The translations under genes were made by a program, and so were the position numbers. Under the pieces are notes generated by a model. It was not told the origin of the DNA and made no database searches. It saw only the letters and a program-made list of their open reading frames with translations. DNA of 64,000 nt from assembly GCA_030753015.1 (NCBI GenBank), contig JASMDC010000007.1, positions 32,001 through 96,000 of the forward strand. Reading direction: 5' to 3'. The stretch is from Candidatus Undinarchaeales archaeon (lineage in GTDB: Archaea > SpSt-1190 > JASMDC01). Numbering within the stretch: position 1 is the stretch's first letter; every line of letters begins with the position of its first letter. This document shows, in pieces, positions 1 through 64,000 of this stretch.

Positions 1-1
1 T

Positions 2-487
2 ATCGTTGCCGAGCGTATCAGTGAACGGAACCCCGAGCTGGGGCTCGATCCGGAGCTGGTGGGATACCTGGGGTACGTCCACGACATCGGGTACGTCGCC
101 GGGCCCGAGAAGCACGAGCTCGCTTCCATCGAACTCCTCTTGGCGGAGGGTGTCGATCCAGACATAGCCAGGATGGCCATGCACGGCCAGCTGGCCGAGC
201 AGTACGGCGAGGCCGAGGGAGACGTCGACCAGTACCTACCGATAGGTCTGGAGGGCATGCTCCTCACCTACGCGGACATGTCCGTGCGCGTGGGCAGGGC
301 CATCCCCGTCCGGGAGCGCGCGGCCGAGATCGAGGACCGGGTAAACGGCCTCCCTATCCCGCAGGACATCAAGGACACCATCATCGAGAACCTCCACAAG
401 GCGATGCCGCGGTTCGAGCGGTACGAGGAGGCCATGCTGGCGCTGGCCGGTGCGGACTCGGTGGACGACTTCTACGACGAGCGTTGA
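2..487 (+). CDS. HD-domain protein, 5' end outside window
   Basis: Frame is open from base 2. Motifs VHDIG, H and YADM fit the HD hydrolase family. Confidence 0.75.
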   Translation: MVAERISERNPELGLDPELVGYLGYVHDIGYVAGPEKHELASIELLLAEGVDPDIARMAMHGQLAEQYGEAEGDVDQYLPIGLEGMLLTYADMSVRVGRAIPVRERAAEIEDRVNGLPIPQDIKDTIIENLHKAMPRFERYEEAMLALAGADSVDDFYDER

Positions 488-545
488 ACCTTACTTTCCG
501 TGGCTCCGGGCCCTACGTCCAGCAGTCCCGGCGATCTGCGGAAGG

Positions 546-1154
546 TCAGATCACGGAGAGGAGGAAGATGACGCACACGAGCCATCCGACACCTGCCGCG
601 AGGATACTTATCGACCTCTTGATGGCCGAGCAGGCCAAGATCGTAAGCGGTAGACTGAGGATCGGACCTACCACACCCACGCCGAGGCCCATGTACGCGG
701 CGTGCCTCGTCGATTCGCCTTGCACCTTCATCAGGCCCGCGAAGCTCAGGGACAGCGCCAGGAACAGACCGACCGTACTGACCCAGCGGGCGTTCTCGAA
801 GACGGCCTGATAGAACAACCGCAGACCGTCGCCGAGCTTGTCCAGGAAGAGCGCCTGCCGGATCCAGCCGATGATATCGGAGTGCAGACGTATGATGTGG
901 TAGCGATGGTCGTTGTAGGTGACGCTTCCCACGATCTCGCTCGAGTTCATCTCGATCGCCAGGTCCCTGAGCGTCCTGATTATGTACTTCGTTGCAGGCA
1001 CCTTGTACTTGTAGCTACCGACGGCACCGGAGGGGTAATAGAACTCTGACGAGCCCTCGAACTCCATGATGACCTCGGTCCCGTTCACGTCATCGGGCGG
1101 ATCGAGCGAGGAGACGATGAAGGTCTGGAACGCGTGCCTGAGAACAGATGTCAT
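546..1154 (-). CDS. hypothetical membrane protein (three C-terminal TM segments)
   Basis: 202-aa ORF with a soluble N-terminus and a hydrophobic C-terminus. No recognisable motif. Confidence 0.55.
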   Translation of the reverse strand: MTSVLRHAFQTFIVSSLDPPDDVNGTEVIMEFEGSSEFYYPSGAVGSYKYKVPATKYIIRTLRDLAIEMNSSEIVGSVTYNDHRYHIIRLHSDIIGWIRQALFLDKLGDGLRLFYQAVFENARWVSTVGLFLALSLSFAGLMKVQGESTRHAAYMGLGVGVVGPILSLPLTILACSAIKRSISILAAGVGWLVCVIFLLSVI

Positions 1155-1287
1155 CCACGCGCCTTCCTTCTTTCCGTCGCCTTATCATCCAAAGCCTGAG
1201 CTTAGCAAGATCACGCTTCATAACTTACCACAGGAAAAAAAGAGAGACTCAACATCAAGAATGTCCAACATGTGGTGAGGAACTACA

Positions 1288-2175
1288 CTAGCGCCGGTAG
1301 TACTTGTCTGCGATCGGCATGTCGTCACCCTTCCGGATGAACGTCCCCGCCCGCAGCTGGGCGAACGCCGTGTCCAGCTCCTTTTGTGTGTTCATCACGA
1401 TGGGGCCGCGCCAGGCCACCGGCTCGTCCAGGGGCGGACCGGAGGCGAGCAGGAACCTGATGCCCTCCCCGCTGGCCGTGACCTCGACCGCGCCGCCGTC
1501 ACCCAGGACGACCAGATGCTCGGTGCCGACGCGCAGCTCCTCGGGCCCGAACTGTCCACCGCCCTCGAAGACGTACGCGACGACCTTGTGACCGAGTGGG
1601 ATGGTGCGCTCGAACAGCACGCCCGGGGGTACCGTGACGTCGATGTACTCCACGGGGACGACGAGGTCCTCGACGGGGCCGCGTGTGCCTTCCACCTCTC
1701 CTGCTATGACCTTTACTGTGATGCCGTCGTCGAGTTTGACGGTGGGGATGGTCGCCGCCAGCACGTCCCGGTACCGCGGTTCCATCATCTTCTCGGCCCG
1801 CGGGAGGTTCACCCAGAGCTGGAACCCGCGCATGGTGCCCTCGTAGCGCTGGGGCATCTCCTGATGGATGATGCCGCCACCAGCGGTCATCCACTGGACG
1901 TCGCCCGATCCGATGACGCCCTCGTTCCCGATGCTGTCGCCGTGCTCGACGGCCCCCTCAAGGACATAGGTCACGGTCTCGATGCCGCGGTGGGGGTGCC
2001 AGGGGAACCCTGCCATGTAGTCGTCCGGGTCGTCGGAGCCGAAGTGGTCGAGCAGGAGGAACGGATCGACGTTGGGGACCTCGTGGAAGCCGAACACGCG
2101 CTTGAGCCGGACACCCGCGCCCTCGATGGTAGGCCTGCTCCGGGAGATGTAGGTGACGGGTCGTGGACCGCTCAT
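1288..2175 (-). CDS. pirin family protein
   Basis: DPFLLLDH, GFPWHPHRGIETVTY, QWMTAGGGIIHQE and GPIVMNT motifs. Confidence 0.95.
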   Translation of the reverse strand: MSGPRPVTYISRSRPTIEGAGVRLKRVFGFHEVPNVDPFLLLDHFGSDDPDDYMAGFPWHPHRGIETVTYVLEGAVEHGDSIGNEGVIGSGDVQWMTAGGGIIHQEMPQRYEGTMRGFQLWVNLPRAEKMMEPRYRDVLAATIPTVKLDDGITVKVIAGEVEGTRGPVEDLVVPVEYIDVTVPPGVLFERTIPLGHKVVAYVFEGGGQFGPEELRVGTEHLVVLGDGGAVEVTASGEGIRFLLASGPPLDEPVAWRGPIVMNTQKELDTAFAQLRAGTFIRKGDDMPIADKYYRR

Positions 2176-2182
2176 GGTGTCC

Positions 2183-2389
2183 TTATAGGCCGCTCGATTT
2201 TAAAATCTCTTTGACCCTGCCCACCTGGCCGTCGCGCAGGCGGACCTTGATACCGTGGGGATGAGTGGGCGAGCCTGTGAGGATGTCCTTGACCACGCCC
2301 TCGGTGAGCTTCCCGGACCGCTGGTCCTTCTTGAGCACGATCCGGACGGTGATGCCCGGGCGGATGTCCTTGCGGTGGCGTCCGTCCAT
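2183..2389 (-). CDS. YwbE (DUF2196) family protein
   Basis: IVLKKDQRSGKLTEGVVKDILT..HPHGIKVRL..GQVGRV. Start taken at ATG 2389. Confidence 0.9.
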   Translation of the reverse strand: MDGRHRKDIRPGITVRIVLKKDQRSGKLTEGVVKDILTGSPTHPHGIKVRLRDGQVGRVKEILKSSGL

Positions 2390-2462
2390 GGTGACCAGTA
2401 GGAGGCCAAAGGCATGAGTTAAAACCTTAACGCATCGATACGCTCGACAGAGGAGACGTCCC

Positions 2463-3176
2463 ATGTCCGAGCACCTCACCGTCCTTGCCATGACGGCCGC
2501 GTCCCTGGGATTCCTCCACACCCTGTTCGGTCCCGACCACTACCTGCCCTTCCTCGTGATGTCGAAGGCACGGGGCTGGTCGCGCACGCGCACGCTGGGC
2601 ATCACCGCACTCTGCGGTCTGGGGCACGTCCTCGGCTCATTGATGCTGGGCGCCGTGGGCATCGCTGCTGGCCTTGCGGTGTCGCGTATGGAGGTCCTCG
2701 AGGGCGTCAGGGGCGACCTTGCGGCATGGGCGCTCATCGCATTAGGGTTCGTCTACGCCGCGTGGGGCCTCAAGCAGGCGTTCCGCGACCGTACGCACGA
2801 GCACGCCCACGCTCACGTCGGCGGCGTGGAGCACGAGCACGTCCATACACACCACCAAGCGCACACGCATGCGCACCTGGGCACAGACGCCGCCGATGTG
2901 ACGCCGTGGGTGCTGTTCACTGTGTTCGTCCTGGGCCCGTGCGAGCCTCTCATCCCCCTCCTCATGGTGCCTGCCGCACAGCAGAGCCTGTTCGGTATCA
3001 TCGTGGTGACGGCCATATTCTCGGTGGTCACCATCATCACCATGCTCTGCACGGTATCGCTGGGCCTGGCCGGCGTGGACCGTCTCCCACTGGGCCAGCT
3101 CGAGCGCTTCGGCCACGCAATCGCAGGTACCACCATCGGCCTGTGCGGCGCGAGTATCGTGTTCCTTGGGCTGTAG
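2463..3176 (+). CDS. His-rich nickel/cobalt permease (UreH/RcnA-like)
   Basis: HTLFGPDHYLPF, central His-rich loop, GPCE motif and several TM helices. Confidence 0.8.
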   Translation: MSEHLTVLAMTAASLGFLHTLFGPDHYLPFLVMSKARGWSRTRTLGITALCGLGHVLGSLMLGAVGIAAGLAVSRMEVLEGVRGDLAAWALIALGFVYAAWGLKQAFRDRTHEHAHAHVGGVEHEHVHTHHQAHTHAHLGTDAADVTPWVLFTVFVLGPCEPLIPLLMVPAAQQSLFGIIVVTAIFSVVTIITMLCTVSLGLAGVDRLPLGQLERFGHAIAGTTIGLCGASIVFLGL

Positions 3177-3287
3177 GATCTCACGGACGGGCGCCCCTTA
3201 CCGCGTTCTGGAAGTGACAGCGACGACGGACGGCCGCCCCTTCATGACAATTTATAAACATGCGGTCATCCCCGTGCACCCATAGCG

Positions 3288-4310
3288 ATGGTGGAAGGAG
3301 AGCGGTCGGCGGACCATGACCATTCCCACGGGCATGACCATGATCACGGGCACGCCCACATCCATGGCGTGGTGGACCCGACCATCCTCACCACCGAGCG
3401 GGGCATCTGGGCAGTGAAGTGGTCGTTCGCTGGTCTCTTCGCCACGGCCCTCCTCCAGGTGGTCGTTGTCGTCCTCTCCGGGAGCGTCGCGCTGATGGCG
3501 GACACCATCCACAACATCGGCGACGCTGCCACGGCCATCCCTCTGTGGGTGGCGTTCCGGCTCCAGCAGCGGAAGCCCTCGCGTGTTTACACCTACGGGC
3601 TGGGCCGCGTGGAGGACCTGGCCGGTGTTGCCATCGTGCTCACTATTCTTGCAAGCGCCCTCATCGCCGGGTACGAGGCCGTGGACCGGCTCCTCCATCC
3701 ACAGGAGATCGCGTACCTCGGGGCCGTCGTGGTGGCCTCTGTAGTAGGGTTCATAGGCAACGAGCTGGTCGCCGTGTTCCGCATCAGGATCGGACAGGAG
3801 ATCGGCTCAGCGGCCCTTGTGGCCGACGGCCATCACGCCCGCGTGGACGGGCTGACGAGCCTTGCTGTCCTCCTCGGCGCCATCGGCGTGTGGATGGGAT
3901 ACCCCATGGCCGATCCCCTGATCGGGCTTGTCATCACCATAGCCATCCTCCGCATCGTGTGGGACTCGGGGCGAACGGTGCTCCGCCGGATGCTCGACGG
4001 CATCGATCCGGAGGTGCTCGACGAGCTGGAAGAGGTTGCGTGCCGGACCAAGGGCATCAGTGACGTGACCGAGGTCCGGGTGCGGTGGCTCGGCCACCGA
4101 CTCCTTGCCGAGATCAACATCACCGTCAACCCCGAGCTCTCCGTCAGCGATGGGCATGCCATCGCCACCGAGGTGCGCCACCGTCTTCTCCACAAGCTGC
4201 GCTACTTCTCCGACGCCACCATCCATGTGGACCCAGCTACCGCTTCAGGCGAGGTGCACCATTGCGTGGACCAGCATGAGCACGACGACCTGCCCCCGCA
4301 CGCCCACTGA
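3288..4310 (+). CDS. cation diffusion facilitator (CDF) transporter
   Basis: His-rich N-terminus, SGSVALMADTIHNIGD, YGLGRVE, HARVD and C-terminal IHVDP. Confidence 0.95.
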   Translation: MVEGERSADHDHSHGHDHDHGHAHIHGVVDPTILTTERGIWAVKWSFAGLFATALLQVVVVVLSGSVALMADTIHNIGDAATAIPLWVAFRLQQRKPSRVYTYGLGRVEDLAGVAIVLTILASALIAGYEAVDRLLHPQEIAYLGAVVVASVVGFIGNELVAVFRIRIGQEIGSAALVADGHHARVDGLTSLAVLLGAIGVWMGYPMADPLIGLVITIAILRIVWDSGRTVLRRMLDGIDPEVLDELEEVACRTKGISDVTEVRVRWLGHRLLAEINITVNPELSVSDGHAIATEVRHRLLHKLRYFSDATIHVDPATASGEVHHCVDQHEHDDLPPHAH

Positions 4311-4484
4311 GGCTGGACGGCCTTCATCCGACGCTAGTCCGCCGGCTTGTAGGCACGGACGTTGGCGCAGAGGGCGAGCTCGTGGCCCGTGCGCGCGTTG
4401 CGCATCTGCAAGATCTTCTACGACATGGACGAGATGAACACCTGCTGCAAGGGCGACTTCTAGGCCATCGCCCGATCACGTCCG

Positions 4485-4802
4485 TCACTCAGCGATCCTG
4501 TCGATCAAGTGGCGCAGCGCCAATACAGGGTGATGGAGCAGCATGCGCGGCCCCGAGTACCGCATGACCTCCCTGATCATCGATCGCTCCGGCTCACTGT
4601 AACAATGGATCGTACAATTGGCGCACGTGGGCTTTCTCTCCTTGTTCGGGCAATGGGTGAGCCGGTCGTCCGTGTAGGCAAGAAGGGAACGGCATTCATC
4701 GCACAGACTGCCCTTTGGATGATGGTTCTTCCGACAGTAGAGGACGATCATCGCTTCCACGGTCTCACCTTCTCTTCGTATCCGGGGATGTTCACAGGCC
4801 AT
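4485..4802 (-). CDS. nitrous oxide-stimulated promoter (YgbA) family protein
   Basis: MIxLYC..H, LCDEC, CP..KPTCANCTIHCY and VMRYSGPRMLLHHP. Confidence 0.9.
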   Translation of the reverse strand: MACEHPRIRREGETVEAMIVLYCRKNHHPKGSLCDECRSLLAYTDDRLTHCPNKERKPTCANCTIHCYSEPERSMIREVMRYSGPRMLLHHPVLALRHLIDRIAE

Positions 4803-4948
4803 TGGGACGCCTGCTGTGGTCGAAAGGCAGTAATAAATATCGCTCGTACTGATAATAAAATGGGATCTTGCTAAGAGGAGCAGGTTCTTTCTGCTTGTTA
4901 GCAGGTGAGTTAAAAGCCCGTCCGAGGCTTCAACAGTATCAAACTAAC

Positions 4949-6214
4949 TCACTCGTTCACGTTGAACCAGTTCTCCACCAGCGCCACATCGCCCCCCGTC
5001 TGTCCCGTCCCGTACACGACGATGCGCTCACCGTCGCGCAGCACGGCCGCCACGGGAGCGTACCCCTTTTCTGCAAGGTACGCCTCTGTAGCGTACGGCG
5101 GCTCCCACGCCTGATCGGAAACGGCCACGTGCGTCACTCCGTACTTATCGATGATCGGATCCACGTACACCTCGTCCGGCAGCCACCGCGCAGGCAACCT
5201 CCCATAATAACTCAGGGGCACCCATACGTCAGATAGTACCACTCCCGGCCGGAGATCGGCGACGACCAGTGCTGCTGCCGCCCGTGCCGGGAAGCCCGTC
5301 CCGACCATCCCCAGTGCAGCATGACCGTACCACGCCTGCAACAGGAGAGCGATGGCAATAGCTGGACGTCCGAGCCGGGAGAGCCCCCCCGAGGCGAGCA
5401 CGAGCGCCGCGGGAGCGACGACCATGAGGTAGCGCGCTTCCTTGTTGGCGTTGAGCGTCAGCAGCGCTATCACGAGCACTACGACCACCGGTACGACATC
5501 CCTGCGCCGGGTGAGGACGGCTGCGAGCACAGCGGGCCCTAGAGCGGGCGCCAGCTGCCCGACATAGAACATGACCGGCATCCGTGGCATCCTCTGTTGC
5601 TGCACGATCTTCGCGGTGACCGCATGCAGCGGATCGCCGAACCGGGAATAGTTGGCCGCAAGCCATGGCAGGAGCGCCAGGCCCACCACCAGGGCGATGA
5701 CCGGTACCGTCCGCCGTCGGCAGAGCGCCAGCAGCACCACGCCGGCAGGGTACCGGAACAGCACGGCCACCGCGCCCAGTATCACCCCCAGCCGCTCGTC
5801 GCGGTCCCATGCTGCCAGCGCGGCCGTGACCAGACCGGCCGTTGCGATATCGGCCTGCACCTGACCACCGTAGAGGAGCACCAGCGGGCACAATCCCACC
5901 AGCAGAACGGAGAGGATCGCTCCCTCGCGACCCCCCTCCCGCCGCGCCAGTACGGCAGCGGCCGCCATTGGCAGCACCAGGAGCGCCAGCGCAGATAACC
6001 TGAGCACAAGCAGGCTCCGCCCGCACACGCTCTGCACGGCCGCGAGCAGCGCGGGCATCCCCGGAGGTCGGATCCACTCGTAGTAGGCGCCCTCGCCCGC
6101 CATCATCCGGGCGTTGGAGAGGAACGCAAGCGCGTCCCACCCGGGAATAGAAGCGAAGGTCTGCGGCAGCTGGAGCAGGACCAGCAAGCCGATGAGCAGC
6201 GGGAGCGCTCTCAA
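4949..6214 (-). CDS. GT-C fold membrane glycosyltransferase (ArnT/PMT-like)
   Basis: Multi-TM protein with WD..F, RPP in the first loop and a KEARY motif. Confidence 0.75.
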   Translation of the reverse strand: MRALPLLIGLLVLLQLPQTFASIPGWDALAFLSNARMMAGEGAYYEWIRPPGMPALLAAVQSVCGRSLLVLRLSALALLVLPMAAAAVLARREGGREGAILSVLLVGLCPLVLLYGGQVQADIATAGLVTAALAAWDRDERLGVILGAVAVLFRYPAGVVLLALCRRRTVPVIALVVGLALLPWLAANYSRFGDPLHAVTAKIVQQQRMPRMPVMFYVGQLAPALGPAVLAAVLTRRRDVVPVVVVLVIALLTLNANKEARYLMVVAPAALVLASGGLSRLGRPAIAIALLLQAWYGHAALGMVGTGFPARAAAALVVADLRPGVVLSDVWVPLSYYGRLPARWLPDEVYVDPIIDKYGVTHVAVSDQAWEPPYATEAYLAEKGYAPVAAVLRDGERIVVYGTGQTGGDVALVENWFNVNE

Positions 6215-6717
6215 GCCTCTTCCAGTCCGGAGAGCAGCGTGCTCATGAACTCGGGCAGTGCCTTGACATCGGTGGCGGTGACGATGCGCTCGTCAGATTC
6301 CACCGCGAGCCCGGTGTAGTCGGCCCCGGCGTTGATGATGTCGTCCTTGATGGAGAGGAACCCGGTGATCTTCTTGTTGGTGACGATGCCTGCCGAGATG
6401 AGCACCTGTGGCCCGTGGCAGATGGCCGCGATCCGGCCGCCGTGCTCGTACACCTGTGCTACCAGCTCGAGCACTTTCTGGCTCCGGCGCAGGCGGTCGG
6501 GGGCGTACCCGCCGGGGACCACGAGCACCTGGTACTTCTTGAGCAGCGCCTCCTCCACCGTTGTGTCGGCCCTGAGGATGAGCTTGTTCTTGGACGAGAA
6601 CTCTCCGGTCCGGACGGCGACCACGTCGACATCGAACCCGGCCTCGATCAGGCGGTAGTAGGGGTAGATGAACTCGGCGGCATCGACCCCGTCGTCAAGT
6701 AGTACAGCAGCGAGCAT
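6211..6717 (-). CDS. DJ-1/PfpI family protein
   Basis: EFIYPYYRL, VPGGYAPDRLR and AICHGPQ nucleophile elbow. Confidence 0.93.
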   Translation of the reverse strand: MLAAVLLDDGVDAAEFIYPYYRLIEAGFDVDVVAVRTGEFSSKNKLILRADTTVEEALLKKYQVLVVPGGYAPDRLRRSQKVLELVAQVYEHGGRIAAICHGPQVLISAGIVTNKKITGFLSIKDDIINAGADYTGLAVESDERIVTATDVKALPEFMSTLLSGLEEA

Positions 6718-6802
6718 GATTGTTCCTCCCGGTAGAATGACCTACCTAAATCTTAAAAGACTATTCCAAGACCGGGCGGGGCCCGGGTGGTGAGGTTCTA
6801 TC

Positions 6803-8425
6803 TCACCACCACAGGACGCCGTTATCGGTCACGATGTGCCGACCGAACGTCTCGCCGGACCTGCCGAAGCTTTCGAACTCGAAAGGCCGGTCGATCTTGT
6901 CCTCGGAGATGCGGGACAGGTCGGACCGGGCAAAGCCGCCCTCGCCGACGCTCATCTCGCTCACCAGCACCTCGGGGCCGACACCGCTCACCGGTGCCCA
7001 CTGCGCGGACCACCAGCCGCCCTTGCCGCAGAAGCCCACGAAGTTGTCCTCGGTGGCGTCGTCGCCCAGGGCCTCGATCTTGCCCAGGACGTCGAGCGAG
7101 TAGCCCGACACGGCCGCGGCGTCCACGGCGTACTGGATCTCGCCGTTCTCCACCCAGTAGGCCTCGGAGGCCTTGACGGCGAACTGCCCAGTGGAGGTGT
7201 AGACGTAGCCGCCGCTGGAGCCGACGATGTACAGACCGGTGCCCAGCTGAGCCAGAAGCTCCTCGTGGGTGTTCTCCCCGTTCTCCAGGATGGTGTTGCG
7301 CATCCGGGGCATGGGATCGTAGGAGCCGTCCTGGGAGCGACCGTTGCCGGTGACGCCCATGTCGATTCCCATCCGGTTCGCGAGCTCAACGGCAGTGTGC
7401 CTGTCGGTCATGAACCCGGTCACGGCGCCATTCTCCATGATGGTCAGGTCGTTGGCCTTCATCATCTCGTTGTCGTAGTAGATGTTGCCATGGCCTCCGG
7501 GGAACTGGGCTATCTCTTTGATCGTGACGAAGTCCGGCGCGATGACCTCGCCGTACTTCTGGCCCAGACGGCCGCCTTCCAGGACGGCATCTGCCTCGGC
7601 CATGTGGCCCACCATCTCGTGGATGAACACGCCGGTGACCTTGCCGCCGAACATCACGCGCACCTTCTCGCCGTCCTTGACGGGCATCTTGTGAGCGTTG
7701 TACTGGATGCGGGCCTTGTTGAGAGCGCTGTAAGCGGTGCCCTTGAGACCGTCGAGCACCAGTTCTGCGCCGGAGGTGGTGCCGATGGAGTCGAACCCGG
7801 TGACCACCGTCTCGACCTCGTTGCCCTCCTCGTCGGTGACCTTCTTGGTCAGCTCGATCTGGACCGCCAGGTGGCCGAGCATGCGCTCCTCGCACAGGTG
7901 GTTGTTCAGGTTGTCCTGGTAGTCGTCGGTGGTCTCGGTCAGGGTGTACTGCACCTTCACGGTCTTGATGTCGGGGTTGGCGGCCTTGATCTCGTCGGCG
8001 ATCTGCTTCATGTAATCCTTGACCTGCGTCTGGTACTGGTGGGGGTCCTTCTCGAACTCAGCTGCACGGTACACGGTGCCGATGGCGGGACCACGGGCGT
8101 AGATGTTGTCGAAGAACGCGTCGTCCTTGTCACCGGTGAGCCGTCCGATGGCCGAGTTGATGCCCTTCTCCACGGTGGACGCGTCGTGGCCGTAGAGCGT
8201 CTGGTAGTTCTCGGACGTGCCCCGACCGGCGAATATCTTACCGGTGGTGGCGCTTTGCGTGGTGACATCGGGCTCGTCGAACACCGGCATACCGGCGCCG
8301 ACCGCGCTCGTGGAATAGAGTATCTTCGTCTTGTTCTCGCTCTGGCGATAGACCGACAGGAAGTTGGCGTCGAAGCCGCCCAAGTCCAGCTCGTCCATCG
8401 GTCCCGTATAAAACTCTTCAAACAT
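6803..8425 (-). CDS. tldD: TldD-like metalloprotease
   Basis: HEMVGHMAEAD zinc motif, TGNGR, PMPRMRNT and CGK. Confidence 0.85.
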   Translation of the reverse strand: MFEEFYTGPMDELDLGGFDANFLSVYRQSENKTKILYSTSAVGAGMPVFDEPDVTTQSATTGKIFAGRGTSENYQTLYGHDASTVEKGINSAIGRLTGDKDDAFFDNIYARGPAIGTVYRAAEFEKDPHQYQTQVKDYMKQIADEIKAANPDIKTVKVQYTLTETTDDYQDNLNNHLCEERMLGHLAVQIELTKKVTDEEGNEVETVVTGFDSIGTTSGAELVLDGLKGTAYSALNKARIQYNAHKMPVKDGEKVRVMFGGKVTGVFIHEMVGHMAEADAVLEGGRLGQKYGEVIAPDFVTIKEIAQFPGGHGNIYYDNEMMKANDLTIMENGAVTGFMTDRHTAVELANRMGIDMGVTGNGRSQDGSYDPMPRMRNTILENGENTHEELLAQLGTGLYIVGSSGGYVYTSTGQFAVKASEAYWVENGEIQYAVDAAAVSGYSLDVLGKIEALGDDATEDNFVGFCGKGGWWSAQWAPVSGVGPEVLVSEMSVGEGGFARSDLSRISEDKIDRPFEFESFGRSGETFGRHIVTDNGVLWW

Positions 8426-8491
8426 GTACCGTACCCCGTCAAATCCAGCAAGGGTCTACTTATTTATACCTTTTGAAAGGCCGCGGGGAAC

Positions 8492-9496
8492 GTGCGCATG
8501 TTCTTTCTCTTGTCAGGCGAGCATTATCCCCTCCCTCGTATGGAGCTCGAATCCTGCCTGGCGGCCGACGGCGTGCGCTGGCAAGAGGCCGGGTCGCTGG
8601 GCCGGGTGGCCCTGCTCGACCTCGACGGACCGCCGCCCACTCGCATGGGGCTGACGCCCGAGATCGGCGAGCTTGCGTGCACCGCCGACGACGCTGAGGG
8701 GCTGATCGCCGCCGTCACCGATTCCCCACTCGAGCTCGCAGGGAGCTTCGTGGTGCGTGCCTCCACCGTGCCCAAGGCCTTCGACTGTGGGGCCACCCGG
8801 CTCGAGCCGCGGCTGGGCGATGTCATCGGCGAGCGTACGGGAGCACCCGTCGACCTGCACGACCCGGACACCGTGCTCCGGGTGATCGCCACGCCCGAGG
8901 GTGCCGTGATGGGGCCGCGGGTACACCAGCGCGGGACGTTCGATGACCGCAAGTCCGACCGCAGACCGTACTTCCACCCGTCCAGCCTGGCCCCCAAGCT
9001 CGCCCGGGCCATGGTGAACCTCTCGGGCGCCCGGTCCCAAAAGACCCTGCTCGATCCGTTCTGCGGGACGGGGGGTATCCCCATCGAGGCCGCCATGGTC
9101 GGGTGCCGGGTGCTGGCGTCCGACATCGACCCCAAGATGGTGGCGGGCACCAAGGCCAACCTCGACCACCTGGACCTGGAGGCGTCCATGGCCACCGGCG
9201 ACGCGCGGCACGTGACCGAGTTGTTCGGCGAGGGCAGCGTGGACTGCATAGCGACCGATCCGCCCTATGGCAGGGCCGCGTCCACGTGGGGCGTCGGCCT
9301 CAAGGACCTGTTCTCCGAGGTGTTCCCGGCATTGTTCGCCGTGCTCCGGCCCGGCGGGTTGATGTGCATGGGCGCGCCGCAGCAGGTACCGCTGGAGACG
9401 CTGTGCCGTGACGTGGGGTTTAAGTATTTGCAGGGTGTCCGAATCCGCGTCCACGGGAGCCTGACCCGGCACATCTGCGTGGCGGAGCGTCCATGA
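8492..9496 (+). CDS. trm11: THUMP-domain tRNA m2G10 methyltransferase (Trm11/Trm-G10)
   Basis: LSGEH, RPYFHPSSL.PKLARAMVNL, DPFCGTGG, TDPPYGR and RVHGSLTR. Confidence 0.88.
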   Translation: MRMFFLLSGEHYPLPRMELESCLAADGVRWQEAGSLGRVALLDLDGPPPTRMGLTPEIGELACTADDAEGLIAAVTDSPLELAGSFVVRASTVPKAFDCGATRLEPRLGDVIGERTGAPVDLHDPDTVLRVIATPEGAVMGPRVHQRGTFDDRKSDRRPYFHPSSLAPKLARAMVNLSGARSQKTLLDPFCGTGGIPIEAAMVGCRVLASDIDPKMVAGTKANLDHLDLEASMATGDARHVTELFGEGSVDCIATDPPYGRAASTWGVGLKDLFSEVFPALFAVLRPGGLMCMGAPQQVPLETLCRDVGFKYLQGVRIRVHGSLTRHICVAERP

Positions 9497-10395
9497 CAAT
9501 GAAACTCACCATGCTCGGGACCGCCGCAGGTGCACCGACCCCGGAGCGGGGGCACACCGGAGTTGTCCTCTCTCACGAGGGCCGTGTGTTCCTGTTCGAT
9601 TGCGGGGAGAACGCCCAGGTCAAGCTCCAGGAGGCCGGGGCCAAGTTCATGCGCATCAACGAGGTATTCATCACCCACTTCCACGGTGACCACTTCTTCG
9701 GCCTGCCCGGGTTCCTGTTCTCCATGTCGCTGGCCGAGCGGACCAAGGGCATCGCCCTCTACGGCCCCCGTGGCGCAGCCGTGGAGTTCGACCGTGTCGC
9801 CACCATGGGCCACCAGCAGCTCAAGTACGTCATCGAGTCCCACGAGGTCCGTTCCGGCGTGGTGTATTCCACGGACAGGTTCCGTGTCGAGGCCTCTCCC
9901 GTGGAGCACGGGAACGTCCCCGCCGTCGCCTACGCGTTCATCGAGGAGGACCGGTTCAAGATCGATCGGGCCAAGGCAGCGGAGCTCGGTCTGGAGAACT
10001 CGCCACACCTCTCCCGCCTGCAGATGGGCAGGACCGTGGAGCATGACGGAGGTACCGTCGGACCCGATGACGTGGCGTCGCGCGTCGTCCCCGGGCGAAA
10101 GGTCGTCTACTCGGGCGACACCCGGCCGTGCGGTGCCGTGCGCAAGCTCGCCCAGGGCGCCGATGTCCTTGTGCATGAGTCCACCTACTCGGCAACGGAT
10201 GCGGACCGGGCCAAGGAGTTCGGCCACTCCACCACCGTGGAGGCCGCCACCGTCGCCAGAGAGGCCGGTGTCAAACGATTGATACTCACCCACATCAGCA
10301 AGCGGTACGATGATCCCGACGCCCTGCTCGCAGAGGCACGGGAGGTCTTCCCCGCAACCGACATCGCTTTCGACCTTATGTCACTGGAGGTATGA
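9493..10395 (+). CDS. rnz: ribonuclease Z
   Basis: LGT...PTPER, THFHGDH, exosite, YSGDT, HEST and THISKRY. Confidence 0.95.
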   Translation: MTMKLTMLGTAAGAPTPERGHTGVVLSHEGRVFLFDCGENAQVKLQEAGAKFMRINEVFITHFHGDHFFGLPGFLFSMSLAERTKGIALYGPRGAAVEFDRVATMGHQQLKYVIESHEVRSGVVYSTDRFRVEASPVEHGNVPAVAYAFIEEDRFKIDRAKAAELGLENSPHLSRLQMGRTVEHDGGTVGPDDVASRVVPGRKVVYSGDTRPCGAVRKLAQGADVLVHESTYSATDADRAKEFGHSTTVEAATVAREAGVKRLILTHISKRYDDPDALLAEAREVFPATDIAFDLMSLEV

Positions 10396-11114
10396 TCATG
10401 GAACTACGTATAGTCGTCGACAAGGAATCGCGGTTCGAGAGACCGGTGCTCATCGAGGGGTTCCGGGGCTCGGGGATGGTGAGCAATATCGCCTCCCACT
10501 ACATCTCTACAGCGCTCAAGATGGAGCGGATGGGGCACTTCGAGTCAGACATACTCCCACCCGTGGCCGTTGTGCACGAGAACACGGCCAGCCACCCGTT
10601 CCGCATCTACCAGTCGCAGCCGCATGAGCTGTACCTCATGACGAGCGAGTTCAGGATGCCGCGTACGCTGGTGTTCTCGGCAGCACGGACCATCTCGGAC
10701 TGGGCAAAGGTCCACGACGTGGGGACTGTGATCTCGATCGAGGGCGTGAAGTCCAAGAAGGAGGCCGACAACAGGGTCTACGCCATGACCAACGACCCGG
10801 GCCTGAGCGAGCGGGCCAAGGAGGCCAAGATCAACGTAATCGACCACGGGATGATCGGCGGCATCTCGGGCACCCTGCTCCTGGAGTGCACCAAGCGCCG
10901 TATCCCCACCATGAGCCTCCTGATCCGGACCCGGGAGGACTTCTCCGATGCCCGGGCCGCAGCGCACCTCATCATGGCGATCGATTCCATGTACGGTTGG
11001 GGCATCGATGCCAAGCCGCTGCTCGACGGCGCAACGCGCATCGAGGACCGGCTCGACCAGGTGATCCACGAGGTGTCGCAGAGCACACCCGACGAGCCCA
11101 GCATGTTCAGGTGA
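10392..11114 (+). CDS. PAC2-family proteasome assembly chaperone
   Basis: LIEGF.G.GMV..IA, PFRIY, GGISGTLL and DARAAA. Ends in PSMFR. Confidence 0.88.
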   Translation: MIMELRIVVDKESRFERPVLIEGFRGSGMVSNIASHYISTALKMERMGHFESDILPPVAVVHENTASHPFRIYQSQPHELYLMTSEFRMPRTLVFSAARTISDWAKVHDVGTVISIEGVKSKKEADNRVYAMTNDPGLSERAKEAKINVIDHGMIGGISGTLLLECTKRRIPTMSLLIRTREDFSDARAAAHLIMAIDSMYGWGIDAKPLLDGATRIEDRLDQVIHEVSQSTPDEPSMFR

Positions 11115-11121
11115 CCGCACG

Positions 11122-11817
11122 ATGACCGCTCCCACCGTTGTGTTCGATGCGTCGCATGACGAGTACTTCTCCATCAGAAAGCGCGAGGATCCGTCGTACC
11201 GGCTCCTTGCCCGCCAGCTGGTGGCCGGTGGGATGGGCGTAAAGGAGGCCGGCGAGCTCGATGACGGGTTCGCGGGCGATGTGCTCGTCGTGGCGGTGCC
11301 GCGGAGGGCGTTCCAACCGGCCGAGAGCGCGGCCGTCCAGGAGTTCGTCAAGAACGGCGGCGGGCTCGTGCTCGTGGGGATGGGCGGCGGGCTCCACCAG
11401 AGCTCTCTAGTCCTCAACGCGCTGGCGTTCAGGTTCGGGATGGTGTTCGGCGAGGAGCTGCTGCACCACGATCCTGACCGGCTGAACGCGCTGCGCAAGG
11501 ACCAGGTCCACGCGGCCCATACCGTGCTCCTGCGCCACCCGGTGCTCGAGGGCGTGGGGACCGTGAGAGTGAGGTTCGGGTGCTCGGTGACCAGCGACGG
11601 GAACGCGCCGGTCTGGGTTGGCGACGAACCGCTCGAGGAGCGGTCCATGGCGGCGCTCGAGGCCGCACACTATTACCCCGTTCTCGCCCTCCAGGAGGAG
11701 GGCAAGGGCCGTGTCGTCGCCCTGGGCGACGCGTCCCTGCTCGACAGCCGCTACGTGCGCGGGAGCGCCCGGCTGGCGGGGAACATCATGACCTGGGCAG
11801 CAGGTGATACACCATGA
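11122..11817 (+). CDS. DUF4350/GldG-like (GATase-fold) protein
   Basis: VFDASHDE, FVKNGGGLVL and GKGRVVALGD. Confidence 0.7.
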   Translation: MTAPTVVFDASHDEYFSIRKREDPSYRLLARQLVAGGMGVKEAGELDDGFAGDVLVVAVPRRAFQPAESAAVQEFVKNGGGLVLVGMGGGLHQSSLVLNALAFRFGMVFGEELLHHDPDRLNALRKDQVHAAHTVLLRHPVLEGVGTVRVRFGCSVTSDGNAPVWVGDEPLEERSMAALEAAHYYPVLALQEEGKGRVVALGDASLLDSRYVRGSARLAGNIMTWAAGDTP

Positions 11818-12314
11818 GCATGCAGAACATAGTCGAACGGTTCATGAAGAAGGAGGAGCACAGGCCGCTCGGGCCCGAGCCCAGCGCGCCGCCGCCCCCG
11901 CCGGGCACGCAGCCCACACTGGGTCCCGAGAACCCCCAGGGGATGGGAGCGCCGCCGCCGATGGCACCGCTCAACCCCTTCTCCCCGCTCAAGGAGCACC
12001 AGTCGCCGATGTCGACGCCCATGCAGCCGCCGCTGGGACCCAATGGGATGCCCCTTCAGGCGCCGCAGGGGGGCCCGCTGGCACCGCCCGGCTCGGTCCC
12101 CGGAGCGCAGCCGCAGGGCAGCATGAATGACCTGCTGGGCCTCATGCAGGGGGCCGCCCCGGCGGGCGCCGCCCCGGCCGCGGTACCGGCCGCCAGCGAG
12201 GAGGCCATAAAGCGGCTCGAGCAGCGCATCGAAATGCTCGACAAGAAGATGGACATCATCGACGGCCAGCTCAAGAACATCTGGAACCTCCTGCAGACCT
12301 GGCGGCGCGGTTGA
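11814..12314 (+). CDS. proline-rich protein with C-terminal coiled coil
   Basis: Overlaps the neighbouring genes (ATGA). P/G/M-rich low-complexity body and a heptad-like C-terminus. Confidence 0.7.
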   Translation: MSMQNIVERFMKKEEHRPLGPEPSAPPPPPGTQPTLGPENPQGMGAPPPMAPLNPFSPLKEHQSPMSTPMQPPLGPNGMPLQAPQGGPLAPPGSVPGAQPQGSMNDLLGLMQGAAPAGAAPAAVPAASEEAIKRLEQRIEMLDKKMDIIDGQLKNIWNLLQTWRRG

Positions 12315-13117
12315 TGATGGACCCGGCCGGTTTCGTGCGGACGTACTTCCTCGACCCGATCCGCACGGGCTCCGGCTACAACATGGTCAACACGACCGCG
12401 TACGCTCTTGGCTTCGTGGCGTTCATCTACGTCATCTTCGAGGGCCTCAAGCGCAAGCGCATCACGGTCGAACGGTTCGCCCTGGCGTTCGCACCGTACA
12501 TCGTGCTCACGTGCCTTGTACGCGCGCTGGTGGACATCCACGTGTACCCGCGGTCCATCTTTACCGTCAGCCCCGGTATCTACGGGACATCGTTCATCGT
12601 GACGGTCATCTCCATCGCGATCGGGTACCAGATCGAGCGCGTGAACAAGACCCCCTGGGACAAGGCGTCGGCTTACATCGGTACGGTGCTCCTGCTCATG
12701 CACCTGCCGCTGATCGTCTGGCTGCGTCCCATGGCGTTCGCTGCCATCTTCGGTCTCACTGCCCTGTGCACCCTCTTCGTGTACCAGGTGGTCGCGCTCT
12801 CCGGGCGGGAGGACCTGCTCGTCCCCGAGAACGTAGGAGTGATCGCGGGCCAGCTCCTCGACGCCTCGGCGACCTACATCGGCCTGGCCTTCATCGGGTT
12901 CAAGGAGCAGCACGTAATCCCCAACCTCCTGTTCAATATGGCCGGAACACCACTGATCTTCCTTCCGGTGAAGGCCGCGCTCGCCGTGCTGGTCGTATAT
13001 GTCGTGGACAAGGACGTGGACGACAGGCAGATGGCCCGGTTCGTGAAGCTGGCGGCGTTCGTGCTCGGGTTCGGGCCGGGGCTGCGCGACGCGTTCCAGG
13101 TTCTCATGGCGGGGTAG
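12311..13117 (+). CDS. DUF63 family archaeal membrane protein
   Basis: GYN.VNT..Y, RALVD, SPGIY, LDASAT, EQHV and GFGPGLRD. Confidence 0.88.
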   Translation: MMMDPAGFVRTYFLDPIRTGSGYNMVNTTAYALGFVAFIYVIFEGLKRKRITVERFALAFAPYIVLTCLVRALVDIHVYPRSIFTVSPGIYGTSFIVTVISIAIGYQIERVNKTPWDKASAYIGTVLLLMHLPLIVWLRPMAFAAIFGLTALCTLFVYQVVALSGREDLLVPENVGVIAGQLLDASATYIGLAFIGFKEQHVIPNLLFNMAGTPLIFLPVKAALAVLVVYVVDKDVDDRQMARFVKLAAFVLGFGPGLRDAFQVLMAG

Positions 13118-13204
13118 AGGTCGCGAGTGACCCTGTAATCTACTGGTATCATCTGCGCCCGTCCGGCCGATAGGGTTTTAACGCTGTTCCGATCCAACGC
13201 ACCC

Positions 13205-14314
13205 ATGATCGAGGACCTCCTCGCACGGCTCGTGGCCGTCCCCTCGCCCTACCCCGAGGAGGGGGCCATCGGGGACCTGCTCGCCGACCTGCTGCAAGAA
13301 CGCGGCTTTTCGGTCGAACGCCAGCGGGTGGCCGATGGACGCGCCAATGTCCTTGGTACGAAGGGTAGCGGCCCGTCATTGCTGTTCCTGGGTCACATGG
13401 ACACCGTGGCGCCGGAGCCGGGATGGGAGAATCCCTACGCCATTCGCAGGGACGGTGGCCGTATCCTGGGGCTCGGGGCACACGATATGAAGGGCGGCAT
13501 CACCTGCCTCCTCTCTGCGCTCGAGGGGGCCGACACACCTCATGCGGTGAAAGTGGCGTTCACCGTGGACGAGGAGAACGTCAGCCAGGGCGCCCACGTG
13601 CTCGACCGGAGCGGATTCCTCGACGACGTCGCCGGGTGCGTGTCCGTGGAGTCGGCGGAGCTGGGCGGTCTGGAGGAGGCATGCCTGGGCCGACGGGGCC
13701 GGACGGTGCTCCAGGTGGACCTGTACGGCAGGCCCGCTCATGCCGCGGCGCCGCAGGACGGGGCCAACGCCGTGACCGCGGCAGCATCGGTGCTCCTGGC
13801 GCTGGGCGACGTGCCCCTGGCCATCCACGAGCGACTTGGCCCCGCGAGCCTGACCCCGCTGGGCATCCACGCCGAGGCGCGGGGGCTCACCGTCCCCGAG
13901 CGGTGCACGCTCACCCTCGACCGGCACCTGGTCCCGCCCGAGACGCCCGAGAGCGCGCTGGCCGAGCTGCGAGAGAGGCTGCCGGACATGCTCGAGGGCG
14001 TGCGCGTGGAGGCGCGCCTGGCCGACCGGCCCACGCCCTTCCTGCGCCCGTACTGGACCGCACCGGACTCCGCCATCGCTCGTACCGTGGCCCAAGCGAT
14101 CAGGACCGTTGTCGGGAAGGACGCCGTGTGGCTTGCAGGTTCTTCCGTCGCCGACGAGAACGCGGTGGGCGCCCGGGGCATCCCCACAGTGGTGTACGGC
14201 CCCCTGGGCGGCAGGGACCACACCAAGCACGAGTGGGTGGACGCCTCCAGCCTGCCGGTGGTCCGCGACGTGCTGGCCCGCGTGCTGGCCGGATGGACAC
14301 CGCAGTTGGACTGA
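13205..14314 (+). CDS. M20 metallopeptidase (ArgE/DapE-like)
   Basis: GHMDTV, GLGAHDMKGG, DEE and C-terminal H...E. Confidence 0.92.
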   Translation: MIEDLLARLVAVPSPYPEEGAIGDLLADLLQERGFSVERQRVADGRANVLGTKGSGPSLLFLGHMDTVAPEPGWENPYAIRRDGGRILGLGAHDMKGGITCLLSALEGADTPHAVKVAFTVDEENVSQGAHVLDRSGFLDDVAGCVSVESAELGGLEEACLGRRGRTVLQVDLYGRPAHAAAPQDGANAVTAAASVLLALGDVPLAIHERLGPASLTPLGIHAEARGLTVPERCTLTLDRHLVPPETPESALAELRERLPDMLEGVRVEARLADRPTPFLRPYWTAPDSAIARTVAQAIRTVVGKDAVWLAGSSVADENAVGARGIPTVVYGPLGGRDHTKHEWVDASSLPVVRDVLARVLAGWTPQLD

Positions 14315-14360
14315 GGCGCGAAGTGGTCCCCCGGGGGTCCACTAGAATGCAACGCTCGGA

Positions 14361-15323
14361 TCAGTCGTCCCCGGGAGCCTCGTTGACATCGCCGAAGAGG
14401 CCGTCCACGAGCCGCTGGCTCGCGGTCCTGACGGGAAATGAGACCACGAGCACGCATCCCGCGGAGAACAGTCCCGAGAGGCGGAGCTCGCCCAGGTACC
14501 GGGTGGCAAGGAACTCCTCGAGCACCTCCTCGACGACCAGGAATACGACGGTGAGGGCTACGCTCAGGAACGTGTACACAAAGCTCCTTCTCACGATGAT
14601 CTCGATATCGAGCAGATGGTCCTTCACGATACCGTAAGCGATCGTACCACCCGTAAGGGTCATGAACACGATCCCTACGTTCACCTTGAGCGGCAGGGAC
14701 AGGACGGCAGTGCTTATGACCATGATGCCATAGCCGATGAACGGGAAGAGGCATCCAAGGAGGAAGTACGACGACCGCCGCTTCAGCTCGGGATCCTTCA
14801 CCTGCCTGAAGGTGAGCGTGAAGATGGCGATAGGAAGGAACGACAGGAGACCCTGAGCGTTGTTGAACACCATCATGAGCCCTGATGGAGCGAGGAAGAC
14901 GCCGCTGTACAGGCCGAACATCGACTCGTCCGCCTCGACGACGTTGGCGAAGAGGCGGTCCGGGGCGAGGATGATGGCCGCGAGGAAGAGGACAGGGACC
15001 GCATAGATGACCAGGAGCCTCTTGTCCTGTAGGAAGGTGCCCCTGCTCCGGTAGAGCAGAGCAAAATGGGAGAGGACCGTGAGCGTGATGGCGGTGCTGA
15101 TGAAATGGACCGACATCCACGTGGTCCATGTGCCTATGTCCAGGCTGCATGACGCCATGGCGGCACCGACAGCGATCATGGAGGTGAAGAACAGGCACGC
15201 GGCGTTCATTTGCACGAACAGTCCTTTCTCACGCTTGTGGAGCAGGAACATCGACAGGCCGAGACAAACGAGGAAGGAGATGAAGTAGGGGACAGACCAG
15301 AGGTTGAGGAAATAGCCCGTCAT
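14361..15323 (-). CDS. stand-alone 7TM sensor-type membrane protein (HisKA_7TM-like)
   Basis: About nine TM segments and AYGIVKDHLLDI, typical of 7TM sensor domains. No cytoplasmic output domain. Confidence 0.7.
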   Translation of the reverse strand: MTGYFLNLWSVPYFISFLVCLGLSMFLLHKREKGLFVQMNAACLFFTSMIAVGAAMASCSLDIGTWTTWMSVHFISTAITLTVLSHFALLYRSRGTFLQDKRLLVIYAVPVLFLAAIILAPDRLFANVVEADESMFGLYSGVFLAPSGLMMVFNNAQGLLSFLPIAIFTLTFRQVKDPELKRRSSYFLLGCLFPFIGYGIMVISTAVLSLPLKVNVGIVFMTLTGGTIAYGIVKDHLLDIEIIVRRSFVYTFLSVALTVVFLVVEEVLEEFLATRYLGELRLSGLFSAGCVLVVSFPVRTASQRLVDGLFGDVNEAPGDD

Positions 15324-15397
15324 CGGACGTCATACCGTGGACTATCCTTAAAAGTTAGTGCGCTGCGTGCTCGCCGAGCGGCTATCGCCCTCCCCGT

Positions 15398-15409
15398 AAG
15401 GTTTATATC
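15398..15409 (+). promoter_or_regulatory. archaeal BRE/TATA promoter for the putative ncRNA
   Basis: AAGGTTTATATC lies about 30 nt upstream of the structured region. Confidence 0.65.
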
Positions 15410-15431
15410 CCTGGATGATCCCAATCCAGCT

Positions 15432-15750
15432 ACCTCCGGCCAACAGGGACTATTGTCCAGTGGCTGTAACAAGGTTCTATCCATCATCGGGGATCGCTAC
15501 CATGGCGGTCCCCTTTGGTGGCCCCTGTCTTTTCCGGCCGAGAGTGTTGCTATTCCAAGCCGTCCCTGAGAGGAGTAACCAGATGGTTGACCCTCGGCTC
15601 AGACACCTCGTGCGGCCATCGGGGACGCTGTCCCCGTACATTAACATGTGGTCTTATCATCGCCGGGGGTCGCCGATACGGTGGCCCCCGCCGGTGAAAT
15701 CGTTCTATGACGACCGGGAGGGGTACTATTTCTGTATGGTCCGGCCGTGC
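15432..15750 (+). ncRNA. putative structured ncRNA with two homologous domains
   Basis: Two 11-bp hairpins (15489-15513 and 15665-15689) differ by compensatory changes. Both domains are closed by CGGCC/GGCCG stems. Upstream TATA box and no credible ORF. Confidence 0.6.
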
Positions 15751-15817
15751 CCTGACGCGCCCAAACAGTAACTTTTTATACCCCGTCCCCTGCCGTGGAG
15801 CGTTGGCGGGGTATGCC

Positions 15818-16531
15818 ATGTACTTGATGGAGGAGTCAAATGATGCACCCGGTGATGAGGGGACCTCGGACCTCCTAGTTCTGTACGACATGGACGGAAC
15901 CCTGTTGCAGGGGGATGGCCTGCGTAACGTGTACGAAGGCATAGGTGGCGAACCCCTGGACAACGTGGAGGAGGCACATGCACGGTACGGGAACGGCGAG
16001 ATCGGCTACTTCGATCTGCATCGGGCATCGATGGAGAACCTCAAAGGCGTCGAGGCCTCGCTCGCACAAGAGCTGGCTGGGGCGACACCTCTCTTCGAGG
16101 ACGCGACGGTGATCGTCGATTACATGGTCGCTCGTGGCTACGACCAGTCCATCCTCTCCCACAGCCCGACGGACCTCATAGCACCGCACGCCCAAAGATT
16201 GGGGATCGGGACCTACTTCGGCGTCGACATGGTCTGCGAGGGCGGTCGTTATACCGGAGATACGAACACAGCGTCCAACTACACACGGACCCTTCTGAGC
16301 GACATGGACGCCAAGGCCACGGTCATGAGGGACCTGGCACAAGGTCGGAAGGTGATCGCCTTCGGGAACGGCAGCAACGACTACAGTATGCTCGATGCCG
16401 CGGACATGGGCTTCGCCATACACGCAAACCAGCATCTTCGGGAACTGGTGGAGGACGGGGACAGCCAGAACATCTACTTGGTGGACTCGTTCGAGGAGGC
16501 GATAGAGGTCCTTGATAGGGAGCTTGGATGA
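15818..16531 (+). CDS. HAD-IB hydrolase (phosphoserine phosphatase-like)
   Basis: YDMDGTL, LSHS, K and FGNGSND motifs. TATA TTTTATA at 15774-15780. Confidence 0.85.
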   Translation: MYLMEESNDAPGDEGTSDLLVLYDMDGTLLQGDGLRNVYEGIGGEPLDNVEEAHARYGNGEIGYFDLHRASMENLKGVEASLAQELAGATPLFEDATVIVDYMVARGYDQSILSHSPTDLIAPHAQRLGIGTYFGVDMVCEGGRYTGDTNTASNYTRTLLSDMDAKATVMRDLAQGRKVIAFGNGSNDYSMLDAADMGFAIHANQHLRELVEDGDSQNIYLVDSFEEAIEVLDRELG

Positions 16532-16604
16532 GCGCTCTACCGGGACCGGACGTCCGCGCACCGACCAAAAACCTTTAGTACCACGAGGGACACATACCCT
16601 TATC

Positions 16605-16907
16605 ATGGTCCAGCAGGACTTAGCCGTGATCCGTGAGCGCATCCGCGTCGCGCTCGCCCCCTACAAGGCGAAGCTGGAGAGGAAGAAGCCCACCGACGGC
16701 GACATCATCACCAACCTCCTGTGGCGTTTTAGGAGCCAGCCGTCCCACCACATCGACCTTCTCGTGCTAGAAGCGTGCTCCGAGCTGAGGAACAAGGACC
16801 CGGACATCACCGAGGCCGATATCAACGCGATCATCGCCAAGTACTCCAAGAAGGCACAGGCCTTGGTGGCCGAGCTGGGCGACCTCCAGCCGGCCGGGCT
16901 GGGCTGA
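16605..16907 (+). CDS. small hypothetical protein
   Basis: 100-aa ORF with host-like codon usage, preceded by AAAAACCTTTAG. Confidence 0.6.
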   Translation: MVQQDLAVIRERIRVALAPYKAKLERKKPTDGDIITNLLWRFRSQPSHHIDLLVLEACSELRNKDPDITEADINAIIAKYSKKAQALVAELGDLQPAGLG

Positions 16908-16920
16908 CCCGACCCCGACA

Positions 16921-18072
16921 CTACACGAACCGCTCCGGGTGTGCTTCGAAATACTTTTCGCCCATCCGCACGAGCACGAGCCCTGATCCGAGAAGCAAGG
17001 TGAACGAGATTGCCACGGGGGCTCCGAGCATTGGCGAGTACGCAAGCGTCGCCAGGCAGGCGGACGGGACCAACGCCACCACGCTCTCGGGGAGGGGAAG
17101 CGGGGTGAGGTTGACGACGAACACCGCCGACATGGCCCCGAAGTACACGAACCGCAGCTCCTGCCGCCCGGGGACCATCGCTGCCGCCGCCAGACCCACG
17201 CCCGCCAGTAGCAGTGCCAGGGATAGCGCGTACCCGATCATGAGCACCGGATGCGCCATGTGGACGCCTTGGGTCTCGAGGAGGACGATGTACAGTACCG
17301 CCTGCGTACAGGCCAGCATCAGGGCGCCGGTCACCTTACCGCGCACCACCGTCCCAGGCGACAGGGCGTGCACCAACGGTTCCAGCTTGTGGGTCTCGGT
17401 GTCCTGGCTCAGTGCTTCCATGAGCACGTCGCCGGCGTTGATGGCCAAGAACAGGAAGATGAACGGTACCAAAAAGCCGTAGAGCGCGTGTACGGGACGC
17501 ACCGAGCGCAGCGGGGGGGCGCCGCGGTCGTCGTCGGGCGCAGGCTCGTTCACGCCCGTCACCCGTACCTGGGGCACGGCGGGCACCTCCAGCAGCAACC
17601 GCTCGAAGCCCAGGGAATAAGAGAGCTCCACCAATGCTTCCTCGAGCCGGTTCCGGGAGTAGGAGGAGAGCAGGCTGCGCGGGTCGTGGATGAGCGATAT
17701 ACCCACGTGCACCGGCCGGTCCAGCTGGTCTCCCAGTTCCGGCGGGGGCACCAGGATGACCTCGATCCGTCCCTCCATGAACGCGAACTCCGCCTGGGTG
17801 AGGCTGTCGTACCCCCGGGCGTACAGCTGCTCGCGCTCGAGAAGGGCGTTTCCAACGGATGGACGCTCGCCGTACGTCACCACGCCGATCCGCCACCCGC
17901 CCGGCGGTTCCCCGGCCTCGGACGGGAACAGGAGCGCGGCATAGTTGTGGACGATGGCCTGGGCGAACACCACCATGAGCACCTGGAAGAAGAAAAGCAC
18001 CCAGAACGTCCGGTCTCGCAGGAGGCGCTGGAGCTCGCGCCAGCCAACGAGCGCAACCGGGCCTACATCCAC
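16921..18072 (-). CDS. ABC-2 type permease (NatB-like)
   Basis: WRELQRLLRDR, N-terminal TM, extracellular loop, ETHKLE.L and GKV. Confidence 0.85.
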   Translation of the reverse strand: MDVGPVALVGWRELQRLLRDRTFWVLFFFQVLMVVFAQAIVHNYAALLFPSEAGEPPGGWRIGVVTYGERPSVGNALLEREQLYARGYDSLTQAEFAFMEGRIEVILVPPPELGDQLDRPVHVGISLIHDPRSLLSSYSRNRLEEALVELSYSLGFERLLLEVPAVPQVRVTGVNEPAPDDDRGAPPLRSVRPVHALYGFLVPFIFLFLAINAGDVLMEALSQDTETHKLEPLVHALSPGTVVRGKVTGALMLACTQAVLYIVLLETQGVHMAHPVLMIGYALSLALLLAGVGLAAAAMVPGRQELRFVYFGAMSAVFVVNLTPLPLPESVVALVPSACLATLAYSPMLGAPVAISFTLLLGSGLVLVRMGEKYFEAHPERFV

Positions 18073-19871
18073 ATCATCACCACCGCGAGGTTGTAGGCGC
18101 CATGCAGGAGCGTGGCCACCGCCAGCGCGAGGGAGGCGCGGCCGCTACGCAGGTAGACCAGCGCGAACACCGTGGTGCACAGGCCATGGACGACCAATGA
18201 CAAGGGGAGGATGGGGAGCAGGAGCAGGGTCTCGAGGGTCTGGGCGACGCCCTCAAGACCAACGAACGGTGTGATGAAAGCGACGTTGTACAGCTTCTCG
18301 AACACCAGGAACCCCACGCCAACCGCCAGGGCCAGGGGGACCACGTCGCCCGAGTTCGAGCGCAGGCGGCCGGCGCGGTGGAGCAGGAGGAACGCAGCAC
18401 CCTTCACGGCCTCCTCCACGCCCATCAGGACCGTGACTAAGAGGATGAACGGGACGCGGACCAGGGTGGCCAAGGCCACCACCGCCACCTCGCCCGCAAG
18501 CCCCAAGAACACTGTACCGGCACCGGTGAGTATGCCCAGCAGGAGCGATGGGCGGCCGGAGGGGAGAGACTCGCGGGTGGCGAGCACCAAAGCCTCCCAC
18601 AGGGTGTGGCCCCCCGTCACCGTCCCGCGGGCGGCGCCCAGCACGCCCAGCAGCATGGCCAGTGAGAACGCGCCGGGGAAGAACAGCGACAGCCCCACCT
18701 GCTCGGCGCCCGGTGGCTCGCCTCGGAGAACGTGAAGCACGGTGGTCAGCGGCGAGTAGAACGCAACGTCGTGCACACCGGAAAGCAGGGTGGGGAGCAG
18801 CAGGCCCACCGTCCCCAGGAAGTAGGCCACTGAAAGGCTGGCCGACATGGAGGCATAGGATGAGGTGGTGACGCACACCGCCGCCGTCAGGGCGAAGAAC
18901 GTCGCAACCACCGCCGTCGTGGCCAGCACGAGGAGGGGCAGCGACGCGCGGGCGGGGGGCGCAAGGACCACAGAGAGTGTCACGGGGACCGCCACCGCCA
19001 GCAGGGCGTGGGGGGCGGCCTTCCCGGCCATGATCGAGTGCTGGGGGACGTAGGCGGAGAGCACCTCGTACCCACCGCCCAGGCGCGAGCCGGTGAGCGA
19101 CACGCCGAAGGACGAGGCGAAGAACAGTATGGGGATGAGCATGCCCAGCGGTGCCATGAGGCCCGCGATGGGGTTGGTGCCGCCCGGCTGGGGGACGGCC
19201 AGCTCCTCACCCTCCTCAATGGTATCGGGCCGTGCCAGGCGGTCGCCAAGGGCGTCGGCGGCGTAGGCCTCGCCCGGGGGCCGGGCCACCAGGAGCGATG
19301 GATCGATGGACGGCGGTGCGGGCACGCTGCCGGGGCCGGGACGTACGTTACCGCTGGGCGTCTCCTCCCGTGGTATCGGACGGAAGCCTGTCCCGCGGTC
19401 CAGCGCGTCTGCATCGATGAGGAGCGGTGCCAGGAGCACGTCAGGGAGCGGTCGCTTGGCGGCCTCCTGCTCGAACAGCCGGCGGTTGGTGACCTCGAGC
19501 ACGTCGATCATCAGCCTGCGGAGGGCACGCGACCGGTGGGACCGGCCGAACTGCGCATGCACGTCCGCGTCGTCGGTCCAGAGGTAGCCGTCGATTCGTT
19601 CCCCGAGCAGTGCCGCGTGGGCGGTATCGCGATCGGCGAGAGCCATCATCTCGATCAGCGGTGACGCGAACAGCTCGTCGGCCCGGGGATCGCCCACCCG
19701 GCCCAGCCGGTACACGTCCCGGAGCGACGGGGGCTCGCGCTCCATGCTCGTCCGCATAGCGGAGAGCACTACCAGGGAGAGCAGCGGCACCGCCAGCAGC
19801 GCCAGGGAGAGCCGACGGGAGCCGGACAGCACCCGCGCTTCCTGGCGGGACAGCTCTATAGCGCCCCTCAG
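18063..19871 (-). CDS. ABC-2 permease fused to a PrsW-like intramembrane metalloprotease
   Basis: Permease core (AGK..P), then EEAVKG, GVGF..FEK, H and HGAYN. Start is uncertain (CTG 19871 or GTG 20024). Confidence 0.75.
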   Translation of the reverse strand: MRGAIELSRQEARVLSGSRRLSLALLAVPLLSLVVLSAMRTSMEREPPSLRDVYRLGRVGDPRADELFASPLIEMMALADRDTAHAALLGERIDGYLWTDDADVHAQFGRSHRSRALRRLMIDVLEVTNRRLFEQEAAKRPLPDVLLAPLLIDADALDRGTGFRPIPREETPSGNVRPGPGSVPAPPSIDPSLLVARPPGEAYAADALGDRLARPDTIEEGEELAVPQPGGTNPIAGLMAPLGMLIPILFFASSFGVSLTGSRLGGGYEVLSAYVPQHSIMAGKAAPHALLAVAVPVTLSVVLAPPARASLPLLVLATTAVVATFFALTAAVCVTTSSYASMSASLSVAYFLGTVGLLLPTLLSGVHDVAFYSPLTTVLHVLRGEPPGAEQVGLSLFFPGAFSLAMLLGVLGAARGTVTGGHTLWEALVLATRESLPSGRPSLLLGILTGAGTVFLGLAGEVAVVALATLVRVPFILLVTVLMGVEEAVKGAAFLLLHRAGRLRSNSGDVVPLALAVGVGFLVFEKLYNVAFITPFVGLEGVAQTLETLLLLPILPLSLVVHGLCTTVFALVYLRSGRASLALAVATLLHGAYNLAVVMMWM

Positions 19872-20779
19872 GGCGATGGCGCGTCCACCCCCCCGATCTC
19901 GCGGAAGAACACGTCGTCGAGCCCAGGCTCCTCGACGGACACGCGGACCACCTCGCCTGACCTGGACAGGCGGCCGGTGAGCGCGGCAAAGCCCGCTGGT
20001 GTCCCCCTGTACACTACCTGCCACCGGTCCCCGGGCAGACCCTCGATCTCCAGGTCCTTGCCTGTAGGCTCCTTCCCGAGCACCTCGAGCACGTACCGCC
20101 GTTCGGCGGCCAGCGCCTCCTTGAGCACGTCCTTTGGCCCGGCGGTCACCACACGGCCCTCGTTCATGATGACCACGTCGTCGCAGAGCCGGTCGGCGTC
20201 GAGGAGGAGGTGGGTGGAAACCAGCACCGTGCGCTCGCGCTTGAGCGACAGGAGCTCCTGGTTGAGCGCTACCGAGCTGGAAGGGTCGAGGCCCGAGGCC
20301 GGTTCGTCGAGGATGAGCACCGGCGGGTCGGGGAGCAGGGTGCGCGCAAGCTCCAACCGGCGGCGCAAACCCTTGGAGAGCGCCCGGGCGGGAAGCTCGG
20401 CGTGGCCCTGCAGGCCGTACTCGCGGACCAGGTCCTCGGCACGCGCCTCCAGGTCGGTCCCGCCCATCCCAAGGAGCCGGCCGAAGAACCGCAGGTACTC
20501 CAGGGGCGCCATGTCATCGTACACATGGCTCTCCTCGGGGAGGTAGCCCATGGCCTTGCGGGCACGCTGTCGGTCGGCCCGCACGTCGGCGCCGTCCAAC
20601 AGCACCGTACCATCGTCGGGGATGAGGATGCCGCAGATGCACCGGAGGGTGGTGGTCTTGCCGGCGCCGTTGGGGCCCAGTAGCACCGTTAGCGTCCCCT
20701 CCCTCGCGGTGAGGTCCACGTCGTGGAGCACCTCCCTGTCGCCGTACGACTTGCGCAGCTTGCGCACCTCGAGCCTCAT
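19868..20779 (-). CDS. ABC transporter ATP-binding protein
   Basis: GPNGAGKTT, LSKG, ILDEP and STH. Confidence 0.95.
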   Translation of the reverse strand: MRLEVRKLRKSYGDREVLHDVDLTAREGTLTVLLGPNGAGKTTTLRCICGILIPDDGTVLLDGADVRADRQRARKAMGYLPEESHVYDDMAPLEYLRFFGRLLGMGGTDLEARAEDLVREYGLQGHAELPARALSKGLRRRLELARTLLPDPPVLILDEPASGLDPSSSVALNQELLSLKRERTVLVSTHLLLDADRLCDDVVIMNEGRVVTAGPKDVLKEALAAERRYVLEVLGKEPTGKDLEIEGLPGDRWQVVYRGTPAGFAALTGRLSRSGEVVRVSVEEPGLDDVFFREIGGVDAPSP

Positions 20780-20846
20780 CCTCGACCCTCCATGGCGCTC
20801 ACCATATCGTTCACCGATTTAAAGGGAGTGGAAGGCGGTCGACCCC

Positions 20847-21647
20847 TCAATCCGCCTCGCGCACCTGCAAGTGGAACGCCGCCGAGTCGTACCACAAGTA
20901 GCAGTCGCCCTTCACATTCCCGTCGCACTCCCGTGCGGGCCGCTGTCGACAGCTCTCAGGCTCGCACGCGTCACATCCGGCCATCGGCTCCAGGCACCAG
21001 GTCGGATCGACCGGGTCCCACTTGCGGCACGCAGGCCGGTACTCGCACACGTCGACGTTGAACGCGTACCTGCCGTTGGGCGCCTCCAGCGGGTCGTCGG
21101 GGAAGGAGAGCGTCGTTCGGAGCGCGGCCGCCTCCTGCCCGTAGACCTCGATAAAGCCGGGGCCTGAGAACCAGGTGTTCGGGCTGCAGGTGGCGACCCC
21201 CTCCCAGCATTCCGCGGGGAGGTAGCGCCTGTACTTCTTCAGGACCGCCTCGTCAAGAGGTCCACGCCGCCCCTCCAGCGTCCTGAAGTCCCGGTCGATG
21301 GTATCCTCCCGCGAGCCGGGACCATCCAGGCGGAGCAGGTGCGGGTAGGCGCAAAAGCACCGGTCGTCGGGAGCGATGTTGTTGATCGCCACCTGGATGT
21401 CACGGCGCCCGCCACGTTCCATCTTGATGGATGTCGGGATGGAGAGCATGACCTTCTCATTCCTGTTGTGGACCGTGGGCGGTGGCGGCCTTGACGGCCT
21501 CACCGGCCGCTCCTCGGACACGGCAGCGTCCACCCACACCACCACCAGCACCAGGGGGACGCACACCAGCATGATGATGTCCATGGTCGTGACCCCCTTG
21601 AGCAGCGAGCGCTTTCGTCCCGTCAGTTCCACCAGAAAGGACGACAC
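20847..21647 (-). CDS. Cys-rich membrane-anchored or pilin-like hypothetical protein
   Basis: KG|VTTMDII plus a hydrophobic helix resembles a class III signal peptide. Many Cys in the C-terminus. Confidence 0.55.
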   Translation of the reverse strand: MSSFLVELTGRKRSLLKGVTTMDIIMLVCVPLVLVVVWVDAAVSEERPVRPSRPPPPTVHNRNEKVMLSIPTSIKMERGGRRDIQVAINNIAPDDRCFCAYPHLLRLDGPGSREDTIDRDFRTLEGRRGPLDEAVLKKYRRYLPAECWEGVATCSPNTWFSGPGFIEVYGQEAAALRTTLSFPDDPLEAPNGRYAFNVDVCEYRPACRKWDPVDPTWCLEPMAGCDACEPESCRQRPARECDGNVKGDCYLWYDSAAFHLQVREAD

Positions 21648-21760
21648 TGGGGCGGTTGAAAAACACGGTGTTAGGGGTGATAGTGAGGGCGCTCACACCG
21701 CGCGAGTACCGGCACGCCGGCCTGCCGGCTTTCTTGACCCATGAGCGGCTAATCTCTACC

Positions 21761-22426
21761 ATGGCGCTTCCATGGGAGCACGGGGCCCGGCAGCCGTTCC
21801 TGGACCGGACCGATCCCTCCGATGTCCGCCGGGAGGCAGTGGCGCTTCCCCTGGCGCCCGGCCGGGTCACCGTGCTCCGACCCACCTCCTTCCCCGTGTC
21901 CCTGGCCCTGGCCAGGGCGGCGCTCGCGCCCGGGGGGGAGGTGCGGGCCGTTGTGGTCGACGGCGGTAACCGCTTCGATCCATCAGCCCTGGCGCGATGG
22001 GCACAGCACCTGGGCGCGCCGCCGCGGAGGGTGCTGGAGGCCGTGGCCGTGTCCCGGGCGTTCACCTGCCACCAGCTGGCCCGGCTCGTGACCGAAAGGC
22101 TGCCCCGGGAGCTGGCGGTCACCGGGGCGCGGCTGGTGGCGGTGCTGTCGCTGACCAGCTCGTTCACCGACGTGCCCGCACGGGAGGGCGTCGCCCTCTT
22201 CCGCCGCACCCTGGACGCCCTCGCCCGGGCGGTGCGTTACGCGAACGCCGCGTGCCTGGTCACCCTGGACCGGGAGCCCGAGGGGTACCTGGAACGACTG
22301 GCCCGGCGGCGTGCCGTGGCGTGCGCCGAACTGCTCCCGGGGCTGCGGCTCCAGCTGGAGGGAGGGCCTGCGGTGCCGCTGGGGGCGACACCCGCCCCCT
22401 TTCCCTGGGCTGTGGGTGGTGCCTGA
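21761..22426 (+). CDS. inactivated RadA/RecA-like protein of the PolB2 operon
   Basis: VVVDGGNRFDP and VSRAFTCHQL. No intact Walker A. Confidence 0.8.
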   Translation: MALPWEHGARQPFLDRTDPSDVRREAVALPLAPGRVTVLRPTSFPVSLALARAALAPGGEVRAVVVDGGNRFDPSALARWAQHLGAPPRRVLEAVAVSRAFTCHQLARLVTERLPRELAVTGARLVAVLSLTSSFTDVPAREGVALFRRTLDALARAVRYANAACLVTLDREPEGYLERLARRRAVACAELLPGLRLQLEGGPAVPLGATPAPFPWAVGGA

Positions 22427-22427
22427 C

Positions 22428-22706
22428 ATGGGCCGGACCGTGGCCACGTTCCGCCACCTGCTGGCAATCGAGGAGTCGCGCTGGCGCCCCTTCCGCGACG
22501 GGCTGCGGCGACGGGACCGGGAGGCCTTCGACCGGCTGTTCGACCTGGCCCGGGGCCACGCCGCTGCTGCCACCATGGCGGCCAGCCCGCTCGCCATGGA
22601 GCCGGTGGTGCTGGCGGTGCTCCTGGAGCACCAGAAGGCGCTCGAGCGGCTGACCGCGCGGCTGGCGGAGGTGGACGAGGGTGAGGGGGACCGGCTGGGT
22701 CCTTGA
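22428..22706 (+). CDS. small helical PolB2-associated protein (arCOG07300-like)
   Basis: MGRTVATFR...W.PFR..LRR.DREAFD.LF..AR.H, located directly before polB2. Confidence 0.85.
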   Translation: MGRTVATFRHLLAIEESRWRPFRDGLRRRDREAFDRLFDLARGHAAAATMAASPLAMEPVVLAVLLEHQKALERLTARLAEVDEGEGDRLGP

Positions 22707-24795
22707 CATCCACGCCGACGGGGGCGAGGTCGCCCTCTGGGTGAAGCGCGAGCGGGGCGGTACCGTCCGCCTCGCAGCATCCTACCGTCCTCCCTTCTAC
22801 GTGCTCCCGCGGACGCAGTCCCTGGACCGGCTCCTTCCCCGCCTGCGCCAGCTCCCCGGGGTGGGCCGGGTGACGACGGCACGGCGCTCGGACGTGTGGA
22901 CCGGAAGTGAGGCCGCAGTGGCCGAGGTCCATCCCGCCGATCCGGCACGGATGAAGGCGACGGCGGCCCGGGTCCGCGACGACGTGGGGACGGCGGGAGA
23001 GGTGTGCACCTGCGACGTGGCGCACGAGACGCGGTTCCTCATCGAGCGGGGGCTGTTCCCCCTGGCCAGGGTGCGCTTTGCGGCCGACGACGACGGGCGG
23101 TTGCGTGACGTGGCGCTCGACGGCGACGCTGCCGATGCCATGGAGTACCCGGTGCCCCGTCTTGAGGTCGTGGAGGTGTCCCGTGGTAGGAGCGCACGGG
23201 CGGCCTGCATCGGCCGGGACCCGGACGTGGTGATCACCCGGGGACCCTGCGCCGACCTCCATCTGGTGTCCCGTGAGCCCGTGGAGGCCGTGCGACGGCG
23301 CGCGCGTTCCTACGTCTCCTACGGACGAGTGGTGTACAAGCCGCCGTTCCAGCACCTGCACGGCCGCTGGCACGTTGATGGCGACCATTCCTTCTTCGTG
23401 CGCCGGTGCGGGCTGGAGGGGCTCATCGAGCTCTCCCGGCTCTCCTGCATCACCCCCCAGCGCATGGCTCATACCTCGCCGGGCACGGCCATCAGCGCCA
23501 TGGAGGTGGCCACGGCGCTGCGGCACGGGATGCTGGTGCCCTGGCGCAAGGGCGAGCCCGAGGCGTTCAAGACCGCCTGGCAGCTGGTGCAGGCCGACCG
23601 GGGTGGCCTGGTGCTGGAGCCGGTGCCGGGCGCCGTGGAGCAGGTGGCGGAGATGGACTTCGCCTCCATGTACCCCACCATCATGGACCACCACAACATC
23701 TCGCCCGAGACCGTCCAGTGCACGTGCTGCGGGGACGACGGTAGTGCGACGGTGCCCGTGCTGGGCTACCATCTGTGCAGCAAGCGGCGCGGACTGGTGC
23801 CCGAGACCATCGCACCGCTCTTGGAGCGGCGGCGGCACTACAAGCGACGAGCGCGGGCCACGCGCGGTGCGATGCGCGTGGGGTACGAGCGGCGGCAGCA
23901 GGCGCTCAAGTGGATGCTGGTGACGTGCTTCGGGTACCTGGGCTACCGCAACGCCCGTTTCGGCCGGATCGAGGCACACGAGTCGGTGACCGCCTTCGGC
24001 CGGGACAAGCTCGTGCGCGCGGCGCGCATGGCCGAGGAGGCGGGCTTCGCGGTGGTGCACGGCATAGTGGACTGCCTGTGGCTGCGGCACGAGGATGGGG
24101 ACACCCTCGCGGGGCGGGAGGACGAGCTCGCCGACCTCATGTCGTCCATCGGCAGCGCAGTGGACGTGGAGCTGGAGCTGGAGGGGGTGTACGGGTGGCT
24201 GGCCTTCTCCCCCTCGCGCCTCCACCCCGGGGTCGCGGCGGCCAACCGCTACTTCGGCAGGTACGTCACCGGAGAGCTCAAGGTACGTGGGATCGAGTCG
24301 CGACGCAGGGACGCGCCGGGTGTGGTGCGCCGGCTCCAGGCACGTATCCTGGGCATCCTTGCTGGCTGCCCCGACCTTGCCGCGGTGCGCGACTCCCTGC
24401 CCGGTGCCGTGGAGGTGGTGCGCCTGGCCGTGGACGGGGTGCGGGCCGGTGACGTCCGGTCCGATGAGCTGGAGGTGTGCACGGTAGTGTCCCGCTCCGA
24501 CTACCGCGGCCGCTCGCCGACGGCGGTCGTGGCCACGGCACTGCGCGACGAGGGCGTCGAGCTCCTCCCCGGCCAGAAGGTGCGGTACGTGTGGGGTGCC
24601 GAGGGCCGGCCCGTGCCCGCGAGCGAGGCCGACGGGTACGCCCACGACCGGTACACTGAGCTTCTAATCAGGAGCGCGGGGACCCTTTTAGCGCCCTTCG
24701 GGCTCCCTGCCGAGGCGCTCGCCCGGCGCCTGGCCCCCGGCGGCCATCAGCTTACCCTTGCCGCGTGCGTCGCGCGCAGAAGACGGGCGCGGTGA
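22681..24795 (+). CDS. polB2: family B DNA polymerase, PolB2 type
   Basis: DFASMYPTIM, ALKWMLVTCFGYLG, degenerate motif C HGIVDC, NRYFG and KVRGIE. Exonuclease domain eroded. Confidence 0.9.
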   Translation: MRGTGWVLDIHADGGEVALWVKRERGGTVRLAASYRPPFYVLPRTQSLDRLLPRLRQLPGVGRVTTARRSDVWTGSEAAVAEVHPADPARMKATAARVRDDVGTAGEVCTCDVAHETRFLIERGLFPLARVRFAADDDGRLRDVALDGDAADAMEYPVPRLEVVEVSRGRSARAACIGRDPDVVITRGPCADLHLVSREPVEAVRRRARSYVSYGRVVYKPPFQHLHGRWHVDGDHSFFVRRCGLEGLIELSRLSCITPQRMAHTSPGTAISAMEVATALRHGMLVPWRKGEPEAFKTAWQLVQADRGGLVLEPVPGAVEQVAEMDFASMYPTIMDHHNISPETVQCTCCGDDGSATVPVLGYHLCSKRRGLVPETIAPLLERRRHYKRRARATRGAMRVGYERRQQALKWMLVTCFGYLGYRNARFGRIEAHESVTAFGRDKLVRAARMAEEAGFAVVHGIVDCLWLRHEDGDTLAGREDELADLMSSIGSAVDVELELEGVYGWLAFSPSRLHPGVAAANRYFGRYVTGELKVRGIESRRRDAPGVVRRLQARILGILAGCPDLAAVRDSLPGAVEVVRLAVDGVRAGDVRSDELEVCTVVSRSDYRGRSPTAVVATALRDEGVELLPGQKVRYVWGAEGRPVPASEADGYAHDRYTELLIRSAGTLLAPFGLPAEALARRLAPGGHQLTLAACVARRRRAR

Positions 24796-24846
24796 GCACT
24801 TGTAATGTCAGGCACGTATATATGCTATCCACACCATGACCCTTCT

Positions 24847-24954
24847 GAGGAAAATGGCAAACACGCCTCCCGGGGGGACGACAAAGGATGGGTCTCTCGT
24901 TTTTTTTCTGACCATCCTTGGCTGCCACCACCGCCCCCCGGGCCTCTTTCTCCC
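24847..24954 (+). ncRNA. putative ncRNA, copy 1 of tandem triplet
   Basis: TATA at 24817. Stems CCCGGGGGG/CCCCCCGGG and AAGGAUGG/CCAUCCUU. GCUGCCACC at 24921. Confidence 0.6.
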
Positions 24955-25015
24955 TTAACTTCTATCGGAAAGATGCCTTCGGAAGGTATTTATGCTATAC
25001 ACGACTAAATAGTAT

Positions 25016-25137
25016 GGGGGGAATGATGGTCATTCTTCCCCCGGGGGACGGGATGGAAGGTTCACCTAATAATAGAATAATAGCACTTCTTAGTCTTCCT
25101 TTGGCTGCCACCTCCGCCCCCCGGCACTATTCTCCCC
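25016..25137 (+). ncRNA. putative ncRNA, copy 2 of tandem triplet
   Basis: TATA at 24987. Closing stem GGGGGGAAU/AUUCUCCCC, hairpin GAAUGA/UCAUUC (alternative to the closing stem), long stem, GCUGCCACC at 25104. Confidence 0.65.
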
Positions 25138-25184
25138 GTTCCTGATCCGAAAGGTAAATAGGCCATCCACACCTGATTAAGGAC

Positions 25185-25297
25185 CGGGGGGAACGGGAAC
25201 CCAGTTCCTATGCTCTCCTGGGGGGCGGGATGGGGAAGTGCTGCCTATTTCTGTTTACGCTTTCTCGCTGCCACCCCCGCTCCCCGAACCTTCCCTG
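25185..25297 (+). ncRNA. putative ncRNA, copy 3 of tandem triplet
   Basis: CGAAAGGTAAATA promoter at 25148-25160. Hairpin GGAAC/GUUCC, stem GGGGGGCGGG/CCCGCUCCCC, GCUGCCACC at 25267. Confidence 0.65.
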
Positions 25298-25314
25298 ACC
25301 CAGAAGAACATGCA

Positions 25315-26451
25315 CTAGGCACGTTCATCGAGCAGGTCGGCGGCGGCCTCGAGGTCGAGCACGCGGTACTCGATTGTGAGGCTCTGCCAGGGGCGGAGGA
25401 CGTTGCTCGCTGCCTCGTGGCCCGAGGAAAGGAGCACCTCCTTGATCTCGTCGTTGGACAGTCCGTTGTACTGGGACTTGATGGCCGCCACGGCACCCGC
25501 CACCAGGGGTGCGGACATGGACGTGCCCGTCCATGTCGTGTAGCCGCCGGGGACCGGGGAGAGGATGTCCACGCCGGGCGCGACGATGTCGAAACCGAGG
25601 TTCGTGGAATTGTACAGGCGGTCCTTGTCCTCCCATGATGCGCCCGCGGTGAACACGTCGGGGCAGGAGCCGGGCGACGTCCTGCTGAGACCAGTCGCCG
25701 GATCGGCCGTCTCCCGGGCGTTGCCGGCGGACGCCACGAGGAACACTCCCGCGTCGTACACACGTGAGCATGCCTCGTTGATGAGGCGGTCCACTTCGGC
25801 CTTGGGCCGTCCCTCGAAGTCCTCTGCGGTCTCCATGCCGAAGGACATGTTGACTACGTCCATCCCGTCCGCCACGGCCTTGTCGAGTCCGCGCAGTGCG
25901 ACCGAGAACCCGTCATCGCCTTTGCCCGTGACGACCTTGTAGCTGTACAGCTCGGCCTCGGGCGCGATGGTGTGGACGATACCGGCGACGTGCGTGCCGT
26001 GGCCGTGGTCGTCGTACGGGTCGGGTTTGTCGTAGACGAGGTCGGTGAACCCGCGGTAGGCGTCGATGAGGTAGGGGTGGGACGCGTCGATGCCCATGTC
26101 GAGGATGCCCACCTTCACACCTTCACCGGTGAGCCCCCGGGCGTTCGCCTCGGCGGCGTGCACACGCCGGTAGCCCCAACCCTGGGCCACGTCCTGTGGT
26201 CCGACGCCAGTGGCGAGCTCGTAGGGCCGGTCGCTGTGCGTGATGGTGATCGCGCGTTCGTCACCGTAACAGGTGATGACCCCAGCTGTCCGGAGGTCGG
26301 CGAGCTCCCTGGCATCGGCATCCATAACGAGTGCGGCGTTCAGTGACGTGTACGCCTCCTCGACGGCGAGACCATGGGACGCGAGATCGTACGCGCCATG
26401 ACCCTGCTCCAAGAACACGACAGTGCGCTCGACACCTGCAAGCTCCACCAT
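25315..26451 (-). CDS. subtilisin-like S8 serine protease (no signal peptide)
   Basis: Triad GILDMGID, HGHGTHVAG and GTSMSAP. Oxyanion SAGN. Confidence 0.93.
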   Translation of the reverse strand: MVELAGVERTVVFLEQGHGAYDLASHGLAVEEAYTSLNAALVMDADARELADLRTAGVITCYGDERAITITHSDRPYELATGVGPQDVAQGWGYRRVHAAEANARGLTGEGVKVGILDMGIDASHPYLIDAYRGFTDLVYDKPDPYDDHGHGTHVAGIVHTIAPEAELYSYKVVTGKGDDGFSVALRGLDKAVADGMDVVNMSFGMETAEDFEGRPKAEVDRLINEACSRVYDAGVFLVASAGNARETADPATGLSRTSPGSCPDVFTAGASWEDKDRLYNSTNLGFDIVAPGVDILSPVPGGYTTWTGTSMSAPLVAGAVAAIKSQYNGLSNDEIKEVLLSSGHEAASNVLRPWQSLTIEYRVLDLEAAADLLDERA

Positions 26452-26521
26452 GCTGGCGCTGCTGGCGAGGGTGCTTTTATTCCTTCCCCGGGGGACGGGG
26501 CGTGGGCCGTCCTGTCACGGA

Positions 26522-27706
26522 TTACTCGGTGTCCTCGAGCAGGTCGGCTGCCGCCTCGAGGTTGAGCACCTTGTACTCCTGGAGACCGTGGTAGTAGGTG
26601 TTGTGGCTAGCGTCGTCGGCCGAGGCGATGAGCGCGTCCTTGATCTCGTCGTTGGACAGGTCGCTGTACTTGGATTTGACGGCCGCAACGGCACCCACCA
26701 CGAACGGGCAGGCCATGGACGTGCCGTCCCATGTTGCGTACCTGTCCCCGGGGATCGAGGAGAGGACCCGCGCACCGGGTGCCGAGATGTCGAACCCGAG
26801 GTTTGTGAAGTACGCCAGCTTGTCGTTGTACTTGCTCATGGCGCCTACAGCGAAGACGTCCGGCCCCGACGCGGGAGCGGACCTGCTGCGGCCGGAGGCC
26901 GGGTCGGCGGCCTGGCCGTCGTTGCCGGCAGCCGCCACGAGGAACACGCCCGAGTCGTACGCACGCGAGCAGGCCTCGTTGAGTATGCGGTCGCCTTCCT
27001 CCTTGGAGTATCCCTCGCGTTCCTCGTCGGTGTCCAGACCGAAGGACATGTTCACCACGTCCATACCGTCCTGTACTATGGTGTCCAGGCCGCGGAGGAT
27101 GTCCGAGATGCGGTTGGCGCCATGCGACATATGGAGCTTGTAGCCGTACAGCTCCACCTTGGGAGCGACGGTCTTGACGATCCCGCCGCAGTGGGTGCCG
27201 TGACCGTGGTCATCGTACGGATCGGGCTTGCCGTAGGGCAGGTCGGTGAACCCGGCGTAGTTGTCCTTGAGGTACTCGTGGTCCGCGTCGATGCCGGTGT
27301 CGAAGATGGCGACCTTGACACCAGCGCCGTCCAGACCCTTGGTGTTGGCCTGGGCCGAGCGCACCCGGAGGTAACCCCAGTCGTTGGGGACGTCGCGTGC
27401 CTCGGGCTGATCGCCGGTGTCGTACGGATCAGGGGAGATGCTGCCGGGGCCGTGTGTTCCCTTGTTGTACGGACCGCGGGTCTCGTCGGAGATGGTCACC
27501 TCATGGTCCTCGGCGTAGTCCGAGACCACACCCACCAGCTGCAGCGTGGCCAGCTCCCGCGCGTCAGCTCCGGTCACTATCGCAGCGCCCAGACCGGCGT
27601 AGGACTCTTCCACCTGTATGCCGTAGGACTCGAGCTCCTCGGTGGCGTTGCCGCCGTAGGACCTGTCGAAGAAAACGATCGTACGCTCACTGCTCTCAAT
27701 ATCCAT
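26522..27706 (-). CDS. subtilisin-like S8 serine protease, tandem paralog
   Basis: AIFDTGID, HGHGTHCGG and GTSMACP. Start ATG 27706 chosen by alignment with the paralog. Confidence 0.93.
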   Translation of the reverse strand: MDIESSERTIVFFDRSYGGNATEELESYGIQVEESYAGLGAAIVTGADARELATLQLVGVVSDYAEDHEVTISDETRGPYNKGTHGPGSISPDPYDTGDQPEARDVPNDWGYLRVRSAQANTKGLDGAGVKVAIFDTGIDADHEYLKDNYAGFTDLPYGKPDPYDDHGHGTHCGGIVKTVAPKVELYGYKLHMSHGANRISDILRGLDTIVQDGMDVVNMSFGLDTDEEREGYSKEEGDRILNEACSRAYDSGVFLVAAAGNDGQAADPASGRSRSAPASGPDVFAVGAMSKYNDKLAYFTNLGFDISAPGARVLSSIPGDRYATWDGTSMACPFVVGAVAAVKSKYSDLSNDEIKDALIASADDASHNTYYHGLQEYKVLNLEAAADLLEDTE

Positions 27707-27829
27707 CCCGTACACCCATGGGGACCACTGTCCCCTCAAGTGATATCTAGCGGGGTCGCCGGAATATAAACCTTCGGTCTTCGGCAAGTGGAGGACTCGC
27801 GGCCGGACCGGTCGCGAGGCAAAACTTCA

Positions 27830-28360
27830 GTGAACTACCCCTCCCTAAGTCGAGGGGCTTCCCGCTTCGACGCTGTTCCCATCTCCACGGGCGCATCGGG
27901 TGGTCCCCACCCTGATCGATCCTGAATGTAGATCGCAGCGTTCAGGTCGCAGTTTATCGTCAGCCTGAGGGTGATCCGGCCCAGACCATCGATGGAAACG
28001 TTCAGATTTCCTTCCGTTATCAGACCGGGTCGAGGCATCTGCACATCCACGTGCACGAAGACCTCCCTCAGAGCGCACCGTGCTATGAGCATCCATCACC
28101 CTGCCCCTGGAAAACCATGACCCCGACCGATCAGCCAGCATTCTCACCTTTGCTAAACGTTGGCCGGATTTAGGTCTCCAGGACGCGACTGTTATCGCTT
28201 CTGTTCAATGATCGTCCTTGGTGGTCACCCCTAATAGGTATTAGGCCGTTCATCATTATATCCCAAAGGGAGGTGGCGTGCCGGTACTCGTCCGGAAAGT
28301 AACTTTCGGCTCCATCCCCTCCCTACCGGAAGGGGACTTCCCGCTGAAAACGATAAAGAG
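27830..28360 (-). mobile_element. degenerate non-autonomous IS200/IS605-family element with tnpB remnant
   Basis: Minus-strand right end GAAG-CCCCTC..GAGGGG-TAGTTCAC. Related left-end hairpin at 28315-28336. Translated remnant EGNLNV..DLNAAIYI matches TnpB RuvC II/III pieces. Confidence 0.8.
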
Positions 28361-28393
28361 TTAAATCGTCAGAACATAATCTCGCTCCTACGC

Positions 28394-29203
28394 ATGGCTC
28401 CATACCACTGCTTCCCCGGCAAGGACCCGCGCATCGTGTACGAGGAGCTGCTCGACGCCACCATGATCGTGGACTGCCACACACACCTGGGGGAGGACAA
28501 GGACGGCATGCATCAGGCGATACCGGAGCTCGTCCGCGTCATGAACAAGCACAAGGTCGACCGAGCGGTGGCGTTCCCGTTCAACATGCCGGGGCCGGGA
28601 CGGGGCTTCCACAAGGCCAACGGGATCATCGCTAAGGCCTACGAATCACACAAGGACCGCCTCATCCCCTTCATGCGCCTCGACCCCCACTCTCCGGCGT
28701 GCATGAAAGAGATGCAGGAACGACTGGACCAGGGATTCCGCGGGATAAAGCTCCATCCACGGGCCCAGAGCTTCTCCATCGATGAGGAGATCGCGTTCAA
28801 CATCTACGATGCCGCCCAGGACAACGACATCCCCATCATCATCCATACCGGGCTCATGCGCCGCATGAAGATCGGTGATGCCCTCACGAACATCATAAAG
28901 GAGTTCCCCAAGCTCAAGATCATCCTCGCCCACGGGGCCTACGTGGACATCGTCCGCGTGGTGTACTCGCTCAAGGGGGCCCACAACATCCTCTTCGACA
29001 CCTCGGTGGCCCCCATCTACGATATCTATGAGCTCATCTATACGGTGGGTCCCGACCGGGTGGTGTACGGCTCCGACACGCCGTACGGGCACATGGCCTC
29101 GGCGCTGGAGGCGGTGGTGGACATCGCCCTCTCGCTCCACCTGCCCAAGGAGAAGATCGATATGATCCTGGGCCAGAACATACTCGAGTGGGTGGGACCA
29201 TGA
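28394..29203 (+). CDS. amidohydrolase_2 family metal-dependent hydrolase
   Basis: DCHTH, GIKLHP, IHTG, AHG and YGSDTP. Confidence 0.9.
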   Translation: MAPYHCFPGKDPRIVYEELLDATMIVDCHTHLGEDKDGMHQAIPELVRVMNKHKVDRAVAFPFNMPGPGRGFHKANGIIAKAYESHKDRLIPFMRLDPHSPACMKEMQERLDQGFRGIKLHPRAQSFSIDEEIAFNIYDAAQDNDIPIIIHTGLMRRMKIGDALTNIIKEFPKLKIILAHGAYVDIVRVVYSLKGAHNILFDTSVAPIYDIYELIYTVGPDRVVYGSDTPYGHMASALEAVVDIALSLHLPKEKIDMILGQNILEWVGP

Positions 29204-29772
29204 GCCCCGAGGAGGAAGTGTTCGGGGGGTTCTCGAAAAAGTCGCTGGACCGCATCCGCTCGAGCATGCACCCCGAGGAGGTGCGCGTGGTGGACAGCGT
29301 CATCTTCGTGCGCAAGCTGGGTTCGGAGTACCCTCACATGGCCGACGATGAGGTCGAGGCTCTTTTGGACCGCTCCTGCCACGAGGGTATCGACATCGAC
29401 GCCGTGGTCGTCCTCACCGACGACAAGGAGTACAACCTGGTGCTCCCCCGCCGTATCCAGGTGATAAAGTACATGCGCATCCTCGACAGGCTCAGCTGGA
29501 TCTTCATCCTCCTCAAGATCATCCGCGACCTGGAAGGCGATTCCCGGCGAGCGGCCATGCGCAAGGTGCGCCACACCATCAGCCTAATCCTGACCCTCCT
29601 GGAGGTAGAGATCGAGCTCAACATCAACGAGCGTCCCCACCTCTATGATATAAGGGCGTTCATGGAGAAGATGACAGAGGCCCTCGACCACGGGAACTCC
29701 GGAAAGGCATGGACCAACCTACAGGTGGCCATCAATATCGCATCCATACGACTGCTCAAGCAGGTCAAGTAA
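29200..29772 (+). CDS. hypothetical protein
   Basis: ATGA overlap with the upstream gene and host-like codon usage. Confidence 0.7.
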   Translation: MSPEEEVFGGFSKKSLDRIRSSMHPEEVRVVDSVIFVRKLGSEYPHMADDEVEALLDRSCHEGIDIDAVVVLTDDKEYNLVLPRRIQVIKYMRILDRLSWIFILLKIIRDLEGDSRRAAMRKVRHTISLILTLLEVEIELNINERPHLYDIRAFMEKMTEALDHGNSGKAWTNLQVAINIASIRLLKQVK

Positions 29773-29831
29773 GGCGCAAGTGGTCGCGAGCCACATTTCT
29801 ATATAAAGGATTAAGTCAATCTTTTGACACC

Positions 29832-30905
29832 ATGGTTAAGGGACGTTTCGCCATTGGCAAGTTTGCCATCGAAGCGGGCGTGACCTCGGGAAGGATATTC
29901 GTCGAGTCCGTGCGAGAGATCTGGGACTCATTCCCGAAGTTCATTATAAACCTGCTCATAGCGTTCATCGTGTGGACGGTCGGTGGTTACCTCTTCCTGA
30001 AGTTCGCTCCGTTCCAGGTCTTCTACGGGGTATCTGCCTTCCAGACGATCGGTGCGATCCTGCTGGTGGTCATCTGTATCCTGCTCTCCAAGGCGCTGTC
30101 GGAGATCCGCGATATGGCGGAGGCCGCATCGGGACTGCTAACGGTGGTGACAGCTGACGAGGAGTTCGAGCGCAAGCTGCGCAACTACAACTTCTATCTG
30201 CGCACACTGTGCCTCTTGACGTTCCTGGCGATCTTCACGTTCTTCATCCTGACCCTCGGCCAGGGTGAGGGAGAGGAGCTCGGCCTGTTCTCCGGGCTCG
30301 CCCTTGTGTTCCTGGTGATCATCATCCTGGTGCACACCTTCGTTCCCGCCGATACCATCAACAAGATCGGTGGCGTCGTCTACGGGCCCATGGACACATT
30401 CAGTCAGCAGCAACAGATCATCGCGGTCGTCGCGTTCGTCGGCCTGGCGCTGGTGGTCGTGGGGATGTTCTACTCCTTCGCCGCCAACGTGGTCACGGAC
30501 AAGGACTGTGTACCCGGTATCACGACGGATATCTCGAAGCTCGCCCCGGAAGACGTGGACAAAGCGTGCGGTGTCGATGAGTTCTGCTACGCCAAGGACC
30601 GCAAGTGCCGTAGGAAGGTGTCCGGCGAGCGCCTGGTGTTCTCGACATTCGGGTTCTCGCTGTTCATGCTGCTGGCAGCATTGTTCGTGGACCGCATCGT
30701 CACCAATCTGGCCGACGAGATCAGCCGGCACACCGAGATCCCCGACGTCCTCCAGGAAGAGGAGGAGGGGAGTGGTGGCACTGACGAGATCGCAGACTAC
30801 ATCTCTAAGTGCAAGGCCCAGGGGATGCCCATGGACAAGATCCGGTCGTCCCTCCTGGAAGCGGGCTTCACCGAGGCCAACGTCGCCAAGTACTTCCCGA
30901 AGTAG
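29832..30905 (+). CDS. multi-pass membrane protein with a Cys-containing loop and a C-terminal helical domain
   Basis: About six TM helices. C-terminus DYI..CKAQG....IRSSLLEAGF. Confidence 0.7.
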   Translation: MVKGRFAIGKFAIEAGVTSGRIFVESVREIWDSFPKFIINLLIAFIVWTVGGYLFLKFAPFQVFYGVSAFQTIGAILLVVICILLSKALSEIRDMAEAASGLLTVVTADEEFERKLRNYNFYLRTLCLLTFLAIFTFFILTLGQGEGEELGLFSGLALVFLVIIILVHTFVPADTINKIGGVVYGPMDTFSQQQQIIAVVAFVGLALVVVGMFYSFAANVVTDKDCVPGITTDISKLAPEDVDKACGVDEFCYAKDRKCRRKVSGERLVFSTFGFSLFMLLAALFVDRIVTNLADEISRHTEIPDVLQEEEEGSGGTDEIADYISKCKAQGMPMDKIRSSLLEAGFTEANVAKYFPK

Positions 30906-30979
30906 GCATATGGAACGCGGCCCTCGTCATGGGGGCCGCTTCTAACTTTTTTCTGAGCAGTCTCAGTTCCAGGCAGCGC

Positions 30980-32065
30980 TCAGGCATCCTTCACGAACGT
31001 CAGGACCTCGGCGCACACGCGCTCGATCTCCTTTGCAGTATGGACGGCCGACATGGGGAGCGAGAGAATTTCCTTCGCGAACCCCTCGGTCACGGGGAAG
31101 GAGCCCGGGACCTCCAGGCAGGGCTGGCGGTGGAGTGGGACGGGATAGTGGATGCCGCAGGAGATGCCGCGCCCCTCGAGGTGTGCCCGCAGGGCGTCAC
31201 GGTCGGGATGCCTGATAACATATAGGTGGTAAACGTGAGTGCCCCAGTGCACCCGGGGTGTCACCACTGCATCGCCGAGCAGCTTGTCGTAGAGCGCGGC
31301 GTTCTTCCGGCGGGCATCGTTGAAACCGTCCAGCATCCGTAGCTGGACGCGGGCTATGGCGGCGTACATCTCGCACAGCTTGGCGTTGTATCCCAGGACC
31401 TCAGCGGTCCCCGTACCCGCGTTGGCACCGTACGCACGGAGCAGGCGCACCTTCTCGGCGAGCCCATCGTCGTCGGTGACGAACATGCCGCCCTCGCCGG
31501 CGACCGTCATGTTCTTGGAGGGATAGAACGAGAAGCAGCCCGCGTCAGCGAGCGAGCCGGTGCGAGCGCCCTTGTAGGTGGCGCCGTGCGACTGGCAGGC
31601 GTCCTCGAGCAGGAACAGCCCGTGCCGCTCGGCGACCTCGCGGACGGGGTTCATGTCGCAGGTGTGGCCGTAGAGGTGGACCGGGATGATCGCCTGGGTC
31701 CGGGGAGTGATGGCCGCCTCCAACTTGGAGGGATCCATGGTATAGCTCCTGTCCACGTCCACGAGACGGATCGACGCACCACAGTACGAGATGGCCAGGG
31801 CCGTGGAGATGAATGTGTTGGGGACGGTGATGACCTCGTCACCCGGGCCGATACCCGCGGCCTTGAGGGCCAGGTGGAGCGCGTCGGTGCCCGAGGAGAT
31901 GCCGACGGCGTTATCGACGCCCATGTAGGCGGCGAACTCCTTCTCGAGCGCGGCGAGCTCGTCACCCAGCACGAACCGTCCACTGTCCAGCACGCGGCAT
32001 ACCGCGTCCTTCATCTCCTGGGTGATGACCGGGCGCGAGAGCGGGATGGGGGCGGGCGACGCCAT
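30980..32065 (-). CDS. DegT/DnrJ/EryC1/StrS aminotransferase
   Basis: SGTDALHLAL, PVHLYG, EDACQSHGA, SFYPSKN and IHYP.PLH. Confidence 0.96.
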   Translation of the reverse strand: MASPAPIPLSRPVITQEMKDAVCRVLDSGRFVLGDELAALEKEFAAYMGVDNAVGISSGTDALHLALKAAGIGPGDEVITVPNTFISTALAISYCGASIRLVDVDRSYTMDPSKLEAAITPRTQAIIPVHLYGHTCDMNPVREVAERHGLFLLEDACQSHGATYKGARTGSLADAGCFSFYPSKNMTVAGEGGMFVTDDDGLAEKVRLLRAYGANAGTGTAEVLGYNAKLCEMYAAIARVQLRMLDGFNDARRKNAALYDKLLGDAVVTPRVHWGTHVYHLYVIRHPDRDALRAHLEGRGISCGIHYPVPLHRQPCLEVPGSFPVTEGFAKEILSLPMSAVHTAKEIERVCAEVLTFVKDA

Positions 32066-32120
32066 GTGGCGGAACTGCACCGGGGAACATTTAAATCCTT
32101 GGGACAGGATGGTTGGTCTG

Positions 32121-33236
32121 ATGCCCCCTTCCGAGGTCGCCGTGGTCCGGTGCAAGGACTACGCTGACGCCGATGCCGCGGTGCGCAAGGCACTTTCCCT
32201 CCTGGGCGGGCTCGATATCGCTAAGGACGACAAGGTGCTCATCAAGCCCAACCTACTCATCGGCCGACGGCCCGACGATGCCGTCACCACCCATCCTGCC
32301 GTGGTAGAGCCGGTGGTGGGGGAGGTCAAGCGCCTGGGCGGGCAGCTCACTGTGGGCGACTCCCCCGGTACCTGGGCCAACAAGCGGCTCAAGGACTTCC
32401 TCAAGGTCACGGGATTCAAGGAGATCAGCGAGCGGCAGGACTTCCACCTCATGCGGTTCGGAGAAGAGCCGCCGGTCCCCTTTGTCATGGAGTTCGGCGG
32501 GAAGGAGCGAACGGTGTTCCTGGAGAAGACGGCCGTGGACGCCGACTACATCATCAACATGCCCAAGGCCAAGACCCACATGGTCACCATCCTCACCGGG
32601 GCCCTCAAGAACATGTACGGCCTCATCCCTGGCAACGAGAAGCAGCTCATCCATAAGTGGGCCAACACCATCCAACCCTTCGCCGAGGCGGTGGCAGCGA
32701 TCAACAAGGCGTGTCCTGCGGACATGGTGGTGGCCGATGCCGTGGTCGGGCTGGAGGGGAACGGGCCCAACTACCTTGGCAAGAGCATCCGTCTGGGCTA
32801 CATCGTGGCCGGCCGAGACCCGGTGGCCGTGGACACGGTGCTGGCTCGTATCATGGGCATCCCCCTGGACAAGCTCGTGACCGTGCAGGTGGCCAAGGAG
32901 CTGGGGCTGGGCACTACCGATTACACTCTCCTCGGCGATGAGCCCGAGACCACCAAGGTCCGGCTGCCCTCACAGTTCATCTACCGGCTCTGGCCCGTGT
33001 TCCAGGCCGGGTTCCTCATCCCGTTCACCGTGCCCAAGCCCATGTGCGACGACGCCGCGTGCGTGCGGTGCGGTACGTGCGAGACCAACTGTCCTGTAAA
33101 GGCCATCACGGTCAGTGACCGGGTGCGGTTCGATTACGACAAGTGCATCCGGTGCCTGTGCTGTGTGGAGCTGTGCCCCAATGCGTGCATCAGCCCGCGG
33201 TTCCCGTGGTTGTTGACCCAGTGGCTGAAACATTAG
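32121..33236 (+). CDS. DUF362 domain protein with C-terminal 2x[4Fe-4S] ferredoxin
   Basis: IKPN, TTHP, PKAKTH, LKN.YG, EGNGP and two CxxCxxCxxxCP motifs. Confidence 0.9.
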   Translation: MPPSEVAVVRCKDYADADAAVRKALSLLGGLDIAKDDKVLIKPNLLIGRRPDDAVTTHPAVVEPVVGEVKRLGGQLTVGDSPGTWANKRLKDFLKVTGFKEISERQDFHLMRFGEEPPVPFVMEFGGKERTVFLEKTAVDADYIINMPKAKTHMVTILTGALKNMYGLIPGNEKQLIHKWANTIQPFAEAVAAINKACPADMVVADAVVGLEGNGPNYLGKSIRLGYIVAGRDPVAVDTVLARIMGIPLDKLVTVQVAKELGLGTTDYTLLGDEPETTKVRLPSQFIYRLWPVFQAGFLIPFTVPKPMCDDAACVRCGTCETNCPVKAITVSDRVRFDYDKCIRCLCCVELCPNACISPRFPWLLTQWLKH

Positions 33237-33257
33237 AGACGTGAAAGTGAGACTACC

Positions 33258-34916
33258 ATGCGCATCCTGGCCATAAACGACTGCAGCGACTCGAGCGCGG
33301 CCCTCGTGGAGGACGGTCGCATCATCGCCGCGGTCGAGGAGGAGCGGTTCACCTACCGCCGCCACATCGACATATTCCCATTCAACGCCATCGAGCACGT
33401 CACTGGCGGCGACTTCTCGGACATCGACCGCGTCGTGTACACCATGGAGTACAACGACTTCCGGGTGCCCCGGTTCGACCGGTACCAGGTGTTCCCCGCC
33501 ACCATGCTCCACCCGCCAGCTGCCTGGCTCAGCGCCGTTGACCGGCTTCCTCAGCCGCTCATCAAGGCGGTCGGGAACGCCGCGTACTGGACCACGTTCA
33601 ACGCCCTCATAAACCGCCGGAAGCTCGAACGCAAGTACATGCAAAAGCGCATGGGGCTCGATTTCGAGATCGTGCGACATCACCTGGCGCATGCGTCCTC
33701 CGCCTACCGCGCGTCCGGGTTCGGGAAGGCGAACATCCTGGTCATGGACGGCTCCGGGGAGAAGTACTCCACCTCACTGTTCGTAGGCGACGGGGAGATC
33801 GAGCCCGTCAAGGACATCGCCGAGAGCAACTCCATGGGCATCCTCTACACGTTCATATCCCTCATCCTCGGGCTGGGACGGTTCGGTCAGGGAAAGACCA
33901 TGGGGCTGGCGCCCTACGGGACGCCGAGGCCCGAGTACGTCAAGATGGTCGAGGTGCTGCACCACGACTATAATATCCGCATGGACCGTGTGCGCGAGCT
34001 GGCCCGGCACATCCGGTACGGGGGCGAGCCCACCAAGGAGCATCAGGACATCGCTGCAAGCCTCCAGGAGGCATTGGAGCGCGTGGCCATCGAGATGGTC
34101 GACTGTCTGCACGAGACCAGCGGATACAAGGACCTCTGCTTGGCCGGTGGAGTGGTCCTTAATTGCTCCATGAACGGTGTGCTCCTGCGCACGCCCATGG
34201 TGGACCGTATGTTCGTCCAGCCCGCCGCCAGCGACGCTGGCACGGCACTGGGCGCCGCCTTCCAGCTCTGCTATGAGGAGGGTGTCCAGGCCGAGACCAT
34301 GATCTCCGCGGCCCTGGGCCCGTCCTACGACGACGTCGCCATCGCCCGGGCGCTGGCCGACGAGGGGCTCACCGGAGAACCCGTCGACGATCCCGCCAGC
34401 ACCGCAGCGGTGCTCATCGCCGAGGGCAAGGTCATCGGATGGTTCCAGGGGCGGCTGGAGTTCGGGCCCCGGGCCCTTGGCCAGAGATCGATCATCGCGG
34501 ATCCCACGGACCCGGAGATGCACGACCGCGTCAACCGTATCAAGAACCGGGAGATGTGGCGACCGCTGGCACCGTCGGTGCTCATCGAGCACCTGCCCGA
34601 GTACTTCGAGGGCGGCCATCCATCGCCGTTCATGATCCTTACCTATCCTGTACGGGAGGAGAAGCGGGACGAGATCCCGGCCGTGACCCACGTGGACGGC
34701 TCGGCACGGCTCCAGACCGTGGACGGGCGGGCGACGCCCCTCTACCACAAGCTCATCTCGCGGTTCGCCAAGGAGGGCAAACCGCCCGTGGTGCTCAATA
34801 CATCGTTCAACTCCCGTGGCCAACCCATCGTGCGCACACCGTACGATGCCATCCGCACGTTCAAGCGCATCGGGCTGGATGCCATGGTGATCGGCGGGTA
34901 CCTGGTCACGGCCTGA
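33258..34916 (+). CDS. carbamoyltransferase (NodU/CmcH family)
   Basis: EEERF, HHLAHASSA, DGSGE, GKTMGLAPYG, GPRALGQRSI, HVDGSARLQTV and LNTSFN. Confidence 0.95.
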   Translation: MRILAINDCSDSSAALVEDGRIIAAVEEERFTYRRHIDIFPFNAIEHVTGGDFSDIDRVVYTMEYNDFRVPRFDRYQVFPATMLHPPAAWLSAVDRLPQPLIKAVGNAAYWTTFNALINRRKLERKYMQKRMGLDFEIVRHHLAHASSAYRASGFGKANILVMDGSGEKYSTSLFVGDGEIEPVKDIAESNSMGILYTFISLILGLGRFGQGKTMGLAPYGTPRPEYVKMVEVLHHDYNIRMDRVRELARHIRYGGEPTKEHQDIAASLQEALERVAIEMVDCLHETSGYKDLCLAGGVVLNCSMNGVLLRTPMVDRMFVQPAASDAGTALGAAFQLCYEEGVQAETMISAALGPSYDDVAIARALADEGLTGEPVDDPASTAAVLIAEGKVIGWFQGRLEFGPRALGQRSIIADPTDPEMHDRVNRIKNREMWRPLAPSVLIEHLPEYFEGGHPSPFMILTYPVREEKRDEIPAVTHVDGSARLQTVDGRATPLYHKLISRFAKEGKPPVVLNTSFNSRGQPIVRTPYDAIRTFKRIGLDAMVIGGYLVTA

Positions 34917-34974
34917 GGCCGCGCGGGCCCTGAGAGGCAGGCATATAAAGCTGTAGCCCGACGGTGCCCCTCCC

Positions 34975-36153
34975 GTGACCCTCACGACCCTCCTTGTAGT
35001 CGCTGGCACCTATTACGCCATCCTGCTAATCTCGGAGGTGGTCTCCCACCTGTCGGGCGGACCAAAGCAGCAGCCGGAACCGGAGACATGGCCTTCGGTC
35101 ACCGTCGTGCTACCCGTGTGCGACGAGGAGGCGGTGATCGCCGAGACACTGGAGGCGCTCGCACGGCTCGACTACCCTGGCGAACACGACGTGCTTGTGA
35201 TCGTCGGGGACGGCAAGGACCGCACCATGGAGATCGCCCGGTCGTTCGCCGAGGAACACGACCATATCACGACGGTGCCCGAGGCCGAGGACGGGTCGTG
35301 TAAAGCGCACGCCCTCAACCAGGCCATGGAGGACGCGACCGGGGACGTGCTCGTGGTCTACGACGCTGACAACGTGCCCGAGCGCGGTGCCATGCGCTCG
35401 CTGGTGGCACCCCTCGCCCGGGGCGAATCGGCCGTGGCCGTGGGGTGCATCCTCTCGGCGAAGCACACCGATACCTGGGTCACCCGGCTGGTGTCCCTCG
35501 AGTACGCCTGGTACTACGGCGGGCTCTACGCCCACCGGGCCCGTCATAAGCTCTTCGTGCCCGTGCCCGGACGCAACTTCGCCATCCAACGGGAGCTGTT
35601 GAAGGAGCTGGGCGGATTCGACGAGACGGTGCTCGCCGAGGACCTCTACATCACGCGCCGGCTCTACGAGGAACCGGGGCGTCGTGTGGCGTACGTCCGC
35701 AGCGCCATCGCCACCGAGGAGGTGCCCGACGACCTCGACACCCTTCTTCGCCAACGCAAGCGATGGGGCGGCGGTGCGATCAAGGAGTACCTCAGCGCGT
35801 TCAGCGAGGCGCGCGGGAACCCCTATTACCTGGGACGCATCGTCGATGTGGTGCTCATGGGACTGGACATAGTCATGCCCCTGGTGGCTCTGTTGGCGCT
35901 CGTGGCCATGCTCCTGGGACAGGGGCAACCCTATCCGGCCCTCCTGCTCGTGACCGTGCTCCTATACCTGGTCTACATGCGGATCTATGGGTACAAGCAG
36001 GGCCTGATACTCTACCTCCCGCTCACTGCGCTCCTGGACTTCTACATGTCCATCCTCGTCCCTATTGGATTCATCGCCAACCGCCTTGCGGGCGGCGAGG
36101 ATCCTGCATGGGAGCGGACGGTGAAGAAGGGGCGGCCCCGGGGTGACGGCTGA
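34975..36153 (+). CDS. GT2 processive-type glycosyltransferase
   Basis: KAHALN, DAD, AED and QRKRW, with TM helices. Confidence 0.9.
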   Translation: MTLTTLLVVAGTYYAILLISEVVSHLSGGPKQQPEPETWPSVTVVLPVCDEEAVIAETLEALARLDYPGEHDVLVIVGDGKDRTMEIARSFAEEHDHITTVPEAEDGSCKAHALNQAMEDATGDVLVVYDADNVPERGAMRSLVAPLARGESAVAVGCILSAKHTDTWVTRLVSLEYAWYYGGLYAHRARHKLFVPVPGRNFAIQRELLKELGGFDETVLAEDLYITRRLYEEPGRRVAYVRSAIATEEVPDDLDTLLRQRKRWGGGAIKEYLSAFSEARGNPYYLGRIVDVVLMGLDIVMPLVALLALVAMLLGQGQPYPALLLVTVLLYLVYMRIYGYKQGLILYLPLTALLDFYMSILVPIGFIANRLAGGEDPAWERTVKKGRPRGDG

Positions 36154-36216
36154 GGCCGCTGACACCTATGCTTATATGGATGAGCCCCCTTACTAGTAAT
36201 CCGGGGTGAACGCACC

Positions 36217-36546
36217 GTGGTTTCGGGAATCTGGAAGGAGTTGCCGGTTGCGACCCGGTTCCTCCTCGCTGTGGTTATCGATATCCTCAACACGTTCAAC
36301 CTCGAGTTCATACCATTTCTATACATTCTGGACCCGTTTCTGGCACTGGTCCAGTTCGATCTCGTGACCGACCTTGCTCCTACGAGGGCCCAGAAGGTCC
36401 TGCTGGGGCTCGGGTGCGGCGAAGCCCTGCTCGGTCACCCGAGAGACATCCTCCCCCTGTGCAGCCTCGTCGTGCTGGTCACCGGCGGGGACGAGGTCCC
36501 TGACGACCTGGATGACACGGGACGACCGACCCCCTTCGGCATGTGA
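36217..36546 (+). CDS. small hypothetical membrane protein
   Basis: Hydrophobic 109-aa ORF after a TTATAT promoter-like sequence. Confidence 0.55.
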   Translation: MVSGIWKELPVATRFLLAVVIDILNTFNLEFIPFLYILDPFLALVQFDLVTDLAPTRAQKVLLGLGCGEALLGHPRDILPLCSLVVLVTGGDEVPDDLDDTGRPTPFGM

Positions 36547-36612
36547 GGTCTGACCCGGAGGATGCGCAAGTACATTCATAACTGTCCTTAGTGGCCAGCT
36601 GGAAAGTCACAC

Positions 36613-36652
36613 GTTTACGAAATGTATATATACTTGTAAACATATAGTAAAC
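36613..36652 (+). promoter_or_regulatory. vapBC promoter/operator
   Basis: GTTTAC..GTAAAC inverted repeat around the palindromic GTATATATAC, plus a third GTAAAC. Confidence 0.6.
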
Positions 36653-36665
36653 ATAGGATTTCACG

Positions 36666-36881
36666 ATGAGCGTCACTATCTCGGTCCGGGTCGAGGATCA
36701 TATCAAGCGCGAGATCGAGGACCTGGGATATGCCCCTGGCGAGTACCTCAAGCTCGTGCTTGAGAGGGAACTTAGGCGGGAACGGTCTCGCAAGGCACTC
36801 GTATGGATCAAGAAGCATCGCGTACCGTCGAAGGGGGAACTCGCTGAGCAGCTCGTCCGGAAGGCCCGTGATATGCGATGA
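36666..36881 (+). CDS. antitoxin (RHH-like, VapB-type)
   Basis: VTISVRV beta strand plus helices. LVRKARD C-terminus overlaps the PIN gene. Confidence 0.8.
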   Translation: MSVTISVRVEDHIKREIEDLGYAPGEYLKLVLERELRRERSRKALVWIKKHRVPSKGELAEQLVRKARDMR

Positions 36882-37315
36882 AGCTGGTGCTGGACTCGTC
36901 GGTACTAGCGAAGCTCTTCATCGAGGAGAGCGGTACGGAGGATGCGCTCGCCCTCATCGGGCTCGCCCACATGCTCGACCTTGAGCTCTTAGCGGCGCAG
37001 CTAGCGGTGAGCGAGGTGGGGAACGTCCTCTGGAAGCACCTGCGTGACACCGACGACGATGGGAGCGAGCACATGAGGCAGCTCTTCCTCCTCGACATCA
37101 CGTTCGTACCGCTGGACAGTGTCCGTTCTAGCAGGGCGAGCAGTCTTGCAACCGGACACGACATCTCCTTTTATGATGCAGTCCATGTCGCACTTGCGGA
37201 GGAGCATCTGTGCGATCTCGTGACCGAGGACAATGAGCTCCAGAAGAAGGTGGATCAAGCCATAGGTCTCAGGAAAGCGCGTGAACTCGTGGAATCCCCG
37301 GCTTTCGCTCCCTAG
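36878..37315 (+). CDS. vapC: PIN-domain VapC toxin
   Basis: VLDSSV.AK, E, SFYDA.HVALA and LVTED. Confidence 0.92.
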   Translation: MKLVLDSSVLAKLFIEESGTEDALALIGLAHMLDLELLAAQLAVSEVGNVLWKHLRDTDDDGSEHMRQLFLLDITFVPLDSVRSSRASSLATGHDISFYDAVHVALAEEHLCDLVTEDNELQKKVDQAIGLRKARELVESPAFAP

Positions 37316-37665
37316 ACCTCGCGCTCGATGCCGTGAAAGGAGTACCAGTTGTCATTGAAGTGCTCGGGCAGTGCCGCGACGACGCTGGTGTCGTAGACGG
37401 CGTACGGCGACACACCGAGGTCGTTCAGTGCGCGCTCGTGAGCCGTATCGTAGTCCATCCCCTGCTCGTCCATGTAGCATCGCTCAACAAGCTCGTGGTC
37501 GAGGAAGTTCTGGTCGTACTCGGTGCGGACACCCTGGTCGGCCAGCCGCTCGAGCATCATCTCGTTCTCGGGGAAGCTGCCGAACCTATCGAGATGGTCG
37601 CGCACGTACCCCAGATTCTCCGGCGTGGGGAGATATTGCCCGTCCATCTTGGCAAAAACTGTCAT
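37312..37665 (-). CDS. stand-alone protein resembling a polymorphic-toxin (RHS-type) C-terminal domain
   Basis: HL..FG..EN..M..RL...D..F..HE..E...M..G..Y..AH..AL....VSP..VY...V.....FN..W..F.GI pattern, recognised from memory. Confidence 0.6.
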   Translation of the reverse strand: MTVFAKMDGQYLPTPENLGYVRDHLDRFGSFPENEMMLERLADQGVRTEYDQNFLDHELVERCYMDEQGMDYDTAHERALNDLGVSPYAVYDTSVVAALPEHFNDNWYSFHGIEREV

Positions 37666-37752
37666 GGTAACCCCGTTAAATAGCCTCCCTTGGTGTGCCG
37701 ACGGCTTTATCAAGGTGAACCGTTATAGTGTGTCAGGAACGGACGTGGTACC

Positions 37753-37992
37753 ATGGCCATCATCGTGAAGGAGAAGGAGACAGGAGCGCGGTTCGTGCTT
37801 TTAGGCACGGGGTTCGGCGCCTTCAAGGCCGCGCGGCCGGGGATGTTGCTGGGGAACCTTTCTCCCACCGAGGACAAGGGTGAGTTCACAGTGCTCGCCG
37901 TGAGCGATGAGAAGGGCGAGGTGCACTGGATCGACTCGGACGCCGTCGTCGTGGTAGAGGTCGACGGGAAGCACCCGTCCCAGTACCTGTAG
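37753..37992 (+). CDS. small hypothetical protein
   Basis: 79 aa, host-like codons, LLGTGFGAFKA.RP and VVEVDG. Confidence 0.7.
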   Translation: MAIIVKEKETGARFVLLGTGFGAFKAARPGMLLGNLSPTEDKGEFTVLAVSDEKGEVHWIDSDAVVVVEVDGKHPSQYL

Positions 37993-38027
37993 GGAGCTGA
38001 TCGGCCCTGACCGCTCACGAGCATAAA

Positions 38028-38258
38028 GTGTACATCCTCGAGTGCGCTGACGGTACCTACTACACGGGCTACACCACCGACCTGGAACGCCGGGTGAGCG
38101 TCCACAACAAGGGGAAGGGAGCCCGATACACCCGTGGTCGGCTCCCGGTCGCCATCGTGTTCTCCGAGGCGTACGCCACCAAGAGCGAGGCCCTGCGCAG
38201 GGAGGCCGAGATCAAGCGCATGACCCGGCGGGAGAAGCGCGAGCTGGTGGAGCTCTAG
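38028..38258 (+). CDS. GIY-YIG nuclease (UPF0213)
   Basis: [31 protein letters not shown] and ALRRE..IK. Confidence 0.93.
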
Positions 38259-38565
38259 CCGTCCCGGACGCCCGTGACGGGCTCCTCAGGCACCTGATCA
38301 CCCTTTTCCTCGCCGTCGTCCTTGGACCTCGGCATCGATATATCTATAGGACGTGCGTGGTTATACTCTTCGACGTTGTACGGGATCGGTCCGTCCGTCG
38401 GATCGCCATCCGTCAAACAGGCTCCTGACCTAAATGCACCCTCCTTACTGCCTTTGTTGTCACTGCGAGTGCCCTCCAAGAGGTCATCGGGATATGCAGA
38501 CTGCCAGAGTACTGGCACGCCGCCCCCTATGACTATATACCAATAAATCACCTTCAGTCTATTAA

Positions 38566-39806
38566 GACGGGGGACTGGAAACGCACAATCCGAGCGTTTG
38601 TTAGTACGTCTCTTAAAGAGAGTGAACGAGGATGAGAAGGGCATACAAGTTCAGGCTGTATCCGAACAGGGAGCAGACTGGCCGTCTGGAGCGGACGCTG
38701 GAAACGTGCCGTATCCTCTACAACGAACTCCTTGCAGAGAGAAAGGTGACTTACGAGGTGACGGGGGGTGGGATTAGTTACTTCGAGCAAAAACGCAATC
38801 TAGTCAAGATGAAGAAGGTGAACGATCATCTGGCACAGGTTAACGCACAGGTGTTGCAGGACGTCACCCGTCGTATCAAGAGATCGTTCGACGCATTCTT
38901 CCGCAGGATCAGGGACGGGAAAAAACCGGGGTATCCGAGGTTCAAAGGGAGGGGGCGGTACAAGTCCTTCACCTACCCCCAGCATGTGAAGAGTTTCAAG
39001 ATCAAGAGCGGGCGGCTTTCCCTCTCGAAGATAGGCGAGGTGCGTATGTTCCAGCATCGTCCCATCGAGGGAGTCATCAAGATGTGCACGCTTAAGCGGG
39101 ACGACATCGGCGACTGGTCAGTCATCATCGTATCAGAGCTGAAGGACACTCCGAAGATAGCCATCGAAGAGACGATCGGCGTTGACGTCGGGCTGAAGAA
39201 CCTGGCTGTCGCTTCTGACGGATTGATCCTCGAGCCTCCCACATGCCTCCGTGGCTCGGAGAAGAAGCTCGCGAAGCTCCAACGGCGGCTGAGCCGGAAG
39301 ACGAAGGGAAGCAAGAACCGAGAGAAGGCACGGGCCAAAGTGGCTAGACACCATCGGAAGATCGCAAGACAGAGACGAGACCATCTGCACAAGGCCTCAC
39401 GCTGCCTTGTCGATTCTGCTGATCGCATTGTCTTTGAGAACCTTAATATCAACGGGATGCTCACAAACCATCATCTTTCCAAGTCGATAGCAGACGCGTC
39501 CTGGGGGACGCTCATCCAGTTTACGATGTGCAAGGCTGAGAGTGCCGGCAAGTCGGTCGAACTGGTACCCCCCAGGAACACGTCACAGCTATGTTCACAA
39601 TGCGGCGCGTTCGTAAGGAAGTCCCTGTCCATGAGGACGCACAGATGTCCCGAGTGCGGGCTCGTGATGGACAGGGATCTGAATGCCGCCATCAATATAC
39701 GGGACAAGTTCACCCTCGGGCAGAGGGGTAGGGCCTGTGGAGCCGTCTCCGTTGGGAGGGGCGATGAAGCAGGAAGCTCACCGAATTATCGGTGAGAGGA
39801 TGTCAC
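38566..39806 (+). mobile_element. IS200/IS605-family (IS1341-like, tnpB only) element
   Basis: tnpB plus right-end hairpin GAAG-CTCACCGA/TCGGTGAG ending in TCAC at 39806. Left end inferred after TTAA 38562-38565. Confidence 0.75.
38632..39795 (+). CDS. tnpB: TnpB RNA-guided endonuclease
   Basis: AYKFRLYP HTH, RuvC GVDVG / FENL / DRDLNAA all intact, CSQC..CPEC zinc finger. Confidence 0.96.
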   Translation: MRRAYKFRLYPNREQTGRLERTLETCRILYNELLAERKVTYEVTGGGISYFEQKRNLVKMKKVNDHLAQVNAQVLQDVTRRIKRSFDAFFRRIRDGKKPGYPRFKGRGRYKSFTYPQHVKSFKIKSGRLSLSKIGEVRMFQHRPIEGVIKMCTLKRDDIGDWSVIIVSELKDTPKIAIEETIGVDVGLKNLAVASDGLILEPPTCLRGSEKKLAKLQRRLSRKTKGSKNREKARAKVARHHRKIARQRRDHLHKASRCLVDSADRIVFENLNINGMLTNHHLSKSIADASWGTLIQFTMCKAESAGKSVELVPPRNTSQLCSQCGAFVRKSLSMRTHRCPECGLVMDRDLNAAINIRDKFTLGQRGRACGAVSVGRGDEAGSSPNYR

Positions 39807-42800
39807 GTAACGACCCGCAACGAGTAGGTGATGGGGCTGGTGGCCGTCATGTCGAAGGTGATGACACCGCTCTCCTCCTCGCGGTCGGCATTCCAGAGGC
39901 CGTTCTGCCACTCGACGGTCAGGCCATGGACCTCCACATGGGCCCTGTAGCGTCGCGCCGGAGCGATGGCCCGCTTGAGCTCGTCAGGCGTGGTCTCCAG
40001 GGTTGCCTGGCCGTACCCGAGGGACGCGGTCTTCTCACGGGCTTCGATGGTGATGGTGTCCTTGTACCCCAGGGGCGTTGCGAGCACCGCTTCGCCGTTG
40101 TCGAAGGACACGCCGCTCGTAGCGATCGTGGTCCTCGAGCCCAGGTCGAAGGGCAGCCGCTCCACGGACTTCCGACCGATGTTCTGGTAGGTGATCGTCC
40201 AGGTGCGGGTCCGCTTCAGGTCGCGCTTCAGGATGTCCTTGATGGCGACGTCCGTGATGGTGACCGGCCTCGCCCGCAGGGTGGCGGTGATGCCTACCAT
40301 GTCGCTAAAGCACTGGTCGTCGTTGAGCGTCTCCTCACCCTCGCCGTACGCGCAGGTCTCGCTCCACTGGGCCCAGTCAGGGTTCCACTCGTTCTCCCGT
40401 GTACTTGCGGTGGCGAAGCTCGTCCGGTTGAGGGACATGCCGTTGGCCAGGGTGAGCTGGACGTTGTAGGAGCGGAAGAACTCCGGTGTGGAGAAGCCCG
40501 TCTTGATGGTCGTCTCGAGATCGGTTAGCTGGGTCTCGCCCTTCAGCTCGACGTACACGGAACGCTCCTCGCCGATGAACACCGGTGTCTTGAACGACAC
40601 GGTGATGATGGAGCCACCGTTGGGGGCTGAATAGGTGCTCTCGGTGTAGTCCTCACGATTCTGGGGGATGAGGGTCAGCCCGGACTGGTCGATGACAAAG
40701 GACATGGCCTCCACGGGTGTCTCCTGACGGTTGACCATGGACAGGTCCATGGTGTACGTCAGGGCGACGGTCTCGTCCTCGGGCGCGCCCACATTGATGG
40801 AGAGGCTGGGCCTGACGAAGAGCTCACGCTCCGTGATGTCCACATGCGTCATCGCGGTGGCGGGCGCGTCGGGTAGAACGGCCGCGAGCACCAGGCCCGC
40901 GACAAGGCACACCAGTATCATGGCGTTCAGTCCGGCACCGCCGCCGCCCTTGCCGCTGCGGAACATCGACATGGCGAAGAGGGCAGCGATGACGAATGCG
41001 ACGGCCAGCAGTGTCTTGAGCTGGGGTATGCCGTCCGGGCCCGGCGGGACGCCGGACGCCTCGTCGAGCATGCCGTTGATCTCCTGGATGAGCGACTTCG
41101 CCTTGTCGTGGTCGCCGGCCTTCACAGCAGCATCGAGCATCCTGCTCAGGTCCGAGATACGGGAGCGGACCTCGGAATCCTCGATGCTCGCGGCCTCGCT
41201 GTCGATGGTGGCCATGGCGTTCCGGTAGTAGGCCTCCCGGGCAGCGGGGTTCTCGGGGATGTCCACTGTCGGCCGCGGTGTGGCGGCAGCGGTGGGCTTC
41301 GGTGTGGCATCGGTCGTCGGACCGGGCGTGGTCACGGGCCTGGCCGTCGGCTGCGGATCCTCGACGACGACGCCTTCTGCGTAGGGCAGCTCCACAACGT
41401 GCACAGGTTCCGGCTCGGGGGCATCCTGGCCGATGGATAGCACGACCTCGTCAGCGAAGCCCTCGTTCTCGGGCGTGAACTGCGGATAGGCACGTGTTCC
41501 GGCGGCCTGTACACGGCCCTCGGAAGTGGCGGCCAGCTCGTACCACAGGCCCACGTCGCTGGTGTGGTCGAGGAACCATACGATCTTGTCGGCCTTGACT
41601 ATGACCTTGCGCACCGACCCGCCCTCGTCGGCGTACCCGGTCACGGTGAAACCGGGCGGGATTGGCTCCTCCACTACAACGAAGTGCTGGTGGACGCCCG
41701 AGGTGACGGTGATGGATACATTGACGTTGTCCCCGGGATCAGGGACGGTGGTGTCGTAGGTGCGGAGCACGACGATGTCCTCGCCGCGGACCAGCACGAC
41801 ACCCACCGGTTCGGACGACACCATACCATCATCAGTGAACGCGACGGCGGCGTCGAGCTTGTACTTCCCGGGCTCGCCGTAGAGCTCGTAGGTGACCGAG
41901 GTGCTGCCCCGGGCAGCGAGGTCCACGGGCCAGTGCAGCGCGAGGTCGGGATCCTTGTCCTCTGATCCGGCCGCGGTCAGTCCTGCGGGCACGAAGTCGT
42001 AGAGGTCGCCTGTCACGGGATCGTTCCCGGTATTGTGGACCACGAGGGTCACGTGCACCCGGTCCCTGCCGGCGGTGGCGAAGGAGGCGCTCTTGGATAC
42101 GGTGAGCGCCGGGCCCGTACCGGCTGGCTGGGTGTCGGTGAGCACCGGGAGCTCCCAACTCTCGAACTGTTTTCCGCCGACCTTGGTACCGCGGGCCAGG
42201 CCGTACTCGGCCTTGGCCGTCCCCAGCTCCAGCCGGTCGACGGCGCGGTCGGTGACGTAGTAGAGCTCGAAGGTCCGCGGCTCGGGAAGGCTGTCAACGT
42301 AGAGCCGGCGCGTGGGCCGCACCTCGACGCCGTCGGGCACGGGCAGCTCGATGCTGATGCGCGCGGGCACCGCCACGTCGGCGTGGGGGGTGAGGGTCAT
42401 CTTAACAGGGTACACACCCGGTGAGGCGGGCTCGCCCACCTCGAACGCAGCGGTCACGTTTCCGCCCAGAGTGGCCGTGGACCACACGTCGTAGAACAGC
42501 TTACCCTTCCCGCGACGCACGATACGGATGGTGTTCTCGCCATGGCGCAGGTAGTCAGTGAGGCGCAGCTCGCCCGACATGCCCCAGATACCCTCGAGAT
42601 GGACCGAGTCGATCCGCTCGCCGTTCACGTACAGCTCGACGTTCATATCGGGGATGACCGGGGGTTCGATCTCCAGCAGCCGCAGGTGAGCGGCCAGGGA
42701 GGCGATCTGGTCGGCAGTGGTGGTGAACTCCCAGGGATTGCGCTCGCGCAGCCACTTCAGCGCGGCCTTCGCGGTGTCGCGGTAGGCGGGCTGCTCCAGA

Positions 42801-45800
42801 AGCGCCATCGCTGCCTGCGCTGTGGTCTCGTCGGGCCCGCCCAGCGAATACCCGCGGCTCCAAAAGATATAGGGATCGTCCTCCTTGAGCAGGGAGAGCA
42901 GCTTGTTCACAACAGCCCGCTCGTCGCCCTGGGCGTCGCGTGTGTGCGAGAGCAGTCGGGCGTACAGAGCGATTGTGTAGGGATCTGTGATCTCGCCAGC
43001 GATCCACTTCTGGTGCAGGAAGTTCATACCCTCGCCGGGGACGGACTGGCCCGCCTCGGCCAGGGAGATGAGCACATAGGCCGTCATCCCGGCATCGTTG
43101 CCGGTGAGCCACTGGGTGCCATTGTAGGAGCCGTCGCCGTTGGCGTGGTTGGTCAGCCAGTTCACGGCGCCGTAGACCATCGAATCGTCCACGAGCACGT
43201 GGCGCTTGGCAGTGGAGAGCGCCCGGAGGGCGTAGGCGGTCATGTACGTGGTCGAAGGGCCCTTCTTCCACCAGCCCCAGCCGCCGTCGGCGTGGCGCAT
43301 GAACACAAGCTCAAGGGCAAGGCCACGGACCCGCTCCTTGAACCAGCGGTCGCTGGTGATGAGCTTGAGCTTGGCGCGGTACTCGTGGGAGAGTACCGTG
43401 GGGATGATCTTGGATGCGGTGACCTCGGTGGTCGGATAGGAGTACCCGTCCACCCGGGCCGAGCCGGTATAGATGGACAGCGACTCGGAGCCGAACCGGG
43501 CGTACCCGCGCACGGAGATGTCGTAGGCCTCCTTGGGCACGTTGATGGTGAACGTCACCTCCTTCTTGTCGGTGTCACCGGACACGGTCTCCTCCCAGGG
43601 CACACCGTTGGGTCGGACCCAGATGCGGTTCTGGACACCATCGGTGAGCTCGGTCCCGTCGGAAGTGGAGGCAGTGGCGAAGAAGGTGAGGTTCTGGTAG
43701 AAGGGCGTGCGGGCCCGCAGGCGCCAGGAGACGGACTGCGGGATGTCCTTGTGGAGGGTGAATGTGGCGGCGTTGGGAGTGAACAGGTCGAACCACTCCT
43801 CCTCCTTGAGACCGGCGAGCGCGTCGAGGTCGCCATCCAGGTAGCTGTGCACGGTCATCTGCATGGTCGTATTGTCGCCCTGTGTGAGCGAGGCGGGGAA
43901 GTAGGGCTTGATGAAGAACTCCTTTTGCGAGACGAAATCAGTGGCGTTCTCCGCGTACCGCGCGTCCATGGTGGACGCGTACACGGCCGCCTTCCAGGTG
44001 GTGAGCGAGTCGGGGACCATCACGGTGGTGGTGAATGTGCCGTCCTCACCGGTGAGGGCGAACGGCTCCCACAGGAATGTCTCGGGGAACATGGTGCGCA
44101 TCTGCACCGTCGCCAGCACATCCGCGGTCTCGCCGGCGCTCAGGGACATGGCCTTGGACTCCTTTGCCATCATCATGCCCTCGTCCGCCATGTCGGCGCT
44201 GGCGAAGCCCGCCTCCATCTCCATGGCGGGGGCGGCCCTCGGTGCCCCGGGCAGGGCCATACTGCCGCCTGCCAGCGCGCGTCCCTTGTTGCGCTGCATG
44301 TAATCGCCGCGGTCCCAGTTGACGCGGGCGGGATTGGCGCTGCTCGACTCCAGCTTTGTGGGGTCGTTGACGGGTGTACCGTACATCCGTCGCATGTTCA
44401 TGTTGCTCTGGAAGTTGGCGTTCGAGGTGATGGACCAGGAGCGGGAGAGTGGCCGCGACACGACGTCACCGCGCTCGGACGCATCGATGACCGACTGGTC
44501 GACGACCTTCACGCCCACGGCAGCGTTCGGTACGGGCCGGCCCTCCTTGTCGGTGACCGTTACTGTGAGGGTGAGCTCGTCGCGGGGCTCGTACACCTCG
44601 CGGTCGACGCTGATGGTGGTCCTCAGCCCCTTGAGCTTGAGTCGGGCCTGGCCACCTAACGGGTACGTGATCCCGTTGGTGCCGACAGCGAACACGGCCA
44701 GTCCCACTCCACCGAGGTCGTCCTCGGTCGTTGGGATGCTCACCGTGAAGTTACCGCCGTCGCCCACATTGCGAACCACGGTCCGCAGGGGGATATTGCG
44801 CATGTAGTGGCGCTCTATGATGACGGCATCGGGAGCGAATCCCTCGAACTGATGGACGAACCGCGCCTCGTCACCCGGCTCCACCTCTTGGGTGAGGGTC
44901 CACAGCCGTGCGGTACGGATGGTGCCGAGCACTACCGGGCGCTGGACGGTCAGGGTGAGCCCCCGGTCGTACCCTGTCTCCTCGTTGAAGCCGATGGTGG
45001 CCGTGGCGGATATCGCGTAGAGGCCCTCGGGATGATGGGGGACGGGGACGCCGATGGTCTCGGTCCCGTCGGAGGACGTTTGTATATGGATGCCGACCGA
45101 CTGCCCTGCCATGGGGCCGTTGAACGACCAGCGCATGTCATCGTCCTTGACCGGCTCACCGGTGAGGGCGTCGGTGAGCGTGAGCTCGGCAACGACCTTC
45201 TCCCCCTCAAGCCGTGGTGTAAGGGTGAGCTCGTACTTGCCCGAGACGGCCTGGCCGAACGCGCCCCAGGCGCGCCCGTACCGGTCCACGACTCCCAGCT
45301 CGCCCTCAAGGTACATGTACTTCAGGGCGACATCACGGGACACTGTGAAGTCCTGCTCGACCTTCGAACCGGTGGTGGGATCGAGTGTGAGGTCGGTGAT
45401 CTCCTCGGGCTTACCGTCAGGGGGGACGCCCGTGAGATCCATCGTCATTGATCGGAGGTTCGACGCGTCAGTGCCCTTGCTCGTAGCCGTCAGATGGAGC
45501 GTCTCGTTCCCCGGGTAGTAGGTCATGGCGACGCTCACGGTCACCTCGGGAGCGAGCTTGGCGCTCTTGGAGAGGTCCACGGTACGGCCCGCGGGATCGG
45601 TGATATGGGCCTCGACCACGATGTGGGTGCCTTTCAGCTCCTCCAGCGGTACCTCGAAGGAGCCCACGCCGTCGGTGTCGGTGGTGAGGTTGATGCGCTT
45701 GTAGACCTGGAGCTTGACAAGGTCCGGGCCGCCGCCCCGGGGCGACACCATCCCGGGGTAGGCCATCTCCTTGGCCATCATGGGCTCGTAGTAGTCCATC

Positions 45801-47305
45801 TCCCCCCCGTAGTACATGGGCTCGTCGTAGTACACGCGCCCTCCGTAGTAGCCGCTTCCCGGCTCGCGAGCGGCCCACCATACGGTGAGCTCCACGTCGC
45901 TGTTGGAGGCCGGTTTGCCGAAGTAGTAGCGCAGGGAGACATTGCCCTTGACCACGTCGCCATGATCGTAGCCCTCGTTCTCCTTGTCCAGCTCCATCTC
46001 GCTGATCAGCTGCTTCTTCTCGAAGAACTTCACCTCGATCTGCTGTCCTCTGCCCCCGTCCACATTGAACCAGTAGGTCTCCTCGTCGATGTTCATGGGG
46101 AGGGTGACCTGGCCGTCGTAGATGCCGTACTCGTTGCTGGTCAGGGTCTCTTCGAGGATGGTGAACCCCCGGTTGCTGCGGAGCGTGACCTTGATCTTCT
46201 GGGAGACGGGGAGCACGCGCTCGCCCGTCCACTTCCAGGAGTAGCCCCGGAAGAACACTGTCTGGCCCGGATTGTAGATGGGCCGGTCGGTGGCGAAAGC
46301 GATGTCGGTCCAGGACGAGGATGAACAGGATGAGTAGGTGCCCAACTTGTAGCTCCCGTTCCTACCGTCGGGAAGCGTATAGATGATGGTGGTCTGGTCG
46401 GAGGAGACCGAGCCCTTGGGGAAGAGCACGTGTCCGGCCGTGTTGGTCGTGAGCGTGACGCCGTTGACGGTGACAGAGGCGCCCTGGACCGGTTTCATGG
46501 TGGCCGGGTCAAGTAGCACCACAACGAACACATTGCACCGGTCGGGTGTGGGGACGAGCACGATCGCGGGAGCAACGGTGAGGCTCGTGGCCTGGGTGCG
46601 CCTGCCCTCGCCAGGGAATATGTCAGCGACGACGTGATAAGAGCCGGGGGAGAGGTTCACTGACGGTACGTAGGTCCCTTCCTCCACCCAGGTGAACTCC
46701 TCGAACACCTTTTCGGTGTCGGTGTACACGCGCACGATCATCACACCACGGTAGGCGCCGAAACGGTGGACGGCGGTGACCGGGAGCGGTGTGTCGATGC
46801 CGGACGGGAGCACGGACGAGCGGGGAGAGATGATGATGGCCGCATCGTTGGCGTAGGGATGCTGGGATATGTACGCTTCCTTCTCGTACAGACCGCGGTT
46901 GTATCGGCGGCCGACCTGGCGTCGCACATCAAAGGAGACCGCCTTCATATAATCGCCCATCAGGGCCGTCATGGTCCAGCTGCCGAACCACGGGTCCTCG
47001 TAGTTGGGCGGGGTTCCCATGGGTATCTCGTAGGTGTAGGAAGCAGTGGGTCCCGAGGGCGTGATGGTCCGCTTGTCCATCACCTGGCCTCGCGGGTCAG
47101 TGAGCTGGATGATGGTTGACTCACCGGTCACGAGCCCGGAATCATCGAAGTAGGCGAGCTTGACCTCCATGGTCTCGCCAGGCTCATAATAGCGCTGGAC
47201 AACCAGGGGCAGCACCTTGGTGCCGGCGCCCTGGGCCAGAGCGAGCGCGATGATGGCGGTTACGAGCAGTACGATCGATAGTCTTCCTCGAACTCCCATA
47301 CTCAA
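39803..47305 (-). CDS. alpha-2-macroglobulin-like surface protein (thioester motif lost)
   Basis: Signal peptide, TDRPIYNPGQTV (MG2), VVDQSV, R..FPETFLW, PDSLTTW, DGGWGWW and EEPIPPGF. Two C-terminal TM helices. Confidence 0.88.
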   Translation of the reverse strand: MSMGVRGRLSIVLLVTAIIALALAQGAGTKVLPLVVQRYYEPGETMEVKLAYFDDSGLVTGESTIIQLTDPRGQVMDKRTITPSGPTASYTYEIPMGTPPNYEDPWFGSWTMTALMGDYMKAVSFDVRRQVGRRYNRGLYEKEAYISQHPYANDAAIIISPRSSVLPSGIDTPLPVTAVHRFGAYRGVMIVRVYTDTEKVFEEFTWVEEGTYVPSVNLSPGSYHVVADIFPGEGRRTQATSLTVAPAIVLVPTPDRCNVFVVVLLDPATMKPVQGASVTVNGVTLTTNTAGHVLFPKGSVSSDQTTIIYTLPDGRNGSYKLGTYSSCSSSSWTDIAFATDRPIYNPGQTVFFRGYSWKWTGERVLPVSQKIKVTLRSNRGFTILEETLTSNEYGIYDGQVTLPMNIDEETYWFNVDGGRGQQIEVKFFEKKQLISEMELDKENEGYDHGDVVKGNVSLRYYFGKPASNSDVELTVWWAAREPGSGYYGGRVYYDEPMYYGGEMDYYEPMMAKEMAYPGMVSPRGGGPDLVKLQVYKRINLTTDTDGVGSFEVPLEELKGTHIVVEAHITDPAGRTVDLSKSAKLAPEVTVSVAMTYYPGNETLHLTATSKGTDASNLRSMTMDLTGVPPDGKPEEITDLTLDPTTGSKVEQDFTVSRDVALKYMYLEGELGVVDRYGRAWGAFGQAVSGKYELTLTPRLEGEKVVAELTLTDALTGEPVKDDDMRWSFNGPMAGQSVGIHIQTSSDGTETIGVPVPHHPEGLYAISATATIGFNEETGYDRGLTLTVQRPVVLGTIRTARLWTLTQEVEPGDEARFVHQFEGFAPDAVIIERHYMRNIPLRTVVRNVGDGGNFTVSIPTTEDDLGGVGLAVFAVGTNGITYPLGGQARLKLKGLRTTISVDREVYEPRDELTLTVTVTDKEGRPVPNAAVGVKVVDQSVIDASERGDVVSRPLSRSWSITSNANFQSNMNMRRMYGTPVNDPTKLESSSANPARVNWDRGDYMQRNKGRALAGGSMALPGAPRAAPAMEMEAGFASADMADEGMMMAKESKAMSLSAGETADVLATVQMRTMFPETFLWEPFALTGEDGTFTTTVMVPDSLTTWKAAVYASTMDARYAENATDFVSQKEFFIKPYFPASLTQGDNTTMQMTVHSYLDGDLDALAGLKEEEWFDLFTPNAATFTLHKDIPQSVSWRLRARTPFYQNLTFFATASTSDGTELTDGVQNRIWVRPNGVPWEETVSGDTDKKEVTFTINVPKEAYDISVRGYARFGSESLSIYTGSARVDGYSYPTTEVTASKIIPTVLSHEYRAKLKLITSDRWFKERVRGLALELVFMRHADGGWGWWKKGPSTTYMTAYALRALSTAKRHVLVDDSMVYGAVNWLTNHANGDGSYNGTQWLTGNDAGMTAYVLISLAEAGQSVPGEGMNFLHQKWIAGEITDPYTIALYARLLSHTRDAQGDERAVVNKLLSLLKEDDPYIFWSRGYSLGGPDETTAQAAMALLEQPAYRDTAKAALKWLRERNPWEFTTTADQIASLAAHLRLLEIEPPVIPDMNVELYVNGERIDSVHLEGIWGMSGELRLTDYLRHGENTIRIVRRGKGKLFYDVWSTATLGGNVTAAFEVGEPASPGVYPVKMTLTPHADVAVPARISIELPVPDGVEVRPTRRLYVDSLPEPRTFELYYVTDRAVDRLELGTAKAEYGLARGTKVGGKQFESWELPVLTDTQPAGTGPALTVSKSASFATAGRDRVHVTLVVHNTGNDPVTGDLYDFVPAGLTAAGSEDKDPDLALHWPVDLAARGSTSVTYELYGEPGKYKLDAAVAFTDDGMVSSEPVGVVLVRGEDIVVLRTYDTTVPDPGDNVNVSITVTSGVHQHFVVVEEPIPPGFTVTGYADEGGSVRKVIVKADKIVWFLDHTSDVGLWYELAATSEGRVQAAGTRAYPQFTPENEGFADEVVLSIGQDAPEPEPVHVVELPYAEGVVVEDPQPTARPVTTPGPTTDATPKPTAAATPRPTVDIPENPAAREAYYRNAMATIDSEAASIEDSEVRSRISDLSRMLDAAVKAGDHDKAKSLIQEINGMLDEASGVPPGPDGIPQLKTLLAVAFVIAALFAMSMFRSGKGGGGAGLNAMILVCLVAGLVLAAVLPDAPATAMTHVDITERELFVRPSLSINVGAPEDETVALTYTMDLSMVNRQETPVEAMSFVIDQSGLTLIPQNREDYTESTYSAPNGGSIITVSFKTPVFIGEERSVYVELKGETQLTDLETTIKTGFSTPEFFRSYNVQLTLANGMSLNRTSFATASTRENEWNPDWAQWSETCAYGEGEETLNDDQCFSDMVGITATLRARPVTITDVAIKDILKRDLKRTRTWTITYQNIGRKSVERLPFDLGSRTTIATSGVSFDNGEAVLATPLGYKDTITIEAREKTASLGYGQATLETTPDELKRAIAPARRYRAHVEVHGLTVEWQNGLWNADREEESGVITFDMTATSPITYSLRVVT

Positions 47306-47421
47306 GGATGAGTCAAGCAGTTATTAAATATCTCGACGTTTTTTTAGGGTGTTTTCCCAACGGTCCCGCGGGCGTGGTGCCACGGTTATTCTTTTATTAG
47401 TACGGCATCTATTCCCGTCCC

Positions 47422-48651
47422 ATGAGAGGCAAGGTCGCTGTCATCGGTGCAGGACAGGGCGGCATCACGTTCTCCCTCCTCTGGATCCTCAACAAGGTCG
47501 TACCGACCAAGAATCTCACACTCTTCGAGTCCCCTGCCGGTGGGCTCAAGAAGCGCCTCGATGTATTGCAGCAGGCAGAATCGTGGACATTCAAGATCGC
47601 GAACCCGAAGGACGCTGCCAAGATCAAGAGCACCCATGAGATCACAACGCTGCCCAAGGTCACCAACGACATCGCTGAGGCGGTCACCGATGCAGATTAC
47701 ATCCACATACTCACGCCCGCCCATCACCACCGGAGTCTGGTCAGTAGCCTTGCGCCCCACATCGATCGGGAAGGGGCTTACCTCATCATCCACTCGGACG
47801 GCGTGGGCGGCACACTCTGCGCACGGAAGATCCTGCACGAGGACACCGGCTCGAAGCGCCAGCAGAAGGTCCGCAGGTCAGTGCAGATCCTGGGCACTGA
47901 GACGCTGGGTATCACTTGCAAAGCATTCGTGAACATCGAGGAGGGAACGGTCACCTCCCTGCTCAAACGCCAGAAGAACAACCTGCTCGCGACCGGGGTC
48001 CCAATTAGGCCCATGGAGAAGAACATGGCGAAAGTGCAGCCGTTCTTCCTGCCGACGAAGCTGCAGCCCTGCAACGATCCTCTGGAGGAGGGTGTTCACG
48101 ACTCGCCCGCTTTCCATGCTCTGGGCATGCTCGGCAACGTGAGCAAGATCATGGCCGTCGCCAGGGGCGATCGGAACCCATTCAACTTCTACCTCAGTTT
48201 CACCAAGAAGATGACGGAACGGATGGAGCGCTTCGACAAGGAAAGGGCCCGGATCTCGGTCAACCTGGGCATGGAGCCTGCAAAGTCGTGCCGCACCTTC
48301 CTTAACGGGGCGTACGACATCGCCCTCACCGACAAGAAGGGCAGACGCCGTTCGCTCCACGAGATGCTCAATGATCGTAAGACCCCGTACTACGGGGGTC
48401 CCGAGGTGTCGCCTGCGCCCAGTATCCTGACCCACCGGTACCTCACCGAGGAGCTCCCCACCAGGGTCGTTCCCATGTGGTCGCTGGGCAAGGCGCTTGA
48501 TATGGACGTGCCCGTCCACCAGAGCGTCATCGACGAGGTGATCGCCCTCGGTATGGAGCGCATCGTCAAGGAAGGCAGGACGCTCGCTGCCATGGGGATA
48601 TCGCGATCCGGGGTGCGGAAGTGGAAGGAAACGGTCAAGCAGTTCTACTAG
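47422..48651 (+). CDS. NAD(P)-dependent opine (octopine/nopaline) dehydrogenase family
   Basis: KVAVIGAGQGG Rossmann motif, F.FY, D.ER..I, HRYLTEE.P and GRTL..MG. Confidence 0.8.
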   Translation: MRGKVAVIGAGQGGITFSLLWILNKVVPTKNLTLFESPAGGLKKRLDVLQQAESWTFKIANPKDAAKIKSTHEITTLPKVTNDIAEAVTDADYIHILTPAHHHRSLVSSLAPHIDREGAYLIIHSDGVGGTLCARKILHEDTGSKRQQKVRRSVQILGTETLGITCKAFVNIEEGTVTSLLKRQKNNLLATGVPIRPMEKNMAKVQPFFLPTKLQPCNDPLEEGVHDSPAFHALGMLGNVSKIMAVARGDRNPFNFYLSFTKKMTERMERFDKERARISVNLGMEPAKSCRTFLNGAYDIALTDKKGRRRSLHEMLNDRKTPYYGGPEVSPAPSILTHRYLTEELPTRVVPMWSLGKALDMDVPVHQSVIDEVIALGMERIVKEGRTLAAMGISRSGVRKWKETVKQFY

Positions 48652-50057
48652 AGAGCGAGGGTCCCGGTCCACGTGTCTGGACGCTGAACAATGTCCTCCT
48701 TCTTGACGGTACGGGGGAGAATCCTCCGAGAGCCTCGAGCATCACGTTCGCTCCCGACGGGACCATCACCTCGATAACACCAGGGGCAGAAGGTGAGTGC
48801 GAGCTCATGGCCGAGCCCGCTGTAGTCAACATCCACGCCCACGGGATCATCCCCGGCACGCCGCTCTTCTCCAGCGCTTCGGAGCCCCCGGTGCCCGAGC
48901 AGACCCTGGAGAACCTCCGGATACACCTCCGGCAGGGGACCGGGACGATCATATCGGCGGACAACTTCTGTGATCCCGTCGCAGTGCGTACTGTACGCCG
49001 GGCCTTCCCCTATCTCTCCATCTACACACTCTCCAACGTGAATCCCCACGCCCTGGCCGCGGCGAGGTGCGTGGACGGACGCGGGCTCTCCGAGGCTAGG
49101 TTCCTGGACACAGAGACCCAGATCAGGCGCCATCCCGACGTTGTGATCGGTGTGGGAGAGGTAGGCTCGGGCGCCACATTCCTCGGTGGTGTTGCCGCCT
49201 ACCGTATCATCCCCGACATCGTCCGCGCGCGGTGCGGCGTCGTATTGGGGGAGCGTGGCGGGGAGCGACTGAAGAAAGCACTGTACGATCTGCGTACGCT
49301 CATACCCCGGGAAAGCCCTGAGGAGCTCAAGAAGTACCGGGAGGCGGCAGCCGACCTTGGCATACCGGTCGGGTCAATGGATGGTATTCGGCGCGACATC
49401 GTCGAACGGCTGGGACCTGCGGTCAAGGAGGAGATGGAGAGCACGCGCTATGCTGCTCAGGTGGCTAAGATGACCGGCGCTCCCATGCTCGTCCACACGG
49501 GGCTACCCTCCCTGGGTGTCATCGAAAGGATCGCCGACCTGCCCCGAGTGCTCGTGCTGGGCCATACCAACCACCCCGCCATCCCGCCCGACGAGGCGAT
49601 GGCCTGGGTCCGTTCGATCAAGGAGCGGCGTAAGTACCCCACGTACGCCGGCGCCTCGACGTTCAACTCGGCCCGGGAGGGCTTCACTGACGAGCTGGAG
49701 ACCTTCGTCAGGTTCATCGATGAGGGCGCTGCCGACATAATATCCACCGACTACGGCGCCGGTCACCACGACCCCATCAGGGGCCGCGTACTGGCCGCCT
49801 GCAAGGAGACCGGTAAGGAGTACTGGCGGGTGCTGCCGGCCTTCACAAGCACGCCAGCGGACGTCTTCGGGTTCGACTCAGGGGTGCTCGCTGAGGGCCG
49901 GCCAGCTGACGTGGTGCTCGCCAACATCGATGACCCGCGAACACCGCTCGCGGTCGTCCACCGGGGACGGCTCGCGTACCGGGCCGAAGGTGCCGAGGAT
50001 GCTCTGTCAGGGTGTCTCGAGCTCGAGGGACCGTCAACTGTCAAGGGAGATGAGTAG
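48621..50057 (+). CDS. amidohydrolase superfamily protein
   Basis: LLDGTG, VNIHAHG, VHTG, GHTN, STD and PA..FG...G.L.EG.PADVV. Start uncertain. Confidence 0.8.
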   Translation: MEGNGQAVLLESEGPGPRVWTLNNVLLLDGTGENPPRASSITFAPDGTITSITPGAEGECELMAEPAVVNIHAHGIIPGTPLFSSASEPPVPEQTLENLRIHLRQGTGTIISADNFCDPVAVRTVRRAFPYLSIYTLSNVNPHALAAARCVDGRGLSEARFLDTETQIRRHPDVVIGVGEVGSGATFLGGVAAYRIIPDIVRARCGVVLGERGGERLKKALYDLRTLIPRESPEELKKYREAAADLGIPVGSMDGIRRDIVERLGPAVKEEMESTRYAAQVAKMTGAPMLVHTGLPSLGVIERIADLPRVLVLGHTNHPAIPPDEAMAWVRSIKERRKYPTYAGASTFNSAREGFTDELETFVRFIDEGAADIISTDYGAGHHDPIRGRVLAACKETGKEYWRVLPAFTSTPADVFGFDSGVLAEGRPADVVLANIDDPRTPLAVVHRGRLAYRAEGAEDALSGCLELEGPSTVKGDE

Positions 50058-51321
50058 CGTAATGCCGGACGACGGCCCTGCAGCGCAGGTGACCGGGAAC
50101 CAGAACCTCGTCAACCTGCTAATCATCGGCGTTATCGTGGTGGTTCTGTGGTTCGCGCTCGTGAACATCATCCCGCCCCTGCCCTCAACGGACGGGCTCG
50201 TCGACCTGCTAGAGGAAGGACAAGGGGGAAACGGCGCGCTCCGGTGCGCGTTCACCTTCGGCGGCAGCTGGAACATCTATGAGGATCCCAAGTACTGCGT
50301 TCCGCCCGACCATGCGGACACGGACGATCCCGCTGACGCCACCGAGTGCATCTGGTACGTCCAGAACGGGTGCACGCCCGGGAGCGACCCCGGGTGCACG
50401 GCCCCGCCCAGGGACCGCATCCCACGCCAGGATCTGTGCGCGCTCCATCCGTGTCGGGCACGGGACATGTTCGTTGCTGCCAGTGACGCCAAGTACGGCT
50501 GGCCCTACTTCGAGGTGTGCATCCCCGCCGCTCTGCTGGAGGACGATGCCGTAGAAGCGATCCCGATAAAACGCCGCGGTGCCAGCAAGGCCCCACCGAC
50601 ACCGCTTCCCCGGGAGCTGCTCGAGCCGTACACCGACATCTGGACGGCCCTCGATCCCGTGTGCTCCGGACGTCCCGCCCCGCAGGGGGAGTGTCCCGAG
50701 GGGATGGTGTTCATCGGCTCGTGCGGCGGTTTCTGCATCGACCTGTACGAAGCGTCGCGCGGTCCCCGCGGAGGGGCCCAGTCGAAGCCTAGACGGAGGC
50801 CGTGGACCGATATCACCTGGAACGGCGCCCAGCGTGCCTGCATGATGGCCGGCAAGCGCCTGTGCAAGGACTTCGAGTGGGTGGCGGCATGCAACCTGGA
50901 CGGCGATCGCTACGGCCTCACCGAGGAGGAGGACGATGAGCAGTACGGGTGCGCCACGCGACCGGTCGCGAACGACACCGGCCTCCTCACCGGCAGCCGA
51001 TCCAAATGTCGGAGCGATGCGGGCGTCCACGACATGATCGGTAACGTCTGGGAGTGGACGGACGCACGGGTGCCGGACGACTCGTGGACCGGGAAGGGCG
51101 GATCCATAGGGGAGCTCATGGGCACGAATCCCACCAGGTACGGCCACGATGCGCTCTATAGGAATTCTGTCGCCAGGGGGAACACCTTCCTTCGGGGCGG
51201 CGGCCGGTACGGGGGCACCGGCGAGTCGGAGGAACGCGGATGTTTCAACCTTGCCCTGGGCGCCGAGCCCGGGTACAGCCTTCCGGGTATCGGGTTCAGG
51301 TGCTGCGCGGACCCGGAGTGA
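50050..51321 (+). CDS. membrane-anchored Cys-rich protein with FGE-sulfatase (CLec) domain
   Basis: N-terminal TM, CPEGMV, FCID.YE, GKRLC...EW..AC, DMIGNVWEW, RGG and GFRCC. Confidence 0.85.
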   Translation: MSSVMPDDGPAAQVTGNQNLVNLLIIGVIVVVLWFALVNIIPPLPSTDGLVDLLEEGQGGNGALRCAFTFGGSWNIYEDPKYCVPPDHADTDDPADATECIWYVQNGCTPGSDPGCTAPPRDRIPRQDLCALHPCRARDMFVAASDAKYGWPYFEVCIPAALLEDDAVEAIPIKRRGASKAPPTPLPRELLEPYTDIWTALDPVCSGRPAPQGECPEGMVFIGSCGGFCIDLYEASRGPRGGAQSKPRRRPWTDITWNGAQRACMMAGKRLCKDFEWVAACNLDGDRYGLTEEEDDEQYGCATRPVANDTGLLTGSRSKCRSDAGVHDMIGNVWEWTDARVPDDSWTGKGGSIGELMGTNPTRYGHDALYRNSVARGNTFLRGGGRYGGTGESEERGCFNLALGAEPGYSLPGIGFRCCADPE

Positions 51322-51328
51322 GGGGCGC

Positions 51329-51952
51329 TCAGGGTAGCCATACCTCTCTGACGTTGTACCTGACGCCCTCACCGTTCAGGAAACCAGTCATCCCTCCTAA
51401 GGAACGCAGGGGGACGAGGAGCACGCCCCGTCCAAGCCTCGTGCCGCCCAGCATCTCTACCTTGCCCTTTGACGTGTATGTCTTCTCACCCACCTTCTGC
51501 GAGTAACCGTAGAGGGCACGCCATAGCTTCACCTTCCTTGCACGTTCCAAATCGGCGAGGTCGAGCTCGAACAATCCTTGCCCCTCCATGTTCTTCGGGA
51601 CGACACTGGACGGTCCATAGAGGGTGACTGCCGACTCCGCGAGGGCCGACTGCAGGGACTCCCAGGTCTCCAACCTACCCACTCGGAGCGAGATTGGATT
51701 CCTTATACCCTCGAGATGGTGCTTCCTTGCATCCTCTGACGCCTCGAAGAGGTCGAGCCGGCCACGTATCCTCTTCTCGTATCCATCGTCCTCGATATCG
51801 ATGAACACGTCGATGTCGCTCTCCTCGTCGAAGTCGCCGCGTGCCACAGAACCGAACACGAGCACTCGCTGGACGGCGGTGCCGATAGCCGGATCCTTGA
51901 TGAGGAACGACACAAAGCTCGATGCATAGGAAAGAAGGTCATACCTGTTCAT
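51329..51952 (-). CDS. minimal nucleotidyltransferase (MNT) with C-terminal extra domain
   Basis: FGSVARGDFDEESDIDVF, followed by a ~90-aa extension. Confidence 0.85.
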   Translation of the reverse strand: MNRYDLLSYASSFVSFLIKDPAIGTAVQRVLVFGSVARGDFDEESDIDVFIDIEDDGYEKRIRGRLDLFEASEDARKHHLEGIRNPISLRVGRLETWESLQSALAESAVTLYGPSSVVPKNMEGQGLFELDLADLERARKVKLWRALYGYSQKVGEKTYTSKGKVEMLGGTRLGRGVLLVPLRSLGGMTGFLNGEGVRYNVREVWLP

Positions 51953-52349
51953 CCGACCACCCTCCGTCAAGGCCAAGTATCCTGGACTCTATGTTAGTGA
52001 AGAGCTCGAGAACCCTCTCGATATCTCCTTGCTCCTTGGGAGCACCGTACGCGAGATTCTCGCTCTGATCCTCCAACTCCACCATGAGGTCCACGACAGC
52101 CTCCCTGTCGGGGAATGTCGGGAGCCGCTCAAGAACAGTCTTAGATTTGAACCAGCGATGGTTGATCTGGGCCCCTGAAGTGATCAGGTTCTTCAAGTGA
52201 AGGTCTGCTGAGAGCAGTTCGACGACGCTCCGTGAAGCATGCAGCCCGACGATCCTCTGGGCATTCACCAGTCCCCGGACCCTCAAAGCCCATTCGAAGA
52301 TGGCCAGCCTGTGCTCCCGATAGGCATTAAGATGGTCCTCGTACCGCAT
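51939..52349 (-). CDS. HEPN-like helical partner of the MNT
   Basis: All-helical 136 aa overlapping the MNT gene. SENLAYG lies where an Rx4(Y/H) motif would be expected. Confidence 0.6.
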   Translation of the reverse strand: MRYEDHLNAYREHRLAIFEWALRVRGLVNAQRIVGLHASRSVVELLSADLHLKNLITSGAQINHRWFKSKTVLERLPTFPDREAVVDLMVELEDQSENLAYGAPKEQGDIERVLELFTNIESRILGLDGGWSDEQV

Positions 52350-52358
52350 AGGTATATT

Positions 52359-52443
52359 ATATGTGACTTAGTATATAAAAATTATGTTACTAAGGCGCAT
52401 ATGTCACCTAGTATATAAAATTTATGCGACTAAGTAACATAAA
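52359..52443. repeat. 40-bp-period imperfect direct repeat with TATA boxes and operator-like 11-mers
   Basis: 52359-52394 vs 52399-52434. Also TTATGTTACT/AGTAACATAA inverted repeat. Confidence 0.8.
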
Positions 52444-52544
52444 CCCTGACATGATGGCACCCCTTCATCGCCAGACACGGCCACACCACCATCCGCGAGA
52501 AGTCCTTCTCGATTCGCGTGCGGATTAGGCTGACTATGGACGGG

Positions 52545-54002
52545 CTATTTGTCCTTCAGGATGTCTTTAGCAGAGAATACTGCGACCATGTTCGTCTGTG
52601 AGGGACGGTCCAGCATGTTTGCGGCGATGATGAGCGTTTCGTCATGTTCGATGAGGTCCTTCTCGAAACAGGCCTTGACGGACCTTCGAATCAGGGTCAG
52701 GCTATCCTCGGATCCCTCGAGTCCCGGTATCAGGAGTGGTTCGATACCCCATACAAGCCTCATCTCCCTCGCGGTCCGAGTATGGGACGTGATCCCGAGG
52801 ATGGGCAACGAGGGCCTGTATTTCGATACCATCCGCCCGGTGTAGCCGTTATGGGTGAGGCAGATGATCATACCGTTCTTGCACTGCATGTCGCTCAGTT
52901 TCTTGCATGCGGAGTACACCAAGTGACCGATCATCTCGGATGTGGTCTCGTGCTCCGAGTCGTAGTTGTCAGGATCCCTCTGGGGGATCAGTGCCTCGGA
53001 CACACGTATCACCCGCTCCATCATTTCCACGGCCTCACCGGGGAATTCGCCCGATGCTGTCTCGGCGCTCAGCATGACCGCGTCGGCGCCGTCCTCGATC
53101 GCGTTGAACACGTCGGAGATCTCCGCTCTTGTGGGCATGGGGGACTTCACCATGGACTCGAGCATCTGGGTGGCCACGATGATCGGCTTTCCCGCGATGT
53201 TGCACTTCCTGATCATCTCCTTCTGGTAGGGGAGCACCTCTTCCGGGGGGATCTCGACGCCCAGGTCGCCTCGTGCCACCATGATGCCGTCGGAGACCTC
53301 AAGGATGGTGTCGAACGTTGCTAGCGCGATGGGTCGGTCGATCTTCGTGATCAGCTTGATCCCGTCATTGCCGCGCTCGATCAGGATCTTCTTGACAGCG
53401 AGCACGTCGCTCTCGGTGTCCACGTAGGACACAGCCACGAACTCCGGATCGAGATCGGCGATGACCCAGAGGTCCTGTATGTCCTGCCCTGTCGGGACCG
53501 TGAACGGGAAGACGAGCGACGGCGTGTTCACGCCCATCCTGCTGGAGATGAACCCACCGGATAGGATCGTGCACTCCATCTCCTCCTCCGAGATGGTCTC
53601 TATCCTCAGGCACACGATACCGTCATTGATGTAGAACAGGTCGCCCTGCTTCAGATCCTCGTAGAGGTCCTTGTTTGTGATTGAGATCTTCTCGCTTGTA
53701 CCGGTGACGTCCTTGTTCGTGATTGTTATGCTGTTCCCCGCATGGAGGACTGCCCCGCCCTTCTGCATCTTGCCGATCCTGATCTTGGGTCCCTGGAGCT
53801 CGCAAATGATCGGTATGCTATCGTCCGCCTTCCTGACGTTCTTGAACAATGAGAGCTTCTCGTTGATCGTCCCGCACGAGAAATCGATGCGTGCACAGTC
53901 CATCCCGAGCTCTGTCAGCTTCCGTATCTGCTCGGGTGTTGATGTCGCGGGTCCCAGGGTGCAGATGATCTTGGATTTCGTGAGCGACTTCTGGTTGTCC
54001 AT
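52545..54002 (-). CDS. pyk: pyruvate kinase (divergent active-site residues)
   Basis: KIICTLGPA, QGPKIR, DGIMVARGDLGVE, ATQMLESM, PTRAE and DAVMLSAETA.G. Confidence 0.93.
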   Translation of the reverse strand: MDNQKSLTKSKIICTLGPATSTPEQIRKLTELGMDCARIDFSCGTINEKLSLFKNVRKADDSIPIICELQGPKIRIGKMQKGGAVLHAGNSITITNKDVTGTSEKISITNKDLYEDLKQGDLFYINDGIVCLRIETISEEEMECTILSGGFISSRMGVNTPSLVFPFTVPTGQDIQDLWVIADLDPEFVAVSYVDTESDVLAVKKILIERGNDGIKLITKIDRPIALATFDTILEVSDGIMVARGDLGVEIPPEEVLPYQKEMIRKCNIAGKPIIVATQMLESMVKSPMPTRAEISDVFNAIEDGADAVMLSAETASGEFPGEAVEMMERVIRVSEALIPQRDPDNYDSEHETTSEMIGHLVYSACKKLSDMQCKNGMIICLTHNGYTGRMVSKYRPSLPILGITSHTRTAREMRLVWGIEPLLIPGLEGSEDSLTLIRRSVKACFEKDLIEHDETLIIAANMLDRPSQTNMVAVFSAKDILKDK

Positions 54003-54082
54003 GGGCCAGCCCCCCTTCCAGGGCACATGTCCCTACATATCTATAAATCAATGGGAATCCGCAGGGGGCTGCGGTCCGCTAC

Positions 54083-55948
54083 CTATCCCACGATCCGGCT
54101 GAAGTCCTTTTCGATGCGGGTGCGGGTGAGGCCGACGATGGTGGGCCTGCCGTGGGGGCAGTTCCATGGATGCTCGCAGCGCAGGAGCTTGCGTAGCAGG
54201 TCCTCCGCCTGGCCGGGCGTGAGGCGCTCGCCCGCCTTGATGGAACCGCGACAGGCCATGATCTTGAGGATGGCGTCCACCTGCGACTCCCGATGCTTGG
54301 GTTTCCCGAGCCGGAGGATGTCGTCGATGAGCGCACGCACCTGATCGGGACCGGTGGTCCTGCCGAGCACCACGGGCACGCGGCTCACCTGGAAGCTGTT
54401 CTTGCCGAAGGGCTCGATGGCCAGGCCGAGCCCGGCAAGCTCGTCCAGTCGGTCCTGCAGCAGCACCGCCTCCCGCGGTCCCAGCTCGAGCACCTGGGGT
54501 GACACCAGCTCCTGACCTCCAACGTCGCCATCGGCGTGCGACCGGACGAGCTCCTCGTACTTGGTGCGCTCGGCGGCCGCGTGGAGGTCGACCATCAGCA
54601 GCTCGTCCCGTCCCTGAAAGAGCAGGTAGGTATCGAACAGCTCTCCGATGTAGATGAGGCCTGCGAACCGTCCATCGAACCGCTCCTGCTGGGGCAGGTC
54701 CTCCACGGGCGTGTCGGTCCGGCCCGACGGAGCTGTCTCCCGAGGCTTTGCCAACACCGCCTGGACCTGGCCGGGCCGCGTCCCGATATCGGTACCGACC
54801 GGAGCGCTCCTCGCAGCGGGCCTTGCTACTGGACGTGAGATGCCACGGGCCGCCCTGTCAGCGCCTACTGTCCCCGGTAATGGCTCCTGCTGTGTCGAGG
54901 GGGCCAGGGGGATCCCCGCTCCGGCAGCACGGAACACCGGCGCCCGCGCTGCGAGCGCGTCGGCCACGACGGCGGCTACGGCGTCGGACACCCTGGACGG
55001 ATGGACGAACCGCACCTCCCGCTTGGAAGGATGGACGTTCACGTCCACCTCGGCGGGGTCCACCTCGATGAAGAGCACGCCGGGCGGTACGTTCCTGCCC
55101 GGCGGAAGGGTGCCCCTGTATCCCTCGGACAGCGCACGGCGCAGGAGGGGCATGCGCACCGGCCGGCCGTTGACGAAAACGAAGGGGGGACGTGCGGGTG
55201 GTGCGGGGGCATCGGGGGGCACGATGAGGCCGTACGCACGCACCCCGTCCCGCTCATCGTCAACGGTCACCATGTGCCGGGCGACGTCCTTGCCCAGGAC
55301 CGCCATGGCGGCGGCCTCGAGCTCGCCGGACCCCGGCGTGAGCAGGAGGGTATGCCCTCCGTGCTCCAGGCTGAAGGATACGTCGGCGTTGGCCAGGGCG
55401 GCGGCGTTCACCACCTCGGTCACGTGACCCAGCTCGGTCGCCGTTGCGCGAAGGTGCTTTCGCCGGGCGGGCGTGTTGAAGAACAGTTCCCGCACCTCGA
55501 CCTCGGTGCCCGTGGGGGCGGCTGTGGGCTGGACCGATACCGTCCGGCCCCCCTCCACACGTACCTCTGTCGCTCCCGCCAGCGGATCGCGGCAGGTGAC
55601 CAGCCGCACGAGGGCGACCGAGGCGATGGAGGGCAGCGCCTCGCCCCTGAATCCCAGGGTGCCCAGTCCGCGCAGGTCGTCGATGGCGACGAGCTTGGAC
55701 GTAGCGTGGCGTTCGAAGCACAGCTCGGCGTCCTCGGCGGTCATGGCGCGGCCGTCGTCGCGTACGGCCACCAGCTCCTTACCTCCGTCGGAGACGCGCA
55801 CCTCGATCCGGGTCGACCCGGCGTCCAGGGCGTTCTCCACCAGCTCCTTCACCACCGACGCTGGCCGCTCGACCACCTCGCCCGCAGCGATCTGGTTCGC
55901 CACGACGTCAGAGAGCACTTGGATCTCAGTCATCGCCGCCACCACCAT
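54083..55948 (-). CDS. mutL: DNA mismatch repair protein MutL
   Basis: IAAGEVVERPASVVKELVENALDAG, GFRGEAL, DLHAAAER, ACR and CPHGRP. Confidence 0.97.
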   Translation of the reverse strand: MVVAAMTEIQVLSDVVANQIAAGEVVERPASVVKELVENALDAGSTRIEVRVSDGGKELVAVRDDGRAMTAEDAELCFERHATSKLVAIDDLRGLGTLGFRGEALPSIASVALVRLVTCRDPLAGATEVRVEGGRTVSVQPTAAPTGTEVEVRELFFNTPARRKHLRATATELGHVTEVVNAAALANADVSFSLEHGGHTLLLTPGSGELEAAAMAVLGKDVARHMVTVDDERDGVRAYGLIVPPDAPAPPARPPFVFVNGRPVRMPLLRRALSEGYRGTLPPGRNVPPGVLFIEVDPAEVDVNVHPSKREVRFVHPSRVSDAVAAVVADALAARAPVFRAAGAGIPLAPSTQQEPLPGTVGADRAARGISRPVARPAARSAPVGTDIGTRPGQVQAVLAKPRETAPSGRTDTPVEDLPQQERFDGRFAGLIYIGELFDTYLLFQGRDELLMVDLHAAAERTKYEELVRSHADGDVGGQELVSPQVLELGPREAVLLQDRLDELAGLGLAIEPFGKNSFQVSRVPVVLGRTTGPDQVRALIDDILRLGKPKHRESQVDAILKIMACRGSIKAGERLTPGQAEDLLRKLLRCEHPWNCPHGRPTIVGLTRTRIEKDFSRIVG

Positions 55949-58613
55949 GTGCCCGACGCTTGAGCTCCTCGAGCTTGTTAAGCGCCTGGACGGGCGTTAT
56001 CTCGTTGAGGTTGAGGTCGGACAGCTCGTCCAGGACCGTGGCGCCCCCGGTGAACTCAACAAGGGACGCCTGCTTGGGCCTGGGCTCCGGTTCCCCTACC
56101 GGCTCCGGCGGTGCACGGGGCGGGGGTCGCGCCAGCGGTCCGATGGCCAGGGCCTGACTTCCGGGGTGGTCCGGATCCTCCAGCGTTCCCAGCACCTCCC
56201 GGGCGCGGTCCAGCACATCGTCGGGGAACCCGGCCAGCTGGGCCACCTCGATACCGTAGGAGCGGTCCGCCGGTCCGTCGACGACCTTGCGCAGGAACAC
56301 AAGCCGGCCCCCGTCGTCCTTGATGGCGATCGAGAGGTTGCGCAGCCCCGCCAGCTCGTCCTCGAGCACGGTCAGTTGGTGGTAGTGAGTGGCGAACAGG
56401 GTCTTGCACCCCTTCTCCGGGTGGGAGTGGAGGTACTCGGTCACCGCCCACGCGATGGCCAGGCCGTCGAACGTGCTCGTCCCGCGGCCGATCTCGTCCA
56501 AGAGCACCAGGCTGCGCGACGAGGCGTTGTGAAGGATGTTGCTCGTCTCGTTCATCTCCACCATGAAAGTCGATTGGCCCGAGGCGAGGTCGTCGTGGGC
56601 CCCCACGCGCGTGAAGATGCGGTCCACTACGCCGATGACGGCCTCCAGTGCCGGGACGAACGAACCCATCTGGGCCATGAGCACGACGAGCGCCACCTGA
56701 CGAAGGTAGGTGGACTTACCGGCCATGTTGGGGCCGGTGATGAGCAGGAACCGGTTCTCGCCGCAGTCAAGGAGGGTGTCGTTGGGGATGAACCCGCCCC
56801 GACCGATGGTGCGCTCCACCACCGGGTGTCTACCTGCGAGGACGCGGACACGGTCGCCGTCGTTCACCTGCGGTCGCTTGTAGCCGCGGTCGTGGGCGAC
56901 CTGGGCGAGGCATGCAAGCACGTCGATACGGGCCAGCACCTGGGCGGCGTCCTGGATGTCGGCCGCTCGCTCAGCGACCTGTGAGCGTACCCGACAGAAC
57001 AGCTCGTACTCCAGGGCCACGGACCGCTCTTCAGCGGTGAGCACCTTGGCCTCGTACTCCTTGAGCTCTTCCGTGATGAACCGCTCGGCGTTGGCCAGCG
57101 TCTGTTTGCGGATGTAGTTGTCGGGGACGAGCTCGAGGTTCGGACGGGTGACCTCTATGTAATAGCCGAACACCTTGTTGAATCCCACACGCATCGATCT
57201 GATGCCCGTGCGCTTGCGCTCCGTCTCCTGCATGGTGGCGATCCAGTCCTTGCCCGAGCGTGACAGCGACCGCAGTTCGTCCAGGTCGGAGTCGAACCCC
57301 TCGCGGATGATACCCCCGTCCCTCACGGCGTTGGGAGGCGCGTCCACGATAGCGCGTGCGACAAGGTCTGCTATGTCGTCCAGATCGGGCAGTGCCTCTC
57401 CTGCCTCGACGAGGAGGGCGGCGTTCCTTCCGGCCAGCTGCTCCCTGATACTCGGGAGCGTCAGCAGCGAATCGCGCAGCGAGACGAGGTCCCGTGCGTT
57501 GGCGGTGCCGGACACGATGCGGGTGGCCAGACGCTCCAGGTCCGCCACTCCGCGGAACAGGTCGCGCAGGTCGTCGCGGACCAGCTGCTGCTCCACTAGC
57601 TCGCCCACGGCGTCAAGACGACCTCCGATGGTGGCCACGTCGGTGAGCGGCCGCAGGAGCCACCGGCGCAGGAGCCGGCCGCCCATGGGCGTGGTGGTGT
57701 GGTCCAGCACCTCGAGGAGGGTGTTGGTGGTGTCGTTGGTGCGGATGCTGCGTACCAGTTCCAGGTTGCGGGAGGAGACGGCGTCGATGACCAGCACGTC
57801 GTCGGTCGAGTAGGGGTGGAGTGTGCGGATGTGCTCGCCGGTGCCCTTGAACGTCTCGCGGATGTACACCAGCGCAGCACCTGCCGAGGACACGGCCAGG
57901 CGCCTGTCCTCCAGCCCGAACCCGTCGAGGGTGAGCGTGCCGAAGTGATCGCGCACGATATCGTACGCTCGCTCGAACGCGAAGTGAGCGTCAGGGAACT
58001 CCGAGAGGCGCATCACCGACTGCACCCGGACCAGTCGGACGAACGCCTCGTCCTGCCGCAGCCACTCGGGGACCAGCACTTCGGCGGGCCCCAGGCGGAC
58101 GAGCTCGGCGTTGAGCTCTACTGCCGCGTCGTCGCCATCGAACTGGGTGGCCATAAACTCGCCGGTGGAGATGTCGATGACCGCAAGACCGTAGGAACCG
58201 CCACCGGCGGACACGGAGGCCAGGAAGTTGTTCTCCTTCTCGTCGAGGAGGAAGCCCTCCATCAGCGTGCCGGGGGTGTAGACGCGGATAACACCGCGCT
58301 TGACCAGGCCCTTGGCCTTCTTGGGATCCTCCAGCTGCTCGCACACCGCCACCTTGTGCCCGGCCTTGAGCATCCGGCCGATGTAGTTGTCCAGCGCATG
58401 GTGGGGGAACCCGGCGAGCTTGGTCTCCTGTGGAGAGCCGCGGTTGCGGGAGGTGAGCACGATGTCGAGCGCCTTGCTGGTCTTGACGGCGTCCTCGCCG
58501 AAGGTCTCGAAGAAGTCACCCATCCGGAAGAAGAGCACGGCGTCAGGGTACTGCCGCTTCATTTCCCGGTACTGCCGGGTCATGGGCGTCTCCTTCTGCT
58601 TCGGTTTAGCCAG
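55926..58613 (-). CDS. mutS: DNA mismatch repair protein MutS
   Basis: TPM..QY, FRMGDFFE, TGPNMAGKSTY, STFMVEM, DEIGRGTST and SYG..VA. Start is CTG 58613 or ATG 58583. Confidence 0.97.
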   Translation of the reverse strand: MAKPKQKETPMTRQYREMKRQYPDAVLFFRMGDFFETFGEDAVKTSKALDIVLTSRNRGSPQETKLAGFPHHALDNYIGRMLKAGHKVAVCEQLEDPKKAKGLVKRGVIRVYTPGTLMEGFLLDEKENNFLASVSAGGGSYGLAVIDISTGEFMATQFDGDDAAVELNAELVRLGPAEVLVPEWLRQDEAFVRLVRVQSVMRLSEFPDAHFAFERAYDIVRDHFGTLTLDGFGLEDRRLAVSSAGAALVYIRETFKGTGEHIRTLHPYSTDDVLVIDAVSSRNLELVRSIRTNDTTNTLLEVLDHTTTPMGGRLLRRWLLRPLTDVATIGGRLDAVGELVEQQLVRDDLRDLFRGVADLERLATRIVSGTANARDLVSLRDSLLTLPSIREQLAGRNAALLVEAGEALPDLDDIADLVARAIVDAPPNAVRDGGIIREGFDSDLDELRSLSRSGKDWIATMQETERKRTGIRSMRVGFNKVFGYYIEVTRPNLELVPDNYIRKQTLANAERFITEELKEYEAKVLTAEERSVALEYELFCRVRSQVAERAADIQDAAQVLARIDVLACLAQVAHDRGYKRPQVNDGDRVRVLAGRHPVVERTIGRGGFIPNDTLLDCGENRFLLITGPNMAGKSTYLRQVALVVLMAQMGSFVPALEAVIGVVDRIFTRVGAHDDLASGQSTFMVEMNETSNILHNASSRSLVLLDEIGRGTSTFDGLAIAWAVTEYLHSHPEKGCKTLFATHYHQLTVLEDELAGLRNLSIAIKDDGGRLVFLRKVVDGPADRSYGIEVAQLAGFPDDVLDRAREVLGTLEDPDHPGSQALAIGPLARPPPRAPPEPVGEPEPRPKQASLVEFTGGATVLDELSDLNLNEITPVQALNKLEELKRRAHGGGGDD

Positions 58614-58673
58614 CCGTCACCCTCCTCCCGTCAGGAAGGAAGGTAGACTTTTATGTGCTGTGGATGGGGGCGG

Positions 58674-60647
58674 TCAGGCAGCGGCGGAGAGGTCGCAGCC
58701 CTCTGGCGGCACCACCCACAGCTCGGCGGTCATGGCATCGTAGTCGACACGGGTGTCGTTCCGGGCGATGAAGGTCACCCCGCCGATCTCCTTGCGAACC
58801 TCCATGGTGCCATTGGCGACCGACTCGTAGTCCACGCGGAAGAGGTGGGCGATGCCGTCGTTCGTCGTCGCCCGGAAGAAGGGGCAGCAGGGGTGGAAGG
58901 GCTCCGAGTCCCAGAGAAGGGTGAGGTTGCAGATGTTGAGTTTGGAGTCGAATGGGACAGCGATCTTTATAGCAGAGTCGGGTAGTGGTGAAGTGATGTT
59001 CTGTGGAATGTCGCAATCAGGTGGGATGATGATACGAAATCTATTTCTTTCTCCAGTGGATGCCGTGAAGTTGTCTGTGAAGACCCCTATTTCACCGACC
59101 TTTCTACCCGAGAAAAGCCAAGAGGGCACGTATGGATATATTCTTTCTTCATACGGCTGCGCTTGAGCCAATCGTTTATCAGGATGGAATATGTGAATGT
59201 AATCACTCATTGAAGCAGGTCCTCGGCTGATGAAATAATCGCACACATCGATTCCTTTGTCTTCATCGAGCATAAGTTCACTTATGTATGTTCCTGTCAT
59301 CCTCCTGTCTAGGTCTTTTGATACTATGAAGAAGCACAAGTCTTTCTGCAGCCTGTCAGAGAGTTCGCTGCATCTCGTTCTGATATCGCGGATTTTCTGT
59401 GGGCCGGAGGAGGTATTCAGAAATTGAATAAGTTTATCGTTGATAAGGTCCAGACAATAATCCTGTTTTGTGAACTTCTTATCACAAAAAAGAACATCCT
59501 CTTTTTCTAGGGCAAACTCGATATAGCAGGATTCCCGTTTTGAATTATCAGAAAAGTGGATACAGAACTCATGCCCGTCAATCTTTGAAATAAATTCTAT
59601 ACAATCATCAAATGATTTATTAGGCCTGATATACGAGGCCCTTGAGCAGTGCTCATATCCTGGAATAGAGCTGATGGCCTTCGTATAACACTCATGTTTT
59701 CTGATCAAGTCTACAACGGACTTACAGTTAGTGTAATCGTAGGTATTAATAGAATTCTTAATTATGCAAGAGTCCCTGTAACTGTCCATCCCATATAAAT
59801 CATGGACATATTCCAATGATTGGATATTGAGACAGATCGAAGGATCATCGAAAAAATGTTCATTAGAGATCGAAAAAATGCATTTATTACGAACATATAT
59901 ATCATTAATATCCATACAGTCATTCCAATCAAGTCTTCTTGTCACATAGAAGAAAAGGCACCAGTCTCGAATGCCTGAATCAGCTATTTCATTGCATGTT
60001 TGCAGCACTGTGAATCCTTCGTTTGCAGCCAAGGAGAACGTTCTTTGATCATCACTATACTCAATCCAATTCTTACGTTTTTCAATGGAAGCTCGACTAT
60101 CCATTAAATAAATATCAATTAATGCATGATAACAGAGCCGTCTAGCAAAGACATCTTGGGCAGAACGGCAGAGAGATGGATCGGGCCTGTTACGGAGGGC
60201 ACAGAAAATGCAGGGGTATCCTCTGTGAAGGTCCCATTTATTCCTGATACCCAATCGGCATTGATCGATATCCCTTGTCTTCATGATGCGCATCCATGTT
60301 TCATCGTCATGTGGCCGCATCTGTTTTAATTCAATACATGGCCAAAAGTTAGTGTTGTTTTCCCGTTTCTCAAGAGCTTCACGACAATAATTACTCAGTT
60401 CTTTGAGACAACCCATTTGTGCACCCTTGAGTGACATGTCTCCAGTTGTGGTCTTATTATTATGACGATCGGTGGTATCATTCTGAATAATAGTGATTGT
60501 CTCATTCTCTACTGTGTTGTTCCCTTTCGATTCATTTTGATCTGGCGTGGTACAATTCAAGAAGAGAAACAGAAGTAATAGAACAGATAATCTTTTTACT
60601 TTTGAATTACTGCTGCTATTTCCTACAGACACTTTTTGAGTTACCAT
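58674..60647 (-). CDS. Cys-repeat exported or lipoprotein-like hypothetical protein, mostly AT-rich
   Basis: 657-aa ORF with LLLLFLFLNC signal and repeated C..I.D...RD.C units. Confidence 0.7.
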   Translation of the reverse strand: MVTQKVSVGNSSSNSKVKRLSVLLLLFLFLNCTTPDQNESKGNNTVENETITIIQNDTTDRHNNKTTTGDMSLKGAQMGCLKELSNYCREALEKRENNTNFWPCIELKQMRPHDDETWMRIMKTRDIDQCRLGIRNKWDLHRGYPCIFCALRNRPDPSLCRSAQDVFARRLCYHALIDIYLMDSRASIEKRKNWIEYSDDQRTFSLAANEGFTVLQTCNEIADSGIRDWCLFFYVTRRLDWNDCMDINDIYVRNKCIFSISNEHFFDDPSICLNIQSLEYVHDLYGMDSYRDSCIIKNSINTYDYTNCKSVVDLIRKHECYTKAISSIPGYEHCSRASYIRPNKSFDDCIEFISKIDGHEFCIHFSDNSKRESCYIEFALEKEDVLFCDKKFTKQDYCLDLINDKLIQFLNTSSGPQKIRDIRTRCSELSDRLQKDLCFFIVSKDLDRRMTGTYISELMLDEDKGIDVCDYFISRGPASMSDYIHIFHPDKRLAQAQPYEERIYPYVPSWLFSGRKVGEIGVFTDNFTASTGERNRFRIIIPPDCDIPQNITSPLPDSAIKIAVPFDSKLNICNLTLLWDSEPFHPCCPFFRATTNDGIAHLFRVDYESVANGTMEVRKEIGGVTFIARNDTRVDYDAMTAELWVVPPEGCDLSAAA

Positions 60648-60685
60648 TTTCCTCTATGATTATTCTATTGGAGCTTGAACGTAAT

Positions 60686-62185
60686 CTATGTTACGGAAAT
60701 CGTCTCGTTATCCATCGCCGCCTTCCTCCCTGCATCGTCCAGCAGCAGGTGCAGGTCGAGGTTGTACCCGCTGACCTGCGTGCAGTTAGGCAACTCGACG
60801 AAGAACTCGAACGTACCGTTGTCCACCTCGGTGAGCTTGTCCTCCACTGTGCAGTTCCACGATTCGTTGGTCTCGTTGTTGGTGACGCATGTGCGATCGC
60901 CATAGAGCCACTTGTTGCAGGTTTCGTTGTCGTCGTCGCGCCGCAGTAGGAGCCGGACGAAGGTGGAGCTTGTAGCATTTGTGAGCGTGCCGTTTACGGT
61001 GTAGTTGAAGGGCACTGTGACGTTCATGGTGGAGTTGGGGATAGTGCTGTCGGTGATGTTCAGTTCCGCCGTGGTGTTCAGAGCGTCCGTCACGTTGAAT
61101 TGGACATCGGTCTGGTAGCTGGTCGAGCTGTAGCTGGCGTTCACCCTGAGGAGGTAGGTCTTCGACTCGTTCATCGGTGTTGTGAAGTTCTCCTCGTCGC
61201 GGAAGAACCGGTCGTCGAAGTAGTGTAGGTCGTAGCCAGCAGTGGTGTTGTACCTCGTACCCGTAGTCGTGAAGTTGTAGTTTATGGAGCAGTCGGTGCC
61301 GTTCGAGTTGTTGCACTCGTAGACGCGCACATGGTCGACAGTGGTCTGGTTCCAGTAGATGTAGCCTCCCTGACTGTCCGCGAAGTAGAACGACCATGCC
61401 AGAGTGTCGTTGGCATCGGCAGAGTAGAGACCCCCCGAGATCGGATAGACGTGGCTGAATGTGTCATTGACACCGTACCCGAAGTGATCGATGTAGATGC
61501 CGGGCTTGAGGACCAGCGTCATGCTGAAGGTGTTCGTGGCGAGTTCAGTCACGTCCAGGAGCAGCTGGATCGTCACGTTGTACGTTCCTGTAGAGAAGTC
61601 TGTGGTGTCCCACTCGATGGATGAGTTGTAGGTCTGGTTCGCGTGTACGGTGACGTCAGTGGCGTTCAGGACGGTGCTGTTGTCATCCCCCGTGATGGTG
61701 ACGTTGTGGACCAGGTTGGCGTAGGAGAAGTAGCCGTTCAGGCTCATCGTCGTGACGTTTATCACCGCATTGTGGTTCGCGTACTGCGGCGGATCGTATG
61801 TGGCCGACACGTTGAGCTGTGTGAGGGACATGCGACGCTCGAATCCGAGCTCCGAGGTCCCGTTCGCGGTCAGGTTCACCCATATAGTCCCGGAGCCATA
61901 GGATGTCGCGGTGACGTTCCACGTCTGATTATAGGACGTGGTTGTCGGATCCAATGTGAAATTCAGGTCCGTTGCGTCCGTCGTGTTCAGGTCGTCGGAA
62001 AGCGTGAGGTTGCCGAGGAATGTGAGAGTCGTGTTCGCGGTGTTGTTGATGAAGAACGTCACGTTGAACGGATCGTTGACAACTCCTAAGGAGGGTGCCG
62101 TCAGGTTCACATCCACCGGGATGATGCTGAGCTGTACACTCTCTTTCAGCGTCGGATCGTTCTCCGAGTATGCCGTGATGTCGAT
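60686..62185 (-). pseudogene. 5'-truncated Asn/Thr-rich Ig-like surface glycoprotein
   Basis: Dozens of N-x-S/T sequons. Frame stays open upstream of GTG 62116 up to an in-frame TAG (62188-62186). No signal peptide. Confidence 0.55.
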
Positions 62186-62244
62186 CTACCATGTTCAGAT
62201 ATCGTGAAGATGTGTCGGAGAACGCATGACTGAACTCCATAAAC

Positions 62245-62287
62245 CTTATATACTATTATTGCGTAAATAATCTAATCGGTTATTTAC
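62245..62287 (+). promoter_or_regulatory. abiE promoter with inverted-repeat operator
   Basis: CTTATATA TATA box. GTAAATAA (62263-62270) / TTATTTAC (62280-62287) inverted repeat. Confidence 0.6.
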
Positions 62288-63076
62288 TTGAAACAAAATA
62301 TTTCGCTTGGATCGAAGGAGGTCGAGCTCCTCTCGACACTGGAGCGTGAGCGACGGGACGTCTTCACTGTCGACGACGCGCGGTCGGTCCTCGCGGACAC
62401 CTCGCACCAGGTTGTCAGGAACCTGCTGTCGGGGCTCGCTGCCAAGGGCCGCGTCCAGAGGATCAAGCGGGGTGTCTACCTGCTCGTTCCCTTCAGGCAT
62501 CGTGACTGGGCCGTGCACGAGCTCTCGCTCGTACCGGTCCTCGCCCGTGACGCGTACGTCTCGTTCGGTTCAGCGCTGCGCTTCTGGGGGATGACCGCCC
62601 GCATCGGCACTGTCGTCACCGCGGCCGTCAGGAGACCTGTCCGGGAACGCGCGTTCCAGGGGACCTGGTACCGGTTCGTGGCACTGGCGGACAGGTTCTT
62701 CTTCGGGCACCGTGCCGTCATGCTCTCGGGAAGGTCCGTACGAGTGGCGACGAGGGAGAAGGCCGTGCTCGACTCACTGCTCCACCCCGAGCACTGCGGG
62801 GGCATCGGCGAGGTAGCACGTGTGGTGAGGGACCATGCAGGTGAGCTGGACTGGGCGCGGGTGGGGCGACACCTGCACAGGATGGACAGCAGCGCCGTAG
62901 AGAGGCGGCTCGCGTACATCCTCCACCACCTCGGACTGGGAGAGTTACTACCCGGAGTAGTCAAGAAAGGATATGATGGATACCGTCCACTCGATCCCCG
63001 GGGCCCGGCCGAAGGGCCGTACGACGGGAAGTTCGGTCTTCGGATCAACGTCGGGCTGGACGAGGTCATGTCATGA
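62288..63076 (+). CDS. type IV TA antitoxin AbiEi family
   Basis: wHTH L..KG.V.RIKRGVY, YVSF.SAL.FWG, REKAVLD and RRL.Y. Confidence 0.9.
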   Translation: MKQNISLGSKEVELLSTLERERRDVFTVDDARSVLADTSHQVVRNLLSGLAAKGRVQRIKRGVYLLVPFRHRDWAVHELSLVPVLARDAYVSFGSALRFWGMTARIGTVVTAAVRRPVRERAFQGTWYRFVALADRFFFGHRAVMLSGRSVRVATREKAVLDSLLHPEHCGGIGEVARVVRDHAGELDWARVGRHLHRMDSSAVERRLAYILHHLGLGELLPGVVKKGYDGYRPLDPRGPAEGPYDGKFGLRINVGLDEVMS

Positions 63077-63867
63077 GCATCGGGAGCAGGGAGTCGCTTG
63101 TCGAGGCGGCGCGGCGGTATGGGATGAACCTCGGGAACGCCGAGAAGGATTACGTCCTGTCGGTCGCGCTCATCGGGCTCTCACGACTCCGTGAGGCCCG
63201 CGCCCTCGTCTTCAAGGGGGGTACATGCCTGAGGAAGGCGTACTTCGACGGCTACCGCTTCTCGTCGGACCTTGACTTTTCAGGAGAGATCGGTGACATC
63301 GAGGGGCTGAGGGGTGCGATCCATCGCGCGTTCGACGGCATAACACTGGAAAAGGTGCGGTTCACGAAGGTCAAGGACATGACCATGACGGGAAAGCAGG
63401 GGATGACGCTGTCCCTCAAGTACCGGAGCCTCATCACTGACAGACCGCACACTAACAGCATACGGCTTGACATGAGCTTCGACAATCCACCGCTGATGCC
63501 GCCGGTCCGGAAATGGCTCACGCCCCCCGTCGAGTACGGCCTCGAGCTGTTGATGACCCGTGTCATGCCCCTCGCAGAGATACTCGCGGAGAAGGTCCAT
63601 GCCATCTTCAAACGCTCGAAACCGAGAGACCTCTACGATATGTGGTTCCTGCTCTCGGGCGGGACCGGATTCGATCGGGAGCTGGTGGATAGGAAGCTCT
63701 TGGCACTGGGAATCGTCTTCGAGAGGGGGGCGTTCGAGGATAGGCTAGTACTGCTTGGGACGGGGTGGGAGCGAGATATGCGGGATCTCATGGCGTCCTA
63801 CCCTTCCTTCGAGGAAGTCAGGAACCAGACGCTCCGGATGCTGGCGGGGGAGGGATATTCCTCCTGA
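63073..63867 (+). CDS. type IV TA toxin AbiEii nucleotidyltransferase
   Basis: EKDY, FKGGTCL.K, RFSSDLDF, AEK and RDLYD. Confidence 0.93.
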   Translation: MSIGSRESLVEAARRYGMNLGNAEKDYVLSVALIGLSRLREARALVFKGGTCLRKAYFDGYRFSSDLDFSGEIGDIEGLRGAIHRAFDGITLEKVRFTKVKDMTMTGKQGMTLSLKYRSLITDRPHTNSIRLDMSFDNPPLMPPVRKWLTPPVEYGLELLMTRVMPLAEILAEKVHAIFKRSKPRDLYDMWFLLSGGTGFDRELVDRKLLALGIVFERGAFEDRLVLLGTGWERDMRDLMASYPSFEEVRNQTLRMLAGEGYSS

Positions 63868-64000
63868 TGGCGTCCAGCAAGACCTGTACGTGCGCCCCCC
63901 CCGCCGATACATCCTCGATAGAACCATGCAGTGAGGCCGCGCACTTAATCCAGAAGGTTTAAAATTCAATCCACTATAGCGGTGAGTCCGGCCTTTCGCT

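Follow-up and report, generated by a model that had tools for sequence, protein, structure and literature searches.

A tandem locus in a Candidatus Undinarchaeales archaeon and the lineage-restricted family of small structured RNA genes to which its two domains belong

Tandem riboswitch aptamers, such as those of glycine, consist of two homologous domains behind one promoter, upstream of a gene. Orphan multi-copy RNAs which act as protein-binding scaffolds or decoys include the Y RNAs and the CsrB-type sponges. Box C/D RNAs are recognised by a C box (RUGAUGA), a D box (CUGA) and a short terminal stem that flanks them. To our knowledge, very few structured RNA families have been described from uncultured archaea.

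The window, that is, the whole stretch of DNA that was analysed, is 64 kb long. Its first-pass annotation had pointed to an undescribed, promoter-driven, structured non-coding RNA made of two homologous domains, and this view holds in that Rfam gave nothing at gathering score over all 64 kb. With moderate confidence, positions 15396-15777 of the + strand are read here as the gene of a two-unit (dimeric) RNA that belongs to a new family of small, structured, non-coding RNAs confined to this lineage.

Layout of the locus in the window

The locus and its neighbour comprise the following features.

15396-15409 (+): BRE/TATA promoter of copy A, GTAAGG followed by TTTATATC, a near variant of the genome's strong promoter word
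15411-15429 (+): promoter-proximal inverted repeat CTGGAT..ATCCAG, between the TATA box and the predicted start (family alignment)
15412-15551 (+): copy A, diverged; P1 15437-15441/15536-15540, P2 15447-15458, P3 15481-15521
15429-15432 (+): predicted transcription start, from the G of CCAG to the A of CUA, by TATA spacing (15402 + 30 = 15432)
15530-15533 (+): T4 run in the 3' part of copy A, which may act as a partial terminator
15552-15594 (+): linker, the decayed promoter region of copy B, without a recognisable TATA box (alignment and reading)
15595-15727 (+): copy B; P1 15613-15617/15712-15716, P2 15620-15636, P3 15657-15697, A/U-rich joiner 15698-15711
15728-15772 (+): variable 3' tail of copy B, unconserved across the family; its presumed extent is set by the next T run
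15773-15777 (+): T5 run that probably terminates the A-B transcript and overlaps the TATA box of the HAD gene
15818-16531 (+): gene of a HAD-family hydrolase (Pfam HAD E 3.6e-12, Hydrolase E 8.1e-11), a neighbour outside the RNA

The promoter sequence AAGGTTTATAT was read at 15398-15408. Behind it lie the two domains, and every element that the first-pass annotation had described was found in its place or close to it. The CGGCC...GGCCG closing pairs and the AUCAUC motif were read in the sequence, and GGAC/GUCC hairpins are located at 15447-15458 and 15621-15635. The long hairpin of copy A is formed by GGGGAUCGCUA (15489-15499), a CCA loop and UGGCGGUCCCC (15503-15513), and that of copy B by GGGGGUCGCCG (15665-15675), an AUA loop and CGGUGGCCCCC (15679-15689). 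Compared pair by pair, the two differ by A-U to G-C twice, U-G to C-G once and G-C to G-U once, exactly the pair-preserving differences that had been claimed. In addition, the P1 of copy A (CGGCC/GGCCG) compensates that of the family (CGGUC/GACCG).

The two domains are truly homologous. Among the 15 family members, copy A finds its nearest relative in copy B (56% identity, vs 41-50% to the others), and the locus is therefore read as a tandem duplication. This duplication is old, and copy B subsequently lost its TATA box. The sequence that had been taken for a linker hairpin is present (15566-15602), but it is actually the decayed promoter-proximal region of copy B; GGAGTAAC occupies the position in the linker where TTGATAAG would be expected. 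Similarly, the extra CCGG/UCGU stem noticed in domain B does exist, but it competes with the base of the long hairpin, which is better supported.

Both copies are matched by a covariance model built from the family (copy A at 76.8 bits and E 3.8e-14, copy B at 109 bits and E 1.5e-21) and by nhmmer (E 4.3e-14 and E 1e-23, respectively). The fold of copy A (15428-15551) has z = -3.52 and that of copy B (15601-15727) z = -3.10. For the whole region (15425-15775), the + strand shows z = -3.97, with 0 of 100 shuffles as stable, and the - strand z = -1.05, with 14 of 100. The conserved A/U-rich joiner and the 3' motif of the family are missing from copy A, which, judging by its sequence, looks like a decaying and not a co-operating copy.

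The predicted start was calibrated on two other genes of the genome, as the first T of the TATA box is placed 30 nt ahead of the 5' end of the 5S rRNA and 29-30 nt ahead of the SRP RNA model start. The T5 run at 15773-15777 is the first one past copy B, at +46, and the 5S rRNA gene of the same genome ends directly at such a run. Since copy B is without a TATA box, A and B are probably co-transcribed as one RNA of about 345 nt, from 15429-15432 to 15773-15777. The HAD gene has a TATA box of its own (15773-15780), in agreement with the initial view that it is separate from the RNA. In the expression look-up, two of the 24 runs were RNA and were compared with their DNA counterparts, all four being contigs. 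The metatranscriptome contigs over the locus, at 16131-16381 and 16279-16400, both lie in the HAD gene, and contigs cannot show absence.

Distribution, promoters and fold of the RNA family

Each domain of the window is one copy of a family of RNA genes of ~135 nt (about 125-145 nt). The two-domain layout had been considered as the defining character, namely that of a tandem aptamer or ribozyme; the unit is instead the single domain, of which this genome holds ten copies (76.8-142.8 bits, by BLAST and the covariance model). A covariance-model search had been suggested for the domains, and it matched copies in this genome and in its sister species. The same ten copies were recovered with nhmmer --max from all 3.85 Mb at E <= 4.3e-14, and beyond them the next match in these 3.85 Mb, reverse-strand matches of the copies themselves aside, had an E of only 0.36. 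Eight of the ten are single units or separately promoted neighbours, and typical members are single units with their own promoter of the SRP RNA type.

The sister species contains four copies and a metagenome contig one ortholog. No copies were detected in the other 15 genomes of the phylum that were searched, in the viral contigs searched or in two motif scans of the genomes of other species. At least 119 stretches of unrelated bacteria fitted a loose motif; these were taken as chance matches, unscreened with the covariance model. The five ortholog pairs are 71-92% identical, and in the two pairs whose flanks were compared (C106/L029 and C34/L030) the flanking DNA is visibly alike. Paralogs share 41-83% identity, with the exception of the tandem pair C37a/C37b (91%).

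A BRE/TATA box is found at every copy but B, either as CGAAAGGTT[TG]A[TA]A itself or as near variants. The strong word GAAAGGTT[TG]A[TA]A occurs 13 times in the genome, about 4-5 times at family copies and once at the SRP RNA gene. The inverted repeat of copy A has its counterpart in the alignment as GGTGG-CC-CCACC of other copies, and GGTGGCCCCACC occurs six times genome-wide, four of them at family promoters. This shared repeat may serve as an operator.

The copies adjoin unrelated genes, with a convergent downstream gene at four of the nine loci. When 428 flanking ORFs were compared all against all by blastp, no neighbouring protein proved common to different loci, the only matches being translations of the RNA and overlapping windows of contig C37. 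The HAD protein, used as query, was not found in the sister species, though the RNA family occurs there. As the neighbours are unrelated and unshared, the family is not considered cis-regulatory, and nothing points to control of HAD or to self-cleavage.

The first-pass annotation had named SRP and RNase P RNA as classes to be checked, and the locus is neither. The SRP model (RF01857) gave nothing in the window at gathering score, nor at E <= 10 in 15300-15900, and the RNase P model (RF00373) had no match in the window; the respective RNAs of the genome are located at C42:39551-39852 (149.4 bits) and C62:42017-42302 (146.3 bits). The 5S model (RF00001) at E <= 1 identified a single locus in each genome, here C40:73675-73790 with 82.2 bits, and left all family copies unmatched. 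Rfam over 15300-15900 returned only noise of E > 2, no Rfam riboswitch or ribozyme matched that region or two other family copies at E <= 10, and ARAGORN predicted 0 tRNA or tmRNA genes in 15000-16200. In the text available for the matches listed, the literature on Undinarchaeota and on multicopy archaeal structured RNAs gave no report of such a family. The family is thus previously undescribed and without a detectable relative, and this newness refers to the family itself.

The shared fold is a three-helix junction, in which conserved single-stranded stretches connect P1, P2 and P3. The short helix P1 (CGGUC/GACCG) closes the junction and has P2, a hairpin whose length varies, stacked on it; P3 is a conserved hairpin of ~20 bp with a UCAUC/GGUGA base. 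The alignment contains 15 sequences (ten of this genome, four of the sister species and one of the metagenome contig). Standard pairing is found in 93.9% of the 345 cells (23 pairs), vs 39-63% with the partners slid, and neither the pairing nor the covariation score was reached by any of 500 shuffles. For instance, column pair 85/120 is C-G in eight sequences, G-C in four, G-U in two and A-U in one; P2 changes in length across copies with its pairing kept; and C117 differs from its ortholog by a C-G to U-A change and by a GGGA vs GUGA loop. The sequences represent ~3 species in two main groups, in an alignment fitted to the model, and covariation here therefore rests on few events. Support for P1, a short helix, is weak: one pair shows a two-sided change, and two pairs each fail to form in 3 of 15 cells.

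The helix cells include 33 G-U against four A.C, an excess which favours the + strand. All 15 copies have a lower MFE in sense than in antisense, and the mean fold z is -3.38 for the sense vs -2.48 for the antisense strand. The four nucleotides just before the predicted start co-vary with the four after AUCAUC (86.7% paired; G-C 7, C-G 6), and this stem is left unexplained by the sense RNA because its 5' half precedes the UCAG start. Eleven of the 15 copies have no run of four or more Ts within 260 nt, so that their 3' ends are undefined.

Several further structural readings were abandoned. On visual inspection, C52, C117, C37b and copy B seemed to allow a long-range helix that would pair the variable 5' segment with the 3' tail; in the ortholog of C52, however, none of four changes compensates. 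An alternative P1 (GUCAU/GUGAC) pairs in 89.3% of the cells, but one of its pairs is disrupted in 5 of 15 cells, and just a single two-sided change is seen. GGUGAAA, GUGACGA and AGUA were also inspected by eye as a K-turn, loop E or GNRA receptor, none of which gave a clean fit. As regards a seed or guide role of the 5' variable segment, complementary 11- and 12-mers are no commoner in the genome, self-hit excluded, than in shuffles.

Alternative readings of the copies

The functional RNA could be read from the - strand, as a guide RNA of the box C/D-like type, some 75-95 nt long, with a 4-bp terminal stem flanking the C and D boxes and the variable 10 nt as D guide. This we consider unlikely. 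The reverse complement of the copies contains a C box AUGAUGA (from UCAUCAU, present in most copies), a C'-like CGAUGA (UCAUCG on the sense strand) and, as D box, CUGA (sense UCAG). Of the 15 copies, 11 have an intact D box, and it is broken in the other four (CUGG in C37c and copy A, CCGA in two others), while a D' box is absent, with GGUA in place of xUGA. The C'-to-D spacing is 13 nt, internal D' and C' boxes being expected some 12 nt away from C and D with a short loop between them, and the 16-31 nt P2 hairpin between the D' and C' positions is atypical.

The stem flanking the boxes speaks for the C/D-like RNA. It co-varies (column pair 4/85 with G-C 7 and C-G 6, column pair 1/88 with C-G 7 and G-C 3), its 86.7% pairing falls to 35-62% when slid by 1-2 columns and to 6.5-50% when slid by 3, and its 5' half precedes the predicted start of the sense RNA, so that the sense model does not account for it. 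The variable segment is 9-11 nt long in 14 of 15 copies, and a fibrillarin gene is present (284 bits). Weak - strand Rfam matches occur at three copies (snoR53Y, SNORD74, sR28, sR23, sR36 and sR41), with E 0.4-7 and 9-16 bits vs cut-offs of 39-55. On the contrary, the canonical promoter is on the sense strand, the excess of G-U over A.C (33 to 4) includes P2, which would be inside the putative C/D RNA, and P3 and the conserved 3' part would have no place in it.

The targets of the supposed guide also argue against it. The D-guide 12-nt segments have 2-4 mismatches to the 16S/23S of the sister species, shuffle means being 2.8-3.5; the rRNA local alignment scores of all 15 copies are within the shuffle range; and the guide segment is largely replaced between orthologs. 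In the case of C60, a 12-mer identical to the 3' region of the 16S rRNA adjoins the C box, but it is lost in the ortholog (2 mismatches). Mimicry of the 16S 3' end was considered for this 12-mer; by estimate, ~0.3 such matches are expected by chance when every 12-mer is counted, and it was treated as a coincidence. A strict regex for canonical double-guide C/D genes had 0 matches in the genome, which thus offers no example for comparison.

Improbable to a similar degree is that the copies are remnants of a MITE-like or IS-derived repeat, or a DNA-level signal, without RNA function, their apparent structure being palindromic GC-rich DNA. The family is multi-copy and confined to one genus, contig C37 holds three copies within 4.5 kb beside a TnpB-like gene, the HAD gene of the window locus has no counterpart found in the sister species, and the antisense strand also folds better than shuffles (mean z = -2.48), all of which speaks for this reading. 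However, the identity levels of paralogs (41-83%, C37a/C37b 91%) and orthologs (71-92%), together with the similar flanks of two pairs, indicate old genes and not recent transposition. The homology runs from a promoter of working type to a non-palindromic 3' motif, no terminal inverted repeats are seen in the family alignment, and pairing in the stems is preserved by G-U and two-sided changes that are clearly biased towards one strand. Viral contigs gave no match, nor did the model match near the 3' end of TnpB, where a guide RNA would be expected.

Still less probable is an RNA of ~320-345 nt whose two domains work jointly, as a ribozyme or as a tandem aptamer (riboswitch), with possible control of HAD through read-through or interference at the shared T5/TATA box. 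The arrangement of the locus is consistent with it, as A and B are sister copies with B lacking a TATA box, the terminating T5 overlaps the TATA box of HAD, both RNA and gene have the same orientation, and the region folds stably as a whole (z = -3.97). Against it stand the eight of ten copies that are single or separately promoted, the unrelated neighbours with four of nine downstream genes convergent, the lack of an Rfam riboswitch or ribozyme match at E <= 10 in three copies, the loss of the A/U-rich joiner and 3' motif from copy A, and the sister species, in which HAD was not found and the family is present.

An encoded product of the 118-aa ORF at 15415-15771 is highly improbable, even though its frame is open: open frames are common on both strands of this GC-rich DNA, the ORF matches no Pfam family at E <= 0.01, its ATG (15415) comes after the TATA box (15402-15409) but ahead of the predicted start (15429-15432), and no coding constraint is seen, protein-level conservation having been the observation that the first-pass annotation held against an RNA, since 176 nt (2 mod 3) separate homologous anchors of A and B, which puts the same nucleotides in different frames, P2 inserts among copies measure 5, 7, 8, 14, 16 and 17 nt, and three of the five ortholog pairs have 1-nt indels.

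Proposed role and comparison with known RNAs

The preferred reading is a family of small structured RNAs with the window locus as its dimeric member. Each unit would be transcribed from a strong archaeal BRE/TATA promoter, and the RNA would act in trans as a scaffold, its conserved junction and the P3 base serving to bind a protein or small ligand. The numerous paralogs may provide dosage or variants, and the inverted repeat between TATA box and start might allow one transcription factor to control all copies. As regards function, a trans-acting scaffold RNA that binds a protein or a ligand is our best guess.

A bolder and quite tentative extension is a new archaeal RNA class, with ten co-regulated three-helix-junction genes, a lineage-specific ribonucleoprotein, a possible reading of both strands and a derived two-headed dimer. 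In the both-strand version, a sense scaffold would coexist with an antisense C/D-like RNA, whose terminal stem would explain the co-varying bases upstream of the start.

An RNA with a conserved fold, a clear promoter and as many as ten paralogs in a genome is usually abundant and has a cellular partner. The genomes of this marine lineage measure 3.6-3.8 Mb, vs 0.6-1.2 Mb in the rest of the phylum (set searched), and since they are several-fold larger the family could be tied to the distinctness of the lineage. A defined RNA, a candidate operator sequence and the question of the strand provide experimental handles.

In comparison with the stable RNAs of the same genome, the family has the promoter word of the SRP RNA gene (GAAAGGTTTATA), the predicted TATA-to-start spacing of the 5S and SRP genes, and the probable T5 end, three-helix junction and similar size of the 5S RNA. 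It differs from them in having ten copies vs one, and in showing no sequence or model similarity to SRP, RNase P or 5S RNA, whose models each have one other locus above cut-off and are not listed by the Rfam scans (E <= 10) of the window and two family copies.

With tandem aptamers the window shares two domains behind one promoter and a gene downstream. Unlike them, the family unit is normally single, its neighbours are unrelated or convergent genes, it lacks an expression platform and an Rfam match, and copy A is degenerate.

The omega RNAs of TnpB/IscB are similar in their constant structured scaffold with variable ends, and one cluster is near a TnpB-like gene. However, the family has its own promoters, does not occur at the tnpB 3' end and has no TnpB near seven of the ten copies; in the C37 cluster, the copies are >600 nt upstream of the start of the TnpB-like gene. 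The covariance model had no match at the 3' end of this gene, and neither the HEARO model nor the other models of Rfam gave one.

Like the archaeal box C/D sRNAs, which assemble with L7Ae, Nop5 and fibrillarin, the family has many copies and a variable segment whose length is fixed. As for the Y RNAs and the CsrB-type sponges, a Ro60/TROVE gene was found in neither of the two genomes of the genus, unlike Y RNA systems, and the repeated GGA-type loop motifs of the CsrB type are not seen in the family; it resembles both, however, in its paralogous genes, its structured core with a variable periphery and its independence from any fixed gene neighbour.

Discovery and distribution of the RNA family

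The first-pass annotation had proposed a strong BRE/TATA box followed by two homologous domains of the same element order. The box AAGGTTTATAT is indeed read at 15398-15408 and both stretches were found 3' of it on the + strand. The long hairpins, GGGGAUCGCUA-CCA-UGGCGGUCCCC (15489-15513) and GGGGGUCGCCG-AUA-CGGUGGCCCCC (15665-15689), differ by exactly the pair-preserving changes described, namely two A-U to G-C changes plus a U-G to C-G and a G-C to G-U change.

A search at the DNA level showed partial matches of domain B on two further contigs of the assembly that holds the window (G000; 3.85 Mb, 117 contigs) as well as in the same-genus genome of a sister species (G001), and blastn with these loci provided additional copies. 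The covariance model R1, built from 11 aligned copies (134 positions, 22 pairs), bore out the homology of the two domains. It detected 10 copies in G000 including both of them (76.8-142.8 bits) and four in G001 (83-137 bits), the remaining six rows in G000 being reverse-strand echoes (E 0.03-0.77). Since this search scored just 150 of ~2000 first-look candidates, nhmmer --max was run over the whole of G000. The same 10 copies were found (E <= 4.3e-14) and the next match had an E of 0.36, setting aside reverse-strand matches at the copies (E 0.00012-0.77). The family is real, consisting of predicted, previously undescribed structured RNA genes.

The distribution of the family is narrow. Of the 17 genomes from the class, a set that coincides with that of the phylum, R1 detected it in G000 and G001 and in none of the other 15, which are 72-94% complete. 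The DNA search found it in two out of 41 relatives and other archaea. Two independent motif patterns, applied to 185,579 species with a single genome each, gave 9 and 51 loci, of which R1 confirmed two and three, respectively, all from one MAG and with scores equal to those of the G001 copies. Matches of a looser pattern, tried first, were taken as chance. The first of the two patterns showed no loci in viral contigs and 15 in metagenome contigs, where two are real: L168 is identical to copy C37c, and in L161 a third species supplies an 85% ortholog of C117. Within the reach of these searches, just one genus-level lineage, marine or from seawater by its run labels, carries the family. Both genus genomes measure 3.6-3.8 Mb versus 0.6-1.2 Mb in the other 15, and the placement of this large-genome lineage in the class or phylum may deserve scrutiny (contamination is given as 5%).

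Fold, strand and promoter

In the alignment of 15 family sequences (A4), the following elements are ordered downstream of the predicted start, all on the sense strand:

5' variable segment, first in order: 9-11 nt in 14/15 copies, variable in sequence but fixed in length
P1: CGGUC, whose partner GACCG lies close to the 3' end
P2: hairpin immediately 3' of P1, 4-11 bp, inserts of 5-17 nt; GGGA, GUGA or GCGA loops in long forms
Conserved joiner, P2 to P3: ~16-20 nt
P3: hairpin of ~20 bp, base UCAUC/GGUGA, mid-part GGGGGCC/GGUCCCC
A/U-rich joiner: 3' of P3
P1 3' strand: within GU(G/U)ACGACCG
Tail, at the 3' end: often GGAGGAGUAC

On this alignment, which was fitted to the fold model, the three helices are paired in 93.9% of 345 cells versus 39-63% with partners slid by 1-3 columns, counts behind which few independent events stand because the sequences derive from roughly three species and form two main groups. 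None of 500 column shuffles matched the observed pairing or covariation score, and two-sided changes appear in four pairs, compared with 27/500 shuffles. The clearest of these is the pair of columns 85/120 (C-G 8, G-C 4, G-U 2, A-U 1). A C-G to U-A change separates the P2 hairpins of C117 and its ortholog L161, with the GNRA-type loop kept. P1 is the weakest helix.

The helices hold 33 sense-only G-U cells versus four A.C cells. For the stretch between the predicted start and the conserved 3' motif, sense MFE is lower in all 15 copies and the sense z more negative in 14 of them, C37a being the exception (mean z -3.38 versus -2.48 antisense). The recognisable promoter is also on the sense strand. 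A single column pair points in the opposite direction, as an extended P1 would hold a conserved A.C in sense that is G-U in antisense. At the window locus (15425-15775), the + strand folds with z = -3.97 (0/100 shuffles equally stable) and the - strand with z = -1.05 (14/100).

A BRE/TATA box opens every copy except B. The promoter word CGAAAGGTT[TG]A[TA]A is exact in four copies and the rest carry near variants, including GTAAGGTTTATAT of copy A. Genome-wide, GAAAGGTT[TG]A[TA]A is present 13 times, with five of these sites belonging to family copies and one to the SRP RNA gene. The first T of the TATA stands 30 nt upstream of the 5' end of 5S rRNA here and 29-30 nt upstream of the SRP RNA model start. 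For the family, this spacing predicts initiation at UCAG(Y)A, a conserved element found at 15429-15432 in the window. Consistent with it, the same strong word is located ~33 nt upstream of an apparent tRNA gene start (G000:C31:61477).

Between TATA and predicted start, four of the six genomic occurrences of the inverted repeat GGTGG-CC-CCACC stand at family promoters, which suggests that it may be the site for a dedicated regulator. Conservation of the interval's inverted repeat exceeds that of the RNA's first 10 nt, and the repeat is almost family-specific in the genome. The window has its own form, with other examples at L007:4778 and 5079 (C37 region of G000):

15411-15429, + strand: GC-rich inverted repeat CTGGAT..ATCCAG, in the TATA-to-start interval

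The tandem locus of the window, probably two-headed

15412-15551, + strand: copy A (R1 76.8 bits)
15530-15533, + strand: T4 run within copy A, which could halt some transcripts
15595-15727, + strand: copy B (R1 109 bits)
15773-15777, + strand: T5 run, the first past copy B, overlapping the TATA box of the HAD hydrolase gene

Copy A is closest to copy B (56% identity, versus 41-50% to all others), and thus the pair is an old tandem duplication forming its own branch. Copy B shares 56-64% identity with the remaining members. Copy A retains all three helices, its P1 (CGGCC/GGCCG) compensating the family's U-A pair, but has lost both the A/U-rich joiner and the motif GACGACCG. The expected TATA position of copy B reads GGAGTAAC instead. 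The linker hairpin proposed earlier was not upheld, as this stretch aligns with the promoter-proximal element and UCAG of other copies. A second tandem pair, C37a/C37b (91% identical, ~300 nt apart), keeps both promoters. The T5 run resembles that directly 3' of the 5S gene. Since the TATA of copy B is gone and the T5 comes first after it, we infer the start, end and co-transcription of one two-headed RNA of ~345 nt, driven by one promoter and ending at the T5. The window locus is a derived dimer of the structured RNA family.

Contigs from two RNA libraries cover the 3' part of the HAD gene at 16131-16400, where DNA carry-over is possible. This hydrolase (15818-16531) was not found in G001 with the window protein as query. 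On the other side, a 320-aa membrane protein (14361-15323, - strand) matches only HisKA_7TM, the N-terminal 7TM of histidine kinases (E 3.3e-15), with no kinase domain at E <= 0.01.

Candidate roles and known RNA classes

An alternative reading, in which the loci encode a box C/D RNA on the reverse strand, draws on four bases just 5' of UCAG, before the predicted start, that co-vary with four bases after AUCAUC (86.7% of cells paired; columns 4/85, G-C 7 and C-G 6; columns 1/88, C-G 7 and G-C 3). This co-variation is the chief point that the sense reading does not account for. On the reverse strand this stem borders AUGAUGA and CUGA, weak Rfam C/D matches recur there, and fibrillarin is encoded. 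However, a D' box is absent, the D box is broken in 4/15 copies, guide segments match G001 rRNA no better than shuffles, the strand bias favours the opposite strand, and P3 and the 3' motif are left without explanation. The single exact 12-mer, UCGUAACAAGGU in the C60 copy (L013:1501-1636, - strand), equals positions 1424-1435 of the G001 16S rRNA (L179), in its universally conserved 3' region. It is probably due to chance, as the C60 ortholog has two mismatches (copy A matches 10/12). We consider this reading improbable. No 16S or 23S rRNA genes were found in G000, whose 5S gene is at C40:73675-73790; the G001 16S-23S operon lies on C14 (30276-34979).

Across all 64 kb of the window, the Rfam scan proposed earlier gave no match that reached gathering score, and in 15300-15900 it listed only three hits, at E 2.6-7. 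SRP RNA, RNase P RNA and 5S rRNA were each found once elsewhere in the genome above cut-off, and ARAGORN reported no tRNA in 15000-16200. A cis-regulator was rejected, the genes beside the copies being unrelated:

M28 peptidase and methyltransferase
DAO oxidoreductase and DUF3795
Pyruvate kinase
TnpB-like gene
Nucleotidyltransferase and GH32
Aldehyde:ferredoxin oxidoreductase
CofE and beta-CASP hydrolase
7TM protein and HAD (window)

The downstream gene is convergent at 4/9 family loci, and the 428 ORFs that flank them share no recurrent protein. The TnpB-like gene of the C37 region (L007:2804-3982, - strand; 392 aa, OrfB_IS605 and Cas12f1-like TNB domains) lies ~640 nt downstream of C37a, with three family copies within 4.5 kb and a 97-aa ORF without Pfam match (L007:4221-4514) in between. 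Coding by ORF 15415-15771 is dismissed by its ATG upstream of the predicted start, a 176-nt offset (2 mod 3) between homologous A/B bases, P2 inserts of 5, 7, 8, 14, 16 or 17 nt, and 1-nt indels in 3/5 ortholog pairs.

Within the structured RNA family, conservation falls on the strands of the junction and on P3 in its lower half, with free variation in the 5' segment, P2 tip, P3 loop and 3' tail. Even orthologs that are 82-92% identical overall have had the 5' segment replaced, and its complementary sites show no excess in the genome, so a spacer fits better than a seed or guide. The overall reading is one we hold to be rather probable. Within it, the conserved junction, free periphery, many paralogs and lack of a fixed neighbour tentatively point to an RNA that would engage a protein or ligand in trans through this junction. 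A Ro60/TROVE gene was found in neither of the genus genomes.

Regarding known systems, the likeness to box C/D RNA lies in the reverse-strand stem directly flanking its two box-like motifs. The boldest reading would have both strands used, with a box C/D-like reverse-strand RNA in addition to the sense RNA.

Follow-up and report, generated by a model that had tools for sequence, protein, structure and literature searches.

What are the three similar sequences that separate the genes for a DNA polymerase and a protease in an uncultured marine archaeon (Candidatus Undinarchaeales, genome G000)? The window analyzed here is a 64-kb stretch of one contig of this genome. On inspection of the sequence, positions 24811-25312 hold a tandem array of three diverged units, each with a BRE/TATA-like element and, ~30 nt further on, a 105-125 nt GC-clamped hairpin with an invariant GCTGCCACC (at 24921, 25104 and 25267). 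The units could be genes for small RNAs, coding sequences, parts of the neighboring genes, or DNA sites.

Organization of the locus

The upstream flank is a family B DNA polymerase gene (PolB; 704-aa ORF, 22681-24795, + strand; PF00136 DNA_pol_B, E 9e-26), which is co-oriented with the units. The downstream flank, convergent with them, encodes a subtilase of 378 aa (25315-26451, - strand; PF00082 Peptidase_S8, E 7.5e-43). A scan of 20 window ORFs reveals no Orc1/Cdc6, integrase or transposase, and the GC skew does not turn at the unit locus. The contigs of four DNA runs contain no sequence variants, and no RNA run is listed as containing the stretch.

A repeat search recovers two direct-repeat families with three copies each at the locus. 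One is the promoter block, with a spacing of 170/168, and the other comprises the motif and the 3' arm, with a spacing of 183/163. Mean column identity in an alignment of the three units is 67%. The original prediction had placed three diverged units between polB2 and the subtilase; its coordinates and quoted strings are all present in the sequence, and the arrangement it described is borne out, all three units being found in the sister genome G001 as well.

Conservation and coding potential

The units occupy the same place in G001, a genome of the same genus. They are 78-92% identical between the two genomes (100/109 identical columns in unit 1, 91/116 in unit 2 and 90/107 in unit 3), compared with 38-48% for the spacers (13/27 and 8/21). 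Indels within the units amount to 1, 7 and 1 nt. The 5' arms of the lower stems described below are identical between the species at 38/38 positions, and the motif with the 3' arm at 66/71. There is no conserved ORF in any of the six frames across any unit. Because the units are kept while the spacers have diverged, and because no frame is conserved, the units are selected, non-coding elements.

The possibility that the units encode small peptides with the sequence LAAT.APR draws on a LAAT(S/P)APR frame that is open in units 2 and 3 of G000, and some differences among the paralogs are synonymous in that frame. In unit 1, however, a TGA lies two codons ahead of the frame's TTG, and the orthologs in G001 break this and every other candidate frame by indels, stops and lost starts: the ATG start of unit 1 is changed to ACG and a TAG is present, unit 2 has a 7-nt deletion that leads to a TAG, and unit 3 has lost its ATG. 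With no frame kept on either strand, the orthologs refute the peptide reading, to which we give almost no credence. These comparisons point to independent small RNA genes, encoded on the + strand, as the most probable identity of the units.

A predicted RNA family with a narrow range

A covariance model finds five copies in G000 and four in G001. The remaining 15 genomes of the phylum yield no copy, and neither do the remaining 149 of the 151 relatives searched. The R1 covariance-model scores are 85.1 bits for unit 1, 72.4 for unit 2 and 72.5 for unit 3, and true family members score 58 bits or more. A search with nhmmer returns four copies at E<1e-17 in 3.85 Mb, the next match having an E value of 0.24. 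Further diverged members are located elsewhere, on contigs C29, C48 and C115. Among viral contigs, 17 loci have the 19-nt pattern and none is a member (best score 24.6 bits). One exact-pattern scan of metagenome contigs gave 11 pattern loci, two of them real (L177 and L183), and both of these are copies of the C115 element.

The original prediction had named a known Rfam family and the ends of dispersed MITEs as alternatives. A MITE or other dispersed mobile repeat is disfavored by the small number of copies (four by nhmmer, five by the covariance model) and by their flanks, which share no sequence. Rfam 15 has 0 matches in the window at the gathering threshold. In the region 24780-25330 (551 nt) at E<=10, only four miRNA-precursor models match, with 15-17 bits against gathering scores of 58-100 and E values of 3.5-7.4, which is chance level. 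Five loci with other family members have 0 Rfam matches at E<=0.1.

The units also do not resemble the common classes of archaeal small RNA. ARAGORN predicts 0 tRNA or tmRNA genes in 24000-26000. C/D box sRNAs have a conserved box C (RUGAUGA) near the 5' end and a box D (CUGA) near the 3' end. Similar boxes occur only in unit 2 (AUGAUGG near its 5' end and CUGA at 25142) and are lost in its G001 ortholog, which has GUGAGUG and no CUGA, so that this class is rejected. The view that the units have no tRNA, C/D or H/ACA hallmarks agrees with ARAGORN, with inspection of the boxes and with Rfam. The units are kept against their spacers, have no frame and no Rfam match, and have diverged relatives at other loci, all of which supports the prediction of a paralogous ncRNA family. 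The role as a protein decoy or antisense guide that the prediction gave these RNAs is unsupported. As judged from sequence, the predicted small RNAs form a new family that is restricted to the genus and matches no described RNA family.

Promoter-like elements

The promoter-like element of unit 1 (24811-24824, + strand) consists of a purine-rich, BRE-like GGCACG and TATATATG (at 24817), followed by GCTATCCAC. That of unit 2 (24981-24994, + strand) reads GGAAGG and TATTTATG (at 24987), and that of unit 3 (25149-25162, + strand) reads GAAAGG and TAAATAGG, with TAAATA at 25155. All three are members of the three-copy repeat family, and the three TATA boxes are located exactly where they had been reported. 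In 3/3 units the TATA-like box and its purine-rich BRE-like hexamer are 29-33 nt upstream of the conserved block. The promoter regions are identical to G001 at 31/36 columns in unit 1 (24811-24846), 24/33 in unit 2 (24981-25013) and 26/35 in unit 3 (25149-25183).

The unlinked C29 member and its ortholog have a TATA spacing of 30 nt. Their TATA region is kept and the 23 nt between TATA and hairpin are not, and a T5 tract follows the lower stem in this pair (C29/C4). The C48 member lacks a TATA box, and its start directly follows the stop codon (TAG) of an ATP-grasp ORF. A scan for promoters and terminators gave 0 sites, but it is made for bacterial types and the host is archaeal.

Predicted RNAs and their fold

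The RNA predicted for unit 1 is ~107 nt long (24847-24953, + strand), its ends being placed by the block of conservation and the TATA spacing. It would comprise a 5' hairpin (24847-24869), a lower stem (24869-24880/24931-24942), an upper stem (24884-24891/24912-24919), an apical loop with a T8 run (24900-24907), the motif GCTGCCACC (24921-24929) and a pyrimidine tail (24943-24953). The unit 2 RNA, an inverted repeat recovered by the repeat search, is predicted to be ~125 nt (25014-25138, + strand), with a 5' hairpin at 25016-25042, a lower stem at 25041-25051/25114-25124, an upper stem at 25055-25060/25094-25099, an AU-rich apical loop of 33 nt and the motif at 25104-25112. For unit 3 the predicted RNA is ~115 nt (25184-25298, + strand); its 5' hairpin is at 25186-25218, its lower stem at 25220-25229/25276-25285, its upper stem at 25232-25240/25258-25266 and its motif at 25267-25275.

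The lower stems pair CCCGGGGGG with CCCCCCGGG in unit 1, CCGGGGGACGG with CCGCCCCCCGG in unit 2 (one A.C mismatch) and GGGGGGCGGG with CCCGCTCCCC in unit 3 (one G.U). The upper stems are AAGGATGG/CCATCCTT, GGAAGG/TCTTCC and GGGGAAGTG/CGCTTTCTC, respectively. The separation of the G and C arms ranges from ~50 to 63 nt across the units, and the intervening sequence is free. The internal loop has a 5' strand of 2-6 nt and a 3' strand of 10-14 nt, the latter identical in all paralogs.

The + strand of unit 1 folds with -42.9 kcal/mol (z -2.6) and that of unit 2 with -44.3 (z -0.7); unit 3 has -47.3 on the + strand (z -0.9) versus -39.2 on the - strand. Folding of units 2 and 3 is therefore not above that of dinucleotide shuffles. 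For units 1 and 2 the - strand gives a slightly better fold. Pairwise consensus folds favor the + strand in total only (-198 vs -179 kcal/mol), with unit 1 and the C48 member favoring the - strand. The strands fold about equally, and folding is not decisive as a way to assign the strand.

The covariation that the original prediction proposed to test is not significant with nine family members: the score is 0.196 versus 0.172 in shuffles, 78/500 shuffles score as high, and there are three pairs with double changes where 3.6 are expected. An alternative helix, GAUGG/CCACC, that would extend the lower stem was rejected; about half of the cells pair, as in shuffles. The purine-rich 5' end had been expected to pair with the pyrimidine-rich 3' end, and this is only partly borne out. 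End pairing appears in the minimum free energy folds of unit 1 (4 bp) and of unit 2 in G000. It is absent from those of the unit 2 ortholog and of unit 3, which prefer the local 5' hairpin over end pairing.

Orthologs provide some support for the fold. Predicted paired columns vary at 17/282 positions and unpaired columns at 63/266, a comparison that is partly circular, the structure having been derived from the same sequences. All 16 of the 16 pairs that vary between orthologs are still paired, 15/16 of them through G.U. In unit 3 all six pairs that vary against G001 remain paired via G.U/G.C changes, and the 5' hairpin of unit 2 keeps its pairing (GGGGGGA/UUCCCCC here and GGGGAGA/UCUCCCC in G001).

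The T run in the apical loop of unit 1 is T8 in G000 and T7 in G001. A T8 run is expected to stop archaeal RNA polymerase. Since this run precedes the motif, the polymerase should stop before the motif is transcribed, which counts against the proposal of a motif-bearing RNA from unit 1. The modeled fold is plausible, not proven.

The UGCCACC motif and its possible targets

The sequence GCUGCCACC is invariant in 8/9 members aligned to the covariance model, the exception being the C29 member of G000, which has GCUGCCAGU. Its position within the predicted RNAs differs among members. The C29/C4 RNA has it in the 5' hairpin loop, the C48/C18 RNA has it twice with at least one perfect copy kept per species, and C115c has it in the 5' leader, its internal-loop copy being degenerate. 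The predicted unpaired probability of UGCCACC is above the mean of its own RNA in 9/12 intact copies. These predictions suggest that the motif is exposed in most members, not all. The 5' hairpin loop of unit 1 contains UGGCA.

The original prediction had offered, as a speculative target, a complement of the motif just before the 530 loop of some archaeal 16S rRNAs. No rRNA is assembled in G000, and the comparison uses the sister genome. The 16S rRNA of G001 before the 530 loop reads GGTGCCAGCC (position 448), not GGTGGCAGCC, and its duplex with the motif has a C.C mismatch in the middle. In the SSU and LSU rRNAs of G001, one site only matches the complement of GGCUGCCACC with <=1 mismatch, and none is in the LSU; such a match arises in 25% of shuffles. 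The 16S target is not supported, the match having a central mismatch and being at chance level.

Targeting of ribosome-binding sites was also rejected: GGTGGCA is beside 17/663 starts of long ORFs (2.6%), within the 1.4-4.7% of 15 other GGTGGNN words. The motif is not a general intergenic signal, with 50 occurrences in low-GC DNA versus a median of 43 (rank 69 of 210). A 12-nt complement before an ATG at C62:37738, in a putative ribosome-binding site, was rejected as a target candidate; complement and ATG are both lost in G001. The target search yielded no enriched or conserved site in rRNA, near starts or in low-GC DNA. Literature matches listed for GCUGCCACC included nothing archaeal or relevant, and a literature search for archaeal tandem sRNA paralogs found nothing relevant.

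Weighing the explanations

Our preferred explanation, held tentatively and at somewhat below even chances, is that the units are three separate genes of one young family of ~105-125 nt structured, trans-acting ncRNAs. The units would have arisen by tandem duplication, and each would have a BRE/TATA promoter that drives transcription of the + strand RNA. The product would be a GC-clamped rod, in which a variable 5' hairpin is followed by a 9-11 bp lower stem of a G run and a C run, an asymmetric internal loop, and an upper stem of 5-9 bp and an apical loop that are both unconstrained in sequence. The only invariant single-stranded sequence, (G)GCUGCCACC with the core UGCCACC, would be in the 3' strand of the internal loop. 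We infer that the scaffold serves to display this motif, which would mediate a function in trans, the likeliest mechanism being base pairing with GGUGGCA-type sites on other RNAs. A sibling RNA on C115 has this complement in two predicted hairpin loops.

The same RNAs may instead be protein ligands (a decoy, sponge or scaffold) that present UGCCACC in a loop on a GC-clamped helix. We consider this rather unlikely. Several features are in its favor: the motif is invariant amid drift and is found in an internal loop, a hairpin loop and a 5' leader; some members have two copies with at least one intact per species; no conserved complementary target was found; and several redundant gene copies would suit titration. 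Set against these are the lack of a candidate protein, the neighbors of the four chromosomal loci being unrelated (PolB/subtilase, Obg-like GTPase/TPP enzyme, ATP-grasp/PAS-HTH), and the presence of only 1-2 motifs per RNA. Sponge RNAs of the Csr/Rsm type carry many sites. No K-turn-like G.A/A.G arrangement for L7Ae is seen by eye. A cis-acting role is unlikely. The units would then be 3'-UTR or terminator modules of the upstream gene (here PolB), or antisense or read-through barriers to the subtilase. All three are directly downstream of PolB and co-oriented with it, the C48 member abuts the ATP-grasp ORF, the C29 member is downstream of a same-strand gene, each unit has a GC-rich stem and then a pyrimidine or U-rich tail, and 17 nt separate the end of unit 3 from the stop codon of the subtilase. 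However, a conserved BRE/TATA-like element precedes each unit at the distance of a promoter, a triple terminator is redundant, the host genes differ at every locus, and a plain terminator needs no invariant 9-mer in a loop.

A function at the level of DNA, as folded single-strand recombination sites, protein-binding repeats or cassette-associated sequences with no stable RNA, appears quite improbable. In its favor, covariation does not single out RNA, the strands fold about equally, and related units are present on C115, whose inverted-repeat segment recurs near tyrosine-recombinase ORFs. But the variable distance between the arms and the free sequence between them are hard to reconcile with a protein site, the units differ in sequence from the GC-rich repeat of C115, and the TATA elements are at promoter spacing. 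In 15/16 variable pairs, moreover, pairing is retained through a + strand G.U, which in DNA or on the opposite strand would amount to an A.C mismatch. Also disfavored are atypical H/ACA-like guide RNAs, with the internal loop as a pseudouridylation pocket for an rRNA or tRNA site, which we consider very improbable. In H/ACA sRNAs an ACA (ANA) box directly follows the lower stem, ~14-16 nt from the pocket top, and the upper stem or apical loop has a K-turn or K-loop (tandem G.A pairs, bound by L7Ae). Both pocket strands are complementary to rRNA or tRNA sequence on either side of a U. The units share the hairpin-internal loop-hairpin shape with a 9-11 bp lower stem. After that stem they read CCUCUUUCUCC, CACUAUUCUCC and AACCUUCCCUG in units 1-3, with no ACA/ANA box, and the 3' loop strand plus stem measures ~21-25 nt rather than 14-16 nt. 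By eye there is no K-turn or K-loop, no conserved GA/GA is beside the upper stems, and the apical loops are wholly different. The 5' pocket strand has only 2-6 nt, the 3' strand of 10-14 nt is identical in all paralogs, no Rfam H/ACA model matches, and SSU and LSU have no significant complement.

Comparison with known systems

The trans-acting reading has close parallels in bacteria. Qrr1-5 of Vibrio and the tandem Pxr paralogs of Myxococcus are multi-copy trans-acting sRNAs with an identical seed. Like them, the units are several paralogous genes of ~100 nt with promoters of their own, some in tandem, that drift outside one invariant single-stranded stretch and are found in a narrow taxon. 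Unlike them, the units have an archaeal host with BRE/TATA promoters, no Hfq-type module and no known targets, their invariant stretch is in the internal loop of a long GC-clamped hairpin and not in a 5' single strand, and they have no sequence or Rfam relationship to the bacterial RNAs. Archaeal H/ACA guide sRNAs, for which multi-hairpin or clustered arrangements are known, resemble the units in overall shape, lower stem length (~9-11 bp) and small size. They differ in their ACA box and K-turn and in Rfam matches; the loop of the units is strongly asymmetric, with a long strand that is the same in all paralogs and not target-specific. sRNA154 of Methanosarcina mazei displays the same motif in more than one loop, and an identical loop motif is likewise repeated within the C29/C4 and C48/C18 RNAs. 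The sequences are not similar, and the units are predicted RNAs with no known regulon.

The C115 element recalls the sense/antisense loop-loop pairs by which small replicons control plasmid copy number. C115 is a contig of 1.56 kb whose signature is circular or tandem, and it has no replication gene and no convincing ORF. Its sequence recurs in two unrelated metagenome contigs at 97-99% identity. Units C115a and C115c bear the motif, and C115b has its exact complement, GGUGGCA, twice, each in a predicted hairpin loop. In contrast to plasmid pairs, the complementary loops are on different, non-overlapping genes of an element without a replication gene. A GC-rich inverted-repeat segment of C115, which differs in sequence from the units, recurs at several contig ends near tyrosine-recombinase ORFs that resemble integron integrases. 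These features raise the speculative and very unlikely possibility of a two-sided RNA network, in which the chromosomal units 1-3, C29 and C48 show UGCCACC, C115b shows the complement, and a cassette or mini-circle and its host would communicate by kissing loops. If true, it could mean mutual titration, copy control or addiction, of a kind new for Archaea.

Few families of archaeal regulatory RNAs are, to our knowledge, defined beyond model species, and we know of none in this sparsely sampled marine lineage, whose phylum otherwise has only genomes of 0.6-1.2 Mb. At the level of annotation, the elements are conserved and non-coding, an RNA product and its structure are predicted from sequence, and a function in trans is putative. 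If the units are transcribed, they would represent a young sRNA family caught in the course of duplication, with tandem, unlinked and possibly mobile-element copies, and the single invariant, exposed motif would provide a direct handle on its partner.

Locus organization and conservation

The window, positions 32001-96000 of contig C95, comes from an archaeal metagenome-assembled genome (G000) of 3.85 Mb, 60% GC and 117 contigs. The 519-nt gap between the ORF for a family B DNA polymerase (22681-24795, + strand) and a convergent subtilase ORF (25315-26451, - strand) contains three head-to-tail units of about 170 nt each, and all the strings and coordinates quoted for them in the original prediction are present in the sequence. 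A repeat search finds two three-copy repeat families here, a promoter block, GG(C/A)A(C/G)GTAT(A/T)TATGCTAT(C/A)CAC, with spacing 170/168, and a 31-nt block, (T/C)T(G/C)GCTGCCACCNCCGC(C/T)CCCCG..., with spacing 183/163. Overall similarity among units 1-3 is 67%. The polymerase gene region (22001-24000) is 72.8% GC, as against 60% genome-wide, and a small Rad51/RadA-like ORF (21656-22426, + strand) lies just upstream. Further along the window, a 2500-aa ORF (39803-47305, - strand) has alpha-2-macroglobulin domains (MG2, A2M, bait region and TED); two subtilases (25315-26451 and 26522-27787) are near it.

The same three units are present between the same genes in a second species of the genus (G001, 3.6 Mb). 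Mean column identity across the intergenic region is 88%, but the differences are unevenly spread. The predicted RNAs of units 1, 2 and 3 are identical at 100/109, 91/116 and 90/107 columns, respectively, and the two inter-unit spacers at 13/27 and 8/21. In the lower stems the 5' arms match at 38/38 positions, and the invariant internal-loop motif together with the 3' arm at 66/71. The conserved blocks start 29-33 nt past the TATA-like boxes and stop just past the short pyrimidine tail that comes after the lower stem, the pattern expected if a promoter precedes a small transcribed region.

Judged by six-frame translation of G000 and G001, protein coding by units 1-3 is excluded. No frame is open across any unit in both genomes, and indels inside the units amount to 1, 7 and 1 nt. 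The peptide frame LAAT.APR, raised in the original prediction as a possible refutation, is not conserved: a TGA closes it in unit 1 of G000, and in G001 a shift or a stop disrupts it in the unit-1 and unit-2 orthologues. G001 also lacks the ATG of the unit-3 ORF.

Distribution of the family

An nhmmer search with the seven closest copies as query found four copies in G000 at E<1e-17; the next match had an E value of 0.24. The covariance model of the family (R1), built from 8 sequences with 17 pairs, identifies five members in G000: units 1-3 (72-85 bits), a copy on the small contig C115 (1636 bp; 64 bits) and one at C29:30070-30153 (- strand; 58 bits). The four members in G001 are the three unit orthologues plus the orthologous counterpart of the C29 copy, C4:158030-158113. 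These two genomes are the only R1-positive ones both within the phylum (2/17) and among relatives (2/151). A metagenome scan with an exact pattern returned 11 loci, 2 of them true members and both copies of the C115 element; a scan of viral contigs returned 17 loci and no true members.

More diverged relatives were found by eye and with a regular expression. They are C115b and C115c on contig C115, the latter with a degenerate internal motif (GCUGUCCUUA) and UGCCACC, the motif core, in its 5' leader; C48:~9245-9360 in G000, whose orthologue is on C18 of G001; and a copy on C6 of G001. C21, C23 and C26:524 are possibly further relatives.

The family is real, conserved and non-coding, and among the genomes searched with R1 it is restricted to the genus. 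Its members are predicted small RNAs, and it is a new family whose kind is already familiar. The paralogous RNA family originally proposed holds up in its conservation, its non-coding character and its further copies elsewhere; its transcripts and fold are predicted only. G000 and G001 measure 3.6-3.85 Mb, compared with 0.6-1.2 Mb for the 15 other genomes in the comparison, all of the same phylum and class. This contrast is odd, and the taxonomic placement of the two may be worth re-examination.

Predicted structure and placement of the motif

All clear members have the same order of predicted parts. A GC-rich 5' hairpin, free in sequence and length, is directly followed by the lower stem, in which the G run GGGGG(G/A)CGG pairs with the C run CCGC(C/U)CCCC. 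Within the lower stem lie a 5' loop strand of only 2-6 nt, then an upper stem that differs between paralogues (AAGGAUGG/CCAUCCUU; GGAAGG/(U/C)CUUCC; GGGGAAG(U/C)G/CGCUU(U/C)CUC; GGAAG/CUUCC), an apical loop of 12-33 nt and free sequence, and a 3' loop strand that is long, (U)UGGCUGCCACCN. The predicted RNA ends in a tail rich in pyrimidines or in U.

The core UGCCACC is found at other positions in diverged members, and is predicted to be more exposed than the RNA average in 9/12 copies. The C29/C4 RNA has it in the loop of its 5' hairpin: the two species share GUGUGCCACCCG there, and the surrounding stem has changed. The C48/C18 RNA has the motif twice, as UGCCACC and UGCCACU in G000 and as UGCCGCC and UGCCACC in G001, so that one perfect copy is kept per species. 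This RNA is 97% identical between the two (3 differences in ~117 columns); mean column identity across the full alignment of 311 columns is 87%, with differences mostly in the flanks. The element (C48:~9247-9360, L185:2248-2360, in G000; L136:1519-1630 in G001) begins immediately behind the stop codon (TAG) of an ATP-grasp ORF, its first feature being a perfect 10-bp GC hairpin, and on its other side is a convergent PAS/DUF835/HTH gene. It may serve as a 3'-UTR element or as a terminator in both directions.

The proposed fold is plausible, though short of demonstrated. In the alignment of 9 members fitted to the model, pairing holds in 82.8% of 145 cells, and sliding the partner by 1-3 columns reduces this to 48-63%. 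No significant covariation emerged among these members: the score of 0.196 is equalled or beaten by 78/500 column shuffles, and 3 pairs have double changes against 3.6 expected. The lower stem is nearly invariant, and hence uninformative on covariation in either direction. Between orthologues, changes affect 17/282 predicted paired and 63/266 unpaired columns, and all 16 variable pairs still pair, 15 through G.U, in a test that is partly circular because the two sequences compared also supplied the consensus structure. Single-sequence folding is better than dinucleotide shuffles for unit 1 only (z -2.6; unit 2 -0.7, unit 3 -0.9). An alternative helix joining the conserved GAUGG to CCACC was unsupported.

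Strand and transcription

Several features favour the + strand. Every TATA box is preceded by a purine-rich BRE-like hexamer, and the conserved block always starts 29-33 nt after the box (30 nt in C29 as well as in C4). On the other side of unit 3 and of the C29 copy no TATA-like box is present. Both the C29 and the C4 copy have T5 at their end, and these two and unit 3 have much better folds in this orientation. Unit 1 and C48 fold slightly better on the opposite strand. The apical loop of unit 1 contains a T8 run (24900-24907; T7 in G001). Such a run should stop archaeal transcription, in unit 1 before the motif is reached. It is likely a termination signal in mid-RNA and poses a real difficulty; unit 1 may therefore yield a short product or two isoforms.

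The C115 element, GC-rich repeats and integrase-like ORFs

The first and last 77 nt of C115 (L002, 1-1636) are identical, a circular or tandem signature with a unit of 1559 bp. Two metagenome contigs (L177 and L183), one with an 80-nt terminal repeat, carry the element at 97-99% identity. The element comprises three sRNA-like units in an AT-rich part and one GC-rich part, and has no convincing ORF. A GC-rich segment of ~150 nt, whose interior holds an inverted repeat, AAGGCCTTCT...AGAAGGCC, and whose ends are ATAAC...GTT(A/G)T, is repeated in G000, and several of its copies are near contig ends. The copies are at C26:289-345 and 701-880, C53:~11226-11290, C87:~1173-1237, C82:~6728-6848, C29:~180254, and C115:1-90 and 1502-1636. 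At C26:1-1500 the segment alternates with ~400-nt AT-rich segments bearing small ORFs, a layout that looks like a cassette array with candidate attC-like sites. ORFs at C31:32-841 and 1483-2295, C76:933-1742 and C53:13580-13801 of G000 match two separate stretches (positions 2-181 and 233-315) of TIGR02249, the integron-integrase model, with summed scores of 222-240 bits, below the 265-bit cut-off. The C53 ORF is ~2.3 kb from a GC-rich repeat copy. Archaeal integrons have already been published (PMC9668308).

Relation to known RNAs and possible function

The units have no match in Rfam 15, and ARAGORN found nothing at the locus. In overall shape they resemble the hairpin of an archaeal H/ACA RNA, but they lack the ACA box and the K-turn that define it; an H/ACA guide should moreover be target-specific, whereas all paralogues share the same long loop strand. 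C/D boxes are either missing or not conserved. A literature search for the string GCUGCCACC gave nothing archaeal or relevant among the matches listed. The closest parallels in logic would be multi-copy bacterial sRNAs with one shared seed.

No partner emerged from any of the tests for one. The 16S rRNA had been suggested as a speculative target, an idea that does not hold up in detail. Before the 530 loop the G001 16S reads GGTGCCAGCC, which leaves a central C.C mismatch in the duplex, and neither SSU nor LSU of G001 has another motif-complement site with ≤1 mismatch; a quarter of shuffles have an rRNA complement as good as the one observed. GGTGGCA is not enriched next to start codons or in low-GC DNA. 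The single attractive candidate target, a 12-nt complement abutting an ATG on C62, was rejected: complement and ATG are both absent in G001. The four chromosomal loci have no common gene neighbours.

Unit 1 has UGGCA in its predicted 5' hairpin loop. Exact complements of the motif core do exist in a sibling RNA: C115b contains GGUGGCA twice, both in predicted hairpin loops. For this reason base pairing is slightly favoured over protein binding as the mode of action. The reading that fits the anatomy best, held with modest confidence, is that the scaffold would present one short invariant single-stranded motif, through which the predicted RNAs would act in trans.
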